A stretch of DNA of 64,000 bases from an uncultured Bacillota bacterium (GTDB lineage: Bacteria > Sysuimicrobiota > Sysuimicrobiia > Sysuimicrobiales > Segetimicrobiaceae). A model generated the notes under the pieces. It ran no database searches, had not been told where the DNA came from, and was given only the letters and a program-made list of their open reading frames with translations. Location: contig CAWDRG010000018.1 of NCBI GenBank assembly GCA_963804645.1, positions 1-64,000 on the forward strand, in the 5' to 3' direction. Position numbers and translations under genes: made by a program. Each line of letters starts with the position of its first letter. Position 1 is the stretch's first letter. Positions 1 to 64,000 of this stretch are shown in pieces.

Positions 1-795
1 GGTGGGGCGTTGGAAGCGAACGCGACGTTCAGCTCCGCGCGGAACGTGACCCTGGGTGGTGGGGCGGTTCAGCCGGACGGCGGGGCGACGCTGACGCTGT
101 CGGGCGTGCTGAGCGGAGCGGGCGGCCTGACGCTCAACGGCGCCGGAACTCTAGTAGTGAGCGGCGTGAACACGTTTACGGGTGGGGCCACCGTAACAGC
201 GGGTACCCTGAGCGTGAGTGCCGACACCAACTTCGGGAATGCGGCGAATACCATCACGCTGAACGGCGGGACGCTGGTGAGCACCGCCACCTTCGGCTCG
301 GCCCGGAACGTCACGCTGGGCGGCGGGGTATTCGGTCCGAACGCGGCGACGACGTTGACGCTGTCGGGCGTGTTGAGCGGGGCGGGGGGCTTGACGCTGA
401 CCGGGACCGGGACCCTGGCCCTCAGCGGGGTGAACACGTTCACGGGTGGCGATACGATCACCACTGGCACGCTCAGTGTCGGGGCCGACACCAACCTCGG
501 CAATGTCGCGAACGCCGTGACGCTGAATGGCGGGACGCTCGCGACGACGGGGGCGTTCACGTCGGCCCGGACGGTGACGGTGAACGCAGGCGGCGGGACG
601 TTCACCCCGAGTGGGGGAACGACGCTGACGCTGTCGGGGACGCTGACCGGGACCGGACCGCTCGCGCTGACCGGCGCGGGCCTGCTGCTGTTGACGGGGA
701 CGGCGAGTGGGGCGACGGGGACGTTCACGGTGACGAACGGCACGCTGGAAGTCGGCAGCGCCGCCACCCGGGGGCCACGTACGGCGGGAACGTGA
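1..795 (+). CDS. Giant autotransporter 1, upstream part of the passenger (gene starts before the window; continuous with 792..10547 across a -1 frameshift at ~767-770)
   Basis: Open frame from base 1 made of passenger-associated repeats (GAGTLxLSGxNTFTGG). It ends GSAATRGP* where paralogous modules read GSAAT(T/P)GxTYGG (e.g. 4141-4180); one base is missing in the CCC/GGGGG run. Confidence 0.85.
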   Translation, partial: GGALEANATFSSARNVTLGGGAVQPDGGATLTLSGVLSGAGGLTLNGAGTLVVSGVNTFTGGATVTAGTLSVSADTNFGNAANTITLNGGTLVSTATFGSARNVTLGGGVFGPNAATTLTLSGVLSGAGGLTLTGTGTLALSGVNTFTGGDTITTGTLSVGADTNLGNVANAVTLNGGTLATTGAFTSARTVTVNAGGGTFTPSGGTTLTLSGTLTGTGPLALTGAGLLLLTGTASGATGTFTVTNGTLEVGSAATRGPRTAGT

Positions 796-3700
796 CGGTG
801 CAGGCAGGCGGGACGCTCGCGGGCCACGGGACGGTGAGCGGGACGGTCACGAACGGCGGCACGGTGGCGCCGGGCGGGACGATCGGGACGCTGACGGTGA
901 CGGGGAACTACACGCAGGGAGCGGGCGACGCGCTGGCGATTGAAGCCAACCCGACGATAGCGAGCGAGCTGGTGATCGCCGGGTCGGCGTCACTCGCGGG
1001 CACGCTCGCGCTGACATTCGATGCGGGAGCATATCTCGCGGGCACGCAGTACACGGTCCTGACGGCGGCGGGCGGGGTCTCGGGGACGTTCGGGACGCTG
1101 ACGCAGGGTGGGGTGAGCATCGGCCTGCTGACCCCGGAGCTGACCTACCAGGCGAACGCGGTCGAGGTGATGCTCGAGCCGGGGGCGTGTTCGGGGCCGG
1201 ATCCGCTGGATTGCGAGGTACCGACGGGCGGGACGCTGCCGTGGCCGACGCAGATCACGGCGACGACGTTGGACCTGAACACGCAGAGCCCGAACAGCGG
1301 GACGATGGTGCTCACGGCCGGGAACAACCAGCAGATGACCACGAACGTGATCGCGGGGACGCTGAGCGTGAGCGCGGCGGGGAACCTGGGCGCGGCGCTG
1401 GGGGCATTGACGCTGGGCGGGACGCAGGCGGGCGGCGGGGCGGCGAACGGCACGCTGTCAATGACGACGGGCCTCGCGTGGGCGGGGAGCGTCACGACGG
1501 CGGGCGCGGGCGGGACGCTGCTGGTGGGCAACGGGCAGGCGAGCACGCTGTCGGGGAATGTCGCGGACGCGGCGGGGCTGACGGTCGGGGACGGCGGGGA
1601 CGCCGGGACGCTGACGCTGTCGGGGATCGTGAGCGGGGCGGGCGGGGTGACGGTCGGCGGCGGCACGCTCGCCCTCACCGGGACGAACACGTACCAGGGG
1701 GGGACGGTTCTCACCGCCGGGACCCTGGACGTGAGCGCCGACAGCAATCTCGGCAACGCGGCGGGGGGCCTCATCTTCAACGGCGGGACGCTGCTGCTGA
1801 CGGCGGGCACGTTCGGGAGTTCCGCCCGCACGATCGCGTTGGCGGGGACCGGGACGATCAGCGTGGGGCCGTTCACCACCACGTTCTCGGGGGTGATCTC
1901 CGGGGCCGGCATGCTGACGCTGCTGGGTGGGGGTACGACGACGCTCTCCGGGGCGAACACGTTTACGGGCACACTCGCGGTCCTCAATGGGACGCTGAGC
2001 GTCGGCAGTCCGAGTAATTTGGGGGCCGCGTCGGCGACGCTGGCGCTGACGACGGGGACGCTCTTGATCACGGGGGCGGGGTTTGGGACGGCGGCGCAGG
2101 CGATCACGGTGAGCGGGGGGAGCACGCTCAATAACGGCGGGAACGCCGCAGGGTTCTCGGGGATCGTGTCCGGCAGCGGCGGGCTGACGCTGCCGGGCGC
2201 CGGCACGACCACGCTGTCGGGGGTCAACACCTTCACCGGCGGTGTCACCGTGACGGCGGGGACAGTGAGCGTGGGGGCCGATACGAACCTCGGTGATGCG
2301 GCGAATACGCTGACGCTCAGCGGGGGGACGCTGCAGAGCACCGCGACGTTCGCGTCGGCACGAGCGGTGACGCTGGGTGGCGGCACGATCAGCCCGAACG
2401 GCGCGACGACGCTGACGCTGTCCGGCGTGCTCAGTGGCGCGGGCGGGCTGACGCTCAACGGGGCCGGGGCCCTGGTCCTGACCGGGGTCAATACCTTCAC
2501 CGGCGGCGTCACCGTGACGGCCGGGACGCTGAGCGTGAACACGGACACGAACCTGGGCAATGCGGCCAATACCGCGGTGTTGACCGGCGGGACACTGCAG
2601 ACCACGGGCACGTTTGCGTCGGCCCGGAACGTCACGCTGGGCGGCGGGGCGATCAGCCCGAACGCGGCGACGACGCTGACCTTGTCGGGCGTGCTGAGTG
2701 GCGCGGGCGGGCTGACACTCAACGGGGCCGGAACCCTCGTGCTCAGCGGTGTGAACACGTTCACGGGTGGGGCCACCGTGACCGCCGGCACCCTGAGCGT
2801 CGGCGCCGACACCAACCTCGGCAATGGTGCGAACAGTGTGACGCTCAACGGCGGGACGCTGCAGAGCACCGCGACGTTCGCGTCGGCGCGAGCGGTGACG
2901 CTGGGTGGCGGCACGATCAGCCCGAACGCGGCGACGACGCTGACCTTGTCGGGCGTGCTGAGCGGCGCGGGCGGGCTCACGTTCAACGGGGCGGGGACCT
3001 TGGCGCTGTCCGGGGTCAATACATTCACGGGCGGCGTGACGGTGACGACGGGCACCCTGAGCGTCGGCGCGGACGCGAACCTCGGGAACGCCGGGAACAG
3101 TGTGACGTTGAATGCCGGGACGCTGGCGATCGCGAACGCGGGCTTCGGCGCCTCGGCCCGCGCCATCGCCCTCAACGGCGGCGGCACGCTCGACAACGGA
3201 GGCAATACGGTGACGTTCTCGGGGGCGATCTCCGGGGCCGGCGGCCTGACGGTCCAGGGGGCCGGGACGACCGTGCTCTCGGGCGCGAGCACGTACACCG
3301 GTGGGACCACACTGACGGCGGGGACGCTGGACGTTGGTGCGGACGCGAATCTCGGAAACGCTGCGGGGGCGCTGACGCTGGCTGGGGGCACGCTCGAGAG
3401 CACCGCGACCTTCGCCTCGGCCCGGAGCGTCACGCTGGGCGGCGGGGCGATCAGCCCGAACGCGGCGACGACGCTGACGCTGTCGGGAGTGCTGAGCGGT
3501 GGGGCCGGGCTGACGCTCAACGCGCCGGGGACGCTGGCGCTCAGCGGGGTCAATACGTTCACAGGCGGGGTGACGGTCACGGCCGGGACGCTGAGTGTGA
3601 GCGCCGACAGTAACTTCGGGAATGCGGCGAATGCCGTCGCGCTGAACGGCGGGACGCTGGTGAGCACCGCCGCCTTCGGCTCGGCCCGGAACGTCACGCT

Positions 3701-6700
3701 GGGCGGCGGCGTGGTGAGTCCAAGCGCGGCGACGACGCTGACGCTGTCGGGCGTCCTGAGCGGTGGTGGCGGGCTGCTCCTGAACGGCGCCGGCGCGCTC
3801 GTCCTCTCCGACGCCGCCAACAGCTACACGGGCGGGACGACGCTGACGGCGGGGACCCTGAGCGTCGGGGCCGACGGGGACCTCGGGAACGCGGCGAACG
3901 GCGTGACCTTCAACGGTGGCGCGCTCGCGACGACGGGGGCGTTCACGTCGGCACGGACGGTGACGGTGAACGCGGGCGGTGGGACGTTCCTCGCGAGCGG
4001 GGGCACAACGCTGACGCTGTCGGGCACGGTGACCGGGACGGGGGCGCTGGCCGTCGCGGGCGGCGGGACGGTGCTGCTGACCGGCAACGGCAGCGGGGCC
4101 ACGGGGACGTTCACGGTGACCAATGGCACGCTGGAAGTCGGCAGCGCCGCCACCACGGGGGCCACGTACGGCGGGAACGTGACGGTGCAGGCAGGCGGGA
4201 CGCTGGCGGGCCACGGGACGGTGAGCGGGACGGTCGCGAACGGCGGCACGGTGGCGCCGGGCGGGACGATCGGGACGCTCACGGTGTTGGGGAACTACAC
4301 GCAGGGCGCGGGCGACATCCTGGCGATCGAGGCCAACCCGACCATGGCGAGCGAGTTGGTGATCAGCGGGTCGGCGTCGCTCGCGGGCACGCTCGCGCTG
4401 ACGTTCGACGCGGGCGCGTACCTCGCGGGCACGCAGTACACGGTCCTGACGGCGGCCGGCGGGGTGGCCGGCACATTCGGGATGCTGACGGTGGGCGGGG
4501 CAAGTCTCGGCCTCTTGACCGCGGAGCTGAGCTACCAGGCGAATGCGGTGGACGTGACGCTGGAGCCGGGGGCGTGTACGGGACCGGATCCACTGGACTG
4601 CGAGGTGCCGACGGGCGGGACGCTGCCCTGGGCCACGCAGGTTACGGCGACGACGGTGGACCTGAACACCCAGAGCCCCAACAGCGGGACGCTGGTGCTT
4701 ACCGCGGTGAACAACCAGCAGACGACCACGAACGTGATCGCCGGCACACTGAGCGTGAGCGCGGCGGGGAACCTGGGCGCGGCGCTTGGGGCGCTCGTGC
4801 TGGGTGGGACGCAGGCGGGCGGCGGCGCCACCACTGGGACGCTGCTCATGACGACCGGGATCGCGTGGGCCGGGAGCATCACCACCGCGGGGGCGGGCGG
4901 CACCCTGTTGGTGGCGACCGGGCAGGCGAGCGCGCTGTCCGGAACCGTGGCCGACGCGGCGGGCCTCACGGTCGGGAGCGCGGGCGAGACCGGGACCCTG
5001 ACGCTGTCGGGGATCGTGAGCGGGGCGGGCGGCGTCACCGTGAGCGGCGGCACGCTCATCCTCAGCGGGATCAACACGTACACGGGCGGCACCACGCTGA
5101 CCGCCGGGACCCTGCAGGTGGGGAGCGACAGCAACCTCGGTAACGCCGCGGGGGCGGTGGCCATCAATGGGGGCACGCTCGTGAGCACCGCGACGTTCGC
5201 CTCTGCCCGCGCCCTCACGCTCGGTGGCGGGGCGCTCAGCCCGAACGCGGGAACGACGCTGACCCTGTCGGGCGTGCTGAGTGGAGCGGGTGGGCTCATC
5301 CTCAACGGGGCCGGGACCCTCGGACTCTCTAACGCCGGCAACAACTACTCAGGCGGCGTCACGGTGACGGGCGGCACGCTGAGCGTGGGGACGGATGCGA
5401 ACCTCGGGAACGCGGGCAACACCGTGACGCTGAATGCCGGGACGCTCGCAATCAACAACGCAGGGTTCGGGACTTCGGCGCGGACGATCGCGCTCAACGG
5501 CGGGGGGACCCTCAATAACGGTGGGAACGCGGTGACGTTCTCGGGCGTGATCTCCGGGAGCGGGGGCCTGACGGCCGCAGGGGCAGGGACGACGACGCTG
5601 AGCGGGATCAACACGTACACGGGCGGGACGACGATCACCGGCGGCACGCTGAGCGTGGGCAGCGACGACAACCTCGGCGACGCTGCGGGCGGGCTGACGC
5701 TGAACGCGGGGACGCTCGCGATCAACAGCGCGGGGTTCGGGACCTCGGCCCGGACGATCGCGCTGAACGGCGGCGGCACGCTCGAGAACGGCGGCAACGC
5801 GGTGACGTTCTCCGGAGTCGTCTCCGGGAACGGGGGCCTGACGGCCGCGGGCGCGGGGACCACGACGCTGAGCGGGATCAACACGTACACCGGCGGGACG
5901 ACGGTCACTGGCGGCACGCTGAGCGTGGGCAGCGACAATAACCTCGGCAACGCCGCGGGCGGCGTGACGCTGAATGCGGGGACGCTCGCGATCAACAACG
6001 CGGGGTTCGGGACCTCGGCCCGGACGATCGCGCTGAACGGCGGCGGCACGCTCGATAACGGCGGCAACGCGGTGACGTTCTCCGGAGTCGTCTCCGGGAA
6101 CGGGGGCCTGACGGCCGCGGGGGCGGGGCCGACGACGCTGAGCGGGATCAACACGTACACCGGCGGGACGACGGTCGCTGGCGGCACGCTGAGCGTGGGC
6201 AGCGACAATAACCTCGGGAACGCCGCGGGCGGCGTGACGCTGAATGCGGGGACGCTCGCGATCAACAATGCGGGGTTTGGGATCTCGGCGCGGACGATGG
6301 CCCTGAACGGCGGCGGCACGCTCAACAACGGTGGCAACTCCGTGACGTTCTCAGGAGTGATCTCCGGGAACGGCGGCCTGACGGCGGCGGGCGCGGGAAC
6401 CACGACGCTCAGCGGGATCAACACCTACACCGGCGGCACGACGATCGATGGCGGCGCGACGGTCGGTGTGGGTGCCGACGCGGCGCTGGGCGCGGCCGCA
6501 GGTGGCGCGCTATTCAATAATGGAACGCTCGCGACGACGGGGACGTTCACGTCTGGGCGGACGGTGACGGTGGGCGCGGGCGGCGGGACGTTCACGCCGA
6601 GCGGCGGGACGACGCTGACGCTGTCGGGGACGGTGAGCGGGGCGGGGGCGCTCGGGGTGACGGGCCCGGGGACGGTGCTGCTGACGGGGACGGCGAGTGG

Positions 6701-9700
6701 GGCGACGGGAACGGCCGCGGTGGCGAGCGGGACGCTGGCGGTGGGGAGCGCCGCGACGCCGGGGGTGACGTACGGCGGAGCGGTGACGGTCCAGGCGGGC
6801 GGGACACTCGCGGGGTACGGGACGGTCAGTGGGGGTGTGACGAATAACGGGACGGTGAACGCGGGTGGGACCCCGGGGATGATCGGGGCGCTCGCGGTCA
6901 CGGGCAATTACACCCAGGGGGCCGGGGGCACGCTGGGGATCGAAGCAACGCCGGCCACGGCGGACATGCTGACGGTGGGCGGCTCGGCGACGCTTGGGGG
7001 GACGCTGGCCCTGACCTTCGATGCGGGCGCGTACGTGGCGGGGACGCAGTACACGCTGCTGACGGCGGTGGGCGGGGTGTCGGGGACGTTCGGGGCGCTC
7101 ACGCAAGGTGGGGCGAGCATCGGGGCGTTGACGCCGGAACTGACGTATCAGGCGAATGCGGTGAAGCTGACGCTGGCGGCGGGGGTGTGCGTGGGCAACC
7201 CGGTGCTGGACTGTGAGGTGCCGGCGAACAACACGGCGCTGCTGGCGACGCAGGTCACCGCGACGACGCTGGACCTGAACACGCAGAGTCCGAACACGGG
7301 GACGCTGGTACTGAGTGCAGGGAATAACCAGCAGACGAGTACGAACGTGATCGCGGGGACGCTGAGCGTGAGCACGGCGGGGAACCTGGGCGCGGCGCTG
7401 GGGGCGCTGACACTCGGCGGGACGCAGGCGGGCGGCGGAGCAACGACCGGGACGCTGCTGCTGACGGCGGGGCTCACGTGGGCGGGGAGCATCACGACGG
7501 CGGGGACGGGCGGCGCGATCTCGGTGAGCGCGGGCCAGGCGAGCACGCTGTCGGGGGCCGTGACCGACGCGGCGGGCCTCACGGTCGGGGACGCGGTGAA
7601 CACGGGGACGCTGACGCTCTCGGGGGTGGTGAGCGGGGCGGGCGGCGTGACGGTCAGCGGCGGGACGCTGGTGCTGAGTGGGGTGAACACGTACAGCGGC
7701 GGGACGGCGGTGACGGGTGGTGGCACGGTGAGCGTGAGCGCGGACGCGAACCTGGGCAATGCCGCGGGGAGTCTGATGCTCGACAACGGGACGCTCGCGC
7801 TCGCGGGGGCGGGATTCACGTCGGCGCGCGGAGTGACGCTGAACGCGGGCGGCGGGACGGTCAACACGAACGGGTTGACCGGGACGCTGTCGGGCGCGGT
7901 GGGCGGCGTGGGCGCGCTCACAGTGACGGGTGGGGGCACCCTGGTATTGAGTGGAGCGAACATGTACCAGGGCGGCACCACGGTGACGGGCGGCGGCACG
8001 CTGAGCGTAAGTAACGACGGCAACCTGGGTGCTGCGGGGACGGGGCTGACGCTGAACAATGGGAGCCTGGCGCTCGCCGGGGCGGGCTTCACGTCGGCGC
8101 GCGGGATCACGCTCGGCGCGGGCGGCGGGGCGGTCAACACGAACGGCTTTGTCGGGATATTGTCGGGGGTCATCGGGGGGGCCGGCGCGCTCACGGTGAC
8201 GGGCGGCGGCACGCTCACGCTGAGCGGGGCGAATACGTACGGGGGCGGGACGACGGTCGGAGCGGGCACGACGCTGATCGGGGCGACGACGAGCGTGCAG
8301 GGCAATATCGCCAACGCCGGCACGGTCGAGTTCAATCAGGCGGGCGCGGGCACGTACGCCGGGGTGGTGAGCGGCAACGGCACCCTGACGGTCATCGGCG
8401 GCGGCATGCTCACGCTGAGTGGCGCGAACACGTACACCGGCGGGACCACGGTCGCGGCGGGCACGACGCTGATCGGGACGACCACGAGCGTACAGGGCAG
8501 TATTGCCAACGCCGGCACGGTGGAGTTCAACCAAGCGGGGGCGGGCACGTACGACGGGGTGCTGAGCAGCACCGGCGCGCTGACGATCATGGGCGGCGGC
8601 ATGGTCACGCTGAGCGGGACGAACACCTACAGCGGCGGCACCACGGTCACGGGCAGCACGGTGGTGGTCGCGAGCGACGCGAACCTGGGTGCGCCCGCGA
8701 GCACGCTCACCTTGAACAACGGGACGCTGCAGGTGGCGGGGTCCGCCTTCACCTCCGGTCGCCCTCTCATACTGCTTGGGGCCGACCAGATCAACACCGC
8801 GGGGAACACGATGACGCTGTCCGGAACGCTGAGCGGCGCGGGCGCCCTCACCGTGACGGGCGGGGGAACCCTCACCCTCACGGGCGCGAGCACCTACACC
8901 GGCGGCACGACGGTCACTGCGGGAACGCTTGCCATCGGCACCGACGCGACGGGCAGCATCGTCGGCCCCGTGACGGTCAACGCCGGGGGCACGCTGCAGG
9001 GGTACGGGACCATCACCGGGGACGTCATGAACCTCGGCGGGACGGTGATGCCCGGTGGCAGCAACGGGATCGGGACGCTCACGATTACAGGCGCCTACAC
9101 GCAGGGGGCGGGCGGCACGTTCGCCGCCGAAGTGTCGCCCACCGCGGCATCCAAGCTGAGCATCGGCGGGGCGGCCGCGGTGGCGGGAACCCTGAGTCTG
9201 ACGTTCGATCCGGGCGTGTACACAACGGGGCAGTACACGCTGCTGAACGCCGCCGGAGGGCTGAGCGGGACATTCGGCACGGTGGACGCCACCGGCAACC
9301 TGTTCGTGCAGTACACGCTCGGCTACACCGCGGACGCCTTGACGCTGACGATCGGCGACACGTTCAGCTTCAGCGACTTCGCCCAGACGCCGAACCAGAT
9401 CGCGGTGGCGCGGGTGCTCGATGCCGCGTCCCCGACCGCGAGCGGGGACCTGGCGACGGTGCTGACTGCGCTGACCAGCCTGTCAACGGGGAACCAGGTG
9501 CGCGCGGCGCTCGACGCGCTCACCGGGGTGGTGTACACGAATCTCCCGACCGTCACCGCCGAGGACACGTGGTCGGCGATGGACCTGGTCTTCCAGCACC
9601 TGAGCGACGTGCAGAGCGGCACCAGTGCGGCCACGCCGGCGCTGACCGCGTTCGCGCCGGGGCTGGGCGGGCAGGCTGGTCCTGTCACGTGGGCCGGCGC

Positions 9701-10547
9701 CGAACCTGGCGATCCGACGGGATGGCTGACGCCGCTGACCAGCAGCCAGACGCTGCAGGGGACGGCGAACGCGCCGGGGTTCACGAACCAGAGCACGGGA
9801 CTGCTGCTCGGGTACGATTACGTGGCCGGCCCGCGGCTGACGTGGGGGTACGCGGCGGGGACGTGGCAGTCCTCGCTCACCCTGGCCAACGGGAACGGAA
9901 CGGCGGGCATCACCACGGTCGCCGGGGCGGTGTACGGCGGCTACACCGCGGGCGCGTTCGAGGCGCGGGGCCTGATCGGGTATGGGGTGAACAACTTCCA
10001 AACGACCCGGCCGATCAACTTTGGGGATCTGTCCAGGACCGCGACGGCGTCGGGAACGGGGAACGAGATCATGGCCGGGCTCGAGGCCGACTACCGGCTG
10101 CAGGCGGGGGTGCTGACCGTCCGTCCGACGCTGGGTCTCGAATACGTACATCTCACCGAGCCCGCGTTCACGGAGTCGGGGGCCGGCTCGATCGATCTCG
10201 GGGTCAATGCCGTGACGGCGGATTGGCTGCAGGGCCTCGCGGGCGTCCGCCTCGATTACGCGCAGACGACTGCCGCGGGGACACAGATCACGTATACGCT
10301 GCACGCGGAGTACACGACGCTGGCGACGGAGCCGGTTCCGCAGATTCAGACGCTGCTGCTGGGTGCCGCGTCGGCGGGGCCGTTCCTCACGACGGGCATT
10401 ACCGCGGCGCCCAACGCGGTTGGGGCGGGGGCCCGCATCACGCTCCACGCCTCCGACCGTTATGATCTCTACGCCGGCTACGACGCGGCTTGGAGCAGCA
10501 ACGAGACCAACCAGACCTTCAGCGCCGGTCTCCTCATTCACTTCTGA
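792..10547 (+). CDS. Giant type Va autotransporter/adhesin 1 (passenger repeats plus C-terminal beta-barrel)
   Basis: 3251-aa ORF with dozens of GxGTLxLxGxNTYxGG repeats, an AQTPNQIAVA linker, an amphipathic barrel (~9720-10547) and a terminal Phe (FSAGLLIHF). Confidence 0.92.
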   Translation: MTVQAGGTLAGHGTVSGTVTNGGTVAPGGTIGTLTVTGNYTQGAGDALAIEANPTIASELVIAGSASLAGTLALTFDAGAYLAGTQYTVLTAAGGVSGTFGTLTQGGVSIGLLTPELTYQANAVEVMLEPGACSGPDPLDCEVPTGGTLPWPTQITATTLDLNTQSPNSGTMVLTAGNNQQMTTNVIAGTLSVSAAGNLGAALGALTLGGTQAGGGAANGTLSMTTGLAWAGSVTTAGAGGTLLVGNGQASTLSGNVADAAGLTVGDGGDAGTLTLSGIVSGAGGVTVGGGTLALTGTNTYQGGTVLTAGTLDVSADSNLGNAAGGLIFNGGTLLLTAGTFGSSARTIALAGTGTISVGPFTTTFSGVISGAGMLTLLGGGTTTLSGANTFTGTLAVLNGTLSVGSPSNLGAASATLALTTGTLLITGAGFGTAAQAITVSGGSTLNNGGNAAGFSGIVSGSGGLTLPGAGTTTLSGVNTFTGGVTVTAGTVSVGADTNLGDAANTLTLSGGTLQSTATFASARAVTLGGGTISPNGATTLTLSGVLSGAGGLTLNGAGALVLTGVNTFTGGVTVTAGTLSVNTDTNLGNAANTAVLTGGTLQTTGTFASARNVTLGGGAISPNAATTLTLSGVLSGAGGLTLNGAGTLVLSGVNTFTGGATVTAGTLSVGADTNLGNGANSVTLNGGTLQSTATFASARAVTLGGGTISPNAATTLTLSGVLSGAGGLTFNGAGTLALSGVNTFTGGVTVTTGTLSVGADANLGNAGNSVTLNAGTLAIANAGFGASARAIALNGGGTLDNGGNTVTFSGAISGAGGLTVQGAGTTVLSGASTYTGGTTLTAGTLDVGADANLGNAAGALTLAGGTLESTATFASARSVTLGGGAISPNAATTLTLSGVLSGGAGLTLNAPGTLALSGVNTFTGGVTVTAGTLSVSADSNFGNAANAVALNGGTLVSTAAFGSARNVTLGGGVVSPSAATTLTLSGVLSGGGGLLLNGAGALVLSDAANSYTGGTTLTAGTLSVGADGDLGNAANGVTFNGGALATTGAFTSARTVTVNAGGGTFLASGGTTLTLSGTVTGTGALAVAGGGTVLLTGNGSGATGTFTVTNGTLEVGSAATTGATYGGNVTVQAGGTLAGHGTVSGTVANGGTVAPGGTIGTLTVLGNYTQGAGDILAIEANPTMASELVISGSASLAGTLALTFDAGAYLAGTQYTVLTAAGGVAGTFGMLTVGGASLGLLTAELSYQANAVDVTLEPGACTGPDPLDCEVPTGGTLPWATQVTATTVDLNTQSPNSGTLVLTAVNNQQTTTNVIAGTLSVSAAGNLGAALGALVLGGTQAGGGATTGTLLMTTGIAWAGSITTAGAGGTLLVATGQASALSGTVADAAGLTVGSAGETGTLTLSGIVSGAGGVTVSGGTLILSGINTYTGGTTLTAGTLQVGSDSNLGNAAGAVAINGGTLVSTATFASARALTLGGGALSPNAGTTLTLSGVLSGAGGLILNGAGTLGLSNAGNNYSGGVTVTGGTLSVGTDANLGNAGNTVTLNAGTLAINNAGFGTSARTIALNGGGTLNNGGNAVTFSGVISGSGGLTAAGAGTTTLSGINTYTGGTTITGGTLSVGSDDNLGDAAGGLTLNAGTLAINSAGFGTSARTIALNGGGTLENGGNAVTFSGVVSGNGGLTAAGAGTTTLSGINTYTGGTTVTGGTLSVGSDNNLGNAAGGVTLNAGTLAINNAGFGTSARTIALNGGGTLDNGGNAVTFSGVVSGNGGLTAAGAGPTTLSGINTYTGGTTVAGGTLSVGSDNNLGNAAGGVTLNAGTLAINNAGFGISARTMALNGGGTLNNGGNSVTFSGVISGNGGLTAAGAGTTTLSGINTYTGGTTIDGGATVGVGADAALGAAAGGALFNNGTLATTGTFTSGRTVTVGAGGGTFTPSGGTTLTLSGTVSGAGALGVTGPGTVLLTGTASGATGTAAVASGTLAVGSAATPGVTYGGAVTVQAGGTLAGYGTVSGGVTNNGTVNAGGTPGMIGALAVTGNYTQGAGGTLGIEATPATADMLTVGGSATLGGTLALTFDAGAYVAGTQYTLLTAVGGVSGTFGALTQGGASIGALTPELTYQANAVKLTLAAGVCVGNPVLDCEVPANNTALLATQVTATTLDLNTQSPNTGTLVLSAGNNQQTSTNVIAGTLSVSTAGNLGAALGALTLGGTQAGGGATTGTLLLTAGLTWAGSITTAGTGGAISVSAGQASTLSGAVTDAAGLTVGDAVNTGTLTLSGVVSGAGGVTVSGGTLVLSGVNTYSGGTAVTGGGTVSVSADANLGNAAGSLMLDNGTLALAGAGFTSARGVTLNAGGGTVNTNGLTGTLSGAVGGVGALTVTGGGTLVLSGANMYQGGTTVTGGGTLSVSNDGNLGAAGTGLTLNNGSLALAGAGFTSARGITLGAGGGAVNTNGFVGILSGVIGGAGALTVTGGGTLTLSGANTYGGGTTVGAGTTLIGATTSVQGNIANAGTVEFNQAGAGTYAGVVSGNGTLTVIGGGMLTLSGANTYTGGTTVAAGTTLIGTTTSVQGSIANAGTVEFNQAGAGTYDGVLSSTGALTIMGGGMVTLSGTNTYSGGTTVTGSTVVVASDANLGAPASTLTLNNGTLQVAGSAFTSGRPLILLGADQINTAGNTMTLSGTLSGAGALTVTGGGTLTLTGASTYTGGTTVTAGTLAIGTDATGSIVGPVTVNAGGTLQGYGTITGDVMNLGGTVMPGGSNGIGTLTITGAYTQGAGGTFAAEVSPTAASKLSIGGAAAVAGTLSLTFDPGVYTTGQYTLLNAAGGLSGTFGTVDATGNLFVQYTLGYTADALTLTIGDTFSFSDFAQTPNQIAVARVLDAASPTASGDLATVLTALTSLSTGNQVRAALDALTGVVYTNLPTVTAEDTWSAMDLVFQHLSDVQSGTSAATPALTAFAPGLGGQAGPVTWAGAEPGDPTGWLTPLTSSQTLQGTANAPGFTNQSTGLLLGYDYVAGPRLTWGYAAGTWQSSLTLANGNGTAGITTVAGAVYGGYTAGAFEARGLIGYGVNNFQTTRPINFGDLSRTATASGTGNEIMAGLEADYRLQAGVLTVRPTLGLEYVHLTEPAFTESGAGSIDLGVNAVTADWLQGLAGVRLDYAQTTAAGTQITYTLHAEYTTLATEPVPQIQTLLLGAASAGPFLTTGITAAPNAVGAGARITLHASDRYDLYAGYDAAWSSNETNQTFSAGLLIHF
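5350..6430 (+). repeat. Four near-identical 270-bp (90-aa) tandem units inside autotransporter 1
   Basis: TLNAGTLAIN(N/S)AGFG...GINTYTGGTT recurs at 270-bp spacing (~5425, 5695, 5965, 6235). Confidence 0.85.
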
Positions 10548-10940
10548 ACGCCGCGCTTCACCCCCTCATCGAGCGGGCATGTCGGGACAGGTCTCGACCT
10601 GCGCTCGTTCATACCCCGGATCACACCCGCAGTTCACCCTCGATCTACTTCGCACGCTCCGGTGTCACTACACCCTCGTAACCGCCTGCTCGCGTCTCAC
10701 CGTGGGACGGTGCATTCCCACCGATCGGGAACGTCCCGTGCAAGGAATACCGAACAATTGATCGAATCGGTTGGGCCGTATGGCTCAGATGGAGCGCCCG
10801 GGCGCGCATCGGGAGGGTGTGAATCAGGTACCTTTCTACCATACATGCGCGCCCGCACCGTATGATACCGTAACGGGTGCTGACGGTCTCTTTAGGACAG
10901 GTCGGCGGGAGGGATGGGGACTTCCAGATAGCGCCGTGGG

Positions 10941-11016
10941 CACGACAAGAGCAAACCTGGGGTGACCCAGGGACGCAAAGCCGCCGGGCCACGTGGAGCC
11001 AGCGGGGCTGCGGAAG
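10941..11016 (+). ncRNA. GEMM-I cyclic-dinucleotide riboswitch aptamer (c-di-GMP-I family), A20 variant, candidate c-AMP-GMP sensor
   Basis: CACGACAAGA-GCAAACC-TGGG(GTGA)CCCA-GGGACGCAAAGCC-GCCGGGCC...GCCAGCGGGGCTGC matches GEMM-I landmarks (GCAAACC, GNRA-capped P2, GGGACGCAAAG, AGCGGGG receptor side). It lies in the leader of autotransporter 2. Confidence 0.85.
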
Positions 11017-11049
11017 CCGGGAATGGGATGCATGTTTCCGGCTTCTTTC
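11012..11049 (+). terminator. Intrinsic terminator-like hairpin forming the riboswitch expression platform
   Basis: GAAGCCGGGAA (11013-11023) pairs with TTTCCGGCTTC (11035-11045), followed by TTTC. Its 5' arm overlaps the aptamer 3' P1 strand. The U-tract is short. Confidence 0.65.
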
Positions 11050-11295
11050 ATGTGTGCCGCTGTCTGGAGGAACGCGCGATGCCGGACCGAGACGGAGCGA
11101 TCGGCTTCCATAAAGGTGGCGCTGGCAGCGTCGAGCGTCGCCGTGCCGCGCGCGGCGCGACTGCGTCGGGTCACGGTGCCGGCCGACCGGCACGGCGGTG
11201 TATCGGCTGGCGTGGCTCGTCTCGACGGGATTGGGGCCTTCAGCGGGCATCGTTGACGGTATCGACTCCTGGCATCCTCGGGCGGTTTGTGAGCG

Positions 11296-13635
11296 TTGGG
11301 GCGGCGTAGCGCTCGTGGCACGTGGTCCCGCGTCCGGAGGGACGCCTGTTGCGCGGCGGTGATCGTCGCGCTGATGGTGTCACTCCAGGGCGCCGCGCTC
11401 GTCATCCCGGCGGAGGCGCAGAGCTGTATCTCGAACGGCATGGGCACCACCGACTGTGAGGTCCCGACCGGCAGCTTCACGTATAACACGGCGATCACCG
11501 ACACGAACCTCGTCATCAACACGACCAGCCCCAACAACGGCACCCTCACGCTCGGCGGGACCAACACCCAGACCAACACCACGATCGACGCGGGCCAGGT
11601 GGACGTTAGCAGCGCCGCCAACCTCGGCGGCGCGGGGGCCGGCCTCACCCTGACGATCGGCGGCTCGCAGGCGGGCGGCGGCAATACGTTTGGGAACGTG
11701 CTGGAGACGACGGGGTTCACGTGGAACGGCGGCATCACGACCGGCGGGACCGGCGGGGACCTGAGCGTCAGTTCGGGACAGTCGGGGACGTTCACCGGGA
11801 ACATCAATAACGCGGCCGCCCTGGACGTCGGAAGCAACGGGACGGGGACGGTCACGCTGTCCGGGATCATCAGCGGCGCCGGGGCACTCACGCTGAACGG
11901 CGGCACGCTGCTGCTGTCCGGGACGAACACGTACACGGGCGGCACGACGATCGCGGCCGGCACGCTCCAGGTCGGCGCGGACGCGAAACTCGGCAACGCC
12001 GCCGGGAGCGTCACGTTGAACGGCGGCATCCTGGAGGCGACGTCGACCTTCGCGTCGGCGCGGAACATCACGCTCGGCGGGGGTACCTTCCAGCCGGATA
12101 GCGGGGTGACGCTGACGCTCTCGGGGGTGCTGAGTGGGTCAGGCGGCCTGACCCTGACCGGGGCCGGGACGCTCGTGCTGAGCGGGACGAACACGTTTAC
12201 CGGCGGCATCAGCGTCACGACGGGCACCCTCTCGTTCGGCGCGGACAACAACCTCGGCAACGCCAGCAACAACATCACCCTGAACGCCGGGACGCTTCTG
12301 AGCGCGGGCAACTTCACGTCCGCGCGCAACCTCACGCTGAGCAACGGTGCCACCATCACGGTGACCACAGGCGGGGGGCCGCTGACGCTCTCCGGCACGC
12401 TCAGCGGCAGCGGCGGGCTGAACGCCAACGGCACCGGGCGGCTGGTCCTCACGGGCGTGAACACGTTCACGGGCACGGTCACGGTCACCACCGGACAGCT
12501 CCAGGTCACCGCCGACAACCAGTTCGGGAACGCGGCCAACTCGATCACCCTCAACAACGACGGACGGCTGTTCCTTTTCTCGGGCTTCGCCTCCGCGCGC
12601 AACATCACGCTGAGCGCGGGCAACGAGAACATCACGCCGTTCTCCGGGACTACCACGCTGTCGGGGGTCCTCAGCGGGAGCGGCACGCTGACCCCGGCCG
12701 GGGGTGCTGGCGGCACGCTGGTGCTCTCCGGGACCAACACCTACACGGGCGGCACGAATGTCGACATGAGTGGGGGGGCGCTCTCGGTGAGCGCGGACGC
12801 GAACCTGGGCGCCGCCTCGGGTGCGCTCACACTGACCACCGCCACGCTTCAGACGACGGCGACCTTCAGTTCGGCGCGGAGCGTGACGCTGGCGGGAGGG
12901 ACGATCAGCCCGAACGCCGCGACGACGCTGACGCTGTCGGGCTTGGTGAGCAGCAGCGGCGGGCTCCTGCTGAACGGGGCGGGGACGCTGCTCCTGTCCG
13001 ACGCCAGCAACAGCTTTACGGGTAACGTCACGATCACGGCCGGCAACCTGAGCGTGGGCGCGAACGGTGACCTGGGCGCCGGGGCCAACACGGTGACGCT
13101 GAACGGCGGGGCGCTGGAGGCCAATGCGACGTTCGCGTCGGCGCGGAGCATCACGCTGGGCGGCGGCGCGTTCCAGCCGGACAGCGGGGCCACGCTGACG
13201 CTGTCGGGCTTGCTGAGCGGCAGCAGCGGACTGACGGTGAACGGAGCGGGGACGCTGCTGCTCTCCGACGCCAGCAACAGCTTTACGGGTAACGTCACGA
13301 TCACGGCCGGCAACCTGAGCGTGGGCGCGAACGGTGACCTGGGCGCCGGGGCCAACACGGTGACGCTGAACGGCGGGGCGCTGGAGGCGAATGCGACGTT
13401 CGCGTCGGCGCGGAGCATCACGCTCGGCGGTGGGGCGTTCCAGCCGGATAGCGGGGCCACGCTGACGCTGTCCGGGCTGTTGAGCGGCGGCAGCGGGCTC
13501 AAACTGAACGGAGCGGGGACACTCCTGCTTTCCGATGCCAGCAACAGCTTTACGGGTAACGTCACGATCACGGCCGGCAACCTGAGCGTGGGGGCGGATG
13601 CCGACCTGGGCGCCGGGGCCAACACGGTGACCTGA
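11296..13635 (+). CDS. Giant autotransporter 2, N-terminal part (signal peptide, Cys cap, passenger repeats); joins 13689..27395 across a -1 frameshift at ~13631
   Basis: Basic N-region plus hydrophobic AAVIVALMVSLQGAALV and an AEA|Q cleavage motif, then passenger repeats. GTGACCTGAAC at 13627 versus GTGACGCTGAAC in sister repeats. Exact start codon uncertain. Confidence 0.85.
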   Translation: MGRRSARGTWSRVRRDACCAAVIVALMVSLQGAALVIPAEAQSCISNGMGTTDCEVPTGSFTYNTAITDTNLVINTTSPNNGTLTLGGTNTQTNTTIDAGQVDVSSAANLGGAGAGLTLTIGGSQAGGGNTFGNVLETTGFTWNGGITTGGTGGDLSVSSGQSGTFTGNINNAAALDVGSNGTGTVTLSGIISGAGALTLNGGTLLLSGTNTYTGGTTIAAGTLQVGADAKLGNAAGSVTLNGGILEATSTFASARNITLGGGTFQPDSGVTLTLSGVLSGSGGLTLTGAGTLVLSGTNTFTGGISVTTGTLSFGADNNLGNASNNITLNAGTLLSAGNFTSARNLTLSNGATITVTTGGGPLTLSGTLSGSGGLNANGTGRLVLTGVNTFTGTVTVTTGQLQVTADNQFGNAANSITLNNDGRLFLFSGFASARNITLSAGNENITPFSGTTTLSGVLSGSGTLTPAGGAGGTLVLSGTNTYTGGTNVDMSGGALSVSADANLGAASGALTLTTATLQTTATFSSARSVTLAGGTISPNAATTLTLSGLVSSSGGLLLNGAGTLLLSDASNSFTGNVTITAGNLSVGANGDLGAGANTVTLNGGALEANATFASARSITLGGGAFQPDSGATLTLSGLLSGSSGLTVNGAGTLLLSDASNSFTGNVTITAGNLSVGANGDLGAGANTVTLNGGALEANATFASARSITLGGGAFQPDSGATLTLSGLLSGGSGLKLNGAGTLLLSDASNSFTGNVTITAGNLSVGADADLGAGANTVT

Positions 13636-13900
13636 ACGGCGGGGCGCTCGAGGCGAATGCGACGTTCGCGTCGGCGCGAAGCATCACATTGGGCGGCGGC
13701 GCGTTCCAGCCTGACAGCGGCGACACGCTGACACTGTCCGGATTGCTGAGCGGCGCCGGCGGGCTCACTCTGAACGGGGCGGGGACGCTGATTCTTTCCG
13801 ACGCCAGCAACAGTTTTACGGGCAACGTCACGATCACGGCCGGCAACCTCAGCGTGGCGGCGGACGGCGACCTGGGGGCCGCGGCCAACACGGTGACGCT
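12870..13900 (+). repeat. ~4 near-identical 267-bp (89-aa) tandem units in autotransporter 2
   Basis: GG(T/C)AACGTCACGATCACGGCC at 13021, 13288, 13555 and 13821; the last interval is 266 bp, which confirms the 1-bp deletion. Confidence 0.9.
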
Positions 13901-16900
13901 GAACGGCGGAGCACTCGTCACGACGGCGGGGTTCACGTCGGCGCGGAACATGACGCTCGGCGGCGGTGCCTTCACCACTAACGCCGTCGGGTTCACGGTC
14001 TCCGGGGTGCTCAGCGGCGCGGGCGGGCTCACCGAGAACGGCACCGGCCAGCTGATCCTGACGGGGACCAACACGTTCACCGGCGGCGTCACGATCTCAG
14101 GCGGAGAGGTCGAGATCAGCGCGGACAACAACCTCGGCAATGCCGCGAACAACATCACCCTGAGCGGGAACGGACGGGTGAGGGCAGTCGCGACCTTCGC
14201 GTCGGCCAGGAACATCACGCTCGGCGCCGGCGGCGGGAACCTCACTTCGTTTGGCGGCGGGCAAGTCCTTACGCTGTCCGGCGTAATCAGCGGGAGCGGC
14301 GCGCTGACGGCGCTCAACGGCGCCGGCACGCTGGTGCTGAGCGGGACCAACACGTACACCGGCGGCACGATCGTCCAGTTTCAGACGACCCAAATCAGCG
14401 CGGACGCGAACCTGGGTGCGGCCGCCGGGGGGCTGACGCTCAACGGCGGCAGCCTCATCACCACGGCGACGTTCAGTTCGGCGCGGGCCGTTACGCTCGG
14501 CGGCGCGACCTTCGCGCCCAGCGCCGCGACGACACTAACCTTGTCAGGGGTCCTGAGCAGCACCGGCGGGCTGAAGTTGAATGGGGCGGGGACGCTGCTC
14601 TTGTCCGGGACGAACACGTTCACGGGCGGCGTCACGATGACCGCCGGGAACCTCAGCGTGGACGCGGATGCCAATCTCGGGAACGCGGCGAACACGGTGA
14701 CGCTCAACGGCGGCGCTCTGGAAGCGAACGCGACCTTCGCATCGGCACGCAGCATCACCCTGGGGGGCGGCGCGTTCCAGCCGGATGGTGGGGCCACGCT
14801 GACCCTGTCGGGCCTCCTGAGCGGCAGCAGCGGACTGAAGGTGAACGGGGCCGGGACGCTGCTGCTTTCCGATGCCAGCAACAGCTTTACGGGTAACGTC
14901 ACGATCACGGCCGGCAACCTGAGCGTAGGGGCGGACGCCGACCTGGGCGCCGGGGCCAACACGGTGACGCTGAACGGCGGGGCGCTGGAGGCGAATGCGA
15001 CGTTCGCGTCGGCGCGCAGCGTCACGTTGGGCGGCGGCGCGTTCCAGCCGGACAGCGGCGACACGCTGACGCTGTCGGGATTGCTGAGTGGCGCCGGCGG
15101 GCTCAAACTGAACGGGGCGGGGACGCTCGTCCTTTCCGACGCCAGCAACAGCTATACGGGCGGCACCACGATCACAAACGGCACGCTGAGCGTGGGGGTC
15201 GACGCCGACATGGGCGCCGGAGCCAACATCGTGACGCTCAACGGTGGGACGCTGAACACCACGACGACGTTCACGTCGGCGCGGAACGTGACGCTCGGCG
15301 GGGGGGCGTTCGGCCCCAGCAGCGGGACGGGGCTGACGCTGTCGGGCGTGCTGAGCGGCAGTGGCGGCCTGACGGCGAACGGCCCGGGCAATTTGTCCCC
15401 CACCAATACGAACACGTTCACGGGCGGTGTCACGATCAACGCCGGGGTTGTCAACTGGACCGCCGACGCCAATTTTGGGAATGCGTCGAACGCAATCACC
15501 TTGAACGGCGGCCAGCTGGATGTGCGCGCGACCTTTACCTCGGCGCGCAACATCATCCTGGGCGGCGGCAACCTCAACACGGGGCTCGGCAACCCGATCA
15601 CGCTCACGGGCGTGATCAGCAGCGTGGGGAGCCCGGGATTCCTCATCAACGGCGGCGGCGGCGCGGTCGTGTTCACCGGCACGAACACGTATCAAGGTGG
15701 CACGACGATCGGGTTCAACTATGCCGCCGGCTATCTCAGCATCAGCGCGGATGCGAACCTGGGAAACGCGAGCGGCGGGGTCACGCTGACCGAAGGATTC
15801 CTCGATACGACGGCGACCTTCAGCTCGGCCCGGGCGTTCACGCTCAACGGCGGCGACTTCAACCCGAGCAGCGGGACGGTGTTCACGATCTCCGGCCTGC
15901 TGAGCGGCAGCGGCGGGCTCATTCTGAACGGGGCGGGGACGCTGCTCCTGTCCGACGCCAGCAACAGCTATACGGGCGGCAACACGATCACGACAGGCAA
16001 CCTCAGCGTGGGGGCGAACGGCGATCTGGGCGACGCTGCCAATACGGTGACGCTGAACGGTGGGGCGCTCGAGGCAAACGCGACGTTCACGTCGGCGCGG
16101 AGCATCACGCTGGGCGGCGGGGCGTTCCAGCCGGACAGCGGGGCCACGCTGACGCTGTCTGGCTTGTTGAGCGGCAGCGGGGGGTTGACGGTGAACGGGG
16201 CGGGGACGCTGCTGCTCTCCGACGCCAGCAACAGTTACACCGGCAACGTCACGATCACGGCCGGCAACCTGAGCGTCGGGGCGGATGCCGACCTGGGCAA
16301 TGCCGCCAACACGGTAACGCTCAACGGCGGGGCGCTCGAGGCGAACGTGACGTTCGCGTCGGCGCGGACGCTGACGCTGGGCGGCGGGGCGTTCCAGCCG
16401 GACAGCGGCGTTACGCTGACGCTGTCGGGGACCCTGAGCGGCAGCGGCGGATTGACCGTGAACGGGGCGGGGACGGTTGTGATCAGCGGGACGAACACGG
16501 TCACGAACGGCGTCACCGTGACGACCGGCACGCTGCAGGTGAGCGCCGACAACAAGCTGGGCAACGCGGCGAACGGCGTGACGCTCAACGCCGGCACGTT
16601 GCTCACGACCGCGACCTTCACCACCGCGCGCGCGATCTCGCTGTCGGGCGGCGGGACGATCGACGCGAGCGCCGGGAACTTGACCCAAACCGGGGTGATC
16701 TCCGGAAGCGGCGGGTTGACGACGGCAGGCGGCGGCGCCGTGGTGCTGTCGGGCACGAACACCTACACGGGCGGCACGACGATCAACGCAAACACGACCG
16801 TGTCCGCCGACGCCAACTTCGGAAACGCCGCGGGTGCACTCACCCTGGCTGACAACGTCATCCTACAGGCGAAGTCGAGCTTTTCGTCTGCGCGGGCAGT

Positions 16901-19900
16901 GACGCTGACCGGTATCTCGAATGGGACCGGATTTATCAACGAGCTGAACGGGGTGACGCTGACCCTCACCGGCGTGATCAGCGGCATCGGCAATCTGGTC
17001 GAACAGAGCGGCGGCGGGACGCTGGTGCTGTCCGGCACGAACACGTACCAGGGCGGGACCATCCTCCAGCCCGGGACCCTCAGTGTTGGCGCGGACGCCA
17101 ATTTGGGCGCGGCCTCGGGCGGGCTGACCCTGAATAGCGGCGGCACGCTGAAGACCACCGCCACGTTCGCCTCCGCCCGAGCCGTGACGCTCGGCGGCGC
17201 CACGATCAGCCCAAGCGCGGCGACGACGCTGACGCTGTCGGGGATCCTGAGCAGCACTGGGGGACTGACGCTGAATGGCGCCGGGACGCTGCTGCTGTCC
17301 GGGACCAACACGTTCACGGGTGGGGACACGATCACGGCCGGGAACCTGAGCGTGGGCGCGGACGCCAATCTCGGGAACGCGGCGAACACGATCACCCTGA
17401 ACGGTGGGGCGCTCGAGGCGAATGCGAGCTTCGCATCGGCGCGGAGCATCACGCTGGGCGGCGGGGCGTTCCAGCCGGACAGCGGGGCCACGCTGACCTT
17501 GTCGGGCCTGCTGAGCGGCAGCGGGGGGCTGACGGTGAACGGGGCGGGGACGCTGCTCCTCACCGACGCCAGCAACAACTATACGGGCGGCAACACGATC
17601 ACCACCGGCAACCTCAGTGTGGGGGCGGATGCCGACCTGGGCAACGCGGCGAACACGGTCACGCTCAACGGCGGGGCACTCGAGGCGAATGCGACGTTCG
17701 CATCGGCGCGGAACATCACGCTCGGCGGCGGCGCGTTCCAGCCGGACAGCGGGGCCACGCTGACCTTGTCGGGCCTGCTGAGCAGCACAGGCGGGCTCAA
17801 GCTGAACGGGGCGGGTACGCTCATCCTTTCTGACGCCAGCAACAGCTATACGGGCGGCAATACGATCACCACCGGCAACCTCAGCGTGGGGGCCGACGCG
17901 GACCTGGGCGCCCTGGCGAACGGCGTGACCTTCAATGGGGGGGCGCTGGCGACGACGGGGTCGTTCACGTCGGCGCGGACGGTGACAGCGGGGGCGGGGG
18001 GCGGCACGTTCACCCCGAGCGGGGGGACGACACTGACGCTGTCAGGGACGCTGACGGGCAGCGGGGCGCTGGCGCTCAACGGGGCCGGGCTGCTGCTCCT
18101 GACCGGCACGGCGAGCGGCGCCACAGGGACGTTCACGGTCACGAGCGGGACGCTGGAAGTCGGCAGTGCGGCGATCCCCGGCGTGACCTACGGCGGGAAC
18201 GTGGCGGTGCAGGCGGCCGGGACGCTGGCGGGGCACGGCACGGTGAGCGGGAACGTGACGAACGGCGGCACAGTGGCGCCGGGCGGGACGATCGGGACGC
18301 TGACGGTGATGGGGAACTACACGCAGGGAGCCGGGGACACACTCTCCATTGAAGCGAACCCGGCAACCTCCAGCGAGTTGGTGATCAGCGGCTCGGCGTC
18401 GCTGGCGGGGACGCTCGCGCTGACGTTCGACGCGGGGACATACACGGCGGGGACGGAGTACACGATCCTGACGGCGGCGGGCGGGGTCACGGGCACGTTC
18501 GGGACGCTGACGCAGGGCGGGGCGAGTATCGGCCTCCTGACGCCGGTGCTGAGTTACCAGGCGAATGCGGTGGACGTGACGCTGGACTCGGGCGCGTGCA
18601 CGGGGCCGGACCCGTTGGACTGCGAGGTGCCGACCGGTTCGACGCTGCCGTGGGTGGCGCAGATCACGGCGACGACGCTGGACCTGAACACGCAGAGTCC
18701 GAACAGCGGGACGATGGTGCTGTCGAACGCGGCGAACCAGCAGACGAGCACCAACGTGATCGCGGGTATCCTCAGCGTGAGCGCGGCGGGGAATCTGGGG
18801 GCGGCGCTGGGGGCGCTGACGCTGGGTGGGACGCAGGCAGGCGGCGGGGCCACGAACGGGACGCTGTCGATGACGACGGGCCTCGTGTGGGCGGGGAGCG
18901 TTGCGACGGCGGGGGCGGGCGGGACGCTCTTGGTGAGCACCGGGCAGACGAGCACGCTGTCGGGGAACGTCACGAACGCGGCGGGGCTGACGGTGGGGGA
19001 TGCGGGTGATGTCGGGGCGCTGACGCTGTCGGGGAACATCAGCGGGAGCGGAGCGGTCACGGTGAACGGCGGGACCGTCGTGCTGTCGGGGACCAACAGC
19101 TATACGGGCGGGACGACGGTGACGGCGGGGACGCTGCAGGTGAGCGCGGACAACAATCTCGGCGGGGCCGGGGCGGTGACGCTGAACGGCGGAACGCTGC
19201 AGAGCACGGCGACGTTCGCGTCGGCGCGGGCCGTGACCTTGGGCGGCGGCGCCCTCAGCCCGAACGCGGCAACCACGCTGACGCTGTCGGGCGTGCTGAG
19301 TGGCAGCGTGGGGCTGACGCTCAACGCGCCGGGGACGCTGGCGCTGTCGGGGACGAACACCTTCACGGGCGGGGTCACCGTCACCACGGGCACCTTGGCG
19401 GTCAGCGCCGACAACAACCTCGGTGCCGCGGCGAACACTGTGACCCTGAACGGGGGCACGCTGCAGACGACGGTGACGTTTGCGTCGGCGCGAAATGTGA
19501 CGCTCGGCGGCGGGGCGCTCAGCCCGAATGCGGGGACGACGCTGACGCTGTCGGGGGTGCTGAGCGGCGGCGTGGGGCTGACGCTCAACGCGCCGGGGAA
19601 ACTCGCGCTGACGGGGGCCAACACGTTTACGGGCGGGGTGACGGTCACGTCGGGCACCCTGGACGTGAGCGCCGACACTAACCTCGGTGCCGCGGCGAAC
19701 ACCGTGACGCTGAACGGCGGGACGCTCGAGAGTTCCGGGACCTTCACCTCCGCGCGCACGGTGACGCTCGGCGGCGGGAGCATCAGCCCGGACAGCGGGA
19801 CGGCGTTGACACTGTCGGCGGCGCTGGGCGGCACGGGTGGGCTCGCACTCAACGGCGCGGGGACGCTGGTCCTCACGGGGTCCAATTCCTTCACGGGCGG

Positions 19901-22900
19901 GGTGACGGTGACGTCGGGCACCCTGGACGTCAGCGTCGACTCTGATCTCGGTGCCGCGGCGAACACGGTGACGCTGAACGGCGGGACGCTCGAGAGTTCC
20001 GGGTCCTTCACCTCCGCGCGCGCGGTGACCCTCGGCGGCGGAACGTTCAGCCCGGACAGCGCGACGACGCTGACGCTGTCGGGCGTCCTGAGCGGCGGCG
20101 GCGGGCTTACGCTCAACGGCGCCGGGACGCTGGTCCTCACCAGCTCCAACTCCTTCACCGGCGGCGTCACGGTCACGGCGGGTACCCTGAGCGTGGGCGC
20201 CGACGCGAACTTCGGCAACGGACTGAACGGGGTGACGCTGAACGGGGGCACGCTCGCGACGACCGCGACGTTCGGCTCGTCCCGAACCGTGACGCTGGGC
20301 GGAGGAGCGATCAGCCCGAGCGCCACGACGACGCTGACCCTCAGTGGTGTCCTTAGCGGCGCGGGCGGGCTGATCCTTAACGGCGCGGGGACGCTCATCC
20401 TCGCCAGCGGTAACGCTTTCACCGGCGGCGTCACGGTGACGACCGGCACGCTGAGCGTGGGCGCAGACAGCGACCTGGGCAACGCCGCCAACGCGGTGAC
20501 GCTCAACGGGGGGGTGCTCCTGAGCACCGCGACGTTCACGTCGGCGCGGGCCGTGACGCTGGGCGGCGGAGTCTTCTCTCCAAGCGCTGCGACCACGCTC
20601 ACACTGTCGGGTGCCTTGGGTGGCGCGGGCGGGCTGACGCTGAATGGGGCGGGGACGTTGATCCTCTCTGATGCGAGCAACAATTACACGGGTGGGAACA
20701 CGCTGACGGCGGGGACGTTGAGTGTCGGGGCCGACGGCGACCTGGGCGCCCCGGCGAACGGTGTGACGTTCAATGGTGGGACCCTGGCGACGACGGGGAC
20801 GTTCACGTCGTCGCGGACGGTGACGGCCGGTGCGGGGGGCGGGACGTTCACCCCCACCGGTGGCACGACGCTGACCTTGTCGGGGACGCTGACGGGCAGT
20901 GGGGACTTGGCTCTCAACGGCGCCGGGATGCTGCTCTTGACCGGGACCGCCGGTGGGGCGACGGGGACGTTCACGGTAACGAGTGGGACTCTGGAAGTGG
21001 GCAGTGCGGCGATCCCCGGCGTGACGTACGGCGGGAACGTCGCGGTGCAGGCGGGTGGGACGCTGGCGGGCCACGGCACGGTAAGCGGCAACGTGACGAA
21101 CGCGGGCACGGTCGCGCCGGGGGGGACGATCGGGACGCTGACGGTGACGGGGAACTACACGCAGGGTGCCGGCGACGCGCTCTCGATTGAAGCCAATCCG
21201 GCGATGGCGAGCGAGCTGGTCGTGAGCGGGTCGGCGTCGCTCGCGGGGACGCTGGCGCTGACGTTCGACCCGGGGGCGTACACGGCGGGGACGGAGTACA
21301 CGGTCCTAACGGCGGCGGGCGGGGTGACGGGGACGTTCGGGACGCTGACGGTGGGCGGCGCGAGTCTCGGCCTCCTCACGCCGGAACTGAGCTACCAGGC
21401 CACGGCGGTCGATGTGACGCTGGAGCCGGGCGCGTGCACGGGACCGGATCCGCTGGACTGTGAGGTGCCGACCGGCGGGACGCTGCCGTGGGCGGCGCAG
21501 ATCACGGCCACGACGTTGGACCTGAACACGCAGAGTCCCAACAGCGGGATGCTTATGCTCACCGCACTCAACAATCAGCAGACGAGCAACAACGTGATCG
21601 CCGGGACGCTGAGCGTGAGCGATGCCCGGAATCTTGGATCGGCGGCCGGGGCGCTGACGCTGGGCGGGACGCAGACGGGCGGCGGGGCCACCAACGGGGC
21701 GCTGCTCATGACGGGCGCGATCACGTGGGCCGGGAGCGTGACGACTGCGGGCGCGGGCGGGACGCTGCTGGTGGCGACCGGGCAGACGAGCACGCTGTCG
21801 GGGGCCGTGGCCGACGCGGCGGGGTTGACGGTCGGGAGCGCGGGCGATACCGGGATTCTGATACTGTCGGGGGTCGTCAGCGGGGCGGGCGGCGTGACCG
21901 TGAGCGGTGGCACGCTCACCCTCAGCGGGACGAACACGTACCAGGGCGGGACGACGCTCACCGCGGGGACGCTGGAGGTCAGCGCGGACAGCAACCTCGG
22001 CAACGCGCCGGGGCCGCTGACGTTGAACGGGGGGACGCTCGCGGTCACGAGCGGCGGATTTGGGACGTCGGCGCGACCGATCACCCTGGCGGGTAGCGGT
22101 GGAACGATCAGCAACGGCGGCAACAACGCCACGTTCTCCGGGATGATCTCCGGACCCGGTACGCTGGTGCTGGCGGGGGCCGGGACGACGACGCTCTCGG
22201 GTGCCAACACGTACACGGGCGGTACGACAGTGACCGGCGGGACGGTCAGCGTCGCCAGCCCGAGCAACCTCGGCGCGGCCTCCGGCACGCTTACCCTCAA
22301 CGGTGCGACGCTGCTGATCAACGCCGGCGGCTTCGGAACCCTCTCGCAGACGATCGCGCTGAACGGCGGCGGGACGCTGAACAATGGCGGCAATGCGGCA
22401 GTGTTCTCGGGAGTCGTCTCCGGGAACGGCGGCCTCACCGACGCTGGCGCGGGAACCACCACGCTGAGCGGTACGAACACCTACACGGGCGGCACGACGG
22501 TCACCGCCGGGACGCTGAGCGTGAGCGCGGACAACAACCTCGGCGATCCCGCCAACGCGCTGATCCTGAGCGGCGGCACGCTCGTGACGACGGGGTCGTT
22601 CGCCTCCGCCCGGGCCGTGACCCTGGGCGGCGGCACGATCAGTCCGAACGCCGCCACGACGCTGACCCTGTCCGGGGTCCTCAGTGGCGCGGGCGGCCTG
22701 ATCCTCAACGGCGCCGGGACCCTGGTGCTCTCCGGCGTCAATACGTTCACCGGCGGTGCCACGGTCGCCGCCGGGACGCTGAGCGTCGGCGCGGATAACA
22801 ACCTCGGTGATCCCGCCAATGCGCTGATCCTCAACGGCGGAACACTCGTGACGACGGGGTCGTTCGCCTCCGCCCGATCCGTGGCCCTCGGCGGCGGCAC

Positions 22901-25900
22901 GATCAGTCCGAACGCCGCCACGACGCTGACCCTGTCCGGCGTTCTCAGCGGGGCGGGGGGCCTGACCCTCGACGGCGCCGGGACCCTGGTGCTCTCCGGC
23001 GCCAATACGTTCACCGGCGGTGCCACGGTCGCCGCCGGGACGCTCAGCGTGAGCGCGGACAACAACCTCGGTGCCCCCGCCAATGCGCTGATCCTGAACG
23101 GCGGAACGCTCGTGACGACGGGGTCGTTCGCCTCCGCCCGGGCCGTGACCCTCGGCGGCGGCACAATCAGTCCGAACGCCGCCACGACGCTCACTCTGTC
23201 CGGGATCCTCAGCGGCGCGGGCGGCCTGACCCTCAACGGCGCCGGGACGCTTCTTCTCTCCAACGCCAGCAACAGCTATACCGGCGGGAACACGATTACG
23301 GCCGGCACCCTCAGCGTGGGGGCGGACGCCGACCTGGGCGCCGCGGCCAACACGGTGACGCTCAACGGCGGGGCGCTCGCGACCACAGGGACGTTCACAT
23401 CGGGGCGGACGGTGATGGTGGGGGCGGGGGATGGCGCGTTCAGCCCGAGCGGCGGGACGACGCTGACCCTGTCGGGCGTGCTGAACGGCGCCGGCGCGCT
23501 GGCGCTGACCGGGCCGGGAACGGTCGTGCTGACCGGAAACGGCAGCGGGGCCACGGGGACGTTCACGGTCACCAGCGGGACACTGGGTGTCGGCACGAGT
23601 GCGATGCCGGGGGCGGTGTACGGCGGAAGCGTCGCAGTGCAGGCGGGTGGGACGCTCGCCGGCTACGGGACGGTGAGCGGAAGCGTCACCAACGCGGGTA
23701 CGGTCACGGCCGGCGGGACGCCGGGGACAATCGGGACGCTCACGGTCTCGGGGAACTACACGCAGGGGGCGGGGGGCACGCTGGGGATCGAAGCGAATCC
23801 CGCGACGGCGAGTGAATTCGCGGTCACCGGGTCCGCGTCGCTCGGCGGGACGCTGGCGCTGACGTTCGACGCGGGGGCGTATACGGTAGGAACGCAATAC
23901 ACGCTGCTGACGGCGGCGGGAGGTGTCTCGGGGACGTTCCAATCACTCACGCAGGGCGGGGCGAGCATCGGGGCGCTCACCCCGGAGTTGACCTACCAGG
24001 CGAACGCGGTGGAACTGACGCTGGCCGCAGGGCTCTGCTCGGGCAGCCCGGTGCTGGATTGCGAGGTGCCGTCGAACAACACGGCACTCCTGGCGACGCA
24101 GGTCACCGCGACGACCCTGGACCTCAACACACAGAATCCCAACACTGGCACGCTCGTACTCTCGGCGGGCAATAACCAGCAGACGAGCACGAACGTGATC
24201 GCCGGCACGCTCAGTATCAGCAACGCTGGCAACCTCGGCTCCGCGGTGGGGGCGCTGACGCTGGGCGGGACGCAGATGGGCGGCGGAGCCACGACCGGGA
24301 CGCTGCTGATGACGGCCGGGATCAGCTGGGCCGGGAGCATCGCCACCGCGGGAACCGGCGGGACGCTCCTGGTGAGCACGGGCCAAGCGAGCACGCTGTC
24401 GGGGACCGTCAATGATGCGGCGGGCCTGACGGTCGGGAACGCGTTGAACACGGGGACCCTGACGCTCTCGGGGGTGGTGAGCGGCGCGGGCGGCGTGACT
24501 GTAGGCGGCGGCACGTTGGTGTTGAGTGGGGTGAACACGTATCAGGGTGGGACGACGGTGACGGGCGGCGGCACGGTGAGCGTGACGACGGACGCGAACC
24601 TGGGCAATGCCGCGGGGGGTCTGACGCTCGACAACGGGACGCTCGGGCTCGCGGGGGCCGGCTTCACGTCGGCGCGCGGGGTGACGCTGAACGCGGGGGG
24701 CGGGACGGTCAACACCAACGGATTCACCGGGACGCTGTCGGGCGTGGTCGGCGGCGTGGGTGCGCTCACGGTCACGAGCGGCGGCACGCTGGTGTTGAGT
24801 GGGGTGAACACGTATCAGGGTGGGACGATGGTGACGGGCGGCGGCACGGTGAGCGTGACGACGGACGCAAACCTGGGCAATGCCGCGGGGGGCCTGACGC
24901 TCGACAACGGGACGCTCGGGCTCGCGGGGGCCGGCTTCACGTCGGCGCGCGGGGTGACGCTGAACGCGGGGGGCGGGACGGTCAACACCAACGGATTCAC
25001 CGGGACGCTGTCGGGCATCATCGGCGGGCCCGGGGCGCTCACGGTGAGCGGGGGTGGGACGCTCACGGTGAGCGGCGCGAACACGTACGGGGGTGGGACC
25101 ACGGTCGCGGCGGGCACGACACTCATTGGGACGACGACGAGCCTTCAGGGTGCCATCGCGGACAGCGGCACGGTCGAATTCAACCAGGCGGGCGCCGGCA
25201 CGTACGCCGAGGTGCTGAGCGGTAGTGGCGCCCTGACGATCATGGGTGGAGGCATCCTCACGCTGAGTGGTGTGAACACGTACACGGGCGGGACCACGGT
25301 CGCGGCGGGCACGACGCTCATCGGGACGACCACGAGCGTGCAGGGCAATATCGTGAACGCCGGCACGGTGGAGTTCAACCAAGCGGGGGCGGGCACGTAC
25401 AGCGGGGTGCTGAGCGGCACCGGCGCGCTGGCTATCATCGGCGGCGGCACCGTCACGCTAAGCGGAACGAACAGCTACAGCGGCGGTACCACGGTTACGG
25501 GCAGCACGGTGGCGATCGCGAGCGACGCGAATCTCGGTGCGCCCGCGAGCGTGCTGACCCTGAATAACGGGACCCTGCAGCTGGCGGGGACTCTTGTGTT
25601 GGCGCGGAATGTGACGTTGAACGCGGGCGGCGGGACGGTCAACACGAACGGGTTCACGGGGACGCTGGCTGGCGCCCTGTCGGGAGCCGGCGGCCTGACC
25701 GTGACCGGGGACGGGACGCTGATCCTCACGGGCGCGAACGGCTACACGGGTGGAACGACTATCAACAGCGGCACGCTCGTCGTCGGTACCGGCGCGACGG
25801 GCAGCATCCTCGGCCCCGTGACGGTCAACGCCGGGGGCACGCTACGTGGTGTTGGGACGATCAACGGGGCGGTCACGAATGTCGCGGGGACCGTGATGCC

Positions 25901-27395
25901 GGGAAGCGGCAATGGTGTCGGGACGCTCACGATTACCGGGGCCTACACGCAGGGGGCGGGTGGCACGTTCGCCGCTGAATTGACTCCGGGCTCGGCGGAC
26001 AAGTTGAGCGTCGGCGGGGCGGCCGCGGTGGCGGGAACGCTGAGCCTCACGTTCGATCCAGGGACGTACGCGACGGGGCAGTACACGCTGCTGAACGCAG
26101 CCGGTGGGCTGAGCGGGACGTTCGGGACGGTGGACACCATCGGCAACCTGTTCGTGCAGTACACGCTCGGCTACACCCCTGATGCGTTGGTGCTGACGAT
26201 CGGGAACGTGTTCAACTTCAGCAACTTCGCCCAGACGCCGAATCAGATCGCGGTGGCGCAGGTGCTCGATGCCGCGGCCCCCACCGCGAGCGGCGATCTC
26301 CAGACGGTACTGACCGCGCTGACCTCCCTGTCGACGGGAGACCAGGTCCGCGCGGCGCTCGACGCGCTCACCGGTGTGGTGTACACGAGCCTCCCCACCG
26401 TCACTGCCGAGGATACGTGGTCGGCGATGGACCTGGTCTTCCAGCACCTCAGCGACGTCCAGAGCGGCACCAGCGCGGCCACGCCCGCGCTGACCGCGTT
26501 CGCGCCGGGACTTGGCGGCCAGGCTGGTCCCGTGACGTGGGCCGGCGCCGAGCCGGGCGATCCGACGGGATGGCTGACGCCGCTCACCAGCACGCAGACG
26601 CTGCAGGGGACGGCCAACGCGCCGGGGTTCACGAACCAGAGCACCGGCCTTCTACTCGGATACGATCACGCCGCGGGGCCGCACCTTACCTGGGGGTATG
26701 CGGCGGGGACGTGGCAGTCCTCGCTCAGCCTCGCGAACGGCAACGGGACGGCGGGCATCACGACCGTGGTCGCCGCGGCGTACGGCGGCTACACCACAGG
26801 CGCGTTCGAGGCGCGCGGGCTCGTGGGGTACGGGGTGAATAACTTCCAGACGACTCGGCCGATCAACTTCGGGGACCTGTCTAGGACCGCGACAGCATCG
26901 GGAAGCGGGAACGAGATCATGGCCGGGCTCGAGGCCGACTACCGGCTGCACGTGGGGGCGGTGACCGTGCGGCCGACGCTGGGTCTCCAGTACGTCCACC
27001 TCACCGAACCCGCGTTCACGGAGTCGGGGGCCGGGTCGATCGATCTGGGTGTTAACGCCGTGACGGAGGATTGGCTGCAGGGGCTCGCGGGCGTCCGCCT
27101 CGACTACGAGCAGACCACGGCGGCGGGGACCCAGATCACCTACACGCTGCACGCGGAGTACACGACGCTCGCGACGGAGCCCGTCCCGCAGATTCAGACA
27201 GTGCTGCTTGGCGCGGCGGCGGCGGGGCCGTTCATCACGACGGGGATCACCGCCGCGCCGAACGCCGTCGGTGCGGGGGCCCGCATCACGCTCCACGCCT
27301 CCGACCGCTATGACCTGTACGCCGGCTACGACGCGGCATGGAGCAGCAACGAGACCAACCAGACCTTCAGCGCCGGACTCATTGTCCACTTCTGA
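13689..27395 (+). CDS. Giant type Va autotransporter/adhesin 2, main part (reconstructed gene 11296..27395, ~5366 aa)
   Basis: 4568-aa ORF of passenger repeats, with a linker and barrel nearly identical to autotransporter 1 and a terminal FSAGLIVHF. Confidence 0.92.
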   Translation: MGGGAFQPDSGDTLTLSGLLSGAGGLTLNGAGTLILSDASNSFTGNVTITAGNLSVAADGDLGAAANTVTLNGGALVTTAGFTSARNMTLGGGAFTTNAVGFTVSGVLSGAGGLTENGTGQLILTGTNTFTGGVTISGGEVEISADNNLGNAANNITLSGNGRVRAVATFASARNITLGAGGGNLTSFGGGQVLTLSGVISGSGALTALNGAGTLVLSGTNTYTGGTIVQFQTTQISADANLGAAAGGLTLNGGSLITTATFSSARAVTLGGATFAPSAATTLTLSGVLSSTGGLKLNGAGTLLLSGTNTFTGGVTMTAGNLSVDADANLGNAANTVTLNGGALEANATFASARSITLGGGAFQPDGGATLTLSGLLSGSSGLKVNGAGTLLLSDASNSFTGNVTITAGNLSVGADADLGAGANTVTLNGGALEANATFASARSVTLGGGAFQPDSGDTLTLSGLLSGAGGLKLNGAGTLVLSDASNSYTGGTTITNGTLSVGVDADMGAGANIVTLNGGTLNTTTTFTSARNVTLGGGAFGPSSGTGLTLSGVLSGSGGLTANGPGNLSPTNTNTFTGGVTINAGVVNWTADANFGNASNAITLNGGQLDVRATFTSARNIILGGGNLNTGLGNPITLTGVISSVGSPGFLINGGGGAVVFTGTNTYQGGTTIGFNYAAGYLSISADANLGNASGGVTLTEGFLDTTATFSSARAFTLNGGDFNPSSGTVFTISGLLSGSGGLILNGAGTLLLSDASNSYTGGNTITTGNLSVGANGDLGDAANTVTLNGGALEANATFTSARSITLGGGAFQPDSGATLTLSGLLSGSGGLTVNGAGTLLLSDASNSYTGNVTITAGNLSVGADADLGNAANTVTLNGGALEANVTFASARTLTLGGGAFQPDSGVTLTLSGTLSGSGGLTVNGAGTVVISGTNTVTNGVTVTTGTLQVSADNKLGNAANGVTLNAGTLLTTATFTTARAISLSGGGTIDASAGNLTQTGVISGSGGLTTAGGGAVVLSGTNTYTGGTTINANTTVSADANFGNAAGALTLADNVILQAKSSFSSARAVTLTGISNGTGFINELNGVTLTLTGVISGIGNLVEQSGGGTLVLSGTNTYQGGTILQPGTLSVGADANLGAASGGLTLNSGGTLKTTATFASARAVTLGGATISPSAATTLTLSGILSSTGGLTLNGAGTLLLSGTNTFTGGDTITAGNLSVGADANLGNAANTITLNGGALEANASFASARSITLGGGAFQPDSGATLTLSGLLSGSGGLTVNGAGTLLLTDASNNYTGGNTITTGNLSVGADADLGNAANTVTLNGGALEANATFASARNITLGGGAFQPDSGATLTLSGLLSSTGGLKLNGAGTLILSDASNSYTGGNTITTGNLSVGADADLGALANGVTFNGGALATTGSFTSARTVTAGAGGGTFTPSGGTTLTLSGTLTGSGALALNGAGLLLLTGTASGATGTFTVTSGTLEVGSAAIPGVTYGGNVAVQAAGTLAGHGTVSGNVTNGGTVAPGGTIGTLTVMGNYTQGAGDTLSIEANPATSSELVISGSASLAGTLALTFDAGTYTAGTEYTILTAAGGVTGTFGTLTQGGASIGLLTPVLSYQANAVDVTLDSGACTGPDPLDCEVPTGSTLPWVAQITATTLDLNTQSPNSGTMVLSNAANQQTSTNVIAGILSVSAAGNLGAALGALTLGGTQAGGGATNGTLSMTTGLVWAGSVATAGAGGTLLVSTGQTSTLSGNVTNAAGLTVGDAGDVGALTLSGNISGSGAVTVNGGTVVLSGTNSYTGGTTVTAGTLQVSADNNLGGAGAVTLNGGTLQSTATFASARAVTLGGGALSPNAATTLTLSGVLSGSVGLTLNAPGTLALSGTNTFTGGVTVTTGTLAVSADNNLGAAANTVTLNGGTLQTTVTFASARNVTLGGGALSPNAGTTLTLSGVLSGGVGLTLNAPGKLALTGANTFTGGVTVTSGTLDVSADTNLGAAANTVTLNGGTLESSGTFTSARTVTLGGGSISPDSGTALTLSAALGGTGGLALNGAGTLVLTGSNSFTGGVTVTSGTLDVSVDSDLGAAANTVTLNGGTLESSGSFTSARAVTLGGGTFSPDSATTLTLSGVLSGGGGLTLNGAGTLVLTSSNSFTGGVTVTAGTLSVGADANFGNGLNGVTLNGGTLATTATFGSSRTVTLGGGAISPSATTTLTLSGVLSGAGGLILNGAGTLILASGNAFTGGVTVTTGTLSVGADSDLGNAANAVTLNGGVLLSTATFTSARAVTLGGGVFSPSAATTLTLSGALGGAGGLTLNGAGTLILSDASNNYTGGNTLTAGTLSVGADGDLGAPANGVTFNGGTLATTGTFTSSRTVTAGAGGGTFTPTGGTTLTLSGTLTGSGDLALNGAGMLLLTGTAGGATGTFTVTSGTLEVGSAAIPGVTYGGNVAVQAGGTLAGHGTVSGNVTNAGTVAPGGTIGTLTVTGNYTQGAGDALSIEANPAMASELVVSGSASLAGTLALTFDPGAYTAGTEYTVLTAAGGVTGTFGTLTVGGASLGLLTPELSYQATAVDVTLEPGACTGPDPLDCEVPTGGTLPWAAQITATTLDLNTQSPNSGMLMLTALNNQQTSNNVIAGTLSVSDARNLGSAAGALTLGGTQTGGGATNGALLMTGAITWAGSVTTAGAGGTLLVATGQTSTLSGAVADAAGLTVGSAGDTGILILSGVVSGAGGVTVSGGTLTLSGTNTYQGGTTLTAGTLEVSADSNLGNAPGPLTLNGGTLAVTSGGFGTSARPITLAGSGGTISNGGNNATFSGMISGPGTLVLAGAGTTTLSGANTYTGGTTVTGGTVSVASPSNLGAASGTLTLNGATLLINAGGFGTLSQTIALNGGGTLNNGGNAAVFSGVVSGNGGLTDAGAGTTTLSGTNTYTGGTTVTAGTLSVSADNNLGDPANALILSGGTLVTTGSFASARAVTLGGGTISPNAATTLTLSGVLSGAGGLILNGAGTLVLSGVNTFTGGATVAAGTLSVGADNNLGDPANALILNGGTLVTTGSFASARSVALGGGTISPNAATTLTLSGVLSGAGGLTLDGAGTLVLSGANTFTGGATVAAGTLSVSADNNLGAPANALILNGGTLVTTGSFASARAVTLGGGTISPNAATTLTLSGILSGAGGLTLNGAGTLLLSNASNSYTGGNTITAGTLSVGADADLGAAANTVTLNGGALATTGTFTSGRTVMVGAGDGAFSPSGGTTLTLSGVLNGAGALALTGPGTVVLTGNGSGATGTFTVTSGTLGVGTSAMPGAVYGGSVAVQAGGTLAGYGTVSGSVTNAGTVTAGGTPGTIGTLTVSGNYTQGAGGTLGIEANPATASEFAVTGSASLGGTLALTFDAGAYTVGTQYTLLTAAGGVSGTFQSLTQGGASIGALTPELTYQANAVELTLAAGLCSGSPVLDCEVPSNNTALLATQVTATTLDLNTQNPNTGTLVLSAGNNQQTSTNVIAGTLSISNAGNLGSAVGALTLGGTQMGGGATTGTLLMTAGISWAGSIATAGTGGTLLVSTGQASTLSGTVNDAAGLTVGNALNTGTLTLSGVVSGAGGVTVGGGTLVLSGVNTYQGGTTVTGGGTVSVTTDANLGNAAGGLTLDNGTLGLAGAGFTSARGVTLNAGGGTVNTNGFTGTLSGVVGGVGALTVTSGGTLVLSGVNTYQGGTMVTGGGTVSVTTDANLGNAAGGLTLDNGTLGLAGAGFTSARGVTLNAGGGTVNTNGFTGTLSGIIGGPGALTVSGGGTLTVSGANTYGGGTTVAAGTTLIGTTTSLQGAIADSGTVEFNQAGAGTYAEVLSGSGALTIMGGGILTLSGVNTYTGGTTVAAGTTLIGTTTSVQGNIVNAGTVEFNQAGAGTYSGVLSGTGALAIIGGGTVTLSGTNSYSGGTTVTGSTVAIASDANLGAPASVLTLNNGTLQLAGTLVLARNVTLNAGGGTVNTNGFTGTLAGALSGAGGLTVTGDGTLILTGANGYTGGTTINSGTLVVGTGATGSILGPVTVNAGGTLRGVGTINGAVTNVAGTVMPGSGNGVGTLTITGAYTQGAGGTFAAELTPGSADKLSVGGAAAVAGTLSLTFDPGTYATGQYTLLNAAGGLSGTFGTVDTIGNLFVQYTLGYTPDALVLTIGNVFNFSNFAQTPNQIAVAQVLDAAAPTASGDLQTVLTALTSLSTGDQVRAALDALTGVVYTSLPTVTAEDTWSAMDLVFQHLSDVQSGTSAATPALTAFAPGLGGQAGPVTWAGAEPGDPTGWLTPLTSTQTLQGTANAPGFTNQSTGLLLGYDHAAGPHLTWGYAAGTWQSSLSLANGNGTAGITTVVAAAYGGYTTGAFEARGLVGYGVNNFQTTRPINFGDLSRTATASGSGNEIMAGLEADYRLHVGAVTVRPTLGLQYVHLTEPAFTESGAGSIDLGVNAVTEDWLQGLAGVRLDYEQTTAAGTQITYTLHAEYTTLATEPVPQIQTVLLGAAAAGPFITTGITAAPNAVGAGARITLHASDRYDLYAGYDAAWSSNETNQTFSAGLIVHF

Positions 27396-27562
27396 GTACC
27401 GGGCCGGTACGACGCGCGCGAAAATCGGCCAAGAGCCGCTGCACGTGGTGCTCGCAGAAGCGGACGACCCGCGCCGCCTGGGGACCGTTACCGCGTCCCG
27501 GTGGACCTGAGTCAGGAAGTGTACGTGCTGCTGCTCCTTCTGAGTCAACGTGATCCGCCAGG

Positions 27563-27591
27563 TTGACGCGTGCGGACTCCCTCCATATACT
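27563..27591 (+). promoter_or_regulatory. Sigma70-type promoter of tRNA-Ile
   Basis: TTGACG-17 bp-TATACT, ending 13 bp upstream of the tRNA. Confidence 0.75.
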
Positions 27592-27604
27592 GGGGTAGTG
27601 CAAC

Positions 27605-27681
<77 letters not shown>

Positions 27682-28102
27682 TATTTATCAACGTTTCTGA
27701 ACGTGCGCTCACCGCGAAACGGGCCCCGATTTCATTAGCAACCGCCGCGGCCCGTGTTTGGGCTCGGGCGCTCGCGTGAGCGTACGTGGCGCTCACGCGG
27801 CTTCTACGGTCAGGGGAAAGTCCAAGGGACGGAAGGTCGACGCTTCCAAGTCAGCATCAACATCGTGGAGATCGGGAGCAAGCCCGAGGCGAAACCGCAG
27901 GGATGACGCAGCGCAGCGAACCGGCCACCTCCTACGGTGTGTACTCGATCACGGCGAGATAAACCGCACCCTTACATCTCGTCTACATCTCGTCGAAAAG
28001 TTGTCGGGTCCGGTATGATCGAAAACATGCCGCTCGTGCACCTTAGTTGCGTGGCGGTGTAAATCGAGGAAAATCGGGGGGACGGCTGCGGGTGTTCGAG
28101 CG

Positions 28103-28333
28103 ATGAAGCGATATCATTTCAGCCTTGGGAACTCAAAGGACGGCCCAATCGGCTACTGCGCCACGGTGCGGGCTGAGTCTAAGGAGCGGGCGTTGGAGAT
28201 CCTCAAACAGTCGCTCCTAGTGGAGATCCAGGTCTTCATCGAGCACCCGGCGGTCGAGCGCATGGAAGTGTACTTGAACGCCGATGCGGTGACGATCGAC
28301 GATATATGTATGGTGTCGGTGCCAGGCGCGTAA
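28103..28333 (+). CDS. Hypothetical protein (76 aa)
   Basis: ATG start and ordinary globular composition, unlike the Arg/Pro-rich shadow ORFs. Confidence 0.55.
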   Translation: MKRYHFSLGNSKDGPIGYCATVRAESKERALEILKQSLLVEIQVFIEHPAVERMEVYLNADAVTIDDICMVSVPGA

Positions 28334-28491
28334 ACCGAGTGACATATGTGCGGACCGGCAGGCATGGGAAGGAGATTACGCCGACGGGTCTGCCCTGCGT
28401 GGTCCATCGATCGGCAACCCGCAGAAACGAAAACGACGCCCTGACGGCGCCGTCTTCGTTCCATCGTCTTGGGGTCTTATCGCGTAGCCTT

Positions 28492-28660
28492 ATGGCGTCG
28501 TCGCATCAACTCGAGACCGATAGGACCACAGGGTTGGCATGGGCCGGTGCGGTCGTGCTCATTACCTTCGTGTACGGAACTATACGGCACGGTCCAGCAC
28601 GCGCTCCGGATGGGTGCTAACGATCCCCAGGTCCAATTGGCCGAGGGCTGGACGTCGCCA
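28492..28660 (+). pseudogene. Frameshifted, truncated remnant of a conserved membrane-anchored hypothetical (xQxxLRxxANDPQxQxAE type)
   Basis: Hydrophobic GAVVLITFVYGTI in one frame continues as YGTVQHALRMGANDPQVQLAEG in another. Motif recalled from memory, not searched. Confidence 0.45.
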
Positions 28661-28689
28661 GCGATGAGCGACCAGCGTAACCGAACAGC

Positions 28690-29592
28690 CTATCGCGTCG
28701 TCAGGAAGCCATGATACTGGTCGTGCGATTCAATGAACCATCCCACGATCTGCTTTGCATGATTGATGCTCGAGGCCGTGACCTCGACATCGGGCTGATC
28801 TGGAACGTCGATGGTGGCAAAGGCACCAGTCGCGGTACGCAGGAAGCCGTGTTCATCGCCGTCCGCGCCGTAAAACGTTCCGACGATGAGTCCGGCGTTA
28901 TTGATGCCATCGGCTATAGTGCCGTACGAGCCCGGAAAGTTCACGTTGATGGTCGTGAGTACGCCGGTCACGGCGCGCAAGAAGCCGTGGTGCTCGAGGT
29001 TCCCGAGGGGGCCGATTCCATACCATCCGACGATTTGCCCGGCATCGTTGATGCCGGTAGCAGCGGTGATGCTCGCCCTGGGGCCGTCAAAGACGGTAAA
29101 GGTCCCGCTGACAGCACGCAGGAAAGCGTGTTCCTTGCCGTCCGGGCGGAAGAAAGATCCCACGATCTGCCCGGCGGTGTTGATGACGGACGGCTGGGTG
29201 ACGATCGCGCCGGGGGCGTCGAAGGTTGTGAACGCGCCGGAGGGGGCGCGCACGAAGCCGTGGGTCTTGCCGCCTGCGTCAAATTGACCCACAATCCGCC
29301 CAGCATCGTTGATACCAGCAGCGTACGTCCCGGTTCCGCCGGGGATGTCAATGGTGGCAAACGCGCCGGTGGTGGCACGCAAAAAACCGTGGGTATTATC
29401 GCCCGCGTCGGTGAAGGCTCCGACCATTTGCCCGGCGTCGTTGATGCCCCCAACCTGGGTCCCCTTTGGGCCAGCATTGGGAGCGTCGATGATCGTAAAC
29501 GGAAATGATGTTGCCGGAGGGGTAGGAGGCGTGAGCCCTGTCAGCGCACACGCGATCAACACTGCCACCAGAGCCGCCCAAGATGGCCGCAT
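28690..29592 (-). CDS. Secreted protein with six GINDAGQIVG (HAF-like extracellular) repeats, probable beta-propeller
   Basis: GGAGG RBS before the ATG at 29592, signal peptide MRPSWAALVAVLIACALTG, six ~45-aa repeats xINxAGQIVG...HGFLR. Confidence 0.8.
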   Translation of the reverse strand: MRPSWAALVAVLIACALTGLTPPTPPATSFPFTIIDAPNAGPKGTQVGGINDAGQMVGAFTDAGDNTHGFLRATTGAFATIDIPGGTGTYAAGINDAGRIVGQFDAGGKTHGFVRAPSGAFTTFDAPGAIVTQPSVINTAGQIVGSFFRPDGKEHAFLRAVSGTFTVFDGPRASITAATGINDAGQIVGWYGIGPLGNLEHHGFLRAVTGVLTTINVNFPGSYGTIADGINNAGLIVGTFYGADGDEHGFLRTATGAFATIDVPDQPDVEVTASSINHAKQIVGWFIESHDQYHGFLTTR

Positions 29593-29913
29593 ACGATCTC
29601 CCTCCGTGCCCCGAAGGAGTGTCTGGACGAGCCAGGACCTACGTACCAGGACGCCCATTCATGCGACGCACGGGGTTCACCTTCCCCGGTCACCGTTGAA
29701 CGCTCGGTCGCAGCGCCGCAGCCGCGTCGATCCGCTCGATCGCGGCTGCCGGCTCGACGCTGAGCGGCGGGATGTTCCACACGCTCCCGATCTAGATCGC
29801 GCGGTTTCCGCTGGCCCTCCGTCGCCTACGCGGTTGTCGGATCAGCCGCATCTCTTGAGGAAGACGCGGATGGCCGGCTAAACCCCTCGATTATTCAAGG
29901 CGGCGAGTAACGG

Positions 29914-30555
29914 TCATTCGGGTGCGGTCCCCGGTGCCCCGTTCGTACTTGCTCCTTCACTGAGCGCATGGGCGTCGGCACGCGGAGGCGGGGACGCCCC
30001 GCCGTTGAACGACATGACGGCGGGCAACTTTACCGGGCTCAACGTCCTCTTTGCAATGACGATTCCTTCGCAACTCATGCTGCCGCTGCCTTGACACGAG
30101 CCGACACGGAGCTCGACGATCTTGCCGTCTCGCAAGGTGAGGATCGCGCCCGCAAGGGTAAGCGCGATGTTGATTTCAAAGCTCACACGTCCCAGCGGCG
30201 TGTTCGCGATGAGAACGTCGACGTACGGCTGCTGAATCGAGTTGATCGAGTGTGTGATCAACGGAACGACCACCAACTCATGGGGAGCATGCTTCGCGGC
30301 ATCGGTGAGTCCCGGTAGTGCGTGGGCGGTCGTCCACGCAGATTCAATGATCGAAGGGATCCCGCCATCGAGGAACTCGTTGGCCGCCTTCACGACTTCG
30401 GCAAACACAGCCGGCCAGGCGGCCTCTGGCACGCGGCGGGCGACGCGCGCTCGCAAGGACGCGATGCCCCCCGTCGACGCGACGGCTCCGTGCTGCTCCC
30501 CGGTCATCGGCGGACCATCAAAGAACCGGTCGAGCGTCGCCGAATCGTCAGACAT
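29914..30555 (-). CDS. Hypothetical protein (213 aa), translationally coupled to the upstream surface protein
   Basis: The ATG overlaps the upstream stop (ATGTCTGA); helical N-half and beta-rich C-half. Confidence 0.7.
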   Translation of the reverse strand: MSDDSATLDRFFDGPPMTGEQHGAVASTGGIASLRARVARRVPEAAWPAVFAEVVKAANEFLDGGIPSIIESAWTTAHALPGLTDAAKHAPHELVVVPLITHSINSIQQPYVDVLIANTPLGRVSFEINIALTLAGAILTLRDGKIVELRVGSCQGSGSMSCEGIVIAKRTLSPVKLPAVMSFNGGASPPPRADAHALSEGASTNGAPGTAPE

Positions 30556-32957
30556 GATCGGTCATTTCCGTCTGGCCGAACGGGTCGCGCCGCGGCCCAG
30601 TGCCTTGGGACGCGGACTCGTCGAGGGTTCTTAGGCGCGCATCCGGCACCGTGAGCCGTGTGACTCCCGGTTCTAGTGGTCGGCCGTCCACGTAAATACG
30701 CTGCGTCCCAGGGTCGCGATGGACCCGAATTTGAATCACGCTCGCCGTCTCCACCGCACGTCTTCGTCTCATGCTCAGCGCGGCGATGAGAAGCATGAGG
30801 GCGAGGCCCAGCATCGCGACAATCTGCCATAGGGACCATCGCGGCGATTGAGCGATCGGCATGAACACGAGCGTGACGGTCGGGGACTGCCCCGAGGCGA
30901 CGGCGGCCGACTCGCTCGGTGCCGAGTAGCCGACGGCTCCGCCTGCGCTCACCGTGTATGTGCCAGGCGTGAGATCAGGCAGCACATGGGTACCCGTTCC
31001 CGCAACGGGGACCGTCTGACTGAACCCCTGTCCCGTGACAGTCACGCTCGCGGCCAGGGTCGCCGGCAGCCCGTGCACCGCCACGGTAAGCGATCCGACG
31101 ATCGGTGCGTAGGCAAGGGTCACCGTCGAGGTCCGCCCTGCGACGACCTCGACCGTCTGGTTGGGCGCCGAGTAGCCTCCGCTCCTCGCACCGCTGACGG
31201 TGTACATCCCCGGCATGAGTTTGGGCAGCGTCTGTGTACCGGCTGCCGCGAGCGGGATCGCCTGATTGAATCCCTGTCCCGTGACGGTCACGGTGGCCGA
31301 CAGAGTCGCGGGCAGCCCGTGCACCGCGATCGTGAACGATCCCACGGCCGGTGTATAGGCGAGCGTCACGATCGAGGTACGCCCCGCGGCAACCACAACC
31401 ACTTTGTCGGGCGTTGAGTAGCCCGCGGTCGCATTCCCGCGCACGGTGTACGTCCCCAGCGTGAGATTGCGCAGTATCTGTGTGCCCCTTCCTGCGAGAG
31501 CAAGCGTCTCAGTAAACCCCGGTCCTGTGACGGTCACGCTGGCCGACAACGTCGCCGGCAGCCCATTCATCGTCACCATGAGCGATCCCACAATTGGCGC
31601 GTTTGGAATGTAGGCAAGCGTGACGACCGAGTTCTGCGCGGCGGCGACCGAGACCGCCTGATCGGACGCCGAGTAGCCTCCTGTCCCGAGTCCGCGCACG
31701 GTGTACGTTCCCGGCGTTAGTTTGTGCAGTGTCTGTGAGCTGGTCCCCGTGAGAGGGATCGTCTGGCGGAACCGCTGCCCTGTGACGGTTACGCTTGCCG
31801 ACGCCGTTGCCGGTAGCCCGCGCACCGAAACGGTGAGTGAGCCCGCGATCGGAGTGTAGGCGAGCGTTGCGGTCGACAACTGCCCCGCGATGACAGTGAC
31901 CCTTTGACTCGCGGGCGCCGAGTACCCTTCCGCTGTGGCTCCGATAATGGTATACGTCCCCGGTTCAACATTGCCGAACGTCCGGCCGACGTCCGACAGG
32001 CCGAGCGTTTTCCTTGCTCCGGTCGGCGATATGATGGTGATGTCCGCTGACGTTCCGACGGGTAGCCCGCTCACCCTGACCGTCAGTCCTCCGCGTCCTT
32101 GTGCTGGAGGAATCCGTACTCCAGGGATCGCCGTGTACGTTAGCGTCACGGTCGAGGGCCGACCCGCGGTGACCGTGACCCTCTGGCTGGGGGGCGCCGA
32201 ATAGCCTGGGACGGCCGCCCCGCCAACGGTGTATATCCCCGGTTCGAGACGGCCCATCGTCTCGCCGGCGCTCGATACGCGGAGCACTTTTTTCGCTCCG
32301 GTCGAGGCATCGCCGATGATGACATCGACCGTCGATCCAGCCGCGAGCCCGCTCAATCTTATCGTCAGCGCTCCGAGGGGCTGTACTCCGGGGGGCCGTA
32401 CTCCCGGGGGTTGTACTCCGGGGGGCTGTACTCCCGGGGGCTGTACTCCGGGGGGCTGTACTCCGGGGGGCTGTACTCCGGGGGGCTGTACTCCGGGGGG
32501 CTGTACTCCGGGGGGCTGTACTTACTCCCGGGGGCGCCGTGTAGGTGAGGATCACGGTCGAGGGCTGGCCCGCGACGATCGTGACTCTCTGAGCGGGGGG
32601 CGCCGAATAGCCTGGGATTGCGAGCCCGGTGATCACGTATATCCCCGGCTCAAGCTTCACGCTCATCTCACCAGTGCCGGACAGGTGAAGCACTCTCGGC
32701 GGCCCTGTTGAGCTAGCGGTGATCGTAACGTCAGCCGACGTTCCCGTGGGTACCCCGCCCAATCTAATCGTCAGCGCGCCAAACGTCCGGGACTCCTGTG
32801 CATTGACGTTTTGCGCCAGGGCAAGAATCCCGATGGCCACGATCATTACGGTCGCTGTCGACACGAGGCAGCAGGCACGCAGGACGGACCGTGTCCGTAT
32901 TCTCAACCAGTACGCGACAGTATGCATCATCGCAGTGTCCCCTCGGCGCGACGGCAT
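30548..32957 (-). pseudogene. Membrane-anchored surface protein with seven ~83-aa Ig/prealbumin-like repeats and a (VQPPG)n linker, frameshifted by a 4-bp duplication at 32519-32526
   Basis: ORF 31965..32957 supplies the signal peptide and repeat 1. ORF 30548..32356 supplies repeats 2-7 (GSLTVxVxGLP...PGTYTV...GYSAP) and a C-terminal TM followed by RRRR. Confidence 0.75.
32371..32520. repeat. VNTR of 10 x 15 bp (CTCCGGGGGGCTGTA), encoding VQPPG on the minus strand
   Basis: Directly visible tandem array; most variant bases are synonymous in the VQPPG frame. Confidence 0.95.
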
Positions 32958-33106
32958 GTCGCTAGTCCGTATCGGCTCAGTCGCACGATTGCTCGGCGCC
33001 CGGCGGCGTACTCCCCTCGCGTTCGGTGTGCCGTCACCCCGACCATTGGCGTTTCATTAGCAGCGCTCGCAGTAGTATTGAAGAATAGGGGTGCCGCGCC
33101 GGGCGT

Positions 33107-33156
33107 ACCCCTGATAAGGGTGAGGTCCGTGGTTCGAGTCCACGAGGGCCCACCAT
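33107..33156 (+). repeat. att-like copy 1 of the tRNA-Ile 3' end (50 bp, exact)
   Basis: ACCCCTGATAAGGGTGAGGTCCGTGGTTCGAGTCCACGAGGGCCCACCAT is identical to 27633-27682. Confidence 0.95.
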
Positions 33157-33290
33157 TTCAATCACCGCAGGGTTTTCAGCCTACTTCTGCACCCCACGAT
33201 ACCATTGCAAGGGGTATCGTTTCTGCTGCCGCGCAGGGCGTACGTCGCCACTTGCAACCGCGCGTCCGTCCGAACCCTTGCGAGCCATCG

Positions 33291-33389
33291 TCACTTGAAC
33301 TGCATCAGGCCTCCCCCGAACGTGTGCAGGTCGTAATAGGCAAGGTAGCAGAAGACCACGGCCAGAATAAGCAGGAGCCATCGCAGCAT
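33291..33389 (-). CDS. 32-aa hydrophobic membrane peptide (MLRWLLLILAVVFCYLAYYDLHTFGGGLMQFK)
   Basis: Perfect AGGAGGTGA RBS (33405-33397) 7 nt before the ATG; single TM helix; below the ORF-track size cut-off. Confidence 0.6.
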   Translation of the reverse strand: MLRWLLLILAVVFCYLAYYDLHTFGGGLMQFK

Positions 33390-33537
33390 CCGCCCGTCAC
33401 CTCCTACGTCCACCGCTGCTCATGTTGCCCCGGTGTCATTTCGCCACCACGGCACTTATCCTGCAATCTCCAGGGTGGCTCGACTCAAGGGATTTCGCGG
33501 CACTCTTCTCCACTCAGTTACTCACACGTAGGTATCC

Positions 33538-33576
33538 GGGTGAGGTCCGTGGTTCGAATCCACGAGAGCCCATCAT
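33538..33576 (+). repeat. att-like copy 2 of the tRNA-Ile 3' end (39 bp, 3 mismatches), closing mini-islet 2 (33157-33576)
   Basis: GGGTGAGGTCCGTGGTTCGAATCCACGAGAGCCCATCAT compared with tRNA positions 27644-27682. Confidence 0.85.
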
Positions 33577-33651
33577 TCCAAGAGCCGCAGAGGCTGCCCC
33601 GCGACCGCGGTTGAGAGATTTGGTCCCAGCCGCTTTGCGCACAACTAGGCG

Positions 33652-34218
33652 TCAACCCCTAGTTTGACGCCCGAGCCTTTTCGGGACGCGCCGAGTTGGC
33701 TGCCGTACGGTACGCGCTTTTCTAGGCGACGTTCTTTTGGAGCGCTCCACTGTTCCGGATTCGGAACGGCTGGAGGCGTCACGCTCCATTTGGCGCACCT
33801 TGTCGAGCCGCCTCGTGAAAACTGCACCTCCACTGAAACGCGCTTCCAAGTACGTGCGCACCAAATCGACCGCCAACCACGGCCCGACGATTTGCGCCCC
33901 AATGCACATGACGTTGACGTCGTCGTGCTCGACAGATTGGTGTGCGGTGTGCCCATCGTGACAGACCGATGCGCGGATCCCCGGGATCTTGTTGGCGGCG
34001 ATCGCTGCCCCCACCCCAGTGCCGCAGACCAACACCGCCCGGTCGGCGCGTCCCTGGAGTATGGCCTTGCACACTCGCTGGGTGATATCTGGAAAGTCCA
34101 CCGGCGCGCCATCATACGTCCCGTGGTCGGTCACCTCGTGACCGAGATTCCTGATAGCGCCGACGATCACGGCCTTGAGCGGAAACCCCGAATGATCTCC
34201 ACCGACTGCGACTCGCAT
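33652..34218 (-). CDS. rpiB: RpiB/LacA/LacB family sugar-phosphate isomerase
   Basis: GGDHSG, CGTGVG, ANKIPGIRA and EHDDVNVMCIG motifs. Confidence 0.9.
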   Translation of the reverse strand: MRVAVGGDHSGFPLKAVIVGAIRNLGHEVTDHGTYDGAPVDFPDITQRVCKAILQGRADRAVLVCGTGVGAAIAANKIPGIRASVCHDGHTAHQSVEHDDVNVMCIGAQIVGPWLAVDLVRTYLEARFSGGAVFTRRLDKVRQMERDASSRSESGTVERSKRTSPRKARTVRQPTRRVPKRLGRQTRG

Positions 34219-34297
34219 GCCGCCTCCCTCCCAAGCTTCGCCGATCCTCGGCGCGACGGCGCGCTCGGACTGCGCACCGAAGCCGTCGGCGTGTCGC

Positions 34298-35188
34298 TCA
34301 TTTAATCCCCGTCGTCGAGATCCCCTCGGTGAGCAATTTCTGGAACGACACGAAAATCATGAGAATCGGGATGAGGCTCACCACGGACATCGCAAAGAGC
34401 GGCCCCCATTGAGATGTTTCATTGAGATCAAGAAAGAGATTCAGACCCAACGGCACCGTGTACATGGTGGGCTTCGCCAAATAGAGCAGCGGTCCCAAAA
34501 AGTCGTTCCAGGAGTTCAGGAACGTGAAGATCCCCGTGGTGGCCATCGCCGGCATCGCAAGCGGCACGATGATGCGGTAGAAGACCTGCACGTGGCCGCA
34601 CCCGTCGATGATCGCGGCTTCGTCGAGCTCCCTCGGCAGGCCGCGGATGAACTGGACGACCAGGAAGATGAAGAACGCATCGACGGCGAGGAAGCGGGGC
34701 ACCACCAGCGGCAGATACGTGTTCAGCCATCCAAGCCGCAGGAACAGGATGTACTGCGGAATGATCAGGACTTGATAGGGCAACATGATCGTGAGCAGCA
34801 TGATGGCAAAGAGGACGCCCTGAAACCGAAATCGCAGTCGGGCGAATGCATAGGCCGCCATCGTGCAGGACCAGACGTTCCCGATGACCGCCAAGCCGGC
34901 GATGATGACGGAGTTTGCGAACAGACGGCTGAACGAGAGGTTCTGCATTGGGTACCAGCCGTCCCTGTAGTTCGAGAACGTCCAACTCTGCGGCAGCAGG
35001 CCGGCGTTCACGAAGATCCGGGCGCTGGGCTCGAACGAAGCCCCCAGCATCCAGAACAGGGGATACAGCGTCACGATCAGCAGCGCGATGAGCAGCAGAT
35101 GGCGGGCGCCGACTCCCACGACGCTGCGCCGCCGGGCGGCGGTGCGGGCGCCCGACGGGTAGTTCGTCCGAATCGTGGCGGTCCCCAT
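34298..35188 (-). CDS. Carbohydrate ABC transporter permease (MalG-like)
   Basis: EAA loop LPRELDEAAIIDG, WNDFLGP, multiple TMs; start moved to the ATG at 35188. Confidence 0.92.
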   Translation of the reverse strand: MGTATIRTNYPSGARTAARRRSVVGVGARHLLLIALLIVTLYPLFWMLGASFEPSARIFVNAGLLPQSWTFSNYRDGWYPMQNLSFSRLFANSVIIAGLAVIGNVWSCTMAAYAFARLRFRFQGVLFAIMLLTIMLPYQVLIIPQYILFLRLGWLNTYLPLVVPRFLAVDAFFIFLVVQFIRGLPRELDEAAIIDGCGHVQVFYRIIVPLAMPAMATTGIFTFLNSWNDFLGPLLYLAKPTMYTVPLGLNLFLDLNETSQWGPLFAMSVVSLIPILMIFVSFQKLLTEGISTTGIK

Positions 35189-35193
35189 TGGAG

Positions 35194-36141
35194 TTACGTC
35201 GTGTCCCCGTAATGCACCCAGAATCGCGCGCTGAAGAAGGCCATCCCCGTCAGCGCCGCAATGATGACCACGAGCACCCACGCCATGGCGGCCGCATAGC
35301 CCATGTCGTAGTTCACGAAGCCCTGCTGGTAGAGATAGAGCGCGTACAAGAGCATCGATCCGGCGGGCCCCCCGTTGCCGTTGCTGATCACGTACGCGGG
35401 AGTGAACACCTGGAACGCCCGAATGAGGCCGAGGACGGCGTTGAAGAAAATCACCGGCGACAGCATCGGCACGGTGATGTACCAGAACTGCCGCCACATG
35501 CGGGCACCGTCCACGGCCGCGGCTTCATACAGGTCCTGGGGGATTTGACGCAGGCCGGCGAGGAAAATGATCATGGCGGCCCCGAACTGCCACACGTTCA
35601 GCGCCACGAGGGTGTACAGGGCGGTGCCGGGGCTGCCGATCCAACTCTGGCCGGCGATGTGGACGAGCGCGAGGATATGGTTGAGCATGCCGTCGATGCC
35701 GAACACTTGCCGCCACAGGACCGCGATGGCGACGCTGCCGCCCAGCAGGGAAGGCAGATAGAAGAGCCCCCGGTAGAGCGTCAGGCCGCGCAGCCCGCGG
35801 TTCAGCAGCAGCGCCAGCGCCAGCGAGATCACCAGCACGGCGGGCACCGACGCCGCGACGTAGAGGACCGTTACGCTGAGCGACTGGCCGAAGGCGGGGT
35901 CCCCCGACGCGATCCGATGGTAGTTCGCGAGGCCTGTCCACCTCGGGGTGGACAAGAGATCGTAGTGCGTGAACGAGAGGCCGAGTGATGCCAGCAGGGG
36001 CCCGATGGTGATGCCCACGAGCCCGAGCAGCCAGGGGGCCAGGAACAGATACGCGACGCGGTCATCCCGTCGGCCGAGTCGCGCGCGCCCGCGGCGGCCC
36101 GGCCCGACCGACCCCACTATAGATCCGACGGGGACCGTCAC
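35194..36141 (-). CDS. Carbohydrate ABC transporter permease (MalF-like)
   Basis: LYEAAAVDGA, GYAAAMAW, TM helices. Confidence 0.92.
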   Translation of the reverse strand: MTVPVGSIVGSVGPGRRGRARLGRRDDRVAYLFLAPWLLGLVGITIGPLLASLGLSFTHYDLLSTPRWTGLANYHRIASGDPAFGQSLSVTVLYVAASVPAVLVISLALALLLNRGLRGLTLYRGLFYLPSLLGGSVAIAVLWRQVFGIDGMLNHILALVHIAGQSWIGSPGTALYTLVALNVWQFGAAMIIFLAGLRQIPQDLYEAAAVDGARMWRQFWYITVPMLSPVIFFNAVLGLIRAFQVFTPAYVISNGNGGPAGSMLLYALYLYQQGFVNYDMGYAAAMAWVLVVIIAALTGMAFFSARFWVHYGDTT

Positions 36142-36216
36142 GTGCGTGGCCCCACCGCTGGATCGCGCCGGTGTCGCCCGGCCCGCATGGGTTTATTCCG
36201 CGTCCGGAGCCATCGC

Positions 36217-37614
36217 CTAGCTCGTGACGGCGTTGACTTGAGAGAAGAATGCGTCCACGGAGGCCTCCACCGTGGCCTTCTCGAACGCCACGTTGGAGTA
36301 GTTGTTCGCGAGCGCCTGGACGACCGCGCTGTAGTTGGCCGGAAAGTCGATGACGGTTGGTCTGCTGTTGATCATGTCCTTCAGGAACTGCAGGTACGCC
36401 TTGACCGGTGAATCGGGGGCGCTCCCGGCGATTTGCCCGGCCAGCAAGCTCGTCACGGTGACCGCGCCGTTGTCTGAGGAGTAGACTTTCGCGCCGTCCG
36501 GGTCGTTGGTAAAGAAGTTAATCCACGCCGCCGCCGTCGGGATGTTCGTGCAGTTCGCCGCAATCGACAGGCCGTTGTTTACCAAGACCTGCCCGTTGCC
36601 CTTGGGAAGCACGGGGAACGTCGCGAGCTTCAGCGTCCCTTTCCCGCTCGCCGTGAGCGGCGCCTGAATCGCAGCAAGCTGGTTGGCCGGCCGCTCGTCG
36701 AACATCGCTCTCCCGAGCGTGAGGTAGCCCTGCTGATTGTCGGTCGGCTCCTCCTGCATCATGGCCGCCGTCACCGTCGCGCCGGCCTTGCGCAGCGTCT
36801 CCCACCAGTTCCAGTAGTCCACCATCAGCTGCTTGGGAAACGCGAGCTTCCCACTCTTGTTGAAGAGGACCTGCCCGTGGGACGCCACCCACGCCCACAG
36901 GATGGAGTCGTCGGCGCCGCGCAGGTCGCTGGCGTACACGCTGGACGGCAGCTTGTCCTTCGCGTCGAGCAGCCACCGCTGCAGTTGCTCCCAGGTCATG
37001 TTGGATCGAAGCACGGGCAGGCCGGCCTTGTCGGCCATCGTGGTATTGTACATCCAGTTGTTGGTGGCGGACCCCGTGGGTATCATGTAGAGTTTGCCGT
37101 CCCGCCCTCTCCCGGATTCCACGGCCACTTTCGGGATTCCGGATACGTCGATCGCGCCCGACTGCACCAGATCGTCGAGCGGCCGGAGGGCATGCCGCGT
37201 GGCGTACACCGTCAGGTACCTCACCTGCATTTGAGGCACGTCCGGCATGTTGCGTGCCGCGGCCTCGACGGTGAGCTTCTCCCAATAAGTATTGAAGTCG
37301 CCGACCGGCTCGCCGTCTAACTGCGCCTTCGGATACTTCTGTTGGAACAGCGTCATGACGGCCTGGGTCTTCCGGCTCCGCTCCCCGGTCCCCCACCAGC
37401 TGAAGCCGATCTCACCCTGGATGGGTCCGGGGGGCGGCGCCGCTGCTGCCGGCTGCTCGCCGCCGAACTCGTGCAGGAGCGCCGCTAGCCCGCCGCTGGC
37501 CGCCAAGGCGATCGCGCCGTTACGAGCCAAAGCGAGCAGCTCGCGTCGGCTCCGGGCGGTACGGGCCGCAGGATGGCGAGCATCGGCTGACCTTAGTTCA
37601 TCCACCGAGACCAC
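36217..37614 (-). CDS. Carbohydrate ABC transporter substrate-binding protein (Tat-like signal)
   Basis: SRRELL followed by a hydrophobic stretch; FSWWG...YWEKL...PDV motifs of cluster-1 SBPs. Confidence 0.9.
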   Translation of the reverse strand: MVSVDELRSADARHPAARTARSRRELLALARNGAIALAASGGLAALLHEFGGEQPAAAAPPPGPIQGEIGFSWWGTGERSRKTQAVMTLFQQKYPKAQLDGEPVGDFNTYWEKLTVEAAARNMPDVPQMQVRYLTVYATRHALRPLDDLVQSGAIDVSGIPKVAVESGRGRDGKLYMIPTGSATNNWMYNTTMADKAGLPVLRSNMTWEQLQRWLLDAKDKLPSSVYASDLRGADDSILWAWVASHGQVLFNKSGKLAFPKQLMVDYWNWWETLRKAGATVTAAMMQEEPTDNQQGYLTLGRAMFDERPANQLAAIQAPLTASGKGTLKLATFPVLPKGNGQVLVNNGLSIAANCTNIPTAAAWINFFTNDPDGAKVYSSDNGAVTVTSLLAGQIAGSAPDSPVKAYLQFLKDMINSRPTVIDFPANYSAVVQALANNYSNVAFEKATVEASVDAFFSQVNAVTS

Positions 37615-37766
37615 CTCCCTCGCGCATCTCCCGGATCCAGCGCGCTCGCACGACCGGCTGCCCGGCGTGTCGCCCGCGTGATCAGGGGGTTCAGCCTGAT
37701 TTCCTGAACCGCTGGCTTGCCGCTCATCACGCTGATCCCGTCGACCGCGCCGGGCCGGCGGGCTGG

Positions 37767-38537
37767 TTACAAGCCCGCGTAAAAGGCTTCCATCTCTTCA
37801 ACCGCCACGGTCGCGTCCATCGCCATGCCCAAGCGCTGATACAGTTTCCGCCGCTTGACCACGTCGTCGAGCAGGATCCCCTTGGCGATACGCACGACGT
37901 CGTCCACCACTTCTGCGGGGACGACGACACACCCGTCACCGTCGCATCCGATGATGTCGCCCGGCCGCACCAGCACTCCGCCGCAGCCGATCGGTTCATT
38001 CACCCCGGTGAAAATGACGCGTCCCGGGATGATCGTCCGACCCCGTCCGCGGCAGGCCACGGGAGTCTTCTGCAAGATCAGCTCGTCGGTATCCCGAGCA
38101 TGGCCGTCCGTGAGCACGCCCACCGCGCCCCTGGCGACGAGGTCCAAGGAGTTATTCGAGCCCCAGATGCCGGTCTCGACCCCGTCGGTGGACGTGACGA
38201 CGACGCAACCGGCTTTGACGGCGCCTCCAACTTCATTGCGGCCGTGCTCGGCAAACCAGATGGCATGCGACTTGACCGCGTCTTCGGCGGTGAGCTTCGG
38301 CATGCGCACGTTGGCCGGCAGCGCGCGGACCGTCACCGCCGGGCCCCAGAACCGCAGGCCCTCCCACAGCGGTCGAATGCGCTCGTCCATGAGCGTTAGG
38401 TCCTGCCTGCCCACCGCATCAAGTGCGTCGGTCACGTCGGTAACCCGAAAATGCTTGAACCAGCGCGCGAGTGCATAGGTATCGCTCACGGCTTCGGTCC
38501 ACCCCCATTCGTTTGAATCGACCTGATCCACGTGCAT
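37767..38537 (-). CDS. RraA family protein (HMG/CHA aldolase-like) B
   Basis: DVTDALD, GPAVTV, WGS, DGHARD, VRPGDIIGCDGDG. Confidence 0.88.
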   Translation of the reverse strand: MHVDQVDSNEWGWTEAVSDTYALARWFKHFRVTDVTDALDAVGRQDLTLMDERIRPLWEGLRFWGPAVTVRALPANVRMPKLTAEDAVKSHAIWFAEHGRNEVGGAVKAGCVVVTSTDGVETGIWGSNNSLDLVARGAVGVLTDGHARDTDELILQKTPVACRGRGRTIIPGRVIFTGVNEPIGCGGVLVRPGDIIGCDGDGCVVVPAEVVDDVVRIAKGILLDDVVKRRKLYQRLGMAMDATVAVEEMEAFYAGL

Positions 38538-38669
38538 TCGCGACCGTCGACGCGTTGCAGTTGCAGCGCGCGCGGCGCCAACACTGTCTACTGCCCGCTG
38601 GCGCGAATTCCTGCACCCAACGCGTGTCCTTCGGCGCCGTCGGTCCGTTCGGCGCTTCGCGAGTCGGGC

Positions 38670-39398
38670 CTATCCTCGGGTGAGCTCCGACAACGGAACC
38701 ACGGTGTCGTCCTCCGAAAACCCGGCCTGCTTGAAGAGGGCGCGCCGCTTGACTCGATCGCCGTCCGCCACTTCCCGAGCATACTTCGCGACCTCCTCCG
38801 CGATATCGCGCGGCACGACCACGACCCCGTCGCCGTCCGCCACAATGACGTCCTCCGGCTTCACGAGCGCGCCGCCGCAGTTGATGGCGACCTGTTCAGC
38901 GTTGAACTCGATACGCGCGGGACGAATCGTTTTCTCGATGCGGGCGCAGTACACCCGGCACCCCTGGCGGATCTGTTCGTCGGTGTCCCGGGCGCCCCCG
39001 TTGGTGACCACACCGAACGCGCCCCGCAGGATCCAGCCTAGGGTATTGTTGGACCCGGTGAACCCGACGTGCGTATCCGCCCCGTCGATTACGATGACGT
39101 CGCCCGCGTGGATCTCCATCTGGGGTCCGGCCGCCAGGTCCCTGTACCAGGCGCGGATGAACTCGCGCATTTCATCGGGTGTTCGCGCGGTGACCGGATG
39201 ATTGGTGGGAACCCAGCGAAGCGTGTGGGCAAAGCCGACCAGCCGGTGTTTGAAGCCGACGACGTCACGCGCGAGCGGACGGATCGCTGGATCCATCAGG
39301 CCGATGTCCTGGTACCCCACCATGTCGAGCCCGTCCGTGACATCCGTCACCCGGAGGTCCTGATACAGTGTGAGCAACCGCTGCCGCTCTGCATCCAT
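38670..39398 (-). CDS. RraA family protein (HMG/CHA aldolase-like) A
   Basis: DVTDGLD, NGGARD, VKPEDVIVADGDGVVVVP; GGAGG RBS. Confidence 0.88.
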   Translation of the reverse strand: MDAERQRLLTLYQDLRVTDVTDGLDMVGYQDIGLMDPAIRPLARDVVGFKHRLVGFAHTLRWVPTNHPVTARTPDEMREFIRAWYRDLAAGPQMEIHAGDVIVIDGADTHVGFTGSNNTLGWILRGAFGVVTNGGARDTDEQIRQGCRVYCARIEKTIRPARIEFNAEQVAINCGGALVKPEDVIVADGDGVVVVPRDIAEEVAKYAREVADGDRVKRRALFKQAGFSEDDTVVPLSELTRG

Positions 39399-39626
39399 AC
39401 GTACGCCTCCTTTCGCCCTTCTTGCAGTGCCTTTACTGTGCCGCTTCGCTGTGACGGGGCGAGTTCCCCGTGCTCGGCTTCGCCCCGTTTGGACCGGTGA
39501 TGTGTGGGCTAGGTATATCAGCGGCGAGGTGCATGAAGATGCGTGACGTAGGTCGTGCAGTGGATCGGGCCGGTCGCCGTGGTGGCGCTCGGTATGACTC
39601 CGGCCCTCGCACAGACACGCGTACCT

Positions 39627-39750
39627 GTGTTTGTTGGCGTCGCATCCATTTCGCCGATTGTCGCCTGATCGCGGGTGTTTTGATCTTGGTAGCGCCGGCC
39701 TCCTGAACTATATCGTGGCGCTCTACTTGATCGTGATCGGCCTGACGCGA
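39627..39750 (+). pseudogene. DUF3096-like small membrane protein remnant with two 1-bp deletions
   Basis: Three frames stitch to ISPIVA-LIAGVLILVAP-xLLNYIVALYLIVIGL, the DUF3096 pattern; no RBS and no nearby stop. Confidence 0.6.
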
Positions 39751-39967
39751 CGGCAACCATGCCCTGACCGACCGCGCGCGAACCCACGTGGTCCGCGGCC
39801 AGCAGCGTCGCCATCGCACGGTGAGTTGTGAGGAGGATCTGTCGTACATTGCGCGTATAGAACGCGCGAACCAACCGGCACCGACCCGCGAGGGATCGGG
39901 ACCGTACGACCTCGGGCGCTCCTCGCGGCGGCCAGGTCCGAGATGCGCGGTTGGATGGGAGGAACGC

Positions 39968-40660
39968 GTGGACCCCAGAGTCGTACAGTTCGTCGGCGAG
40001 TTGACCCTGACCTTCGCCGCGTTATTTCCGGTGGTCAACCCAATCGGCGACGCCCCGATCTTTCTCGGCCTCACGCGGCGCTACCCGCAGTCGGTGCAGC
40101 GGATGTTGGCGAGGAAGATCGCGGCCTACGGATTTGCCTTGCTCGCAGGGTCGCTCCTGTTTGGCAGCGAGATCCTGAACTTTTTCGGCGTCACCCTGGC
40201 GATTGTGCAGATCGCGGGCGGGCTGGTCCTCGCGAACACGGGATGGCACCTGCTGAATCAGTCGGACGCCGCCCCCGCTGGCACGCAGGCACCGGCGACG
40301 CTCGAGGACGCAATGTCGCACGCGTTCTATCCGCTGACGCTGCCGATCACGGTCGGCCCGGGCTGCATCACCATCGCGGTGGCGATCGGCGCGCACCTGC
40401 GACAGCAGCCGGGCTTCGGGTTTGACCACGGCGTCCCGCTCCGGTTCGTGGCCGCGTTGGTCGGCATGGCGCTGGTGTGCCTCCTGGTGGTCGTGTGCTA
40501 CGGGAACGCCGAATGGCTGGCGCGGACCCTGGGCCGGTCCGGCACGGTGATCCTGGTGCGTCTCTCCGCCTTCATCCTGCTGGCAATCGGAGTGCAGATC
40601 GCGTGGGACGGGCTGAGCACCAACCTCCTCGAACTGCTCTCGCGGGCGCCGGTGCATTGA
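39968..40660 (+). CDS. marC: MarC family membrane protein
   Basis: VVNPIG, YPLTLPITVGPG, RLSAFILLAIGVQ; GGAGG RBS before the GTG at 39968. Confidence 0.9.
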   Translation: MDPRVVQFVGELTLTFAALFPVVNPIGDAPIFLGLTRRYPQSVQRMLARKIAAYGFALLAGSLLFGSEILNFFGVTLAIVQIAGGLVLANTGWHLLNQSDAAPAGTQAPATLEDAMSHAFYPLTLPITVGPGCITIAVAIGAHLRQQPGFGFDHGVPLRFVAALVGMALVCLLVVVCYGNAEWLARTLGRSGTVILVRLSAFILLAIGVQIAWDGLSTNLLELLSRAPVH

Positions 40661-40708
40661 GCGGCGTCGCGCCGCCCGCGTTCCGAGCCCGATGACGGCC
40701 GCCGCCCG

Positions 40709-40888
40709 CTACGCGCGTTTGCGGCGAGCGGGTTTGCGCTTGCGGCGGCGAGGCGGGTCCGCCGCGGATGCCAGCCGGCCGAGCAGCCGGGCGCTGGCGC
40801 CGCGGACACGCATGCCGTAGCGCGCGCGCCGGCGCATTGCCTCTCGTCGAGCTGCGTGTGCATCGTGAGACGGTTCGGGCGTCTTCAT
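40709..40888 (-). CDS. Possible small basic protein (59 aa)
   Basis: MKTPEP...RRRKRKPARRKRA immediately downstream of dnaE2; no clear RBS. Confidence 0.3.
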   Translation of the reverse strand: MKTPEPSHDAHAARREAMRRRARYGMRVRGASARLLGRLASAADPPRRRKRKPARRKRA

Positions 40889-40947
40889 CGCACGGTCCGA
40901 CGATTCTCGCCGTGGACCGGAAGTTCCCGGTCGGCGGGCGCCCGCCG

Positions 40948-43900
40948 TCAGTGGAAATCGCGGCTGCGGAGGGTCGTGGGGCCGCGGCGCACGCGGGGCG
41001 TCCACAGCGTCTTGGCGATGATATGGACGACATCGTCCTGCCGCTGGATCGTGCCGGAGACGCCGAGGAACACCGCGGTTTTGGCCAGGGTGACAAATTG
41101 TTCGAACACACGCTCCCAGACGACGAGGTTCACAAAGCCCGTCTCGTCCTCGAGCGTCATAAACGTGACGCCCGACGCGGTGCCGGGCGTCTGCCGGCAG
41201 ATGACGAGCCCCGCGTACCGGACGCGCCGGTTGTTCGGGAGTGTGCCCACGGTGCGCGCGTCGGGCAGCCCGGCGGCCCGGAGTTCTTCCCGCAGGGATT
41301 CCAGCGGATGGCCGCGGGGGCTGTGGCCGGTGGCGCGGTAGTCCCAGGAGATCTCTTCGCCGGGGGTCAGGGGATCGAGCGCGGGGGTGGGCTCTTGGAT
41401 GGCCAGGGAGAGCCGGATGTCCCGCCGGCGTGAGAGGCCGTGGACCTGCCAGAGCGCCGTCCGTCGATCGGCGGCGAACCCGTCGAACGCCCCCGCCTCC
41501 GCGAGCGCAGCAACCGCGCTCCGGTCGAGCCCGGCCCGCCGCACGCAGTCGTCGAGCGACGCGAATGGAACGGCCGTCCGCGCACGGGTGAGGCGCTCGC
41601 CGTCGCCCTCGCCGAGCCCATGGACGTACCGCAGTCCCATGCGCACGGCGAACTCCCCGGCGCGGTCCGCGCGCGGCTCGAGCGTGCAGTCCCACGCACT
41701 GTGCCGGATATCCACGGGCCGGATCGTGACGTCGTGGCGTTTGGCGTCTTCGATGATCGTCGCGGGGCTGTAGAAGCCCATGGGCTGGGCGTTGAGGAGC
41801 GCGCAGGTGAACTCGGCGGGGAAATGGCACTTGAGGTACGCGGTCGCGTAGGCGATGAGGGCAAAGCTGGCCGCGTGCGAGTTGTGCACGACGAGATCGT
41901 TGGCGAGGAAATTGTGGTCGCCCTCCACCTGCAGATCGTACGTGTCCTGGAGGCCTCGCGGCTCGATCGCCGTGACGCGATCCCAGGACACATCGGACGC
42001 GGCCCACGCGCGACACTCCGGAGCCGCCCCCACGCAGTCGCCCGCCCGCAGCGCGCCGAGCGGACGCCAGCCGTCCGGAGTCAGCACGGGATGTTCGGCC
42101 GTCGCCGTGACCGATCGGCCGTGCGCCGTGCGCAGGTGGAAGACCGGGCGGCGTCCGCTCGAGGTGGCGCGGAGCACCCGGCGCACGCGCAGACGCAGGT
42201 CCGCACCGCAGGCCCAGGTGCACCGAAGACGGGCCCGCCCCTGCGCGACGTCCCCGATCGCGATCCGGCTCCCGGTGGCGGCATCGATGACGCGGGTCTC
42301 GGCGGTCACACACTGCGGGAAGCCGTAGTCCCCAAACCCGCGAATTTGATTGAACACCCGCTCGGCGAACTCGGGCGCGATGCCCTTCGCCTGCATGCGC
42401 GACATCAAGAGATCGCGGTGCCGCTCGATGCGGCCCGATCGCCGCCACGCCGCCATGTCCCGCCGCAGCTGATCCGCCTCGCCCGGCGTATAATCGGCGG
42501 CGACGACGGCGAGGCGCATCACCTGTTCCTGAAACAGCGGCACCCCGAGGGTGCTTTCAAGGACGGGAATGAGGGACGGGTGGGGATACTCCACCGGCTC
42601 CTCGCCGTTTCGCCGGCGCAGATAGGGATGCACCATCCCCCCGGTGATCGGCCCCGGGCGGACGATGCTGATCTCGACGACGAGATCGTAGAAATGGCGG
42701 GGGCGCAGACGGGGGAGCATCGCCATCTGCGCGCGGCTTTCGATCTGAAACACCCCGACCGTGTCGGCGCGGCTGGCCATCGCAAACGTCGCCGCGTCAT
42801 CGGAGGGCAGCGTCGCCAAGGACGCCGCGAGGCCCCGGTGCTCCCGCAGGAGCCGAAACGACAGGTCGAGCAGGGTCAGCGCGCCCAGCCCGAGCAGGTC
42901 GACTTTGAACAGCCCGAGGTCCTCGAGATCCTCCTTGTCCCATTGGATGACGGTCCGGCCGTCCATCGTGGCGTTCTCGATCGGGACGATCTCATCCACG
43001 GGAGAATCGCCCAGCAGAAACCCGCCCGGGTGGATCGAGAGGTGGCGGGGAAATCCCAGGATCTCGCGGCTCACCCGGCGCAGATGCTGGTGCGCCGGCA
43101 CCTCGGGGTCCAGTCCGGCCTGCCGCAGCGCCTCGGACGGGATGTCGCCGCCGTAGTCGAGGAGCCGGGCCAGACGGTCGAGGGATGTTTCCGGAATCCC
43201 GAGGACTTTCCCGACGTCCCGCACGGCCGACCGGGGGCGGTAGCGGATCACGTTCGCGACCATCGCCGCGTGCGCGCGCCCGTACCGGTCGTAGACGAAC
43301 TGGATCACCTCCTCGCGGCGGTTGTGCTGGATGTCCAGGTCCACGTCGGGCGGCTCGGCGCGTTCCCGCGAGAGGAAGCGCTCGAACAGGAGGGAGATTT
43401 TCGTGGGGTCGACGGCGGTGATCCCAAGACAGTAGCAGACCGCGGAGTTCGCGGCGGACCCTCGGCCCTGGCAGAGGATGCCTTCCCGGCGGCAGAACTG
43501 CACGATCTCCCACATCGTCAGGAAATAGCCGCCGTAATCCAACTCGTCGATCAACGCCAGTTCCTTGTCGAGCTGCCGCCTGACGTCGGAGGGGACCGCG
43601 CCCTGGTACCGCTCCTCGGCGCCCTCGGCGACCAGCCGGCGGAGCCAGGCGTGGGGGCTCGTGCCCTCGGGGACCCGTTCCTCCGGATAGCGGTACCGCA
43701 GGGTGCCGAGCGAAAACGTGCACCGCGCGGCCACCTCCTCGGTGCGGGCCACGGCAGCCGGGTCGTCGCTGAACAGGGCCTCGAACGCGTACGGCGCCAG
43801 CAGGGCGTGTTCGGCGTTCGGCTTGATCGTCCGCCCCGCGCCGGCGAGCTGGATTCCCTGGCGCAGACAGGCGAGCACGTCCTGGACCGGCCGCCGCGCC

Positions 43901-44469
43901 GGCGTATGATAGAGCACCTCGACCGCGGCGACGAGGGGGAGGGCGTAGCGGGCGGCGCGATCGCGCACCCGTGCCTCCTGCCGGGTCTCGGCGGCTCGCC
44001 GGTGGCGCGCGACGAGCGCGTAGATCGCATCGCCGAACGCGTCCCGCAGGCGCCCGGCGGTCTCGTCCGGCGCCGCCTCGCCGGCCAGCAGGCTGCGGTC
44101 TCCGCCCCACAGCGCGAGGAGGCCGCGCGCGTGCGCGCAGAGTTCGTCCCAGTCGACGGCGCACTCGCCTTTGGGCGACCGCCGCCGCCCCACCGTCAGG
44201 AGCCGGCAGAGGTTCGCGTAGCCGTCGCGGTCCCGTGAGAGGAGGACGAGTGCGGAGCCGCCCGTGATCGTGACCTGCGCGCCGACGATCAGGCGGCACC
44301 CCAGGTCGCGCGCCGCCACGTGGGCGCGCACCATGCCGTGCACGCCGTCGCGGTCCGTGAGCGCGATAGCCTCCAGGCCGTGGCGGTGGGCTTCGCCCAC
44401 CAACTCCTCGGGCTGCGAGGCGCCTTCCAAGAACGAGAACGCGCTTTTGCACCACAGCGGCGCGTACAT
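40948..44469 (-). CDS. dnaE2: Error-prone DNA polymerase DnaE2 (ImuC), intein-containing
   Basis: PHP N-terminus ([16 protein letters not shown]), [23 protein letters not shown] and the C-terminal SRDFH signature of DnaE2. Confidence 0.95.
41881..42312 (-). mobile_element. Mini-intein (144 aa, no homing endonuclease) in DnaE2
   Basis: [10 protein letters not shown]...TAEHP...TYDLQV...[18 protein letters not shown]: Cys1, block B TxxH, block F Asp, terminal His-Asn and Ser+1. Confidence 0.95.
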
Positions 44470-44473
44470 CGCC

Positions 44474-45970
44474 TTACTCCACCTGCCCGTGGAGAAACCA
44501 GCGGCGTCGGCGGCGGTCGTGGTAGATCCACAGCACATGCCCGCGCCGGGTCCGGGCGAAGTGGTAGGCGCGGTCCGCTTCGCGCACCCACCAGCCGCCG
44601 GAGACGATGTAGGGGCCGAGCAGTTCGTCCACCGATCCGTACGCGGTGCCGAGGAGCAGCCATCCGTCGTGGCGCGGGTCGGTCGGGGCGGTCCCGATCG
44701 GCTGCGGCCGCTGGAACAGGCGGCGGACGAGCGTGCGCCGCGGGACGGAGACCGGGCGGGGGACGGCGAGCGCGGTGATCGGCTCCCACGCGATCCTGGC
44801 CTCGGGGAGATGTCCGTCCCGCACCCGGACGCGCACCACCGCGTGGTCGCCCAGTTCGGCCCGAAGGCGTGCCAGGGCGCGGTTGCCGGCGGCGAGATCG
44901 CGCGGGTGGACGTTCAAGAATCGGAGCTGCTCATGGGAGGCGGGGACGCGTTCCGCGGTGAGGACGATGTCGGTGATCCCGCCCTCCGCCGTTCGGGCCC
45001 CGGCGCCCGACGCTTCCAGGCGCAGCCGGATCAGGTCCAGGACCTGGACCGGGTCGAGGGTCGGGGCGGCCGGGCGGATCCGTTCCACGTGCCACTCCTG
45101 CCGGTCGAGCTTGATCCGCATCGTGAGCCCCGCGAGCGCTTCTCCCCGGGCCGCGAGGGCGGCCAGCATCGGGTCGAGCCGCTGCTTCAGCAGGAAGAGG
45201 CATCGGATGAGGTCGGATTCCGGGGCGTCGAGCACCAGCTGTTCGCGAAGCGGCTCGAGGTCGGCGGCCGGACGGAGCGGGGCCCGCTCTTGTCCGCTTG
45301 CCGCACGGTGCAGACGGTACGATTCGATGCCGAACCGCTCGAGCAGCCCGCTCTCCGGCAGCTGCACCAGGCCGCGCACGGTCGTCACGCCGAGCTTCTC
45401 GAGCGTGTCCCGGACCTCGGGGTCGATCGCGAGACGGACGAGCGGCACGTCCAGCGCCGCGGCCCGCTCCTCGCGGGGATCGTGAAAGATCCGCACCCCG
45501 GAGGAGACCTGCGCGACGGCGTAGGTGCCGAAGCGCGTGAATCCGATCACCGCGTCGGCGTGAAAGCCCGCGTCTCGGAAATCTCCAAGGACCGCCTCGG
45601 CCCACCGGGTGAGCGAAGGATGCAGCCGGGCAAGCCCGGCGAGGCCGGCCCAGAAGACCCCGGGCTCATCCCCCGGCTCCACGTCGGGGGTAAACCGATG
45701 GAGCCGGACGGTGAGCGATTCTCGTGCCTCAAGGGTCTCCGATGGAGCGACCGCCCCCGCTCTGAGGCCGGGGGCCAGCGCCAGCGCGGCGGCGTACCGC
45801 ATCCCGGGACGCACGCCGGCCCGGCGGGCCTGCTCGTTGACCCTGAGGACCGGACTTTGGGGACGGTCCTCCTCGACGACGGCGGCCGGCGCGCCGCGCC
45901 AGTCGGGATGCGACCGGAGGAGGAGTTGGAGCGGGAACGCCGGGACGCTAACGCAGGCCAGCGGGTCCAC
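44474..45970 (-). CDS. imuB: ImuB, inactive Y-family polymerase-like mutasome subunit
   Basis: [10 protein letters not shown]...[19 protein letters not shown] and WFLHG motifs; lies between imuA and dnaE2. Confidence 0.9.
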
Positions 45971-46571
45971 GGCACAGTTCCTCAAACGTCCAGGGGCCCC
46001 GGCGTTTGTCCTTGACGACGGACAGCGAGCACCTGAATGTATCCGGCGCCACGCGCTCGCGCCGTGTGCTGCCGCGCAGTGCGATCAATGAGCCGAGCGA
46101 CGGAGCGTCCTCGTCTTTCTGCGTCACGAAGACGATCGCCGTGTGATGCTGCTGCGCCAGTCCCGCGAGGCGCGCGAGCGCGGCCAGCGGCAGCGCGGCG
46201 GAGTCGTGCAGGTCCAGGACCAGCAGGCCGAAGGCCCCCGATCGCGCGAGCCGGTCGGCACTTCGCGCCGCGGCGATCGTATCGGGGACCCGGATGACCA
46301 CGAGCGTCTCGAGGTCCACGCCGCTTTCGGCCACGTCCACGGGGTAGAAGATCCGGTCGGCGGGGGTGATCCACGCGGCGATCTCACCGCGCTGTTGGGC
46401 ATCCAGAATGAGCCGCGTCGCCATCGTCAAACCGGCGGTGTCTCCCAGGCCGGAAAACTCGCTCAACTGGCTCTTGAGTGCGGCAAGCGTCAGCGTGCCG
46501 GGGGAACGGGGTTCGGTGAGATGCGGGAACGATGACAGGTATTTCAGCAGTTCTCGCTCGGGGGCCGGCAT
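45948..46571 (-). CDS. imuA: ImuA / RecA-like mutasome protein
   Basis: RecA-fold remnants (GVDLETLVV, RSGAFGLLVLD) with a degenerate Walker A; overlaps the imuB start; alternative start at 46607. Confidence 0.85.
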   Translation of the reverse strand: MPAPERELLKYLSSFPHLTEPRSPGTLTLAALKSQLSEFSGLGDTAGLTMATRLILDAQQRGEIAAWITPADRIFYPVDVAESGVDLETLVVIRVPDTIAAARSADRLARSGAFGLLVLDLHDSAALPLAALARLAGLAQQHHTAIVFVTQKDEDAPSLGSLIALRGSTRRERVAPDTFRCSLSVVKDKRRGPWTFEELCRGPAGLR

Positions 46572-46656
46572 AGGGATATCCGTTGTGAGACCTGACCCTC
46601 TTGGCACGGCGTTGAGTCTCGGTGAGGGAGGCCCGAATCTAGTCCAGTATGTATAT

Positions 46657-46670
46657 CGTACATATGTTCG
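46657..46670 (-). promoter_or_regulatory. LexA (SOS) box, GAAC-N4-GTTC type, overlapping the imuA promoter
   Basis: Minus-strand CGAACATATGTACG lies within TTGCAT-18 bp-TACGAT upstream of imuA. Confidence 0.8.
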
Positions 46671-46823
46671 GTATTGTTATGCAAGAGGGATTTTTGGGAT
46701 TTCTTAGCCTAATGCAGGCCTGTCGGATCACCAGACCCTATTCGAGCCCATGCGGCTCTCGATCCATGAGCCTCTCATGGGGATTAACTATTACGGAGCG
46801 GACGTACATCGTCGACGCGATCC

Positions 46824-48110
46824 ATGCTTGATTCCTTCGACGCGCGAACCCTCGCCGGGTTCGTGGTATTTCTTTCGGTCATCGCGCTCGTGGTTGCGAG
46901 GCCGCGGGGCCTCAACGAGGCCTGGCCCGCGGCCGCCGGGGCCGCGGCGCTGCTTGTCCTCGGCGTTCTGCGGCCGGTCGATCTGCTCATCGTGGGCCGG
47001 GAGACCGGCGGCGTCCTGCTGTTTCTGCTCGGGATGATGATCGTCTCGGGAGTCCTGGACCTCGCGGGAGTGTTCGCCTGGGCCGCGTCCTACGCCGTCC
47101 ACGCGAGCGGCACGAGCGGCCGGCGGCTGCTCGTCAACGTCTTTGTGCTCGGCGCCGTGGTCACGGGGCTGCTCTCGCTTGACGTCACCGTCGTCATCCT
47201 GACGCCGGTCGTCTACGCTGCGGTTACCGCACTCGAGATCGATCCGCTGCCGTACCTGTACGCGTGCGCCTTCGTCGCCAACACCGGGTCGCTCGTGTTT
47301 CCGATGAGCAATCTCACCAATCTGTTGGTCGTGGACCGTCTGCGTCTGCCGTTCTGGCCGTTTGCGTGGACGATGGCGATCCCCAACGCCGTCGCCGTGG
47401 CGGCGAACATCGCCCTGTTCCTGTGGCTGTTCCGTGACCGCCTTCAAAAGACGCTCGTCCCTCCGGCCGCGCTCGCCATCACCGGGGTCCACGACCCCTT
47501 CTTCCGCCGCTCCCTGGCTGTGCTCGGGCTCGTGCTGGCCGGGTTGTTCCTGTCCGGCTTGGGCGCGCGCCCGCTCTGGCCGGTCGCCCTCGCGGGGGCG
47601 CTCGTGCTCCTGTGCGCGGCCCGCGCGGCGGGGGTGCCCGTGGCCGGCGCCGTGATGCGCGAAGTGCCCTGGTCCCTGTTTCCGTTCGTGTGGGGGATGG
47701 CCGCGATCGTCCGCGGCGTCGAGCACGCCGGGCTCACGACCGAGCTGGCCCGGTTCGTGCTCGGCCACTCCGGCGGGTCTGTCGGGGATCTCGTCGCGGC
47801 CGGCGGGATCAGCGCGCTCGGCGCGAATCTGTTCAACAACATTCCGATGACGCTGGTGATGTTGGGCGTGCTCGCCGGCGGCGCCCGCCCGGAGCTCGGC
47901 GGGCTCGTGGCGGCGACGCTGATCGGCGTCAACATCGGCCCGGCGCTCATCCCCGTCGGCTCGCTCGCCACCATCCTGTGGCTTGCGATCGTGCGCCGGC
48001 GCGGCATCGACGTCCCCGTGCTGCAGTATCTGCGCATCAGCGCGGTCACGGTGCCGCTGGTTCTCGCGGCGGCGCTCGCCGCGCTGGTCCTCGAGCGGCT
48101 TGTGCGGTAG
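46824..48110 (+). CDS. ArsB/NhaD (ion transporter superfamily) permease
   Basis: RPRGLNEAW, ANTGSLVFPMSNLTNL, NLFNNIP, GVNIGP...GSLATILW; many TMs. Confidence 0.9.
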   Translation: MLDSFDARTLAGFVVFLSVIALVVARPRGLNEAWPAAAGAAALLVLGVLRPVDLLIVGRETGGVLLFLLGMMIVSGVLDLAGVFAWAASYAVHASGTSGRRLLVNVFVLGAVVTGLLSLDVTVVILTPVVYAAVTALEIDPLPYLYACAFVANTGSLVFPMSNLTNLLVVDRLRLPFWPFAWTMAIPNAVAVAANIALFLWLFRDRLQKTLVPPAALAITGVHDPFFRRSLAVLGLVLAGLFLSGLGARPLWPVALAGALVLLCAARAAGVPVAGAVMREVPWSLFPFVWGMAAIVRGVEHAGLTTELARFVLGHSGGSVGDLVAAGGISALGANLFNNIPMTLVMLGVLAGGARPELGGLVAATLIGVNIGPALIPVGSLATILWLAIVRRRGIDVPVLQYLRISAVTVPLVLAAALAALVLERLVR

Positions 48111-48137
48111 GGCGACGGTCCGCGGATCCGCGCAGGC

Positions 48138-48281
48138 CGCGGTCAGGGGGAGCGGATCGAGCGGCTGTCCGTCCCGCCGTAGTTCGAAGAACAGGTGTGG
48201 CCCGGTGCTCCATCCGGTGCTGCCGACCCGGCCGATGATCTGGCCGCACCGCACGCGGTCTCCGACCCGGACATCGTACGA
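48138..48281 (-). pseudogene. Displaced copy of the 3' end of the HlyD-M23 gene (direct repeat of 49292-49437)
   Basis: SYDVRVGDRVRCGQIIGRVGSTGWSTGPHLFFELRRDGQPLDPL; 14 substitutions versus the intact copy, 11 of them synonymous. Confidence 0.85.
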
Positions 48282-48424
48282 TGTCTGGACGAAGATGCGG
48301 TGGAGGAGTTGCTAGACAGGACGATTGGTAAGCGACGGGTCTATCTGCTGGTAAGACGGTTTCGACGGGGACGTGCGTGACTCTCGAATTACGTGACTCT
48401 ACCTTCAGCGAGCGGCTTCGACCA

Positions 48425-48850
48425 TCATGCAGGCAGGATGCGAAATCCGAGCTCTCTTGCGGCACCGCGGAGACGGTCATCCAGGCTGAGAAATTCTAGA
48501 CCTCGGATGGCTCGGCGTCCGGCCAGCGCGCTCGCGAGGTGGAGGGCGTCGAGCGTTCGGATCGGTTCCCGCGGGAGTGGACGGCGTGCACGTTCGAGCA
48601 CTTCGTCGCCGAGCCGGAGCAGGGTCCATTGGCTGGCGGCCTCATTCAGTGCTGCACGACACTGGGCGGCATCACCTTCTTCGAGCGCGTTGAGGACAGT
48701 CGACCGAATTAGGACGCGGTCGCACTCGACCAGGGTCAGCTCGGATGTGACTACGATGTCGGCACCGGCAATGGCGTCCCTCACAGAACCGCCCTCGGGT
48801 TCACCCAGGAGCCACGAGAGCACCGCGCTTGACTCCGCGTACACGCTCAC
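48425..48850 (-). CDS. vapC: PIN-domain (VapC family) toxin
   Basis: VYAESSAVL, LTLVE, RTLDALHLASA, SLDDRL. Confidence 0.9.
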   Translation of the reverse strand: MSVYAESSAVLSWLLGEPEGGSVRDAIAGADIVVTSELTLVECDRVLIRSTVLNALEEGDAAQCRAALNEAASQWTLLRLGDEVLERARRPLPREPIRTLDALHLASALAGRRAIRGLEFLSLDDRLRGAARELGFRILPA

Positions 48851-49140
48851 CGAGCGCCTCGTTCCTGGTCGAGTAGCTCCCGGGAGGTGATCCCTCTGAG
48901 ACGGTGTGGCATGATCGGATAGCGAGTCGCGTCGTTCTGACCGCCTGCGGACGCGAGCCCCCGCCTCACGAGATCTCCGAGCCCCGGTGGGAGGTTGCTG
49001 AGTCCGCTCAGGTCACCAGGCGGACCAACCTGCGCCACAACTTTCCCTCGATCTGTAACCAATACCGTCTCTCCCTGCCGCACGCGACGGAGGTACTCGC
49101 TGAGCCGGTTCTTCAACTCGCGGACCCCAACGACAATCAT
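48847..49140 (-). CDS. Phd/YefM family antitoxin
   Basis: VGVRELKNRLSEYLRRV...VTDRGKVVA; 4-bp overlap with the toxin. Confidence 0.9.
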   Translation of the reverse strand: MIVVGVRELKNRLSEYLRRVRQGETVLVTDRGKVVAQVGPPGDLSGLSNLPPGLGDLVRRGLASAGGQNDATRYPIMPHRLRGITSRELLDQERGAR

Positions 49141-49147
49141 GGGCAAA

Positions 49148-49177
49148 ATTGTAGCATCATGTGGCTACATTTTTCAA
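49148..49177 (-). promoter_or_regulatory. Toxin-antitoxin promoter with palindromic operator
   Basis: TTGAAA-18 bp-TACAAT with an extended TG; the TGTAGC-N8-GCTACA inverted repeat (49150-49169) covers the -10. Confidence 0.7.
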
Positions 49178-49296
49178 GCATCAGAATTTGCACAGAAACT
49201 GCCACTGCCGTCGGGTTCACCGCTGGCGGGGCATCGACGTCTCATGTCTCTGCGCATCACCGCGGTCGCGGGTTCACTGGCCCGTTGGCGTCGCGG

Positions 49297-51411
49297 TCAG
49301 GGCTCAAGCGGATCCAGCGGCTGCCCATCCTGCCGCAGTTCGAAGAACAGGTGCGGACCCGTACTCCATCCGGTGCTGCCGACCCGGCCGATGACCTGGC
49401 CGCGCCGCACACGGTCTCCGACGCGGACGTCGTACGACGAGAGATGCGAGTAGGTGGTCGACACGCCGTTGCCATGGTTGAGGACGATGAGCTTTCCGTT
49501 CGCGGGCATCTCGCCGGTGAAGATCACCGTGCCGTCGTCCGCGGCCTCGACGGGCGCTCCCCACGACGCCGCGATATCGATCCCAGTGTGAAACTCCGGC
49601 GTGTGAAAGATGGGATGAACGCGCCACCCGTACCCGGAACTGACGGTCCCCTCGACCGGCCACGCGAGGCCGTCGTTCGGGAAGGAGGGGATCGCGCCGC
49701 CGTGCGGCCCCGGCGCCGCGCCGACGGCGATGGCGCGAATCTCTTCCGACTCGGCGTTGAGTTGGGCGAGTACCTCGCGCTCCTGCTCGACGATCCGCGC
49801 GCGCTGCGGATCGTCGGACTCAATCCGGACCGGCGCGGCGGCCTCGATCAACGGCGACCGGGACGGCGTGGGTCCTGCGTCCGGGCCGCTCGACATCGCG
49901 GACGACGGGGTCCCCCGCGTCTCGATCGCGACCGCGGCCGGCAGTCCACCCGGGAGCTGACCGCGCCCCGCGTTCTGGTCGAGGCCGATCTGGACCTCTA
50001 CGGTCCGGTCCGTGCGTCCCGGGCCCGCGCCGACGCGCAGTACCCGGCCGAGCCAGACGTGTCCCGCATACCCGTCCACCGTCACCAGTGCCGCGCTGCC
50101 GACGCGGATCTTCGGAGCCGCCGCCGGGGGCACGTCCGCCGCCACCCAGGTCCGTCCCTGGATCGACAGGGCCATCAGGGTCTGGCCGCGGTGCACCGCT
50201 TCGCCTGCGGCGGCGGTGCTGCCCGTCACCCACCCGTCCACCGGGGCTCGGATGACGGTCTCGCCGAGGGCGACCTTGGCGGCTTCCAACGCGCGGTCGG
50301 CATCCACGGCCGCGAGCTGGGCGGCGGCCAGCGCCTGGGCGCGGAGCTGCGCGTCGGCGATCGTCGCCTCCGCTTGGCGCGTCAGCCGATCCTCGGAGGC
50401 GGCCGCCGCGTGCACGACGGGCTGCGTCGACCGGGGCGTTGCGTGTGCGGCCGCGAGCTGCGCCTGCGCCACCCGCACGGCGGCGGTGGCCGCGTCGACG
50501 CGGGCCGACGCCGCGTCAGACGCCGCGGTGTCCGTGTCGACTTGATGCGCCGGAATCGCGCCGTCTGCGAGCAGGGTCCGATCCCGCGCGAGGCGCTGCG
50601 CCGCTGCGGCCTGGGCGGTTTCGGCCGTATCCAGCGCCGTCTGGGCCGCCGCGAGCGCGGCACTGGCCCGGGTCGCCGCGCGTCCATCCGGGGCGACGGG
50701 CGTCATCGTCGAGGACGGAGCGGCCGCCGCGGTCTGAGCGTCGCGCACCGCCGCGGCAGCGCCAGCCGCCTGCGCGCGGGCCGCATCCAGGGCCTGCGAG
50801 TCGGCGGCCATCTCCCGCGGCGAGATCAATCCCTCTGCCAGGAGTGCGCTGTCGCGATCGAGCGTCTGCTGCGCCGCCGCGACCTGCGCGTCGGCGATCC
50901 GCCGCACGCGGGTTTCCGCGGCGGCCGCCTGCCGCTCGGCCTCGACGAACGCGGGTGGGGCGGACGCTGCGGCGTGCGGTGTGTGCAGGGGCGTGACGCG
51001 CAGCGGCGCGGCGCGCAGCGTCGTCAGTGCCGCGCGCACCTGGCTGCTGGCGGCGCGTTCCTGTGCCGCCAGCGCGGTCAACGAATCGCGGACGCGGGCG
51101 CGCGCCGCGCGGCTCTGCGCCGCGGCGCGCGCCAGGGCGGACCGCTCGTGCGCGGTGCTCAACGCGATCAGCACGGTCCCCGCCGTGACGTACTGACGGT
51201 CGACGGCGCGGACGCTGACCACCGTGCCGGCGATCGGCGCGCGCACCGGGGCGAACACGCCGGCGGTGCGCCCGCGGTCGGCCACGATGAGCCCCTGGGA
51301 CGGCTGTCGCACCGTCCCCGTGCCCAGCAGCGCCGCGAGCAGCGCGACGCCGAGCAGCACCGCCGCGTACCGGGCCGCGCGCGGATGTGTGCACCACTGC
51401 CTCATGCGCAT
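49297..51411 (-). CDS. HlyD/EmrA-type membrane fusion protein fused to a C-terminal M23/LytM domain
   Basis: N-terminal TM, VRAPIAGTV and IRAPVDGWV lipoyl halves around long Ala-rich coils, then WPVEG...HTGIDI...YSHLS...STGPHLFFE; AGGAG RBS. Confidence 0.85.
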   Translation of the reverse strand: MRMRQWCTHPRAARYAAVLLGVALLAALLGTGTVRQPSQGLIVADRGRTAGVFAPVRAPIAGTVVSVRAVDRQYVTAGTVLIALSTAHERSALARAAAQSRAARARVRDSLTALAAQERAASSQVRAALTTLRAAPLRVTPLHTPHAAASAPPAFVEAERQAAAAETRVRRIADAQVAAAQQTLDRDSALLAEGLISPREMAADSQALDAARAQAAGAAAAVRDAQTAAAAPSSTMTPVAPDGRAATRASAALAAAQTALDTAETAQAAAAQRLARDRTLLADGAIPAHQVDTDTAASDAASARVDAATAAVRVAQAQLAAAHATPRSTQPVVHAAAASEDRLTRQAEATIADAQLRAQALAAAQLAAVDADRALEAAKVALGETVIRAPVDGWVTGSTAAAGEAVHRGQTLMALSIQGRTWVAADVPPAAAPKIRVGSAALVTVDGYAGHVWLGRVLRVGAGPGRTDRTVEVQIGLDQNAGRGQLPGGLPAAVAIETRGTPSSAMSSGPDAGPTPSRSPLIEAAAPVRIESDDPQRARIVEQEREVLAQLNAESEEIRAIAVGAAPGPHGGAIPSFPNDGLAWPVEGTVSSGYGWRVHPIFHTPEFHTGIDIAASWGAPVEAADDGTVIFTGEMPANGKLIVLNHGNGVSTTYSHLSSYDVRVGDRVRRGQVIGRVGSTGWSTGPHLFFELRQDGQPLDPLEP

Positions 51412-51571
51412 ACGGGATTGTTCTCCTGCTGCGGCGGCCGTCACGGCGGCCTGATGCCGGCCGGTGACGCCCATCCCCGTCGAAGAGCGCCGTCGCGGGG
51501 GATGACGCCCATCAATTCTAGCATTCCCGCGTCGCCCCGTGCCTCTCGCGGGGGGCGCCGAGGGCTCCGGT

Positions 51572-52315
51572 TCAGCCCAGGACCTCGTAGCCCTTGCCCA
51601 GGTAGGCCGATCTGACCCCCGGATGGGCCAGCAGCTCATCCGGCCGGCCCCGGAGGACGATCCGGCCGCGCTCCATGATGCACAGTCGGCCGGCGATCGT
51701 CATCGCGGCCTTGAGGTTTTGTTCGACGAGCACCACGGCCAGGCCCTCGGCCGCGCACAGCTGCGCGAGCGTCCGCATGATCTCCCGCACCACGCGAGGC
51801 GCGAGGCCGAGCGACGGCTCGTCGAGCAGCAGCACCCGGGGCCGCGCCATCAATCCCCGGCCGATCGCCAGCATCTGCTGTTCGCCGCCGCTGAGATGGC
51901 CGCCGAGGCGGTGGACCAGCTCGCCGAGCCTGGGAAACAGGCGCAGCGGGTAGGCGATGTCCGCCCGCACGCCGCGGCGGTCGTGCCAGTACCGGTGATA
52001 GCCGCCGAGGATCAGGTGTTCCTCCACCGTGAGGTCGTTCCAGATCTGCCGCCGTTCCGGGACGAGGCACAGCCCGAGCGGGACGATCTGCTCGGCCGGC
52101 CATCCCGTCACGTCGCGTCCCGCGAGGCGGACCCGCCCGGCCGACGGCGGGTACACCCCGGCGATCGCACCGACCAGCGTCGATTTCCCGGCCCCGTTCG
52201 GGCCGGTGATCGCGAGCACCTCGCCGGCCGACACGTCGAGATCGATCGCGCGCAGCACCTCGACGCGCCCGCGGCGCGCGTCCATCCCGGAGACGTCCAA
52301 GAGGGGAGCGGTCAC
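51572..52315 (-). CDS. livF: LIV-family ABC transporter ATPase (LivF-like)
   Basis: GPNGAGKST, LSGGEQQM, LLLDEPSLGLAP. Confidence 0.9.
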   Translation of the reverse strand: MTAPLLDVSGMDARRGRVEVLRAIDLDVSAGEVLAITGPNGAGKSTLVGAIAGVYPPSAGRVRLAGRDVTGWPAEQIVPLGLCLVPERRQIWNDLTVEEHLILGGYHRYWHDRRGVRADIAYPLRLFPRLGELVHRLGGHLSGGEQQMLAIGRGLMARPRVLLLDEPSLGLAPRVVREIMRTLAQLCAAEGLAVVLVEQNLKAAMTIAGRLCIMERGRIVLRGRPDELLAHPGVRSAYLGKGYEVLG

Positions 52316-53115
52316 GCGCGCGTCCCGTCCGCGTCGTCGGGGTCGTCCCCGAGATACGCGGCGATCACCCGCGGGTCGCGCTGGATCTCCGCCGGGGTGC
52401 CGTCCGCGATCTTCTCGCCGTAGTCCAGCACCACGACCCGGTCGGCCGCGTCCATGACCACGTCCATGTTGTGCTCGATGATCACGAACGTCATCCCGCC
52501 GGCGCGCAGCGACCGGATCACCGCGAGCAGGCGCTCCGCCTCTGCGGTGCTGAGGCCCGCCGCGGGCTCGTCGAGCAGCAGGAGCGACGGGCGCGCCGCG
52601 ATCGCCCGCGCGATCTCGAGCAGGCGCTGCTGGCCGACCGGGAGATCCCGCGCCGGATCCAACGCGCGCGCGGCGAGGCCAACCCGCGCGAGGCCCTCCA
52701 GCGCGGCGTCGCGCACGACGCGGTCCTCCCGCGCGGCGGAGCGCAGCCCGAGCGCCGCGGCGGCGAGCCCCGTGTGCGTCCAGCGGTGGCACCCGACCAT
52801 GACGTTCTCGGCGACGCTCATCTCGTCGAAGATCATGAGGTTCTGAAACGTCCGGATGACGCCGAGGGCGGCGACCGCCTCCGGGGCCCAGCTCGTGATG
52901 CGGCGGCCGTCGAACCGCACCTCGCCCGAGGTCGGCCGCAGCAGTCCGGTGACCGCGTTGAACAGCGTCGTCTTGCCCGCGCCGTTCGGTCCGATCACGG
53001 CCACGATCTCGCGACGCGCCACCGTGAACGTTACGCGGTCGACGGCGGTGACGCCGCCGAACCGGCGCGTGAGCGCGTCGACCTCGAGCAGCGCTTCGGC
53101 GGGGGAGCCGCTCAT
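52312..53115 (-). CDS. livG: LIV-family ABC transporter ATPase (LivG-like)
   Basis: GPNGAGKTTLFN, RTFQ, LLLDEPAAG, VIAAYLG. Confidence 0.9.
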   Translation of the reverse strand: MSGSPAEALLEVDALTRRFGGVTAVDRVTFTVARREIVAVIGPNGAGKTTLFNAVTGLLRPTSGEVRFDGRRITSWAPEAVAALGVIRTFQNLMIFDEMSVAENVMVGCHRWTHTGLAAAALGLRSAAREDRVVRDAALEGLARVGLAARALDPARDLPVGQQRLLEIARAIAARPSLLLLDEPAAGLSTAEAERLLAVIRSLRAGGMTFVIIEHNMDVVMDAADRVVVLDYGEKIADGTPAEIQRDPRVIAAYLGDDPDDADGTRA

Positions 53116-54101
53116 GTCTCGCCGCCGGCCTCGCGGCGGGTCCGTCCGAGGTCGAGCGCCCGGCGCACGAGCCCCGCGGGAAAGAAGAGCATGATCACGA
53201 TGAGCAGGATCCCGTAGATCGCGGTTTGGTACTCGCCGCCGACCCGCGGGAAGACGAGGGGCATCTCGGCGCGAATCACCTGGTCGAGGACGGTCACGGC
53301 CGCCGCACCGACGAGGCCGCCCCAGATGTTGGTCAGGCCGCCGACGACCGCCATCACCAAGAAGAACAGCGAGGCATACAGCGAAAACGGGGAAGGCGAG
53401 ATGAACCGCACGTAGTGCGCGTACAGTGCGCCGGCGAGCGCCGCGTACGCCGCGCTCAGGACGAACACCTGCATCTTGTACCGGGCGACGTCGATGCCGA
53501 GGGCCGCCGCGCCGACCTCGCTGCCGAGGATCGCGCGCAGCGCCCGACCGGTCCGGTGCGACGTCACGTTGCGCGCGACCAGGACCGCGGCGAGCACGCA
53601 GGTCCAGACGACGTAGTAGAATTGGCGGTCCGTGGTGACCCGCAGTCCCCACGCGCCGAGCCCGGGGATGTCCCTGAGGCCGCTGGCCCCGCCCGTCACC
53701 GGGACCATCTGGATCATGAGGACGTTGACGATAATGCCCACGCCGAGCGTGGCCAGGACGAAGAAGTGGTCGGCCAGGCGCAGTGTCGGAAGGCCCACGA
53801 GATACGCCGCCCCGGCCACGCAGACGATCGCGAGCGGGACCGTCGCGAGCGTCGACCACCCGAGGTCCTTGGCAAGCAGGGCCGAGACGTACGCGCCGAT
53901 GCCGTAAAACGCCGCCTGACCGAGCGAGACCTGGCCGCTCGAGCCCAGGAGCACCAGCCCGACGGTCACGATCGCGTACAGGCCGATGATATTGAACAGG
54001 GTGAGCGCGTACGCGCTCGGCGCGGCGACCGGCAGCGCCGCGAGCGCCGCGCCGAGCGCCACGAGCCAGAGCGTCCTACGCCGCCCGCCGCCGCGCGCCA
54101 C
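53112..54101 (-). CDS. livM: LIV-family ABC permease (LivM-like)
   Basis: GQVSLGQAAFYGIGAY, TGRALRAI, multiple TMs. Confidence 0.9.
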   Translation of the reverse strand: MARGGGRRRTLWLVALGAALAALPVAAPSAYALTLFNIIGLYAIVTVGLVLLGSSGQVSLGQAAFYGIGAYVSALLAKDLGWSTLATVPLAIVCVAGAAYLVGLPTLRLADHFFVLATLGVGIIVNVLMIQMVPVTGGASGLRDIPGLGAWGLRVTTDRQFYYVVWTCVLAAVLVARNVTSHRTGRALRAILGSEVGAAALGIDVARYKMQVFVLSAAYAALAGALYAHYVRFISPSPFSLYASLFFLVMAVVGGLTNIWGGLVGAAAVTVLDQVIRAEMPLVFPRVGGEYQTAIYGILLIVIMLFFPAGLVRRALDLGRTRREAGGET

Positions 54102-54951
54102 GCAGGAGCCCTTCCCGCTGCAGGAACAGGACGACGAGGAGCACGAGGAACGTGATCGCGTCGCCGTAGCCCGGGGTGAGGTAGCCGGTCGTGAGGGTCT
54201 CGATCAGCCCGACCGCGTACCCGCCGACGACCGCCGCGGGGGCGCTGCCGAGCCCGCCGATCACGGCCGCGACGAACCCTTTCAGGCCGAGCGCCAGCCC
54301 CATGTCGTACGTGGCCCCCGAGATCGGGGCGATCACGATGCCCGCGAGCGCGCCGAGCGCCGCACTCAGCGTGAAGGCGAAGAGCGACATCCGGCGCGGG
54401 CTGATCCCGACGAGGCGGCTCGCGAACGCGTTGTCGGCGCACGCGCGCAGCGCGGCCCCCCACACGGTCCGCGTGAAGAAGGCGAAGAGCACCGCGACCA
54501 CCCCGACCGACAGACCGATCGCCCACAGCGCCTGGCGTCCCAGCACGCCGCCGAACAGGATCAGCGGCGGTCCCGGCGTGAACTCGGGCAGCGCGTACGG
54601 ATCGGCGCCCCACACCATGAGCGCGATCCCCCGGTAGACCATCGACGCGCCGAACGTGATGATGATGAGCGTCAGCGGATGTCCGCCGAACGCGGGCTGG
54701 ACCACGAGCCGTTCGGTGGCGGCGCCGACCGCCGCGACGGCCGCGACCGCGGCGAGCGCGGCGAGCGCGAGCGGCGCGTGGGTGGCCAGCAGCGTGGCGC
54801 AGATCAGCGCGCCCAGCATCGAGAACTCGCCCTGCGCGAAGTTGAAGATGCCGGTGACGGTATAAATGAGGACGAACCCGAGCGCGACGAGCGCGTAGAT
54901 GCTCCCGACCGTGAGCCCGGTCAGGACGAGTTGCGGCAGCAGCGCGAGCAC
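54076..54951 (-). CDS. livH: LIV-family ABC permease (LivH-like)
   Basis: GSIYALVALGF, NFAQGE, KGFVAAVIGGLGS. Confidence 0.9.
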   Translation of the reverse strand: MLALLPQLVLTGLTVGSIYALVALGFVLIYTVTGIFNFAQGEFSMLGALICATLLATHAPLALAALAAVAAVAAVGAATERLVVQPAFGGHPLTLIIITFGASMVYRGIALMVWGADPYALPEFTPGPPLILFGGVLGRQALWAIGLSVGVVAVLFAFFTRTVWGAALRACADNAFASRLVGISPRRMSLFAFTLSAALGALAGIVIAPISGATYDMGLALGLKGFVAAVIGGLGSAPAAVVGGYAVGLIETLTTGYLTPGYGDAITFLVLLVVLFLQREGLLRGARRRAA

Positions 54952-54994
54952 GAGGAGCGCGGGGCGGAGCGGGCCGCCACGCGGCCCGGCGCCG

Positions 54995-56149
54995 CTACTT
55001 CCACTGCTGCCAGTGGCCGTCCCGGATGACGACGAGCGCCATGTCGTTGGTGGTCAGGCCGTTGTGGTCCTGGGGCGACATGTTGAAGACCCCGCCGATC
55101 CCCACGAACCCGTGCACGTGCTCAATGTAGTCCCGCATCTTGGCCCGATCGGGCCCGACCGCGCGGATCGCCGCGAGCAGCAGATTGATGCCGTCGTACG
55201 CGTGCCCCCCGAACGTGTTGGCCGGGTAGTGATTCGCGGCGTTGAAGTCCTGCGCGTAGCGCTGCAGCACCGCCTTCTGCGGATCGGCCGCCGCGAGGGA
55301 CCCGACGACCAGGAGCCTGCCCGCGGGGAACACCACGCCGTTGGCGGCGGGGCCGGCGAGATCGATGAACGCCTGGTTGGCGACGCCGTGGCTCTCGATG
55401 ATCGGCGCCGCGATGCCGAGCTGCCGGATGTTCTTGGCCGCGGTCGACGCCGTCGGCGGCGTGCTCCAGACCACCCACGCGTCCGGGGTATGCACGCGCG
55501 CCCGGGTGACCTGCGCGGTCAGATCCGTGGCGGTCGCTTCGAACGGCTCGGTGTCGACGATCGTGATGCCGTCCCGCGGGAGGTACGTCTGCAGGGCCAC
55601 GAGTCCGTCCTGGCCGAAATCATCGTTCCGGTACAAGAACACAATCGTCCGCACGTGGGTGGCGGCGAGATAGCCCGCGACCTTCGCCGCGGCAATGCTG
55701 TTGCGCTGCGGAGTCTGAAATACCCACGTCCGCGCCGGCACGCTCAGCGTGGTGCTCGCCGCGAGCGACATATAGGGGATGCCGGCCTGCATCGCGTAGT
55801 CCGCCATCGCCTGCGCTTCCGGGCTGCTCGTGCCGCCGACGACGGCCACGACGTTGTCTTCGCTCACGGTCTTCTTCATGAGGAGGAGCGCCTGCGTGGG
55901 GTCGCTCTCGCTGTCGTAGACGACGAGCTGGATCTGGCGTCCCCCGATCGGGTCGAGCTGGGGCACGAGCATCGTGGCGGTGTCCTTCTCGGCCTTGCCG
56001 AGCGAGCTCGCCGGTCCGGTCACGGCGACGACGACGCCGATCCGGATCGGGGCGCCCTGGCCCAGCACCGGCGTCCACGGGCTCACGAGCGCCGCGGTCA
56101 GCATGGCGGCGACGAGCACGACCACGAGCCTCGGAACCAGGCGCCGCAC
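54995..56149 (-). CDS. LIV-family ABC substrate-binding protein
   Basis: Signal peptide, IRIG...TGPASSLG, DDFGQDG; GGAGGTG RBS before the GTG. Confidence 0.9.
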   Translation of the reverse strand: MRRLVPRLVVVLVAAMLTAALVSPWTPVLGQGAPIRIGVVVAVTGPASSLGKAEKDTATMLVPQLDPIGGRQIQLVVYDSESDPTQALLLMKKTVSEDNVVAVVGGTSSPEAQAMADYAMQAGIPYMSLAASTTLSVPARTWVFQTPQRNSIAAAKVAGYLAATHVRTIVFLYRNDDFGQDGLVALQTYLPRDGITIVDTEPFEATATDLTAQVTRARVHTPDAWVVWSTPPTASTAAKNIRQLGIAAPIIESHGVANQAFIDLAGPAANGVVFPAGRLLVVGSLAAADPQKAVLQRYAQDFNAANHYPANTFGGHAYDGINLLLAAIRAVGPDRAKMRDYIEHVHGFVGIGGVFNMSPQDHNGLTTNDMALVVIRDGHWQQWK

Positions 56150-56439
56150 CACGATCACCTCCAGAGGATGCGTGCTGTCCATGTCGTTCGGTCGGTCGTG
56201 TTCCCGGTGCGGGAACGCCGCGCCCGGTCGCGGCGCAACGCCGTCGCGGCGGGGCGCGTGCCGCGGGGCCTGGTCCATCGCATTTACACGGGTGGGCGGG
56301 AAACCCCTGCCCGACCGGGTTCCCCGCGCGAAGGCCCGCGGGCCATTGGGGGGGAGGCAGGGACGGCGCCGCACCCCCCGAACTCAATCGAGGTGAGTCC
56401 GGCGGGCTTCCAACCGGCGCCGGGGAAACGGTGAACCCA

Positions 56440-56964
56440 ATGGCATGCCCAGATTGTCAGGCGCAACTTGAGCAGCTGAACTATAAGGGCGTGGCATTCG
56501 AGGAGTGCCCGAACTGCCGCGGACGCTGGTTTGACCGGGGGCAGCTCAAGGCGGCGAAGGATCGAACCGACGAGGACCTGCGGTGGCTGAACTTCGACCC
56601 GTTTGGGGAAGACGCGGACAAGTACGCGGTCGCCGCCCCCCGGGTCGTCCTGTGTCCCAAGTGCGGCCGGCAGATGGTTGCGCTGCGGTATGCGGCCTCG
56701 GGCGTCACGATCTACAAGTGCCCCGTGGGGGACGGCGTCTGGTTAAGTCACGGCGAGTTTGCGGCGATCGTCGCGTACTTGGAGAAGCTCGTCGATTCCC
56801 AGTCGGCCGAGGCGCTCACCAAGGACGCGGTCAAGCAGCTTGAACGGGTTGACGTGCGGGACTTCCTGACCGTCATGAAGCTGTTGAACGTCAGGCTCGC
56901 GGTCGAGCACCCTCGCCTCGCGCGCGCGGTCGAGAAGATCCAGGAGTATTCGCCGCTCAAGTAG
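56440..56964 (+). CDS. Double zinc-ribbon (zf-TFIIB-like) protein
   Basis: CPDC...CPNCRGRWFDRGQL and CPKC...CPVGDGVWLSHGEF. Confidence 0.8.
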   Translation: MACPDCQAQLEQLNYKGVAFEECPNCRGRWFDRGQLKAAKDRTDEDLRWLNFDPFGEDADKYAVAAPRVVLCPKCGRQMVALRYAASGVTIYKCPVGDGVWLSHGEFAAIVAYLEKLVDSQSAEALTKDAVKQLERVDVRDFLTVMKLLNVRLAVEHPRLARAVEKIQEYSPLK

Positions 56965-57058
56965 CGACCGGCCCGCGCGGACGTCGACCTCGCGCCCGCC
57001 CGGCGCCCCCCCGGGGCGGACCGGCGCACTTGGCGCGGCGGGTGGGAGGGGTGGAGCG

Positions 57059-58543
57059 ATGCCGGCGCGGACCGGGGCGCAGTTCCTCCAGGGCCTGCGG
57101 GATCGACCGCGGGACCTGTGGCTTGAGGGCGAGCGCGTCCGGGATCCCGTCGAACACCCGGCCTTCCGCAATGTGCTGCGGAGCCTCGCCGCGCTCTACG
57201 ACCTCCAGCACGACCCGGCGCACCGGGACGAGATGACGTATGTCTCGCCCACCACGGGGGAACGCGTGGGGCTGTCGTTCCTGACGCCCTACACACTGGA
57301 CGACCTCGTGCGCGTGCGGACGATGATGGCGCGGTGGGCAGACCTCTCCGGCGGGTTCCTCGGGCGGACGCCGGACTACTTGAACCGCGCCCTCGTGGGT
57401 TACGCGTCGGCGGCGGCGTACTGCGCCGATAACGATCCGCGGTTCGGCGAGCACATCCGCCGGTACTACGAGTACGTGCGCGAGCACGACCTCTGCCTCA
57501 CGCACACCCTGATCAACCCGCAGGCCAACCGCTCGGTCGGGCCGTCCCAGCAGGCGAACCCCTACCTCGCCGCGCGGATCGCCGAGGAGAACAGCCGTGG
57601 GATCACACTGCGCGGGGCGCGGATGCTCGCCACGCTGCCGGCGGCCGACGAGATCATGGTGTTCCCCTCCACGCTGCTCCGGGCCGGTCCCGACGACGCC
57701 CCGTACGCGTACGCGGTGGCGCTGCCCACCGACACGCGGGGGCTTCGGTTCCTGTGCCGGGAGTCGTTCGACTACGGCCGCTCGCACTTCGACCACCCGC
57801 TCGGGTCGCGGTTCGAGGAGATGGACGCGGTCGTCGTCTTCGACGACGTGCAGGTGCCGTGGGAGCGGGTGTTTCTCCTGCGCGACGTGGAGAAGTGCAA
57901 CAAGGCGTTCGCGGCGACCGGTGCGGTGGCGCACATGGCGCACCAGGTCGTGACGAAGAACGTCGCCAAGACGGAGTTCCTGCTGGGGGTGGCGTCGTTG
58001 ATCGTCGATGCAATCGCGATCGAACCGTTCCAGCACGTCCACGAGAAGATGGCGGAGATCATCGTCAACCTCGAGACGATGCGGGCGTTTCTGCGCACGA
58101 GCGAGGTCGACGCCCAGGTCAACCGCTGGGGCGTGATGCAGCCCGCGTGGCCGCCGCTGGACGCGGCGCGCAATGTGTACACGCGGATGTACCCCCGGAT
58201 GATCGAGATCCTGCAGCAGCTGGGGGCGTCGGGGTTCATGGCGATCCCGACCGCGCGGGACCTCGCGGGCGCGCAGGGGGAGACGATCCGCACCTACTAC
58301 CAGGCGGCGCGCGCCGACGCGGTCAGCCGCGTTCAGCTGTTCCGGCTGGCCTGGGACATCGCGATGAGCGCGTTCGGGTCGCGCCAGGTGCTCTACGAGC
58401 GGTACTTCTTCGGCGACCCGGTGCGGATGGCCGGGGCGATGTTCAACGCCTACGACCGGCGGCCGTATATGGAGCGCGTCCGGGCGTTCCTCGAGCGCGC
58501 GGAGGATGAGGCGCCCGGGCTCGAGTCCGCCCCGGGCGAGTGA
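57059..58543 (+). CDS. hpaB: 4-hydroxyphenylacetate 3-monooxygenase, oxygenase component
   Basis: RTGAQFL, GRTPDYLN, FDHPLGSRFEEMD, RQVLYERYFFGDP. Confidence 0.93.
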   Translation: MPARTGAQFLQGLRDRPRDLWLEGERVRDPVEHPAFRNVLRSLAALYDLQHDPAHRDEMTYVSPTTGERVGLSFLTPYTLDDLVRVRTMMARWADLSGGFLGRTPDYLNRALVGYASAAAYCADNDPRFGEHIRRYYEYVREHDLCLTHTLINPQANRSVGPSQQANPYLAARIAEENSRGITLRGARMLATLPAADEIMVFPSTLLRAGPDDAPYAYAVALPTDTRGLRFLCRESFDYGRSHFDHPLGSRFEEMDAVVVFDDVQVPWERVFLLRDVEKCNKAFAATGAVAHMAHQVVTKNVAKTEFLLGVASLIVDAIAIEPFQHVHEKMAEIIVNLETMRAFLRTSEVDAQVNRWGVMQPAWPPLDAARNVYTRMYPRMIEILQQLGASGFMAIPTARDLAGAQGETIRTYYQAARADAVSRVQLFRLAWDIAMSAFGSRQVLYERYFFGDPVRMAGAMFNAYDRRPYMERVRAFLERAEDEAPGLESAPGE

Positions 58544-58559
58544 GCGACCCGTGGAGCCG

Positions 58560-59111
58560 ATGACGGCGCCCGACCCGATCGAGTTCCGCCGCGCACTCGG
58601 GCTATTCGCCACCGGCGTGACGGTCGTCACCGTCCAGGCGGGGGCCGAGATGCACGGGATGACGGCGAACGCGGTGATGTCGGTCTCGCTCGATCCGCTG
58701 CTCGTGTGTGTCTCGGTCGGCCGGCGCGCGCGCATGGACGAGCTGTTGAGCCGGGCCGGCGGCTTCGCCCTCAACATCCTGTCCGCCGACCAGGAGGTGC
58801 TGTCCACGTACTTCGCCGGCACGTGGCCGCATGCGGGTCCGCCCGAGTACCGGCTCGAGCCGTGGGTCGGGGGGCCGCGCCTCGTCGGGTGTCTCGCCGC
58901 CGCCGGGTGCGAGATCGCCGCGGTGCTGGACGGCGGCGATCACCGGTTGTTTCTCGGACGCGTGCTGGCCCTCCACCGTGCGCCGGGCCCGCCCAACCCG
59001 CTGGTGTTCTTCGGCGGCCGATACCACCGTCTCCGGGAGCCCGCGCAGGCTCCCCGCGACCCCGTCGAGGTGTGGAATCCCGAGGAGGTGCAGATCTACT
59101 ATGAGCCGTGA
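58560..59111 (+). CDS. hpaC: Flavin reductase component (HpaC-like)
   Basis: FRRALGLFATGVTVVT, GMTANAVMSVSLDP, GGDH. Confidence 0.88.
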   Translation: MTAPDPIEFRRALGLFATGVTVVTVQAGAEMHGMTANAVMSVSLDPLLVCVSVGRRARMDELLSRAGGFALNILSADQEVLSTYFAGTWPHAGPPEYRLEPWVGGPRLVGCLAAAGCEIAAVLDGGDHRLFLGRVLALHRAPGPPNPLVFFGGRYHRLREPAQAPRDPVEVWNPEEVQIYYEP

Positions 59112-60117
59112 GCCGGATCTGGCGGCGGGGCATCCCCCGTTCACCGTGCTGCGGGCCGCCCATATCGAGTTCCTGGTGACGGATCTCGAGCGGGCCCGCG
59201 CCTTCTACGTCGACCTGCTCGGATTCGTCGAGACCGAACGCGACGGAGACCGGCTGTACCTGCGCGGCTATGAAGAGCGGGACCACCACGGCCTCGTGCT
59301 GCGGCGGGCGCCCGCGGCGGGGGTCGGACACCTGGCGTTCCGGGTCGCCTCAGAACACGACCTCGACCTGCTCGAGCGCCTCTACCGAACCCACGGCCTG
59401 CCCACGCGCTGGGCGCGCGGCGAGGCGGGGCAGGGGCGGGCCCTGCGCGTCCAGGACCCCGCGGGCCTGCCGGTCGAGTTTGTGTACGAGATCGCCCAGG
59501 CGGAGTGGCTCTTGCAGCGGTTCGATCGGTACCGCGGGGCCTTCGTGATGCGCCTGGACCACTTCAACTGCCAGGTCCCAGACGTTGCGGCCGCCTCGCG
59601 GTGGTACCGGCAGGAACTGGGATTTGCCTGTTCAGAGTACATCACCGACGGCGCGGACGCCTCGTCGGGGCTGTGGGGCGTGTGGCTCCACCGGAAGCAG
59701 ACCGTCCACGACATCGCCCTGATGAACGGGGTCGGTCCACGCGTGCACCATGCGGGGTTCTGGGTGCAGGATCCCGCGAGCGTGCTGCGCGCGTGCGACC
59801 TCATGGCGGCCGCCCATCTCGCCGACCGGATCGAGCGGGGACCCGGACGGCATGGGCTCGCCAACGCGTTTTTCGTGTACCTGCGCGATCCCGACAACAA
59901 CCGGATCGAGCTGTACACGAACGACTACCTGATCGCCGATCCGGATTGGCGGCCGGTGCGCTGGGCGCTCGACGACCCGCGGCGCGGCACGTTCTGGGGA
60001 CACCCCGCCCCGGCGTCCTGGTACGGGGAAGCGTCTCCGGTCGAGACCATCGAGGGGGGGCAGTTTACCGAGACGCGGCCCCCGGTGCTGCGCGACCGAC
60101 CCAGCGTGACGCGCTGA
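59101..60117 (+). CDS. hpaD: 3,4-dihydroxyphenylacetate 2,3-dioxygenase (VOC extradiol type)
   Basis: YLRGYEE, RLDHFN, VHDIAL, ERGPGRHG, RIELYTNDY. Confidence 0.92.
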   Translation: MSREPDLAAGHPPFTVLRAAHIEFLVTDLERARAFYVDLLGFVETERDGDRLYLRGYEERDHHGLVLRRAPAAGVGHLAFRVASEHDLDLLERLYRTHGLPTRWARGEAGQGRALRVQDPAGLPVEFVYEIAQAEWLLQRFDRYRGAFVMRLDHFNCQVPDVAAASRWYRQELGFACSEYITDGADASSGLWGVWLHRKQTVHDIALMNGVGPRVHHAGFWVQDPASVLRACDLMAAAHLADRIERGPGRHGLANAFFVYLRDPDNNRIELYTNDYLIADPDWRPVRWALDDPRRGTFWGHPAPASWYGEASPVETIEGGQFTETRPPVLRDRPSVTR

Positions 60118-60336
60118 GGCACACGATCCGATGCCGCTGCGCAGGGCGAGGAAGCGGCGGCTGTTCCGGTTGAGCCGATCACGGTGGACACCCGAGGACG
60201 CCGCGGTGCATGCGGCGGCCGGACCATCACGGAGCCACGCCCACCCCAACTCACGCCAGCGGCCCGAGCCTCGGCTCGGGCCGCTGGGAACGTGTCACCG
60301 CACGCCCGGTGATCGCCGGGCGCCGGCGAGGTCGAC

Positions 60337-60642
60337 TTACTTGACGCCGATCGCTACCTTCGTCTTCTCGCCGATGACTTCGCCGGTCACGACATGTGTG
60401 GCCGTCGGGAGCACGCCGGGGTTCTTCTTCACCCAGTCCGATGCGACCCGATTGGATTCGTCAGCGTTCGCCTTCGAGTCGAAGATGCTGGTTGCGAGTA
60501 CCTTTCCGTTGCCAGTGTCCGTGAGGTAGTAGCCCACGAACCCCGGAACCGCGCTGATCAACGGAGCAAAATCCTCGCGAAAGTGCTGTCCCAAGCCGCG
60601 CGGGTTCGAAACGTTCTCGTACTGCCGGACGCTCATATACAT
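60337..60642 (-). CDS. Small dimeric alpha/beta-barrel (ABM-like) hypothetical protein
   Basis: FAPLISAVPGFVGYY...SIFDS...ESNRVASDWV; GGAGG RBS. Confidence 0.8.
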   Translation of the reverse strand: MYMSVRQYENVSNPRGLGQHFREDFAPLISAVPGFVGYYLTDTGNGKVLATSIFDSKANADESNRVASDWVKKNPGVLPTATHVVTGEVIGEKTKVAIGVK

Positions 60643-61171
60643 AATGCCTGACCTCCGTCCCCATGTGGGGAGCGTGACGCTGTGGAGCTTTCTCCTCCGA
60701 GAATTGGGGCCGACTGTGAGTGGACTGGCCGATGAACATCAGGAAGAAGAACCAACGTCAGTGTAAGCTTGCGCGCGCCGAGACGCGAACGCGGTATGCC
60801 CCCTCATCTGCCCAAACGCTCGCGTTCTGCCTCGTTTGGACCATGCTTCCGGTCCTCCAGCCTACGCCACAGACACCCTGCGCGGCCCAGCGAGGTCGCA
60901 GAGACATCGGGGTGCGCGGTCGTGCCGCCCCGGCTCGGTTGAGGGTCGCCTTGACGCGTGTTTGGGCCGGTGGGATAGTGAGGGCGCCGGCGATGGGCCA
61001 ACCCGCGTACGACGCTGAGCCGTCAGTGAGACGCGCGGCTGTTCCGCATCCTGGTGTCGGGTAGGCAGACCAGGTTCGGGGTCGACCGGCGCCGGACGAG
61101 CGGCCGCGACGCGACACGTTCGGGCATTCCAGCGCGCGTGCGCGCGGGACGCCCGGGATTGAGGGGATTGG

Positions 61172-61726
61172 TTGCGACATCGTCTCCCGCTGCCGCGACG
61201 ACGAGATGCCCGGGCGCCTCGCGCGAGGACCGCGACGCTCTGGGGCCGCGCGCTGGCGGCGTGCGCGCTGTGCCTCGCGCTTGCCGCGGCGTGGCCGCCG
61301 TCCGCCCGCCCCGCCGCCCCGTGCGCCACGACGCTTGATGCGCTGACGGGCGCCGAGAGGTTCGCGACCGCACTCGAGGCCTTTCGCGCCGCCGGACTCG
61401 ACTCGGTGTTGTCGCAGGCACGGTCCGTCACGGTGTTCGCCCCCGACGAGCAGGCCTTCGCAAAGCTGCCCGCGGGAGAGTTGCGCGGGGCGCTCGCGGA
61501 TCGGCGCGTCCTGGCTCCCGTGGCGGCGTATCACATCGTCAGCGGGACGGTGCCGCCCGAGGCGCTTCGCCGCGCCCGCGATCTGCCGACCCTGAACGGG
61601 AAGCCGCTTCGGGTCGGCGTCGTGGACGGCGCCGTGGTGCTCGACGGACGCGCGACCGTCCGCGACGCGGGCACGCGCTGCGGCAACGGCATCGTGTATG
61701 AGATCGACGCCGTGCTTCGACCGTGA
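61172..61726 (+). CDS. Fasciclin (FAS1) domain protein
   Basis: TVFAPDEQAF, YHIV, NGIVYEIDAVL; signal-like segment; start uncertain. Confidence 0.85.
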   Translation: MRHRLPLPRRRDARAPRARTATLWGRALAACALCLALAAAWPPSARPAAPCATTLDALTGAERFATALEAFRAAGLDSVLSQARSVTVFAPDEQAFAKLPAGELRGALADRRVLAPVAAYHIVSGTVPPEALRRARDLPTLNGKPLRVGVVDGAVVLDGRATVRDAGTRCGNGIVYEIDAVLRP

Positions 61727-61854
61727 TGGCCCCGCCGATTCGGACGGGCGGCGCGCCCGCGCACCGCACCGGGGCATCGACCCGCGCGGTTCAGGGCGCG
61801 CCGCGTTCGGGTAAAAGTTCCGCGCATCGGTCGCAGCATCCAGGAGACGCCGCC

Positions 61855-62040
61855 ATGGCGACGAGGCCGGAAGATCACGCGACGCGGCGGGTCCCGTGGG
61901 CCGACGCTCGCGGCTACCACGCGCGCGACGGCCCACGGGTCTGGGACCGGATCACGGACCGCGTGCGCGAGGCGTGGCAGGGGGATTACGGGACACCGCG
62001 AGAAGTGACCGGTCAAACCGCCGGCCGAGGTGTGCGATGA
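61855..62040 (+). CDS. Possible 61-aa protein coupled to ku
   Basis: AGGAG RBS; the stop overlaps the ku start (ATGA). Confidence 0.4.
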   Translation: MATRPEDHATRRVPWADARGYHARDGPRVWDRITDRVREAWQGDYGTPREVTGQTAGRGVR

Positions 62041-62843
62041 AACCCGTGTGGTTCGGGACCCTGGGATTCGGGTTGGTGACGATTCCGGTTCGCTTGTACG
62101 CCGCGGTCGAAAGCGTGCGGACCGTTCGGTTTCGTCTGCTCGATCGTGTCACCTCCAAGCCCATCAAAGAACTCCGCGTCAACCCGGACACGGGCAAGGA
62201 AGTGCCGTGGGACCACGTCGTGCACGGGGTCGAACGGGCGAAGGGCCGTTTCGTCGCTCTCACCGACGAGGAGCTGCGCGCGCTGCCCCTGCCGAGTACC
62301 TCCACGATCGCGCTGACAGGATTCGTGCAGCCGCACGAGATTGATCCCCGCTACTACGAGCAGCCGTACTTTCTCGGGCCCGGGAAGGGCGGGCAGCGCG
62401 CGTACGCGCTGCTGCGCGAGGCCCTCGAGGCGGCGGAGCGCGTGGGCATCGGGAAGGTCGCGCTGCGCCAGCGCGAGCACCTGGTGGCCGTGCGTCCGAC
62501 TGACCGCGCGCTGGTGCTGCACACGCTGCACTACGCCTCCGAACTCCGGGACGAGGCCGACATTCCGGATCTGCCCGCTCGGGTGACGCTCCATCCCAAC
62601 GAGCGGAAGATGGCCCGGCAGTTGCTGGAGAGCATGGCGGCGACGTTTGATCCGACCGAGTTCCACGACGACTACGCCGACGCGCTGCGCGCGCTGGTCG
62701 ACGCCAAGGAGCGCGGGGCCGTGCCGGAGGCGCCGGCCCGCGCGCGCGCCGGCAAGGTCGTGGACCTGCAGGCGGCGCTGCGGGCCAGCTTGAAAGGCGC
62801 CCGTGCCGCGGGTGCTCCCCGCCGCCGGCGCGCCGCCAGTTGA
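62037..62843 (+). CDS. ku: Ku protein (non-homologous end joining)
   Basis: WFGTLGFGLVTIPVRLY, PYFLGP, AYALLREAL, VVDLQAALRASL, basic tail. Confidence 0.93.
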   Translation: MKPVWFGTLGFGLVTIPVRLYAAVESVRTVRFRLLDRVTSKPIKELRVNPDTGKEVPWDHVVHGVERAKGRFVALTDEELRALPLPSTSTIALTGFVQPHEIDPRYYEQPYFLGPGKGGQRAYALLREALEAAERVGIGKVALRQREHLVAVRPTDRALVLHTLHYASELRDEADIPDLPARVTLHPNERKMARQLLESMAATFDPTEFHDDYADALRALVDAKERGAVPEAPARARAGKVVDLQAALRASLKGARAAGAPRRRRAAS

Positions 62844-62884
62844 ACTCACGGCCAGACGGCGGGTCGCCGGCGCCCGCCGGGCGG

Positions 62885-63928
62885 CTACAGCGGGGGCAGC
62901 GACAGGTCGCTCGCGAGCGCGTTCAGGTCGGTGAGGATGTTGTCGTCGAGCGGAATGCCGTCGCGCCGGCGCGTCTCCGCCAACTCGAACTCGATCTCCC
63001 CAGGGACGTAGACGCGCTCGCCCCCGGCGACCGGCGGGACCGCGTGCACGGTCCTGACGTAGGCGTCGACCTCGTTCAGAAACTCGTCGAGCGGGCGGAA
63101 CTGCGCGATGTCCAGCGCCATGAAAAAGTGCCCCACGTGCTGCGGGCCGGCGTGCTTGGGCAGCGCCATGCTGGTGACGCCCGATGACCATCCCGCGCCT
63201 GTGAGCGGCCCGCACAGCAGGTCGAAGACGACCGCTAGGCCAAACCCCTTGTAGCCGCCGGCGGGGAGTAGCATGCCGCCGTCCATGATCGCCTCGGGGC
63301 GGTCCGTGGGGCGTCCCTCGCGATCGACGCCCCAGCCGAGCGGGATCCGCTTCCCCTGTCCGCGCGCGCGCTGCAGCTTGCCCTGCGCCACGACGCTGGT
63401 GGCCATGTCCAGCACGACCGGGCGCTCGCGTCCCGCCGGGATGGCGTACGCGATCGGGTTGTTCCCGACCACGGGGGCGGCGCCGCCTTCGGGCGGCATG
63501 AGCGGGATCGTGTTCGTCACCGCGACCCCGACCATCCCCTGGGCCGCGGCACGCATCGCGTAGTAGGCGGCGGCGCCGAAGTGCGTCGATCCGCGCACGC
63601 CGACGAAGCCGACGCCGGCGGCGCGCGCCTTCGCGATCGCGATGTCCACCGCGCGCACGCTCACCACCTGGCCGAGGCCGTCGTGGCCATCGACCTGGGC
63701 GAACGCCGGCCCCTCCCGCGTGATCGTGACCGTGGCGGCCGCCGGGACGACTCCGGCCTTGACCCGTCGGACGTAGATCGGCAGGCGCATCACCCCGTGC
63801 GAGTGGACGCCCCGGAGATCCGCCTCGACGAGCGTGTCGGCGACGAGGTCGGCGTCCGGAGTGGGCACTCCCACGCGCTGGAACGCCGCGCTGGTGAACG
63901 CGGCCAATCGGGACGCGGCGATCGGCAT
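62885..63928 (-). CDS. Ldh_2 family (malate/L-sulfolactate dehydrogenase-like) oxidoreductase
   Basis: RGVHSHG, THFG, GNNPIA, DMATS, GYKGFGL. Confidence 0.9.
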   Translation of the reverse strand: MPIAASRLAAFTSAAFQRVGVPTPDADLVADTLVEADLRGVHSHGVMRLPIYVRRVKAGVVPAAATVTITREGPAFAQVDGHDGLGQVVSVRAVDIAIAKARAAGVGFVGVRGSTHFGAAAYYAMRAAAQGMVGVAVTNTIPLMPPEGGAAPVVGNNPIAYAIPAGRERPVVLDMATSVVAQGKLQRARGQGKRIPLGWGVDREGRPTDRPEAIMDGGMLLPAGGYKGFGLAVVFDLLCGPLTGAGWSSGVTSMALPKHAGPQHVGHFFMALDIAQFRPLDEFLNEVDAYVRTVHAVPPVAGGERVYVPGEIEFELAETRRRDGIPLDDNILTDLNALASDLSLPPL

Positions 63929-64000
63929 GGCGGTCCTCCTGATCGGGATAGTGGGGAGTTCTTGCGCGGCGCCGGCCCTTCCTGGCGGCGCGGCGCAGCG

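Follow-up and report, generated by a model that had tools for sequence, protein, structure and literature searches.

A probable c-di-GMP class I transcriptional ON switch with adenine at position 20 precedes a giant autotransporter gene in an uncultured member of the Sysuimicrobiota

The leader of a giant PATR autotransporter gene in an uncultured bacterium carries a GEMM-I aptamer with A at position 20 (A20, Vc2 numbering). We consider it likely that this element is a class I transcriptional ON switch for c-di-GMP, with a threshold raised by A20. The DNA analysed, a stretch of 64,000 nt (hereafter the window), lies at the beginning of contig C18 in the host genome (G000; 5.3 Mb, about 69% GC, 96.8% complete, with indels). 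The phylum (CSP1-3/Sysuimicrobiota) is described as one class with one order (PMC11604079), and the window was compared with a phylum set of 94 genomes, from one order and seven families. Of the 120 best RecA homologs listed, those that carry a taxon name are called 'Armatimonadota bacterium' or 'bacterium HR32', and HR32 belongs to this phylum, which together with that description points to CSP1-3/Sysuimicrobiota.

Results

A GEMM-I aptamer with A20

The covariance model RF01051 matched positions 10940-11015 of the + strand with 60 bits (gathering threshold 35, E 3.2e-09, full model 1-87), which bears out the GEMM-I identity proposed in a preliminary description of this DNA. It was the sole riboswitch match in the window at the gathering threshold. 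From the match and from a listing of pairs for each leader, the GEMM-I (c-di-GMP-I) aptamer was placed at 10939-11018 (+). The 5′ strand of P1 (10939-10944) pairs with 11013-11018, and P1b/P2 spans 10951-10976 with a GUGA (GNRA) loop at 10962-10965. Position A47 is 10977 and C92 is 11011, and P3 is short in this copy. The hallmark G21-C46 and C22-G45 pairs, the GNRA-loop P2, A47 and C92 are all present. The hallmark G20, the canonical c-di-GMP contact, is absent: the base immediately 5′ of GCAAA is A at 10950 (+), as the preliminary description had it and as is read directly from the sequence.

The same description had cautioned that position 93 (11012) is G rather than C and that P1 is imperfect. 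Indeed, the G14-C93 pair at the top of P1 is G-G in the window and G-C in the four other autotransporter leaders compared, namely those at G000:C8 and G000:C2, in the sister species G004 and in a metagenome homolog (L087). In Vc2 this pair sits about 4 Å from the bound ligand, and stable ligand binding requires P1a (PMC11705072). Since G93 breaks the ligand-adjacent pair and P1a is needed for stable binding, the window allele (or its assembly) would be a weakened version. With G14-C93 broken and P3 short, it may bind ligand poorly.

P1 and a candidate terminator share bases

A candidate intrinsic terminator lies at 11012-11049 (+), with a hairpin at 11013-11045 (13 bp and a 7-nt loop, or 14 bp counting G11012-U11046) and a U-rich run at 11043-11049. 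Minimum-energy folding of 10925-11055 yields this hairpin (z -2.46; 4 of 200 shuffles were equally good). It was not called by a consensus terminator scan of the + strand, because the U-rich run lies partly within the stem. Positions 11013 and 11016-11018 belong both to the lower P1 pairs and to the 5′ arm of the hairpin, so that the overlap between terminator and 3′ strand of P1, proposed in the preliminary description, is recovered by computation, and base sharing of this kind occurs in all five leaders. P1 and the terminator are mutually exclusive, therefore an ON design is predicted, and the transcriptional ON architecture of the preliminary description stands as a computational result. 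The window hairpin alone is worth -19.3 kcal/mol, and the homologous hairpins after the C8, C2 and G004 aptamers -14.9 to -15.6 kcal/mol. Folding without ligand gives the OFF state an advantage of 14.6 kcal/mol in the window, compared with 7.4-10.1 kcal/mol in the C8, C2 and G004 leaders.

By this architecture, in the absence of ligand the hairpin at 11013-11045 would form and transcription would halt about 250 nt before the autotransporter start. A ligand held between A20, A47 and C92 would close P1, and the closed P1 would capture the 5′ arm of the hairpin, so that the polymerase could continue into the gene of the presumed adhesin.

The region upstream of the aptamer

A putative -10 hexamer of the leader promoter was placed at 10861-10866 (+). 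It is inferred from conservation only, because a sigma-70 consensus scan found no promoters; the motif TATG(A/G)T stands at a similar place in all five autotransporter leaders. Further upstream, at 10751-10764, lies a LexA-like (SOS) box candidate with one mismatch to CGAACA-NN-TGTTCG. Sites with one mismatch number 2 in the window, where 0.19 are expected, and 30 in G000. The box resembles those of recA, lexA and imuA of G000 and is retained upstream of the G000:C8 and G004 leaders; its conservation suggests an SOS input on top of the riboswitch. The preliminary description placed the DNA in a lineage with a Gram-positive-type SOS box, and the analysis supports a diderm host with a LexA box of that type; the genome encodes BamA.

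Several further observations were made on LexA-like sites. The box precedes three autotransporter leaders (window 10751-10764, G000:C8:11270 and L039:2386), and the one in the window coincides in part with a -35/-10-like pair whose spacer is 15 nt. An imuA-imuB-dnaE2 mutagenesis cassette occupies 40948-46670 (-) of the window, with a LexA box at 46657, and its dnaE2 has a match to an intein-splicing domain (PF14890, E 1.4e-13).

The downstream gene and its paralogs

From the end of the aptamer to the TTG start of autotransporter 2 at 11296 there are 280 nt, the distance given in the preliminary description. The gene is present as two ORFs in different frames, with a break near 13630. The 5′ ORF (11296-13635, +) encodes 779 aa, with a signal-peptide-like N-terminus and PATR repeats (PF12951, E 3.7e-25), and the 3′ ORF (13689-27395, +) encodes 4568 aa, with a PATR passenger (PF12951, E 1.1e-80). 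A 12-strand C-terminal beta-barrel ending in Phe is located at about 26571-27332 (PF03797, E 1.7e-46; TIGR01414). The PATR beta-helix passenger, this barrel and the BamA of the host are those of a type Va autotransporter, and the total of about 5,370 codons agrees with the size of ~5400 aa first proposed. What did not hold is the single gene product: the assembly has no continuous ORF from signal peptide to barrel, and the 779 and 4568 aa lie in different frames. One repeat copy at the break is 1 base shorter than five other copies in C18, and comparable frameshifts are found in both paralogs, in the copies of G004 and in a pilT gene of the host. These similar breaks make an assembly indel likelier than a pseudogene, and the frameshift near 13630 is, on this comparison, probably such an indel. 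Autotransporter 2 is presumably an adhesin.

The 3′ part of a tandem paralog, autotransporter 1, occupies 1-10547 (+; PF03797, E 4.2e-45). It begins before the contig start, is frameshifted near 780, and has a barrel 92% identical to that of autotransporter 2. Its own leader, where the preliminary description had suggested looking for a second riboswitch, lies off the contig. G000 has only three autotransporter barrels. In G000, two leaders with G20 precede paralogs that share 96% and 90% identity with autotransporter 2 over the N-terminal 168 aa. One autotransporter with a G20 leader (G000:C8:1-11111, -) runs off its contig without a barrel. Autotransporter 1 may have its 5′ half in this C8 piece, which would make a tandem pair of G20 then A20; no end overlap between the C8 piece and C18 was found. 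A tRNA gene (27605-27678) directly follows autotransporter 2 and is a possible integration site for the autotransporter region.

The state of the window allele

Near relatives of the window leader are present in peat metagenomes from two studies, and the contigs X1 to X4 were compared with the window over 10560-11800. They differ from it at 10997, 11012 and 11033 and carry an extra base near 10994. Position 11012 is C in X1 (12.1/12.1 depth), X3 (6.11/6.11) and X2 (at least 22.2/38.2), and X4 has no coverage there. From these alignments, G93 looks private to this assembly. One contig stretch (X2 record 10, 10848-10996) has no differences from the window and keeps A20, and another (X3 record 17) has five differences, none at 10950, and also keeps A20. 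In G004 the ortholog of this leader, 62% identical to it across the leader region, also has A20; its C92 and C93 are intact and its P1 is strong. As judged from the sister species and the peat contigs, A20 is real and stable at this locus.

The peat differences bear on a reading in which the window copy is a decaying switch stuck mostly OFF, or in which its odd letters are assembly errors and the true allele is C93. By the decay route, A20, the lost G14-C93 pair, the reduced P3 and a terminator stronger than any other in the family would prevent antitermination at cellular ligand levels. Position 93 is C in 52 of the 53 distinct aptamers collected, with the window as the sole G93. This rarity, the excess of the OFF state over that of the three other genomic leaders and the frameshift in the downstream gene all point the same way. 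However, A20 is common to an ortholog with an intact P1, and therefore is not itself decay; the frameshifts, being shared with both paralogs, the copies of G004 and pilT, argue for assembly indels; and the window has lost none of P1b, P2, A47, C92 or the lower pairs of P1. We regard decay, or mis-assembly at 10994-11033, as rather unlikely. Under the c-di-GMP reading that we prefer, the window copy is possibly weakened in this strain.

A20 and G20 precede the same gene families

The five autotransporter leaders are nearly identical through P2, yet G20 is found in three (G000:C8, G000:C2, L087) and A20 in two (window, G004). The preliminary description also noted that the 5′ strand resembles Geobacter-type aptamers. 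Among the 53 aptamers collected here, this strand does not mark A20: CGACAAG precedes G20 in two and A20 in two. G000 has seven GEMM-I aptamers, four with A20 and three with G20. In a family of Gly-rich secreted proteins, 11 G20 aptamers are found at six loci in five genomes of the host's genus, and A20 is found in G000 and in three genomes of another genus. A regular expression retrieved no aptamer at 21 of 30 loci of this family, including L099, where one is known, and a search of the ESM Atlas with the Gly-rich protein returned only scores under 0.9.

Across the phylum set, the A20 pattern gave 20 matches in 15 of the 94 genomes, or 18 in 13 genomes once two matches without an Rfam match (L046, L047) were dropped; three more (L050, L051, L057) were retained on sequence alone. 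The non-A pattern gave 274 matches in 77 of the 94 genomes, with G in 146 of the 150 matches listed. The A20 share is thus 4 of 7 aptamers in G000 vs. 20 of 294 pattern matches phylum-wide. The set of 53 aptamers was selected (best Rfam matches plus A20 matches) and gives no A20 frequency, and the 30 best RF01051 loci are biased toward G20. On a tree of the 53 aptamers built without column 20, which is rough (87 columns), 11 changes of the A20 label are required, of which well-supported branches force at least six; even so, the label clusters more than expected by chance (4 of 500 shuffles gave so low a number).

Other GEMM-I elements were observed along the way. Three more A20 aptamers in G000 (G000:C10:166818-168029 and 180033-180113) precede genes for secreted proteins, one CAP-like and two Gly-rich; two of these aptamers also deviate in GCAAA, and relatives in the genus carry tandem G20 arrays there. 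Elsewhere, A20 aptamers (L040 in G052; L044 and L055 in G057) stand before a transposase-like protein (in two genera, by eye) and a receiver-HD-GYP protein, and aptamer-like matches with C20 occur at L122 (G032:C53), G049:C3 and G058:C121. A GEMM-I element at G000:C4:57907-58010, with U92 (1 of 53) and a long P3, precedes two pilT-like ATPase genes, the first of which is frameshifted in the assembly.

Being kept across species and peat contigs, enriched in G000 and clustered on the tree, A20 is not random noise and could have been selected for a change of ligand. A distinct A20 regulon was not found: both letters precede the same two gene families.

Enzymes that could make or degrade cGAMP

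The preliminary description had inferred that the switch is triggered by 3′3′-cGAMP, as a GEMM-Ib element. A20 with C92 is indeed the GEMM-Ib pocket (PMC6140456), and the conservation of A20 at this locus and its enrichment in G000 speak for such a ligand. Judging from the inventory of the host, this reading requires that cGAMP be taken up from neighbouring cells or made by a synthase that is of unfamiliar type or absent from the assembly.

G000 encodes seven GGDEF domains. The Hypr column, occupied by Ser in the Hypr structure 6D9M, was read nine residues downstream of the conserved Asn (register Asn339/Ser348; PMC6456294); Thr at this signature position also counts as Hypr (PMC9140294). Six of the seven domains have the canonical Asp, and the seventh is degenerate, without the motif. 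A tblastn search of G000 for further GGDEF domains found no eighth locus, so that the genome search for Hypr GGDEF enzymes suggested earlier came out negative in G000. A strict pattern, FK..ND..GH..G followed by a codon that does not start with G, allows for both Ser and Thr; it is consistent with the solved Hypr domain 6D9M and had no matches in the 94 phylum genomes. The same pattern with a codon starting with G, the canonical type, had 401 matches in 93 of the 94 genomes (pattern counts, not individually translated). A relaxed pattern matched in four of the 94 genomes: three are real GGDEF proteins with Thr, and one (L083) is without a GGDEF frame. The strict motif is not exhaustive, because it missed the three Thr proteins, and motif searches can miss divergent enzymes.

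These three proteins (L084 in G032:C15, L085 in G085:C78 and L086 in G086:C84) are membrane GGDEF proteins, MASE1-like by eye, whose GGDEF motif is intact and whose Hypr position is occupied by Thr. By their sequences they are candidate cGAMP synthases in another family of the phylum, and their presence counts in favour of the cGAMP reading. However, no Hypr-pattern match occurs in the 13 genomes that have real A20 aptamers, and the three Thr-type genomes (G032, G085, G086) have no A20 pattern match, the aptamers seen there being G20 or C20.

Searches for other routes gave the following results: (i) SMODS-type nucleotidyltransferases (CD-NTases) were found neither in G000 nor in any of the 94 phylum genomes; (ii) NF041078 (cGAS) had no match in G000, but none in any control genome either, which leaves this search uninformative; (iii) a diadenylate cyclase, encoded in G000, is a further point for cGAMP, but its product does not fit the C92 pocket; and (iv) among the HD-GYP motifs of G000 (three RPYR, one RPYC and one degenerate domain), no phosphodiesterase with RxxQ/N, the signature of the cGAMP type (bioRxiv 10.1101/600031), was found. 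One HD-GYP protein (G000:C9:685878-687293, -) combines the non-canonical RPYC with a second, degenerate HD domain, and no EAL domain was found in G000.

Taken with the same gene families standing under G20 elsewhere, the lack of a separate A20 regulon and the report that A20 is insufficient for selectivity (PMC6140456), these results turn against cGAMP as the signal. A 3′3′-cGAMP-triggered ON switch now appears very unlikely.

Discussion

The preferred reading remains a c-di-GMP switch, and published aptamers indicate how A20 would act in it. The G20A variant of Vc2 binds c-di-GMP at 53 nM and cGAMP at 120 nM, whereas the wild type binds c-di-GMP in the picomolar range; for Cbe 1-2, an A20 aptamer that occurs in nature, the values are 30 nM for c-di-GMP and 463 nM for cGAMP (PMC6140456). 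Binding by A20 aptamers involves protonation of the adenine and is stronger at pH 6.5 than at 8.3, and A20 alone does not confer cGAMP selectivity (PMC6140456). The selective Geobacter aptamers prefer their ligand about 1200- to 1600-fold, in hosts with Hypr enzymes (PMC6456294, PMC8835794), and the available text of PMC5888326 and PMC5473149 yielded no selectivity determinant beyond the pocket bases. By analogy, the cellular ligand of the window switch would be c-di-GMP from the canonical GGDEF enzymes, bound through protonated A20. Because A20 lowers affinity, the window copy probably switches at higher c-di-GMP than the G20 copies of its two paralogs.

The window element resembles Vc2 of Vibrio cholerae (RF01051) in its covariance-model match, P1b/P2 with a GNRA loop, A47, C92 and leader position. 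In contrast to Vc2, it has A20, a broken G14-C93 and a short P3, and its platform is a terminator-based ON design, whereas Vc2 is described as an OFF switch (PMC11705072). With Clostridium beijerinckii Cbe 1-2 and Vc2 G20A (Keller 2018, PMC6140456) it shares an A20/C92 pocket outside Geobacter, and these aptamers bind c-di-GMP at least as well as cGAMP, via protonated adenine (PMC6140456). Unlike Cbe 1-2, it belongs to another lineage with another output, and its host is without recognisable cGAMP enzymes. The Geobacter GEMM-Ib aptamers (Gs1761, Gm0970; Hypr GGDEF GacA) likewise have A at position 20 and control surface-related genes. There, however, Hypr enzymes and a gacA-dependent A20 regulon are described (PMC6456294), whereas here no Hypr enzyme was found and the phylum mixes G20 and A20 within the same gene families. 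Since the sequence definition of GEMM-Ib applies to the element, while the tests of host context failed, we file it under RF01051 and not under GEMM-Ib.

As a working system, the closest analogue is Bc2 before cap in Bacillus thuringiensis, a c-di-GMP-I antitermination ON switch before an adhesin gene (PMC4933901). The window differs from Bc2-cap in that its aptamer has A20 and its output, in a diderm host, is a giant PATR autotransporter of type Va. c-di-GMP-responsive A20 aptamers are thus already known elsewhere. In the literature searched, we found no GEMM-Ib element with an autotransporter and no riboswitch of any kind in Sysuimicrobiota, so the gene context and the lineage of the switch appear to be without an earlier report. 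Our literature search on graded c-di-GMP thresholds found nothing relevant.

Two broader proposals may be set beside the preferred reading. Tentatively, A20 could serve for tuning, by setting two c-di-GMP thresholds for paralogous adhesins, a possibility that we hold to be less than even. Such tuning might be sensitive to pH, since binding requires protonation of A20 and the close relatives come from peat metagenomes. It is highly improbable, by our estimate, that the G20-to-A20 switches of the phylum mark cGAMP signalling by a synthase that is neither Hypr nor CD-NTase, with the tandem autotransporters split between c-di-GMP (G20) and cGAMP (A20). Should the aptamer prove cGAMP-selective after all, a class of cGAMP synthase yet to be discovered would be implied.

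For the biology of this uncultured soil and peat phylum the result is a modest one, probable c-di-GMP riboswitch control of giant autotransporters, together with a clear case against annotating A20 alone as cGAMP sensing. The five near-identical leaders (three G20 and two A20, one of the latter with a broken G14-C93) form a natural matched set only a few positions apart, which can be used to probe determinants of cGAMP selectivity beyond A20, and A20 as a means of staggering c-di-GMP thresholds.
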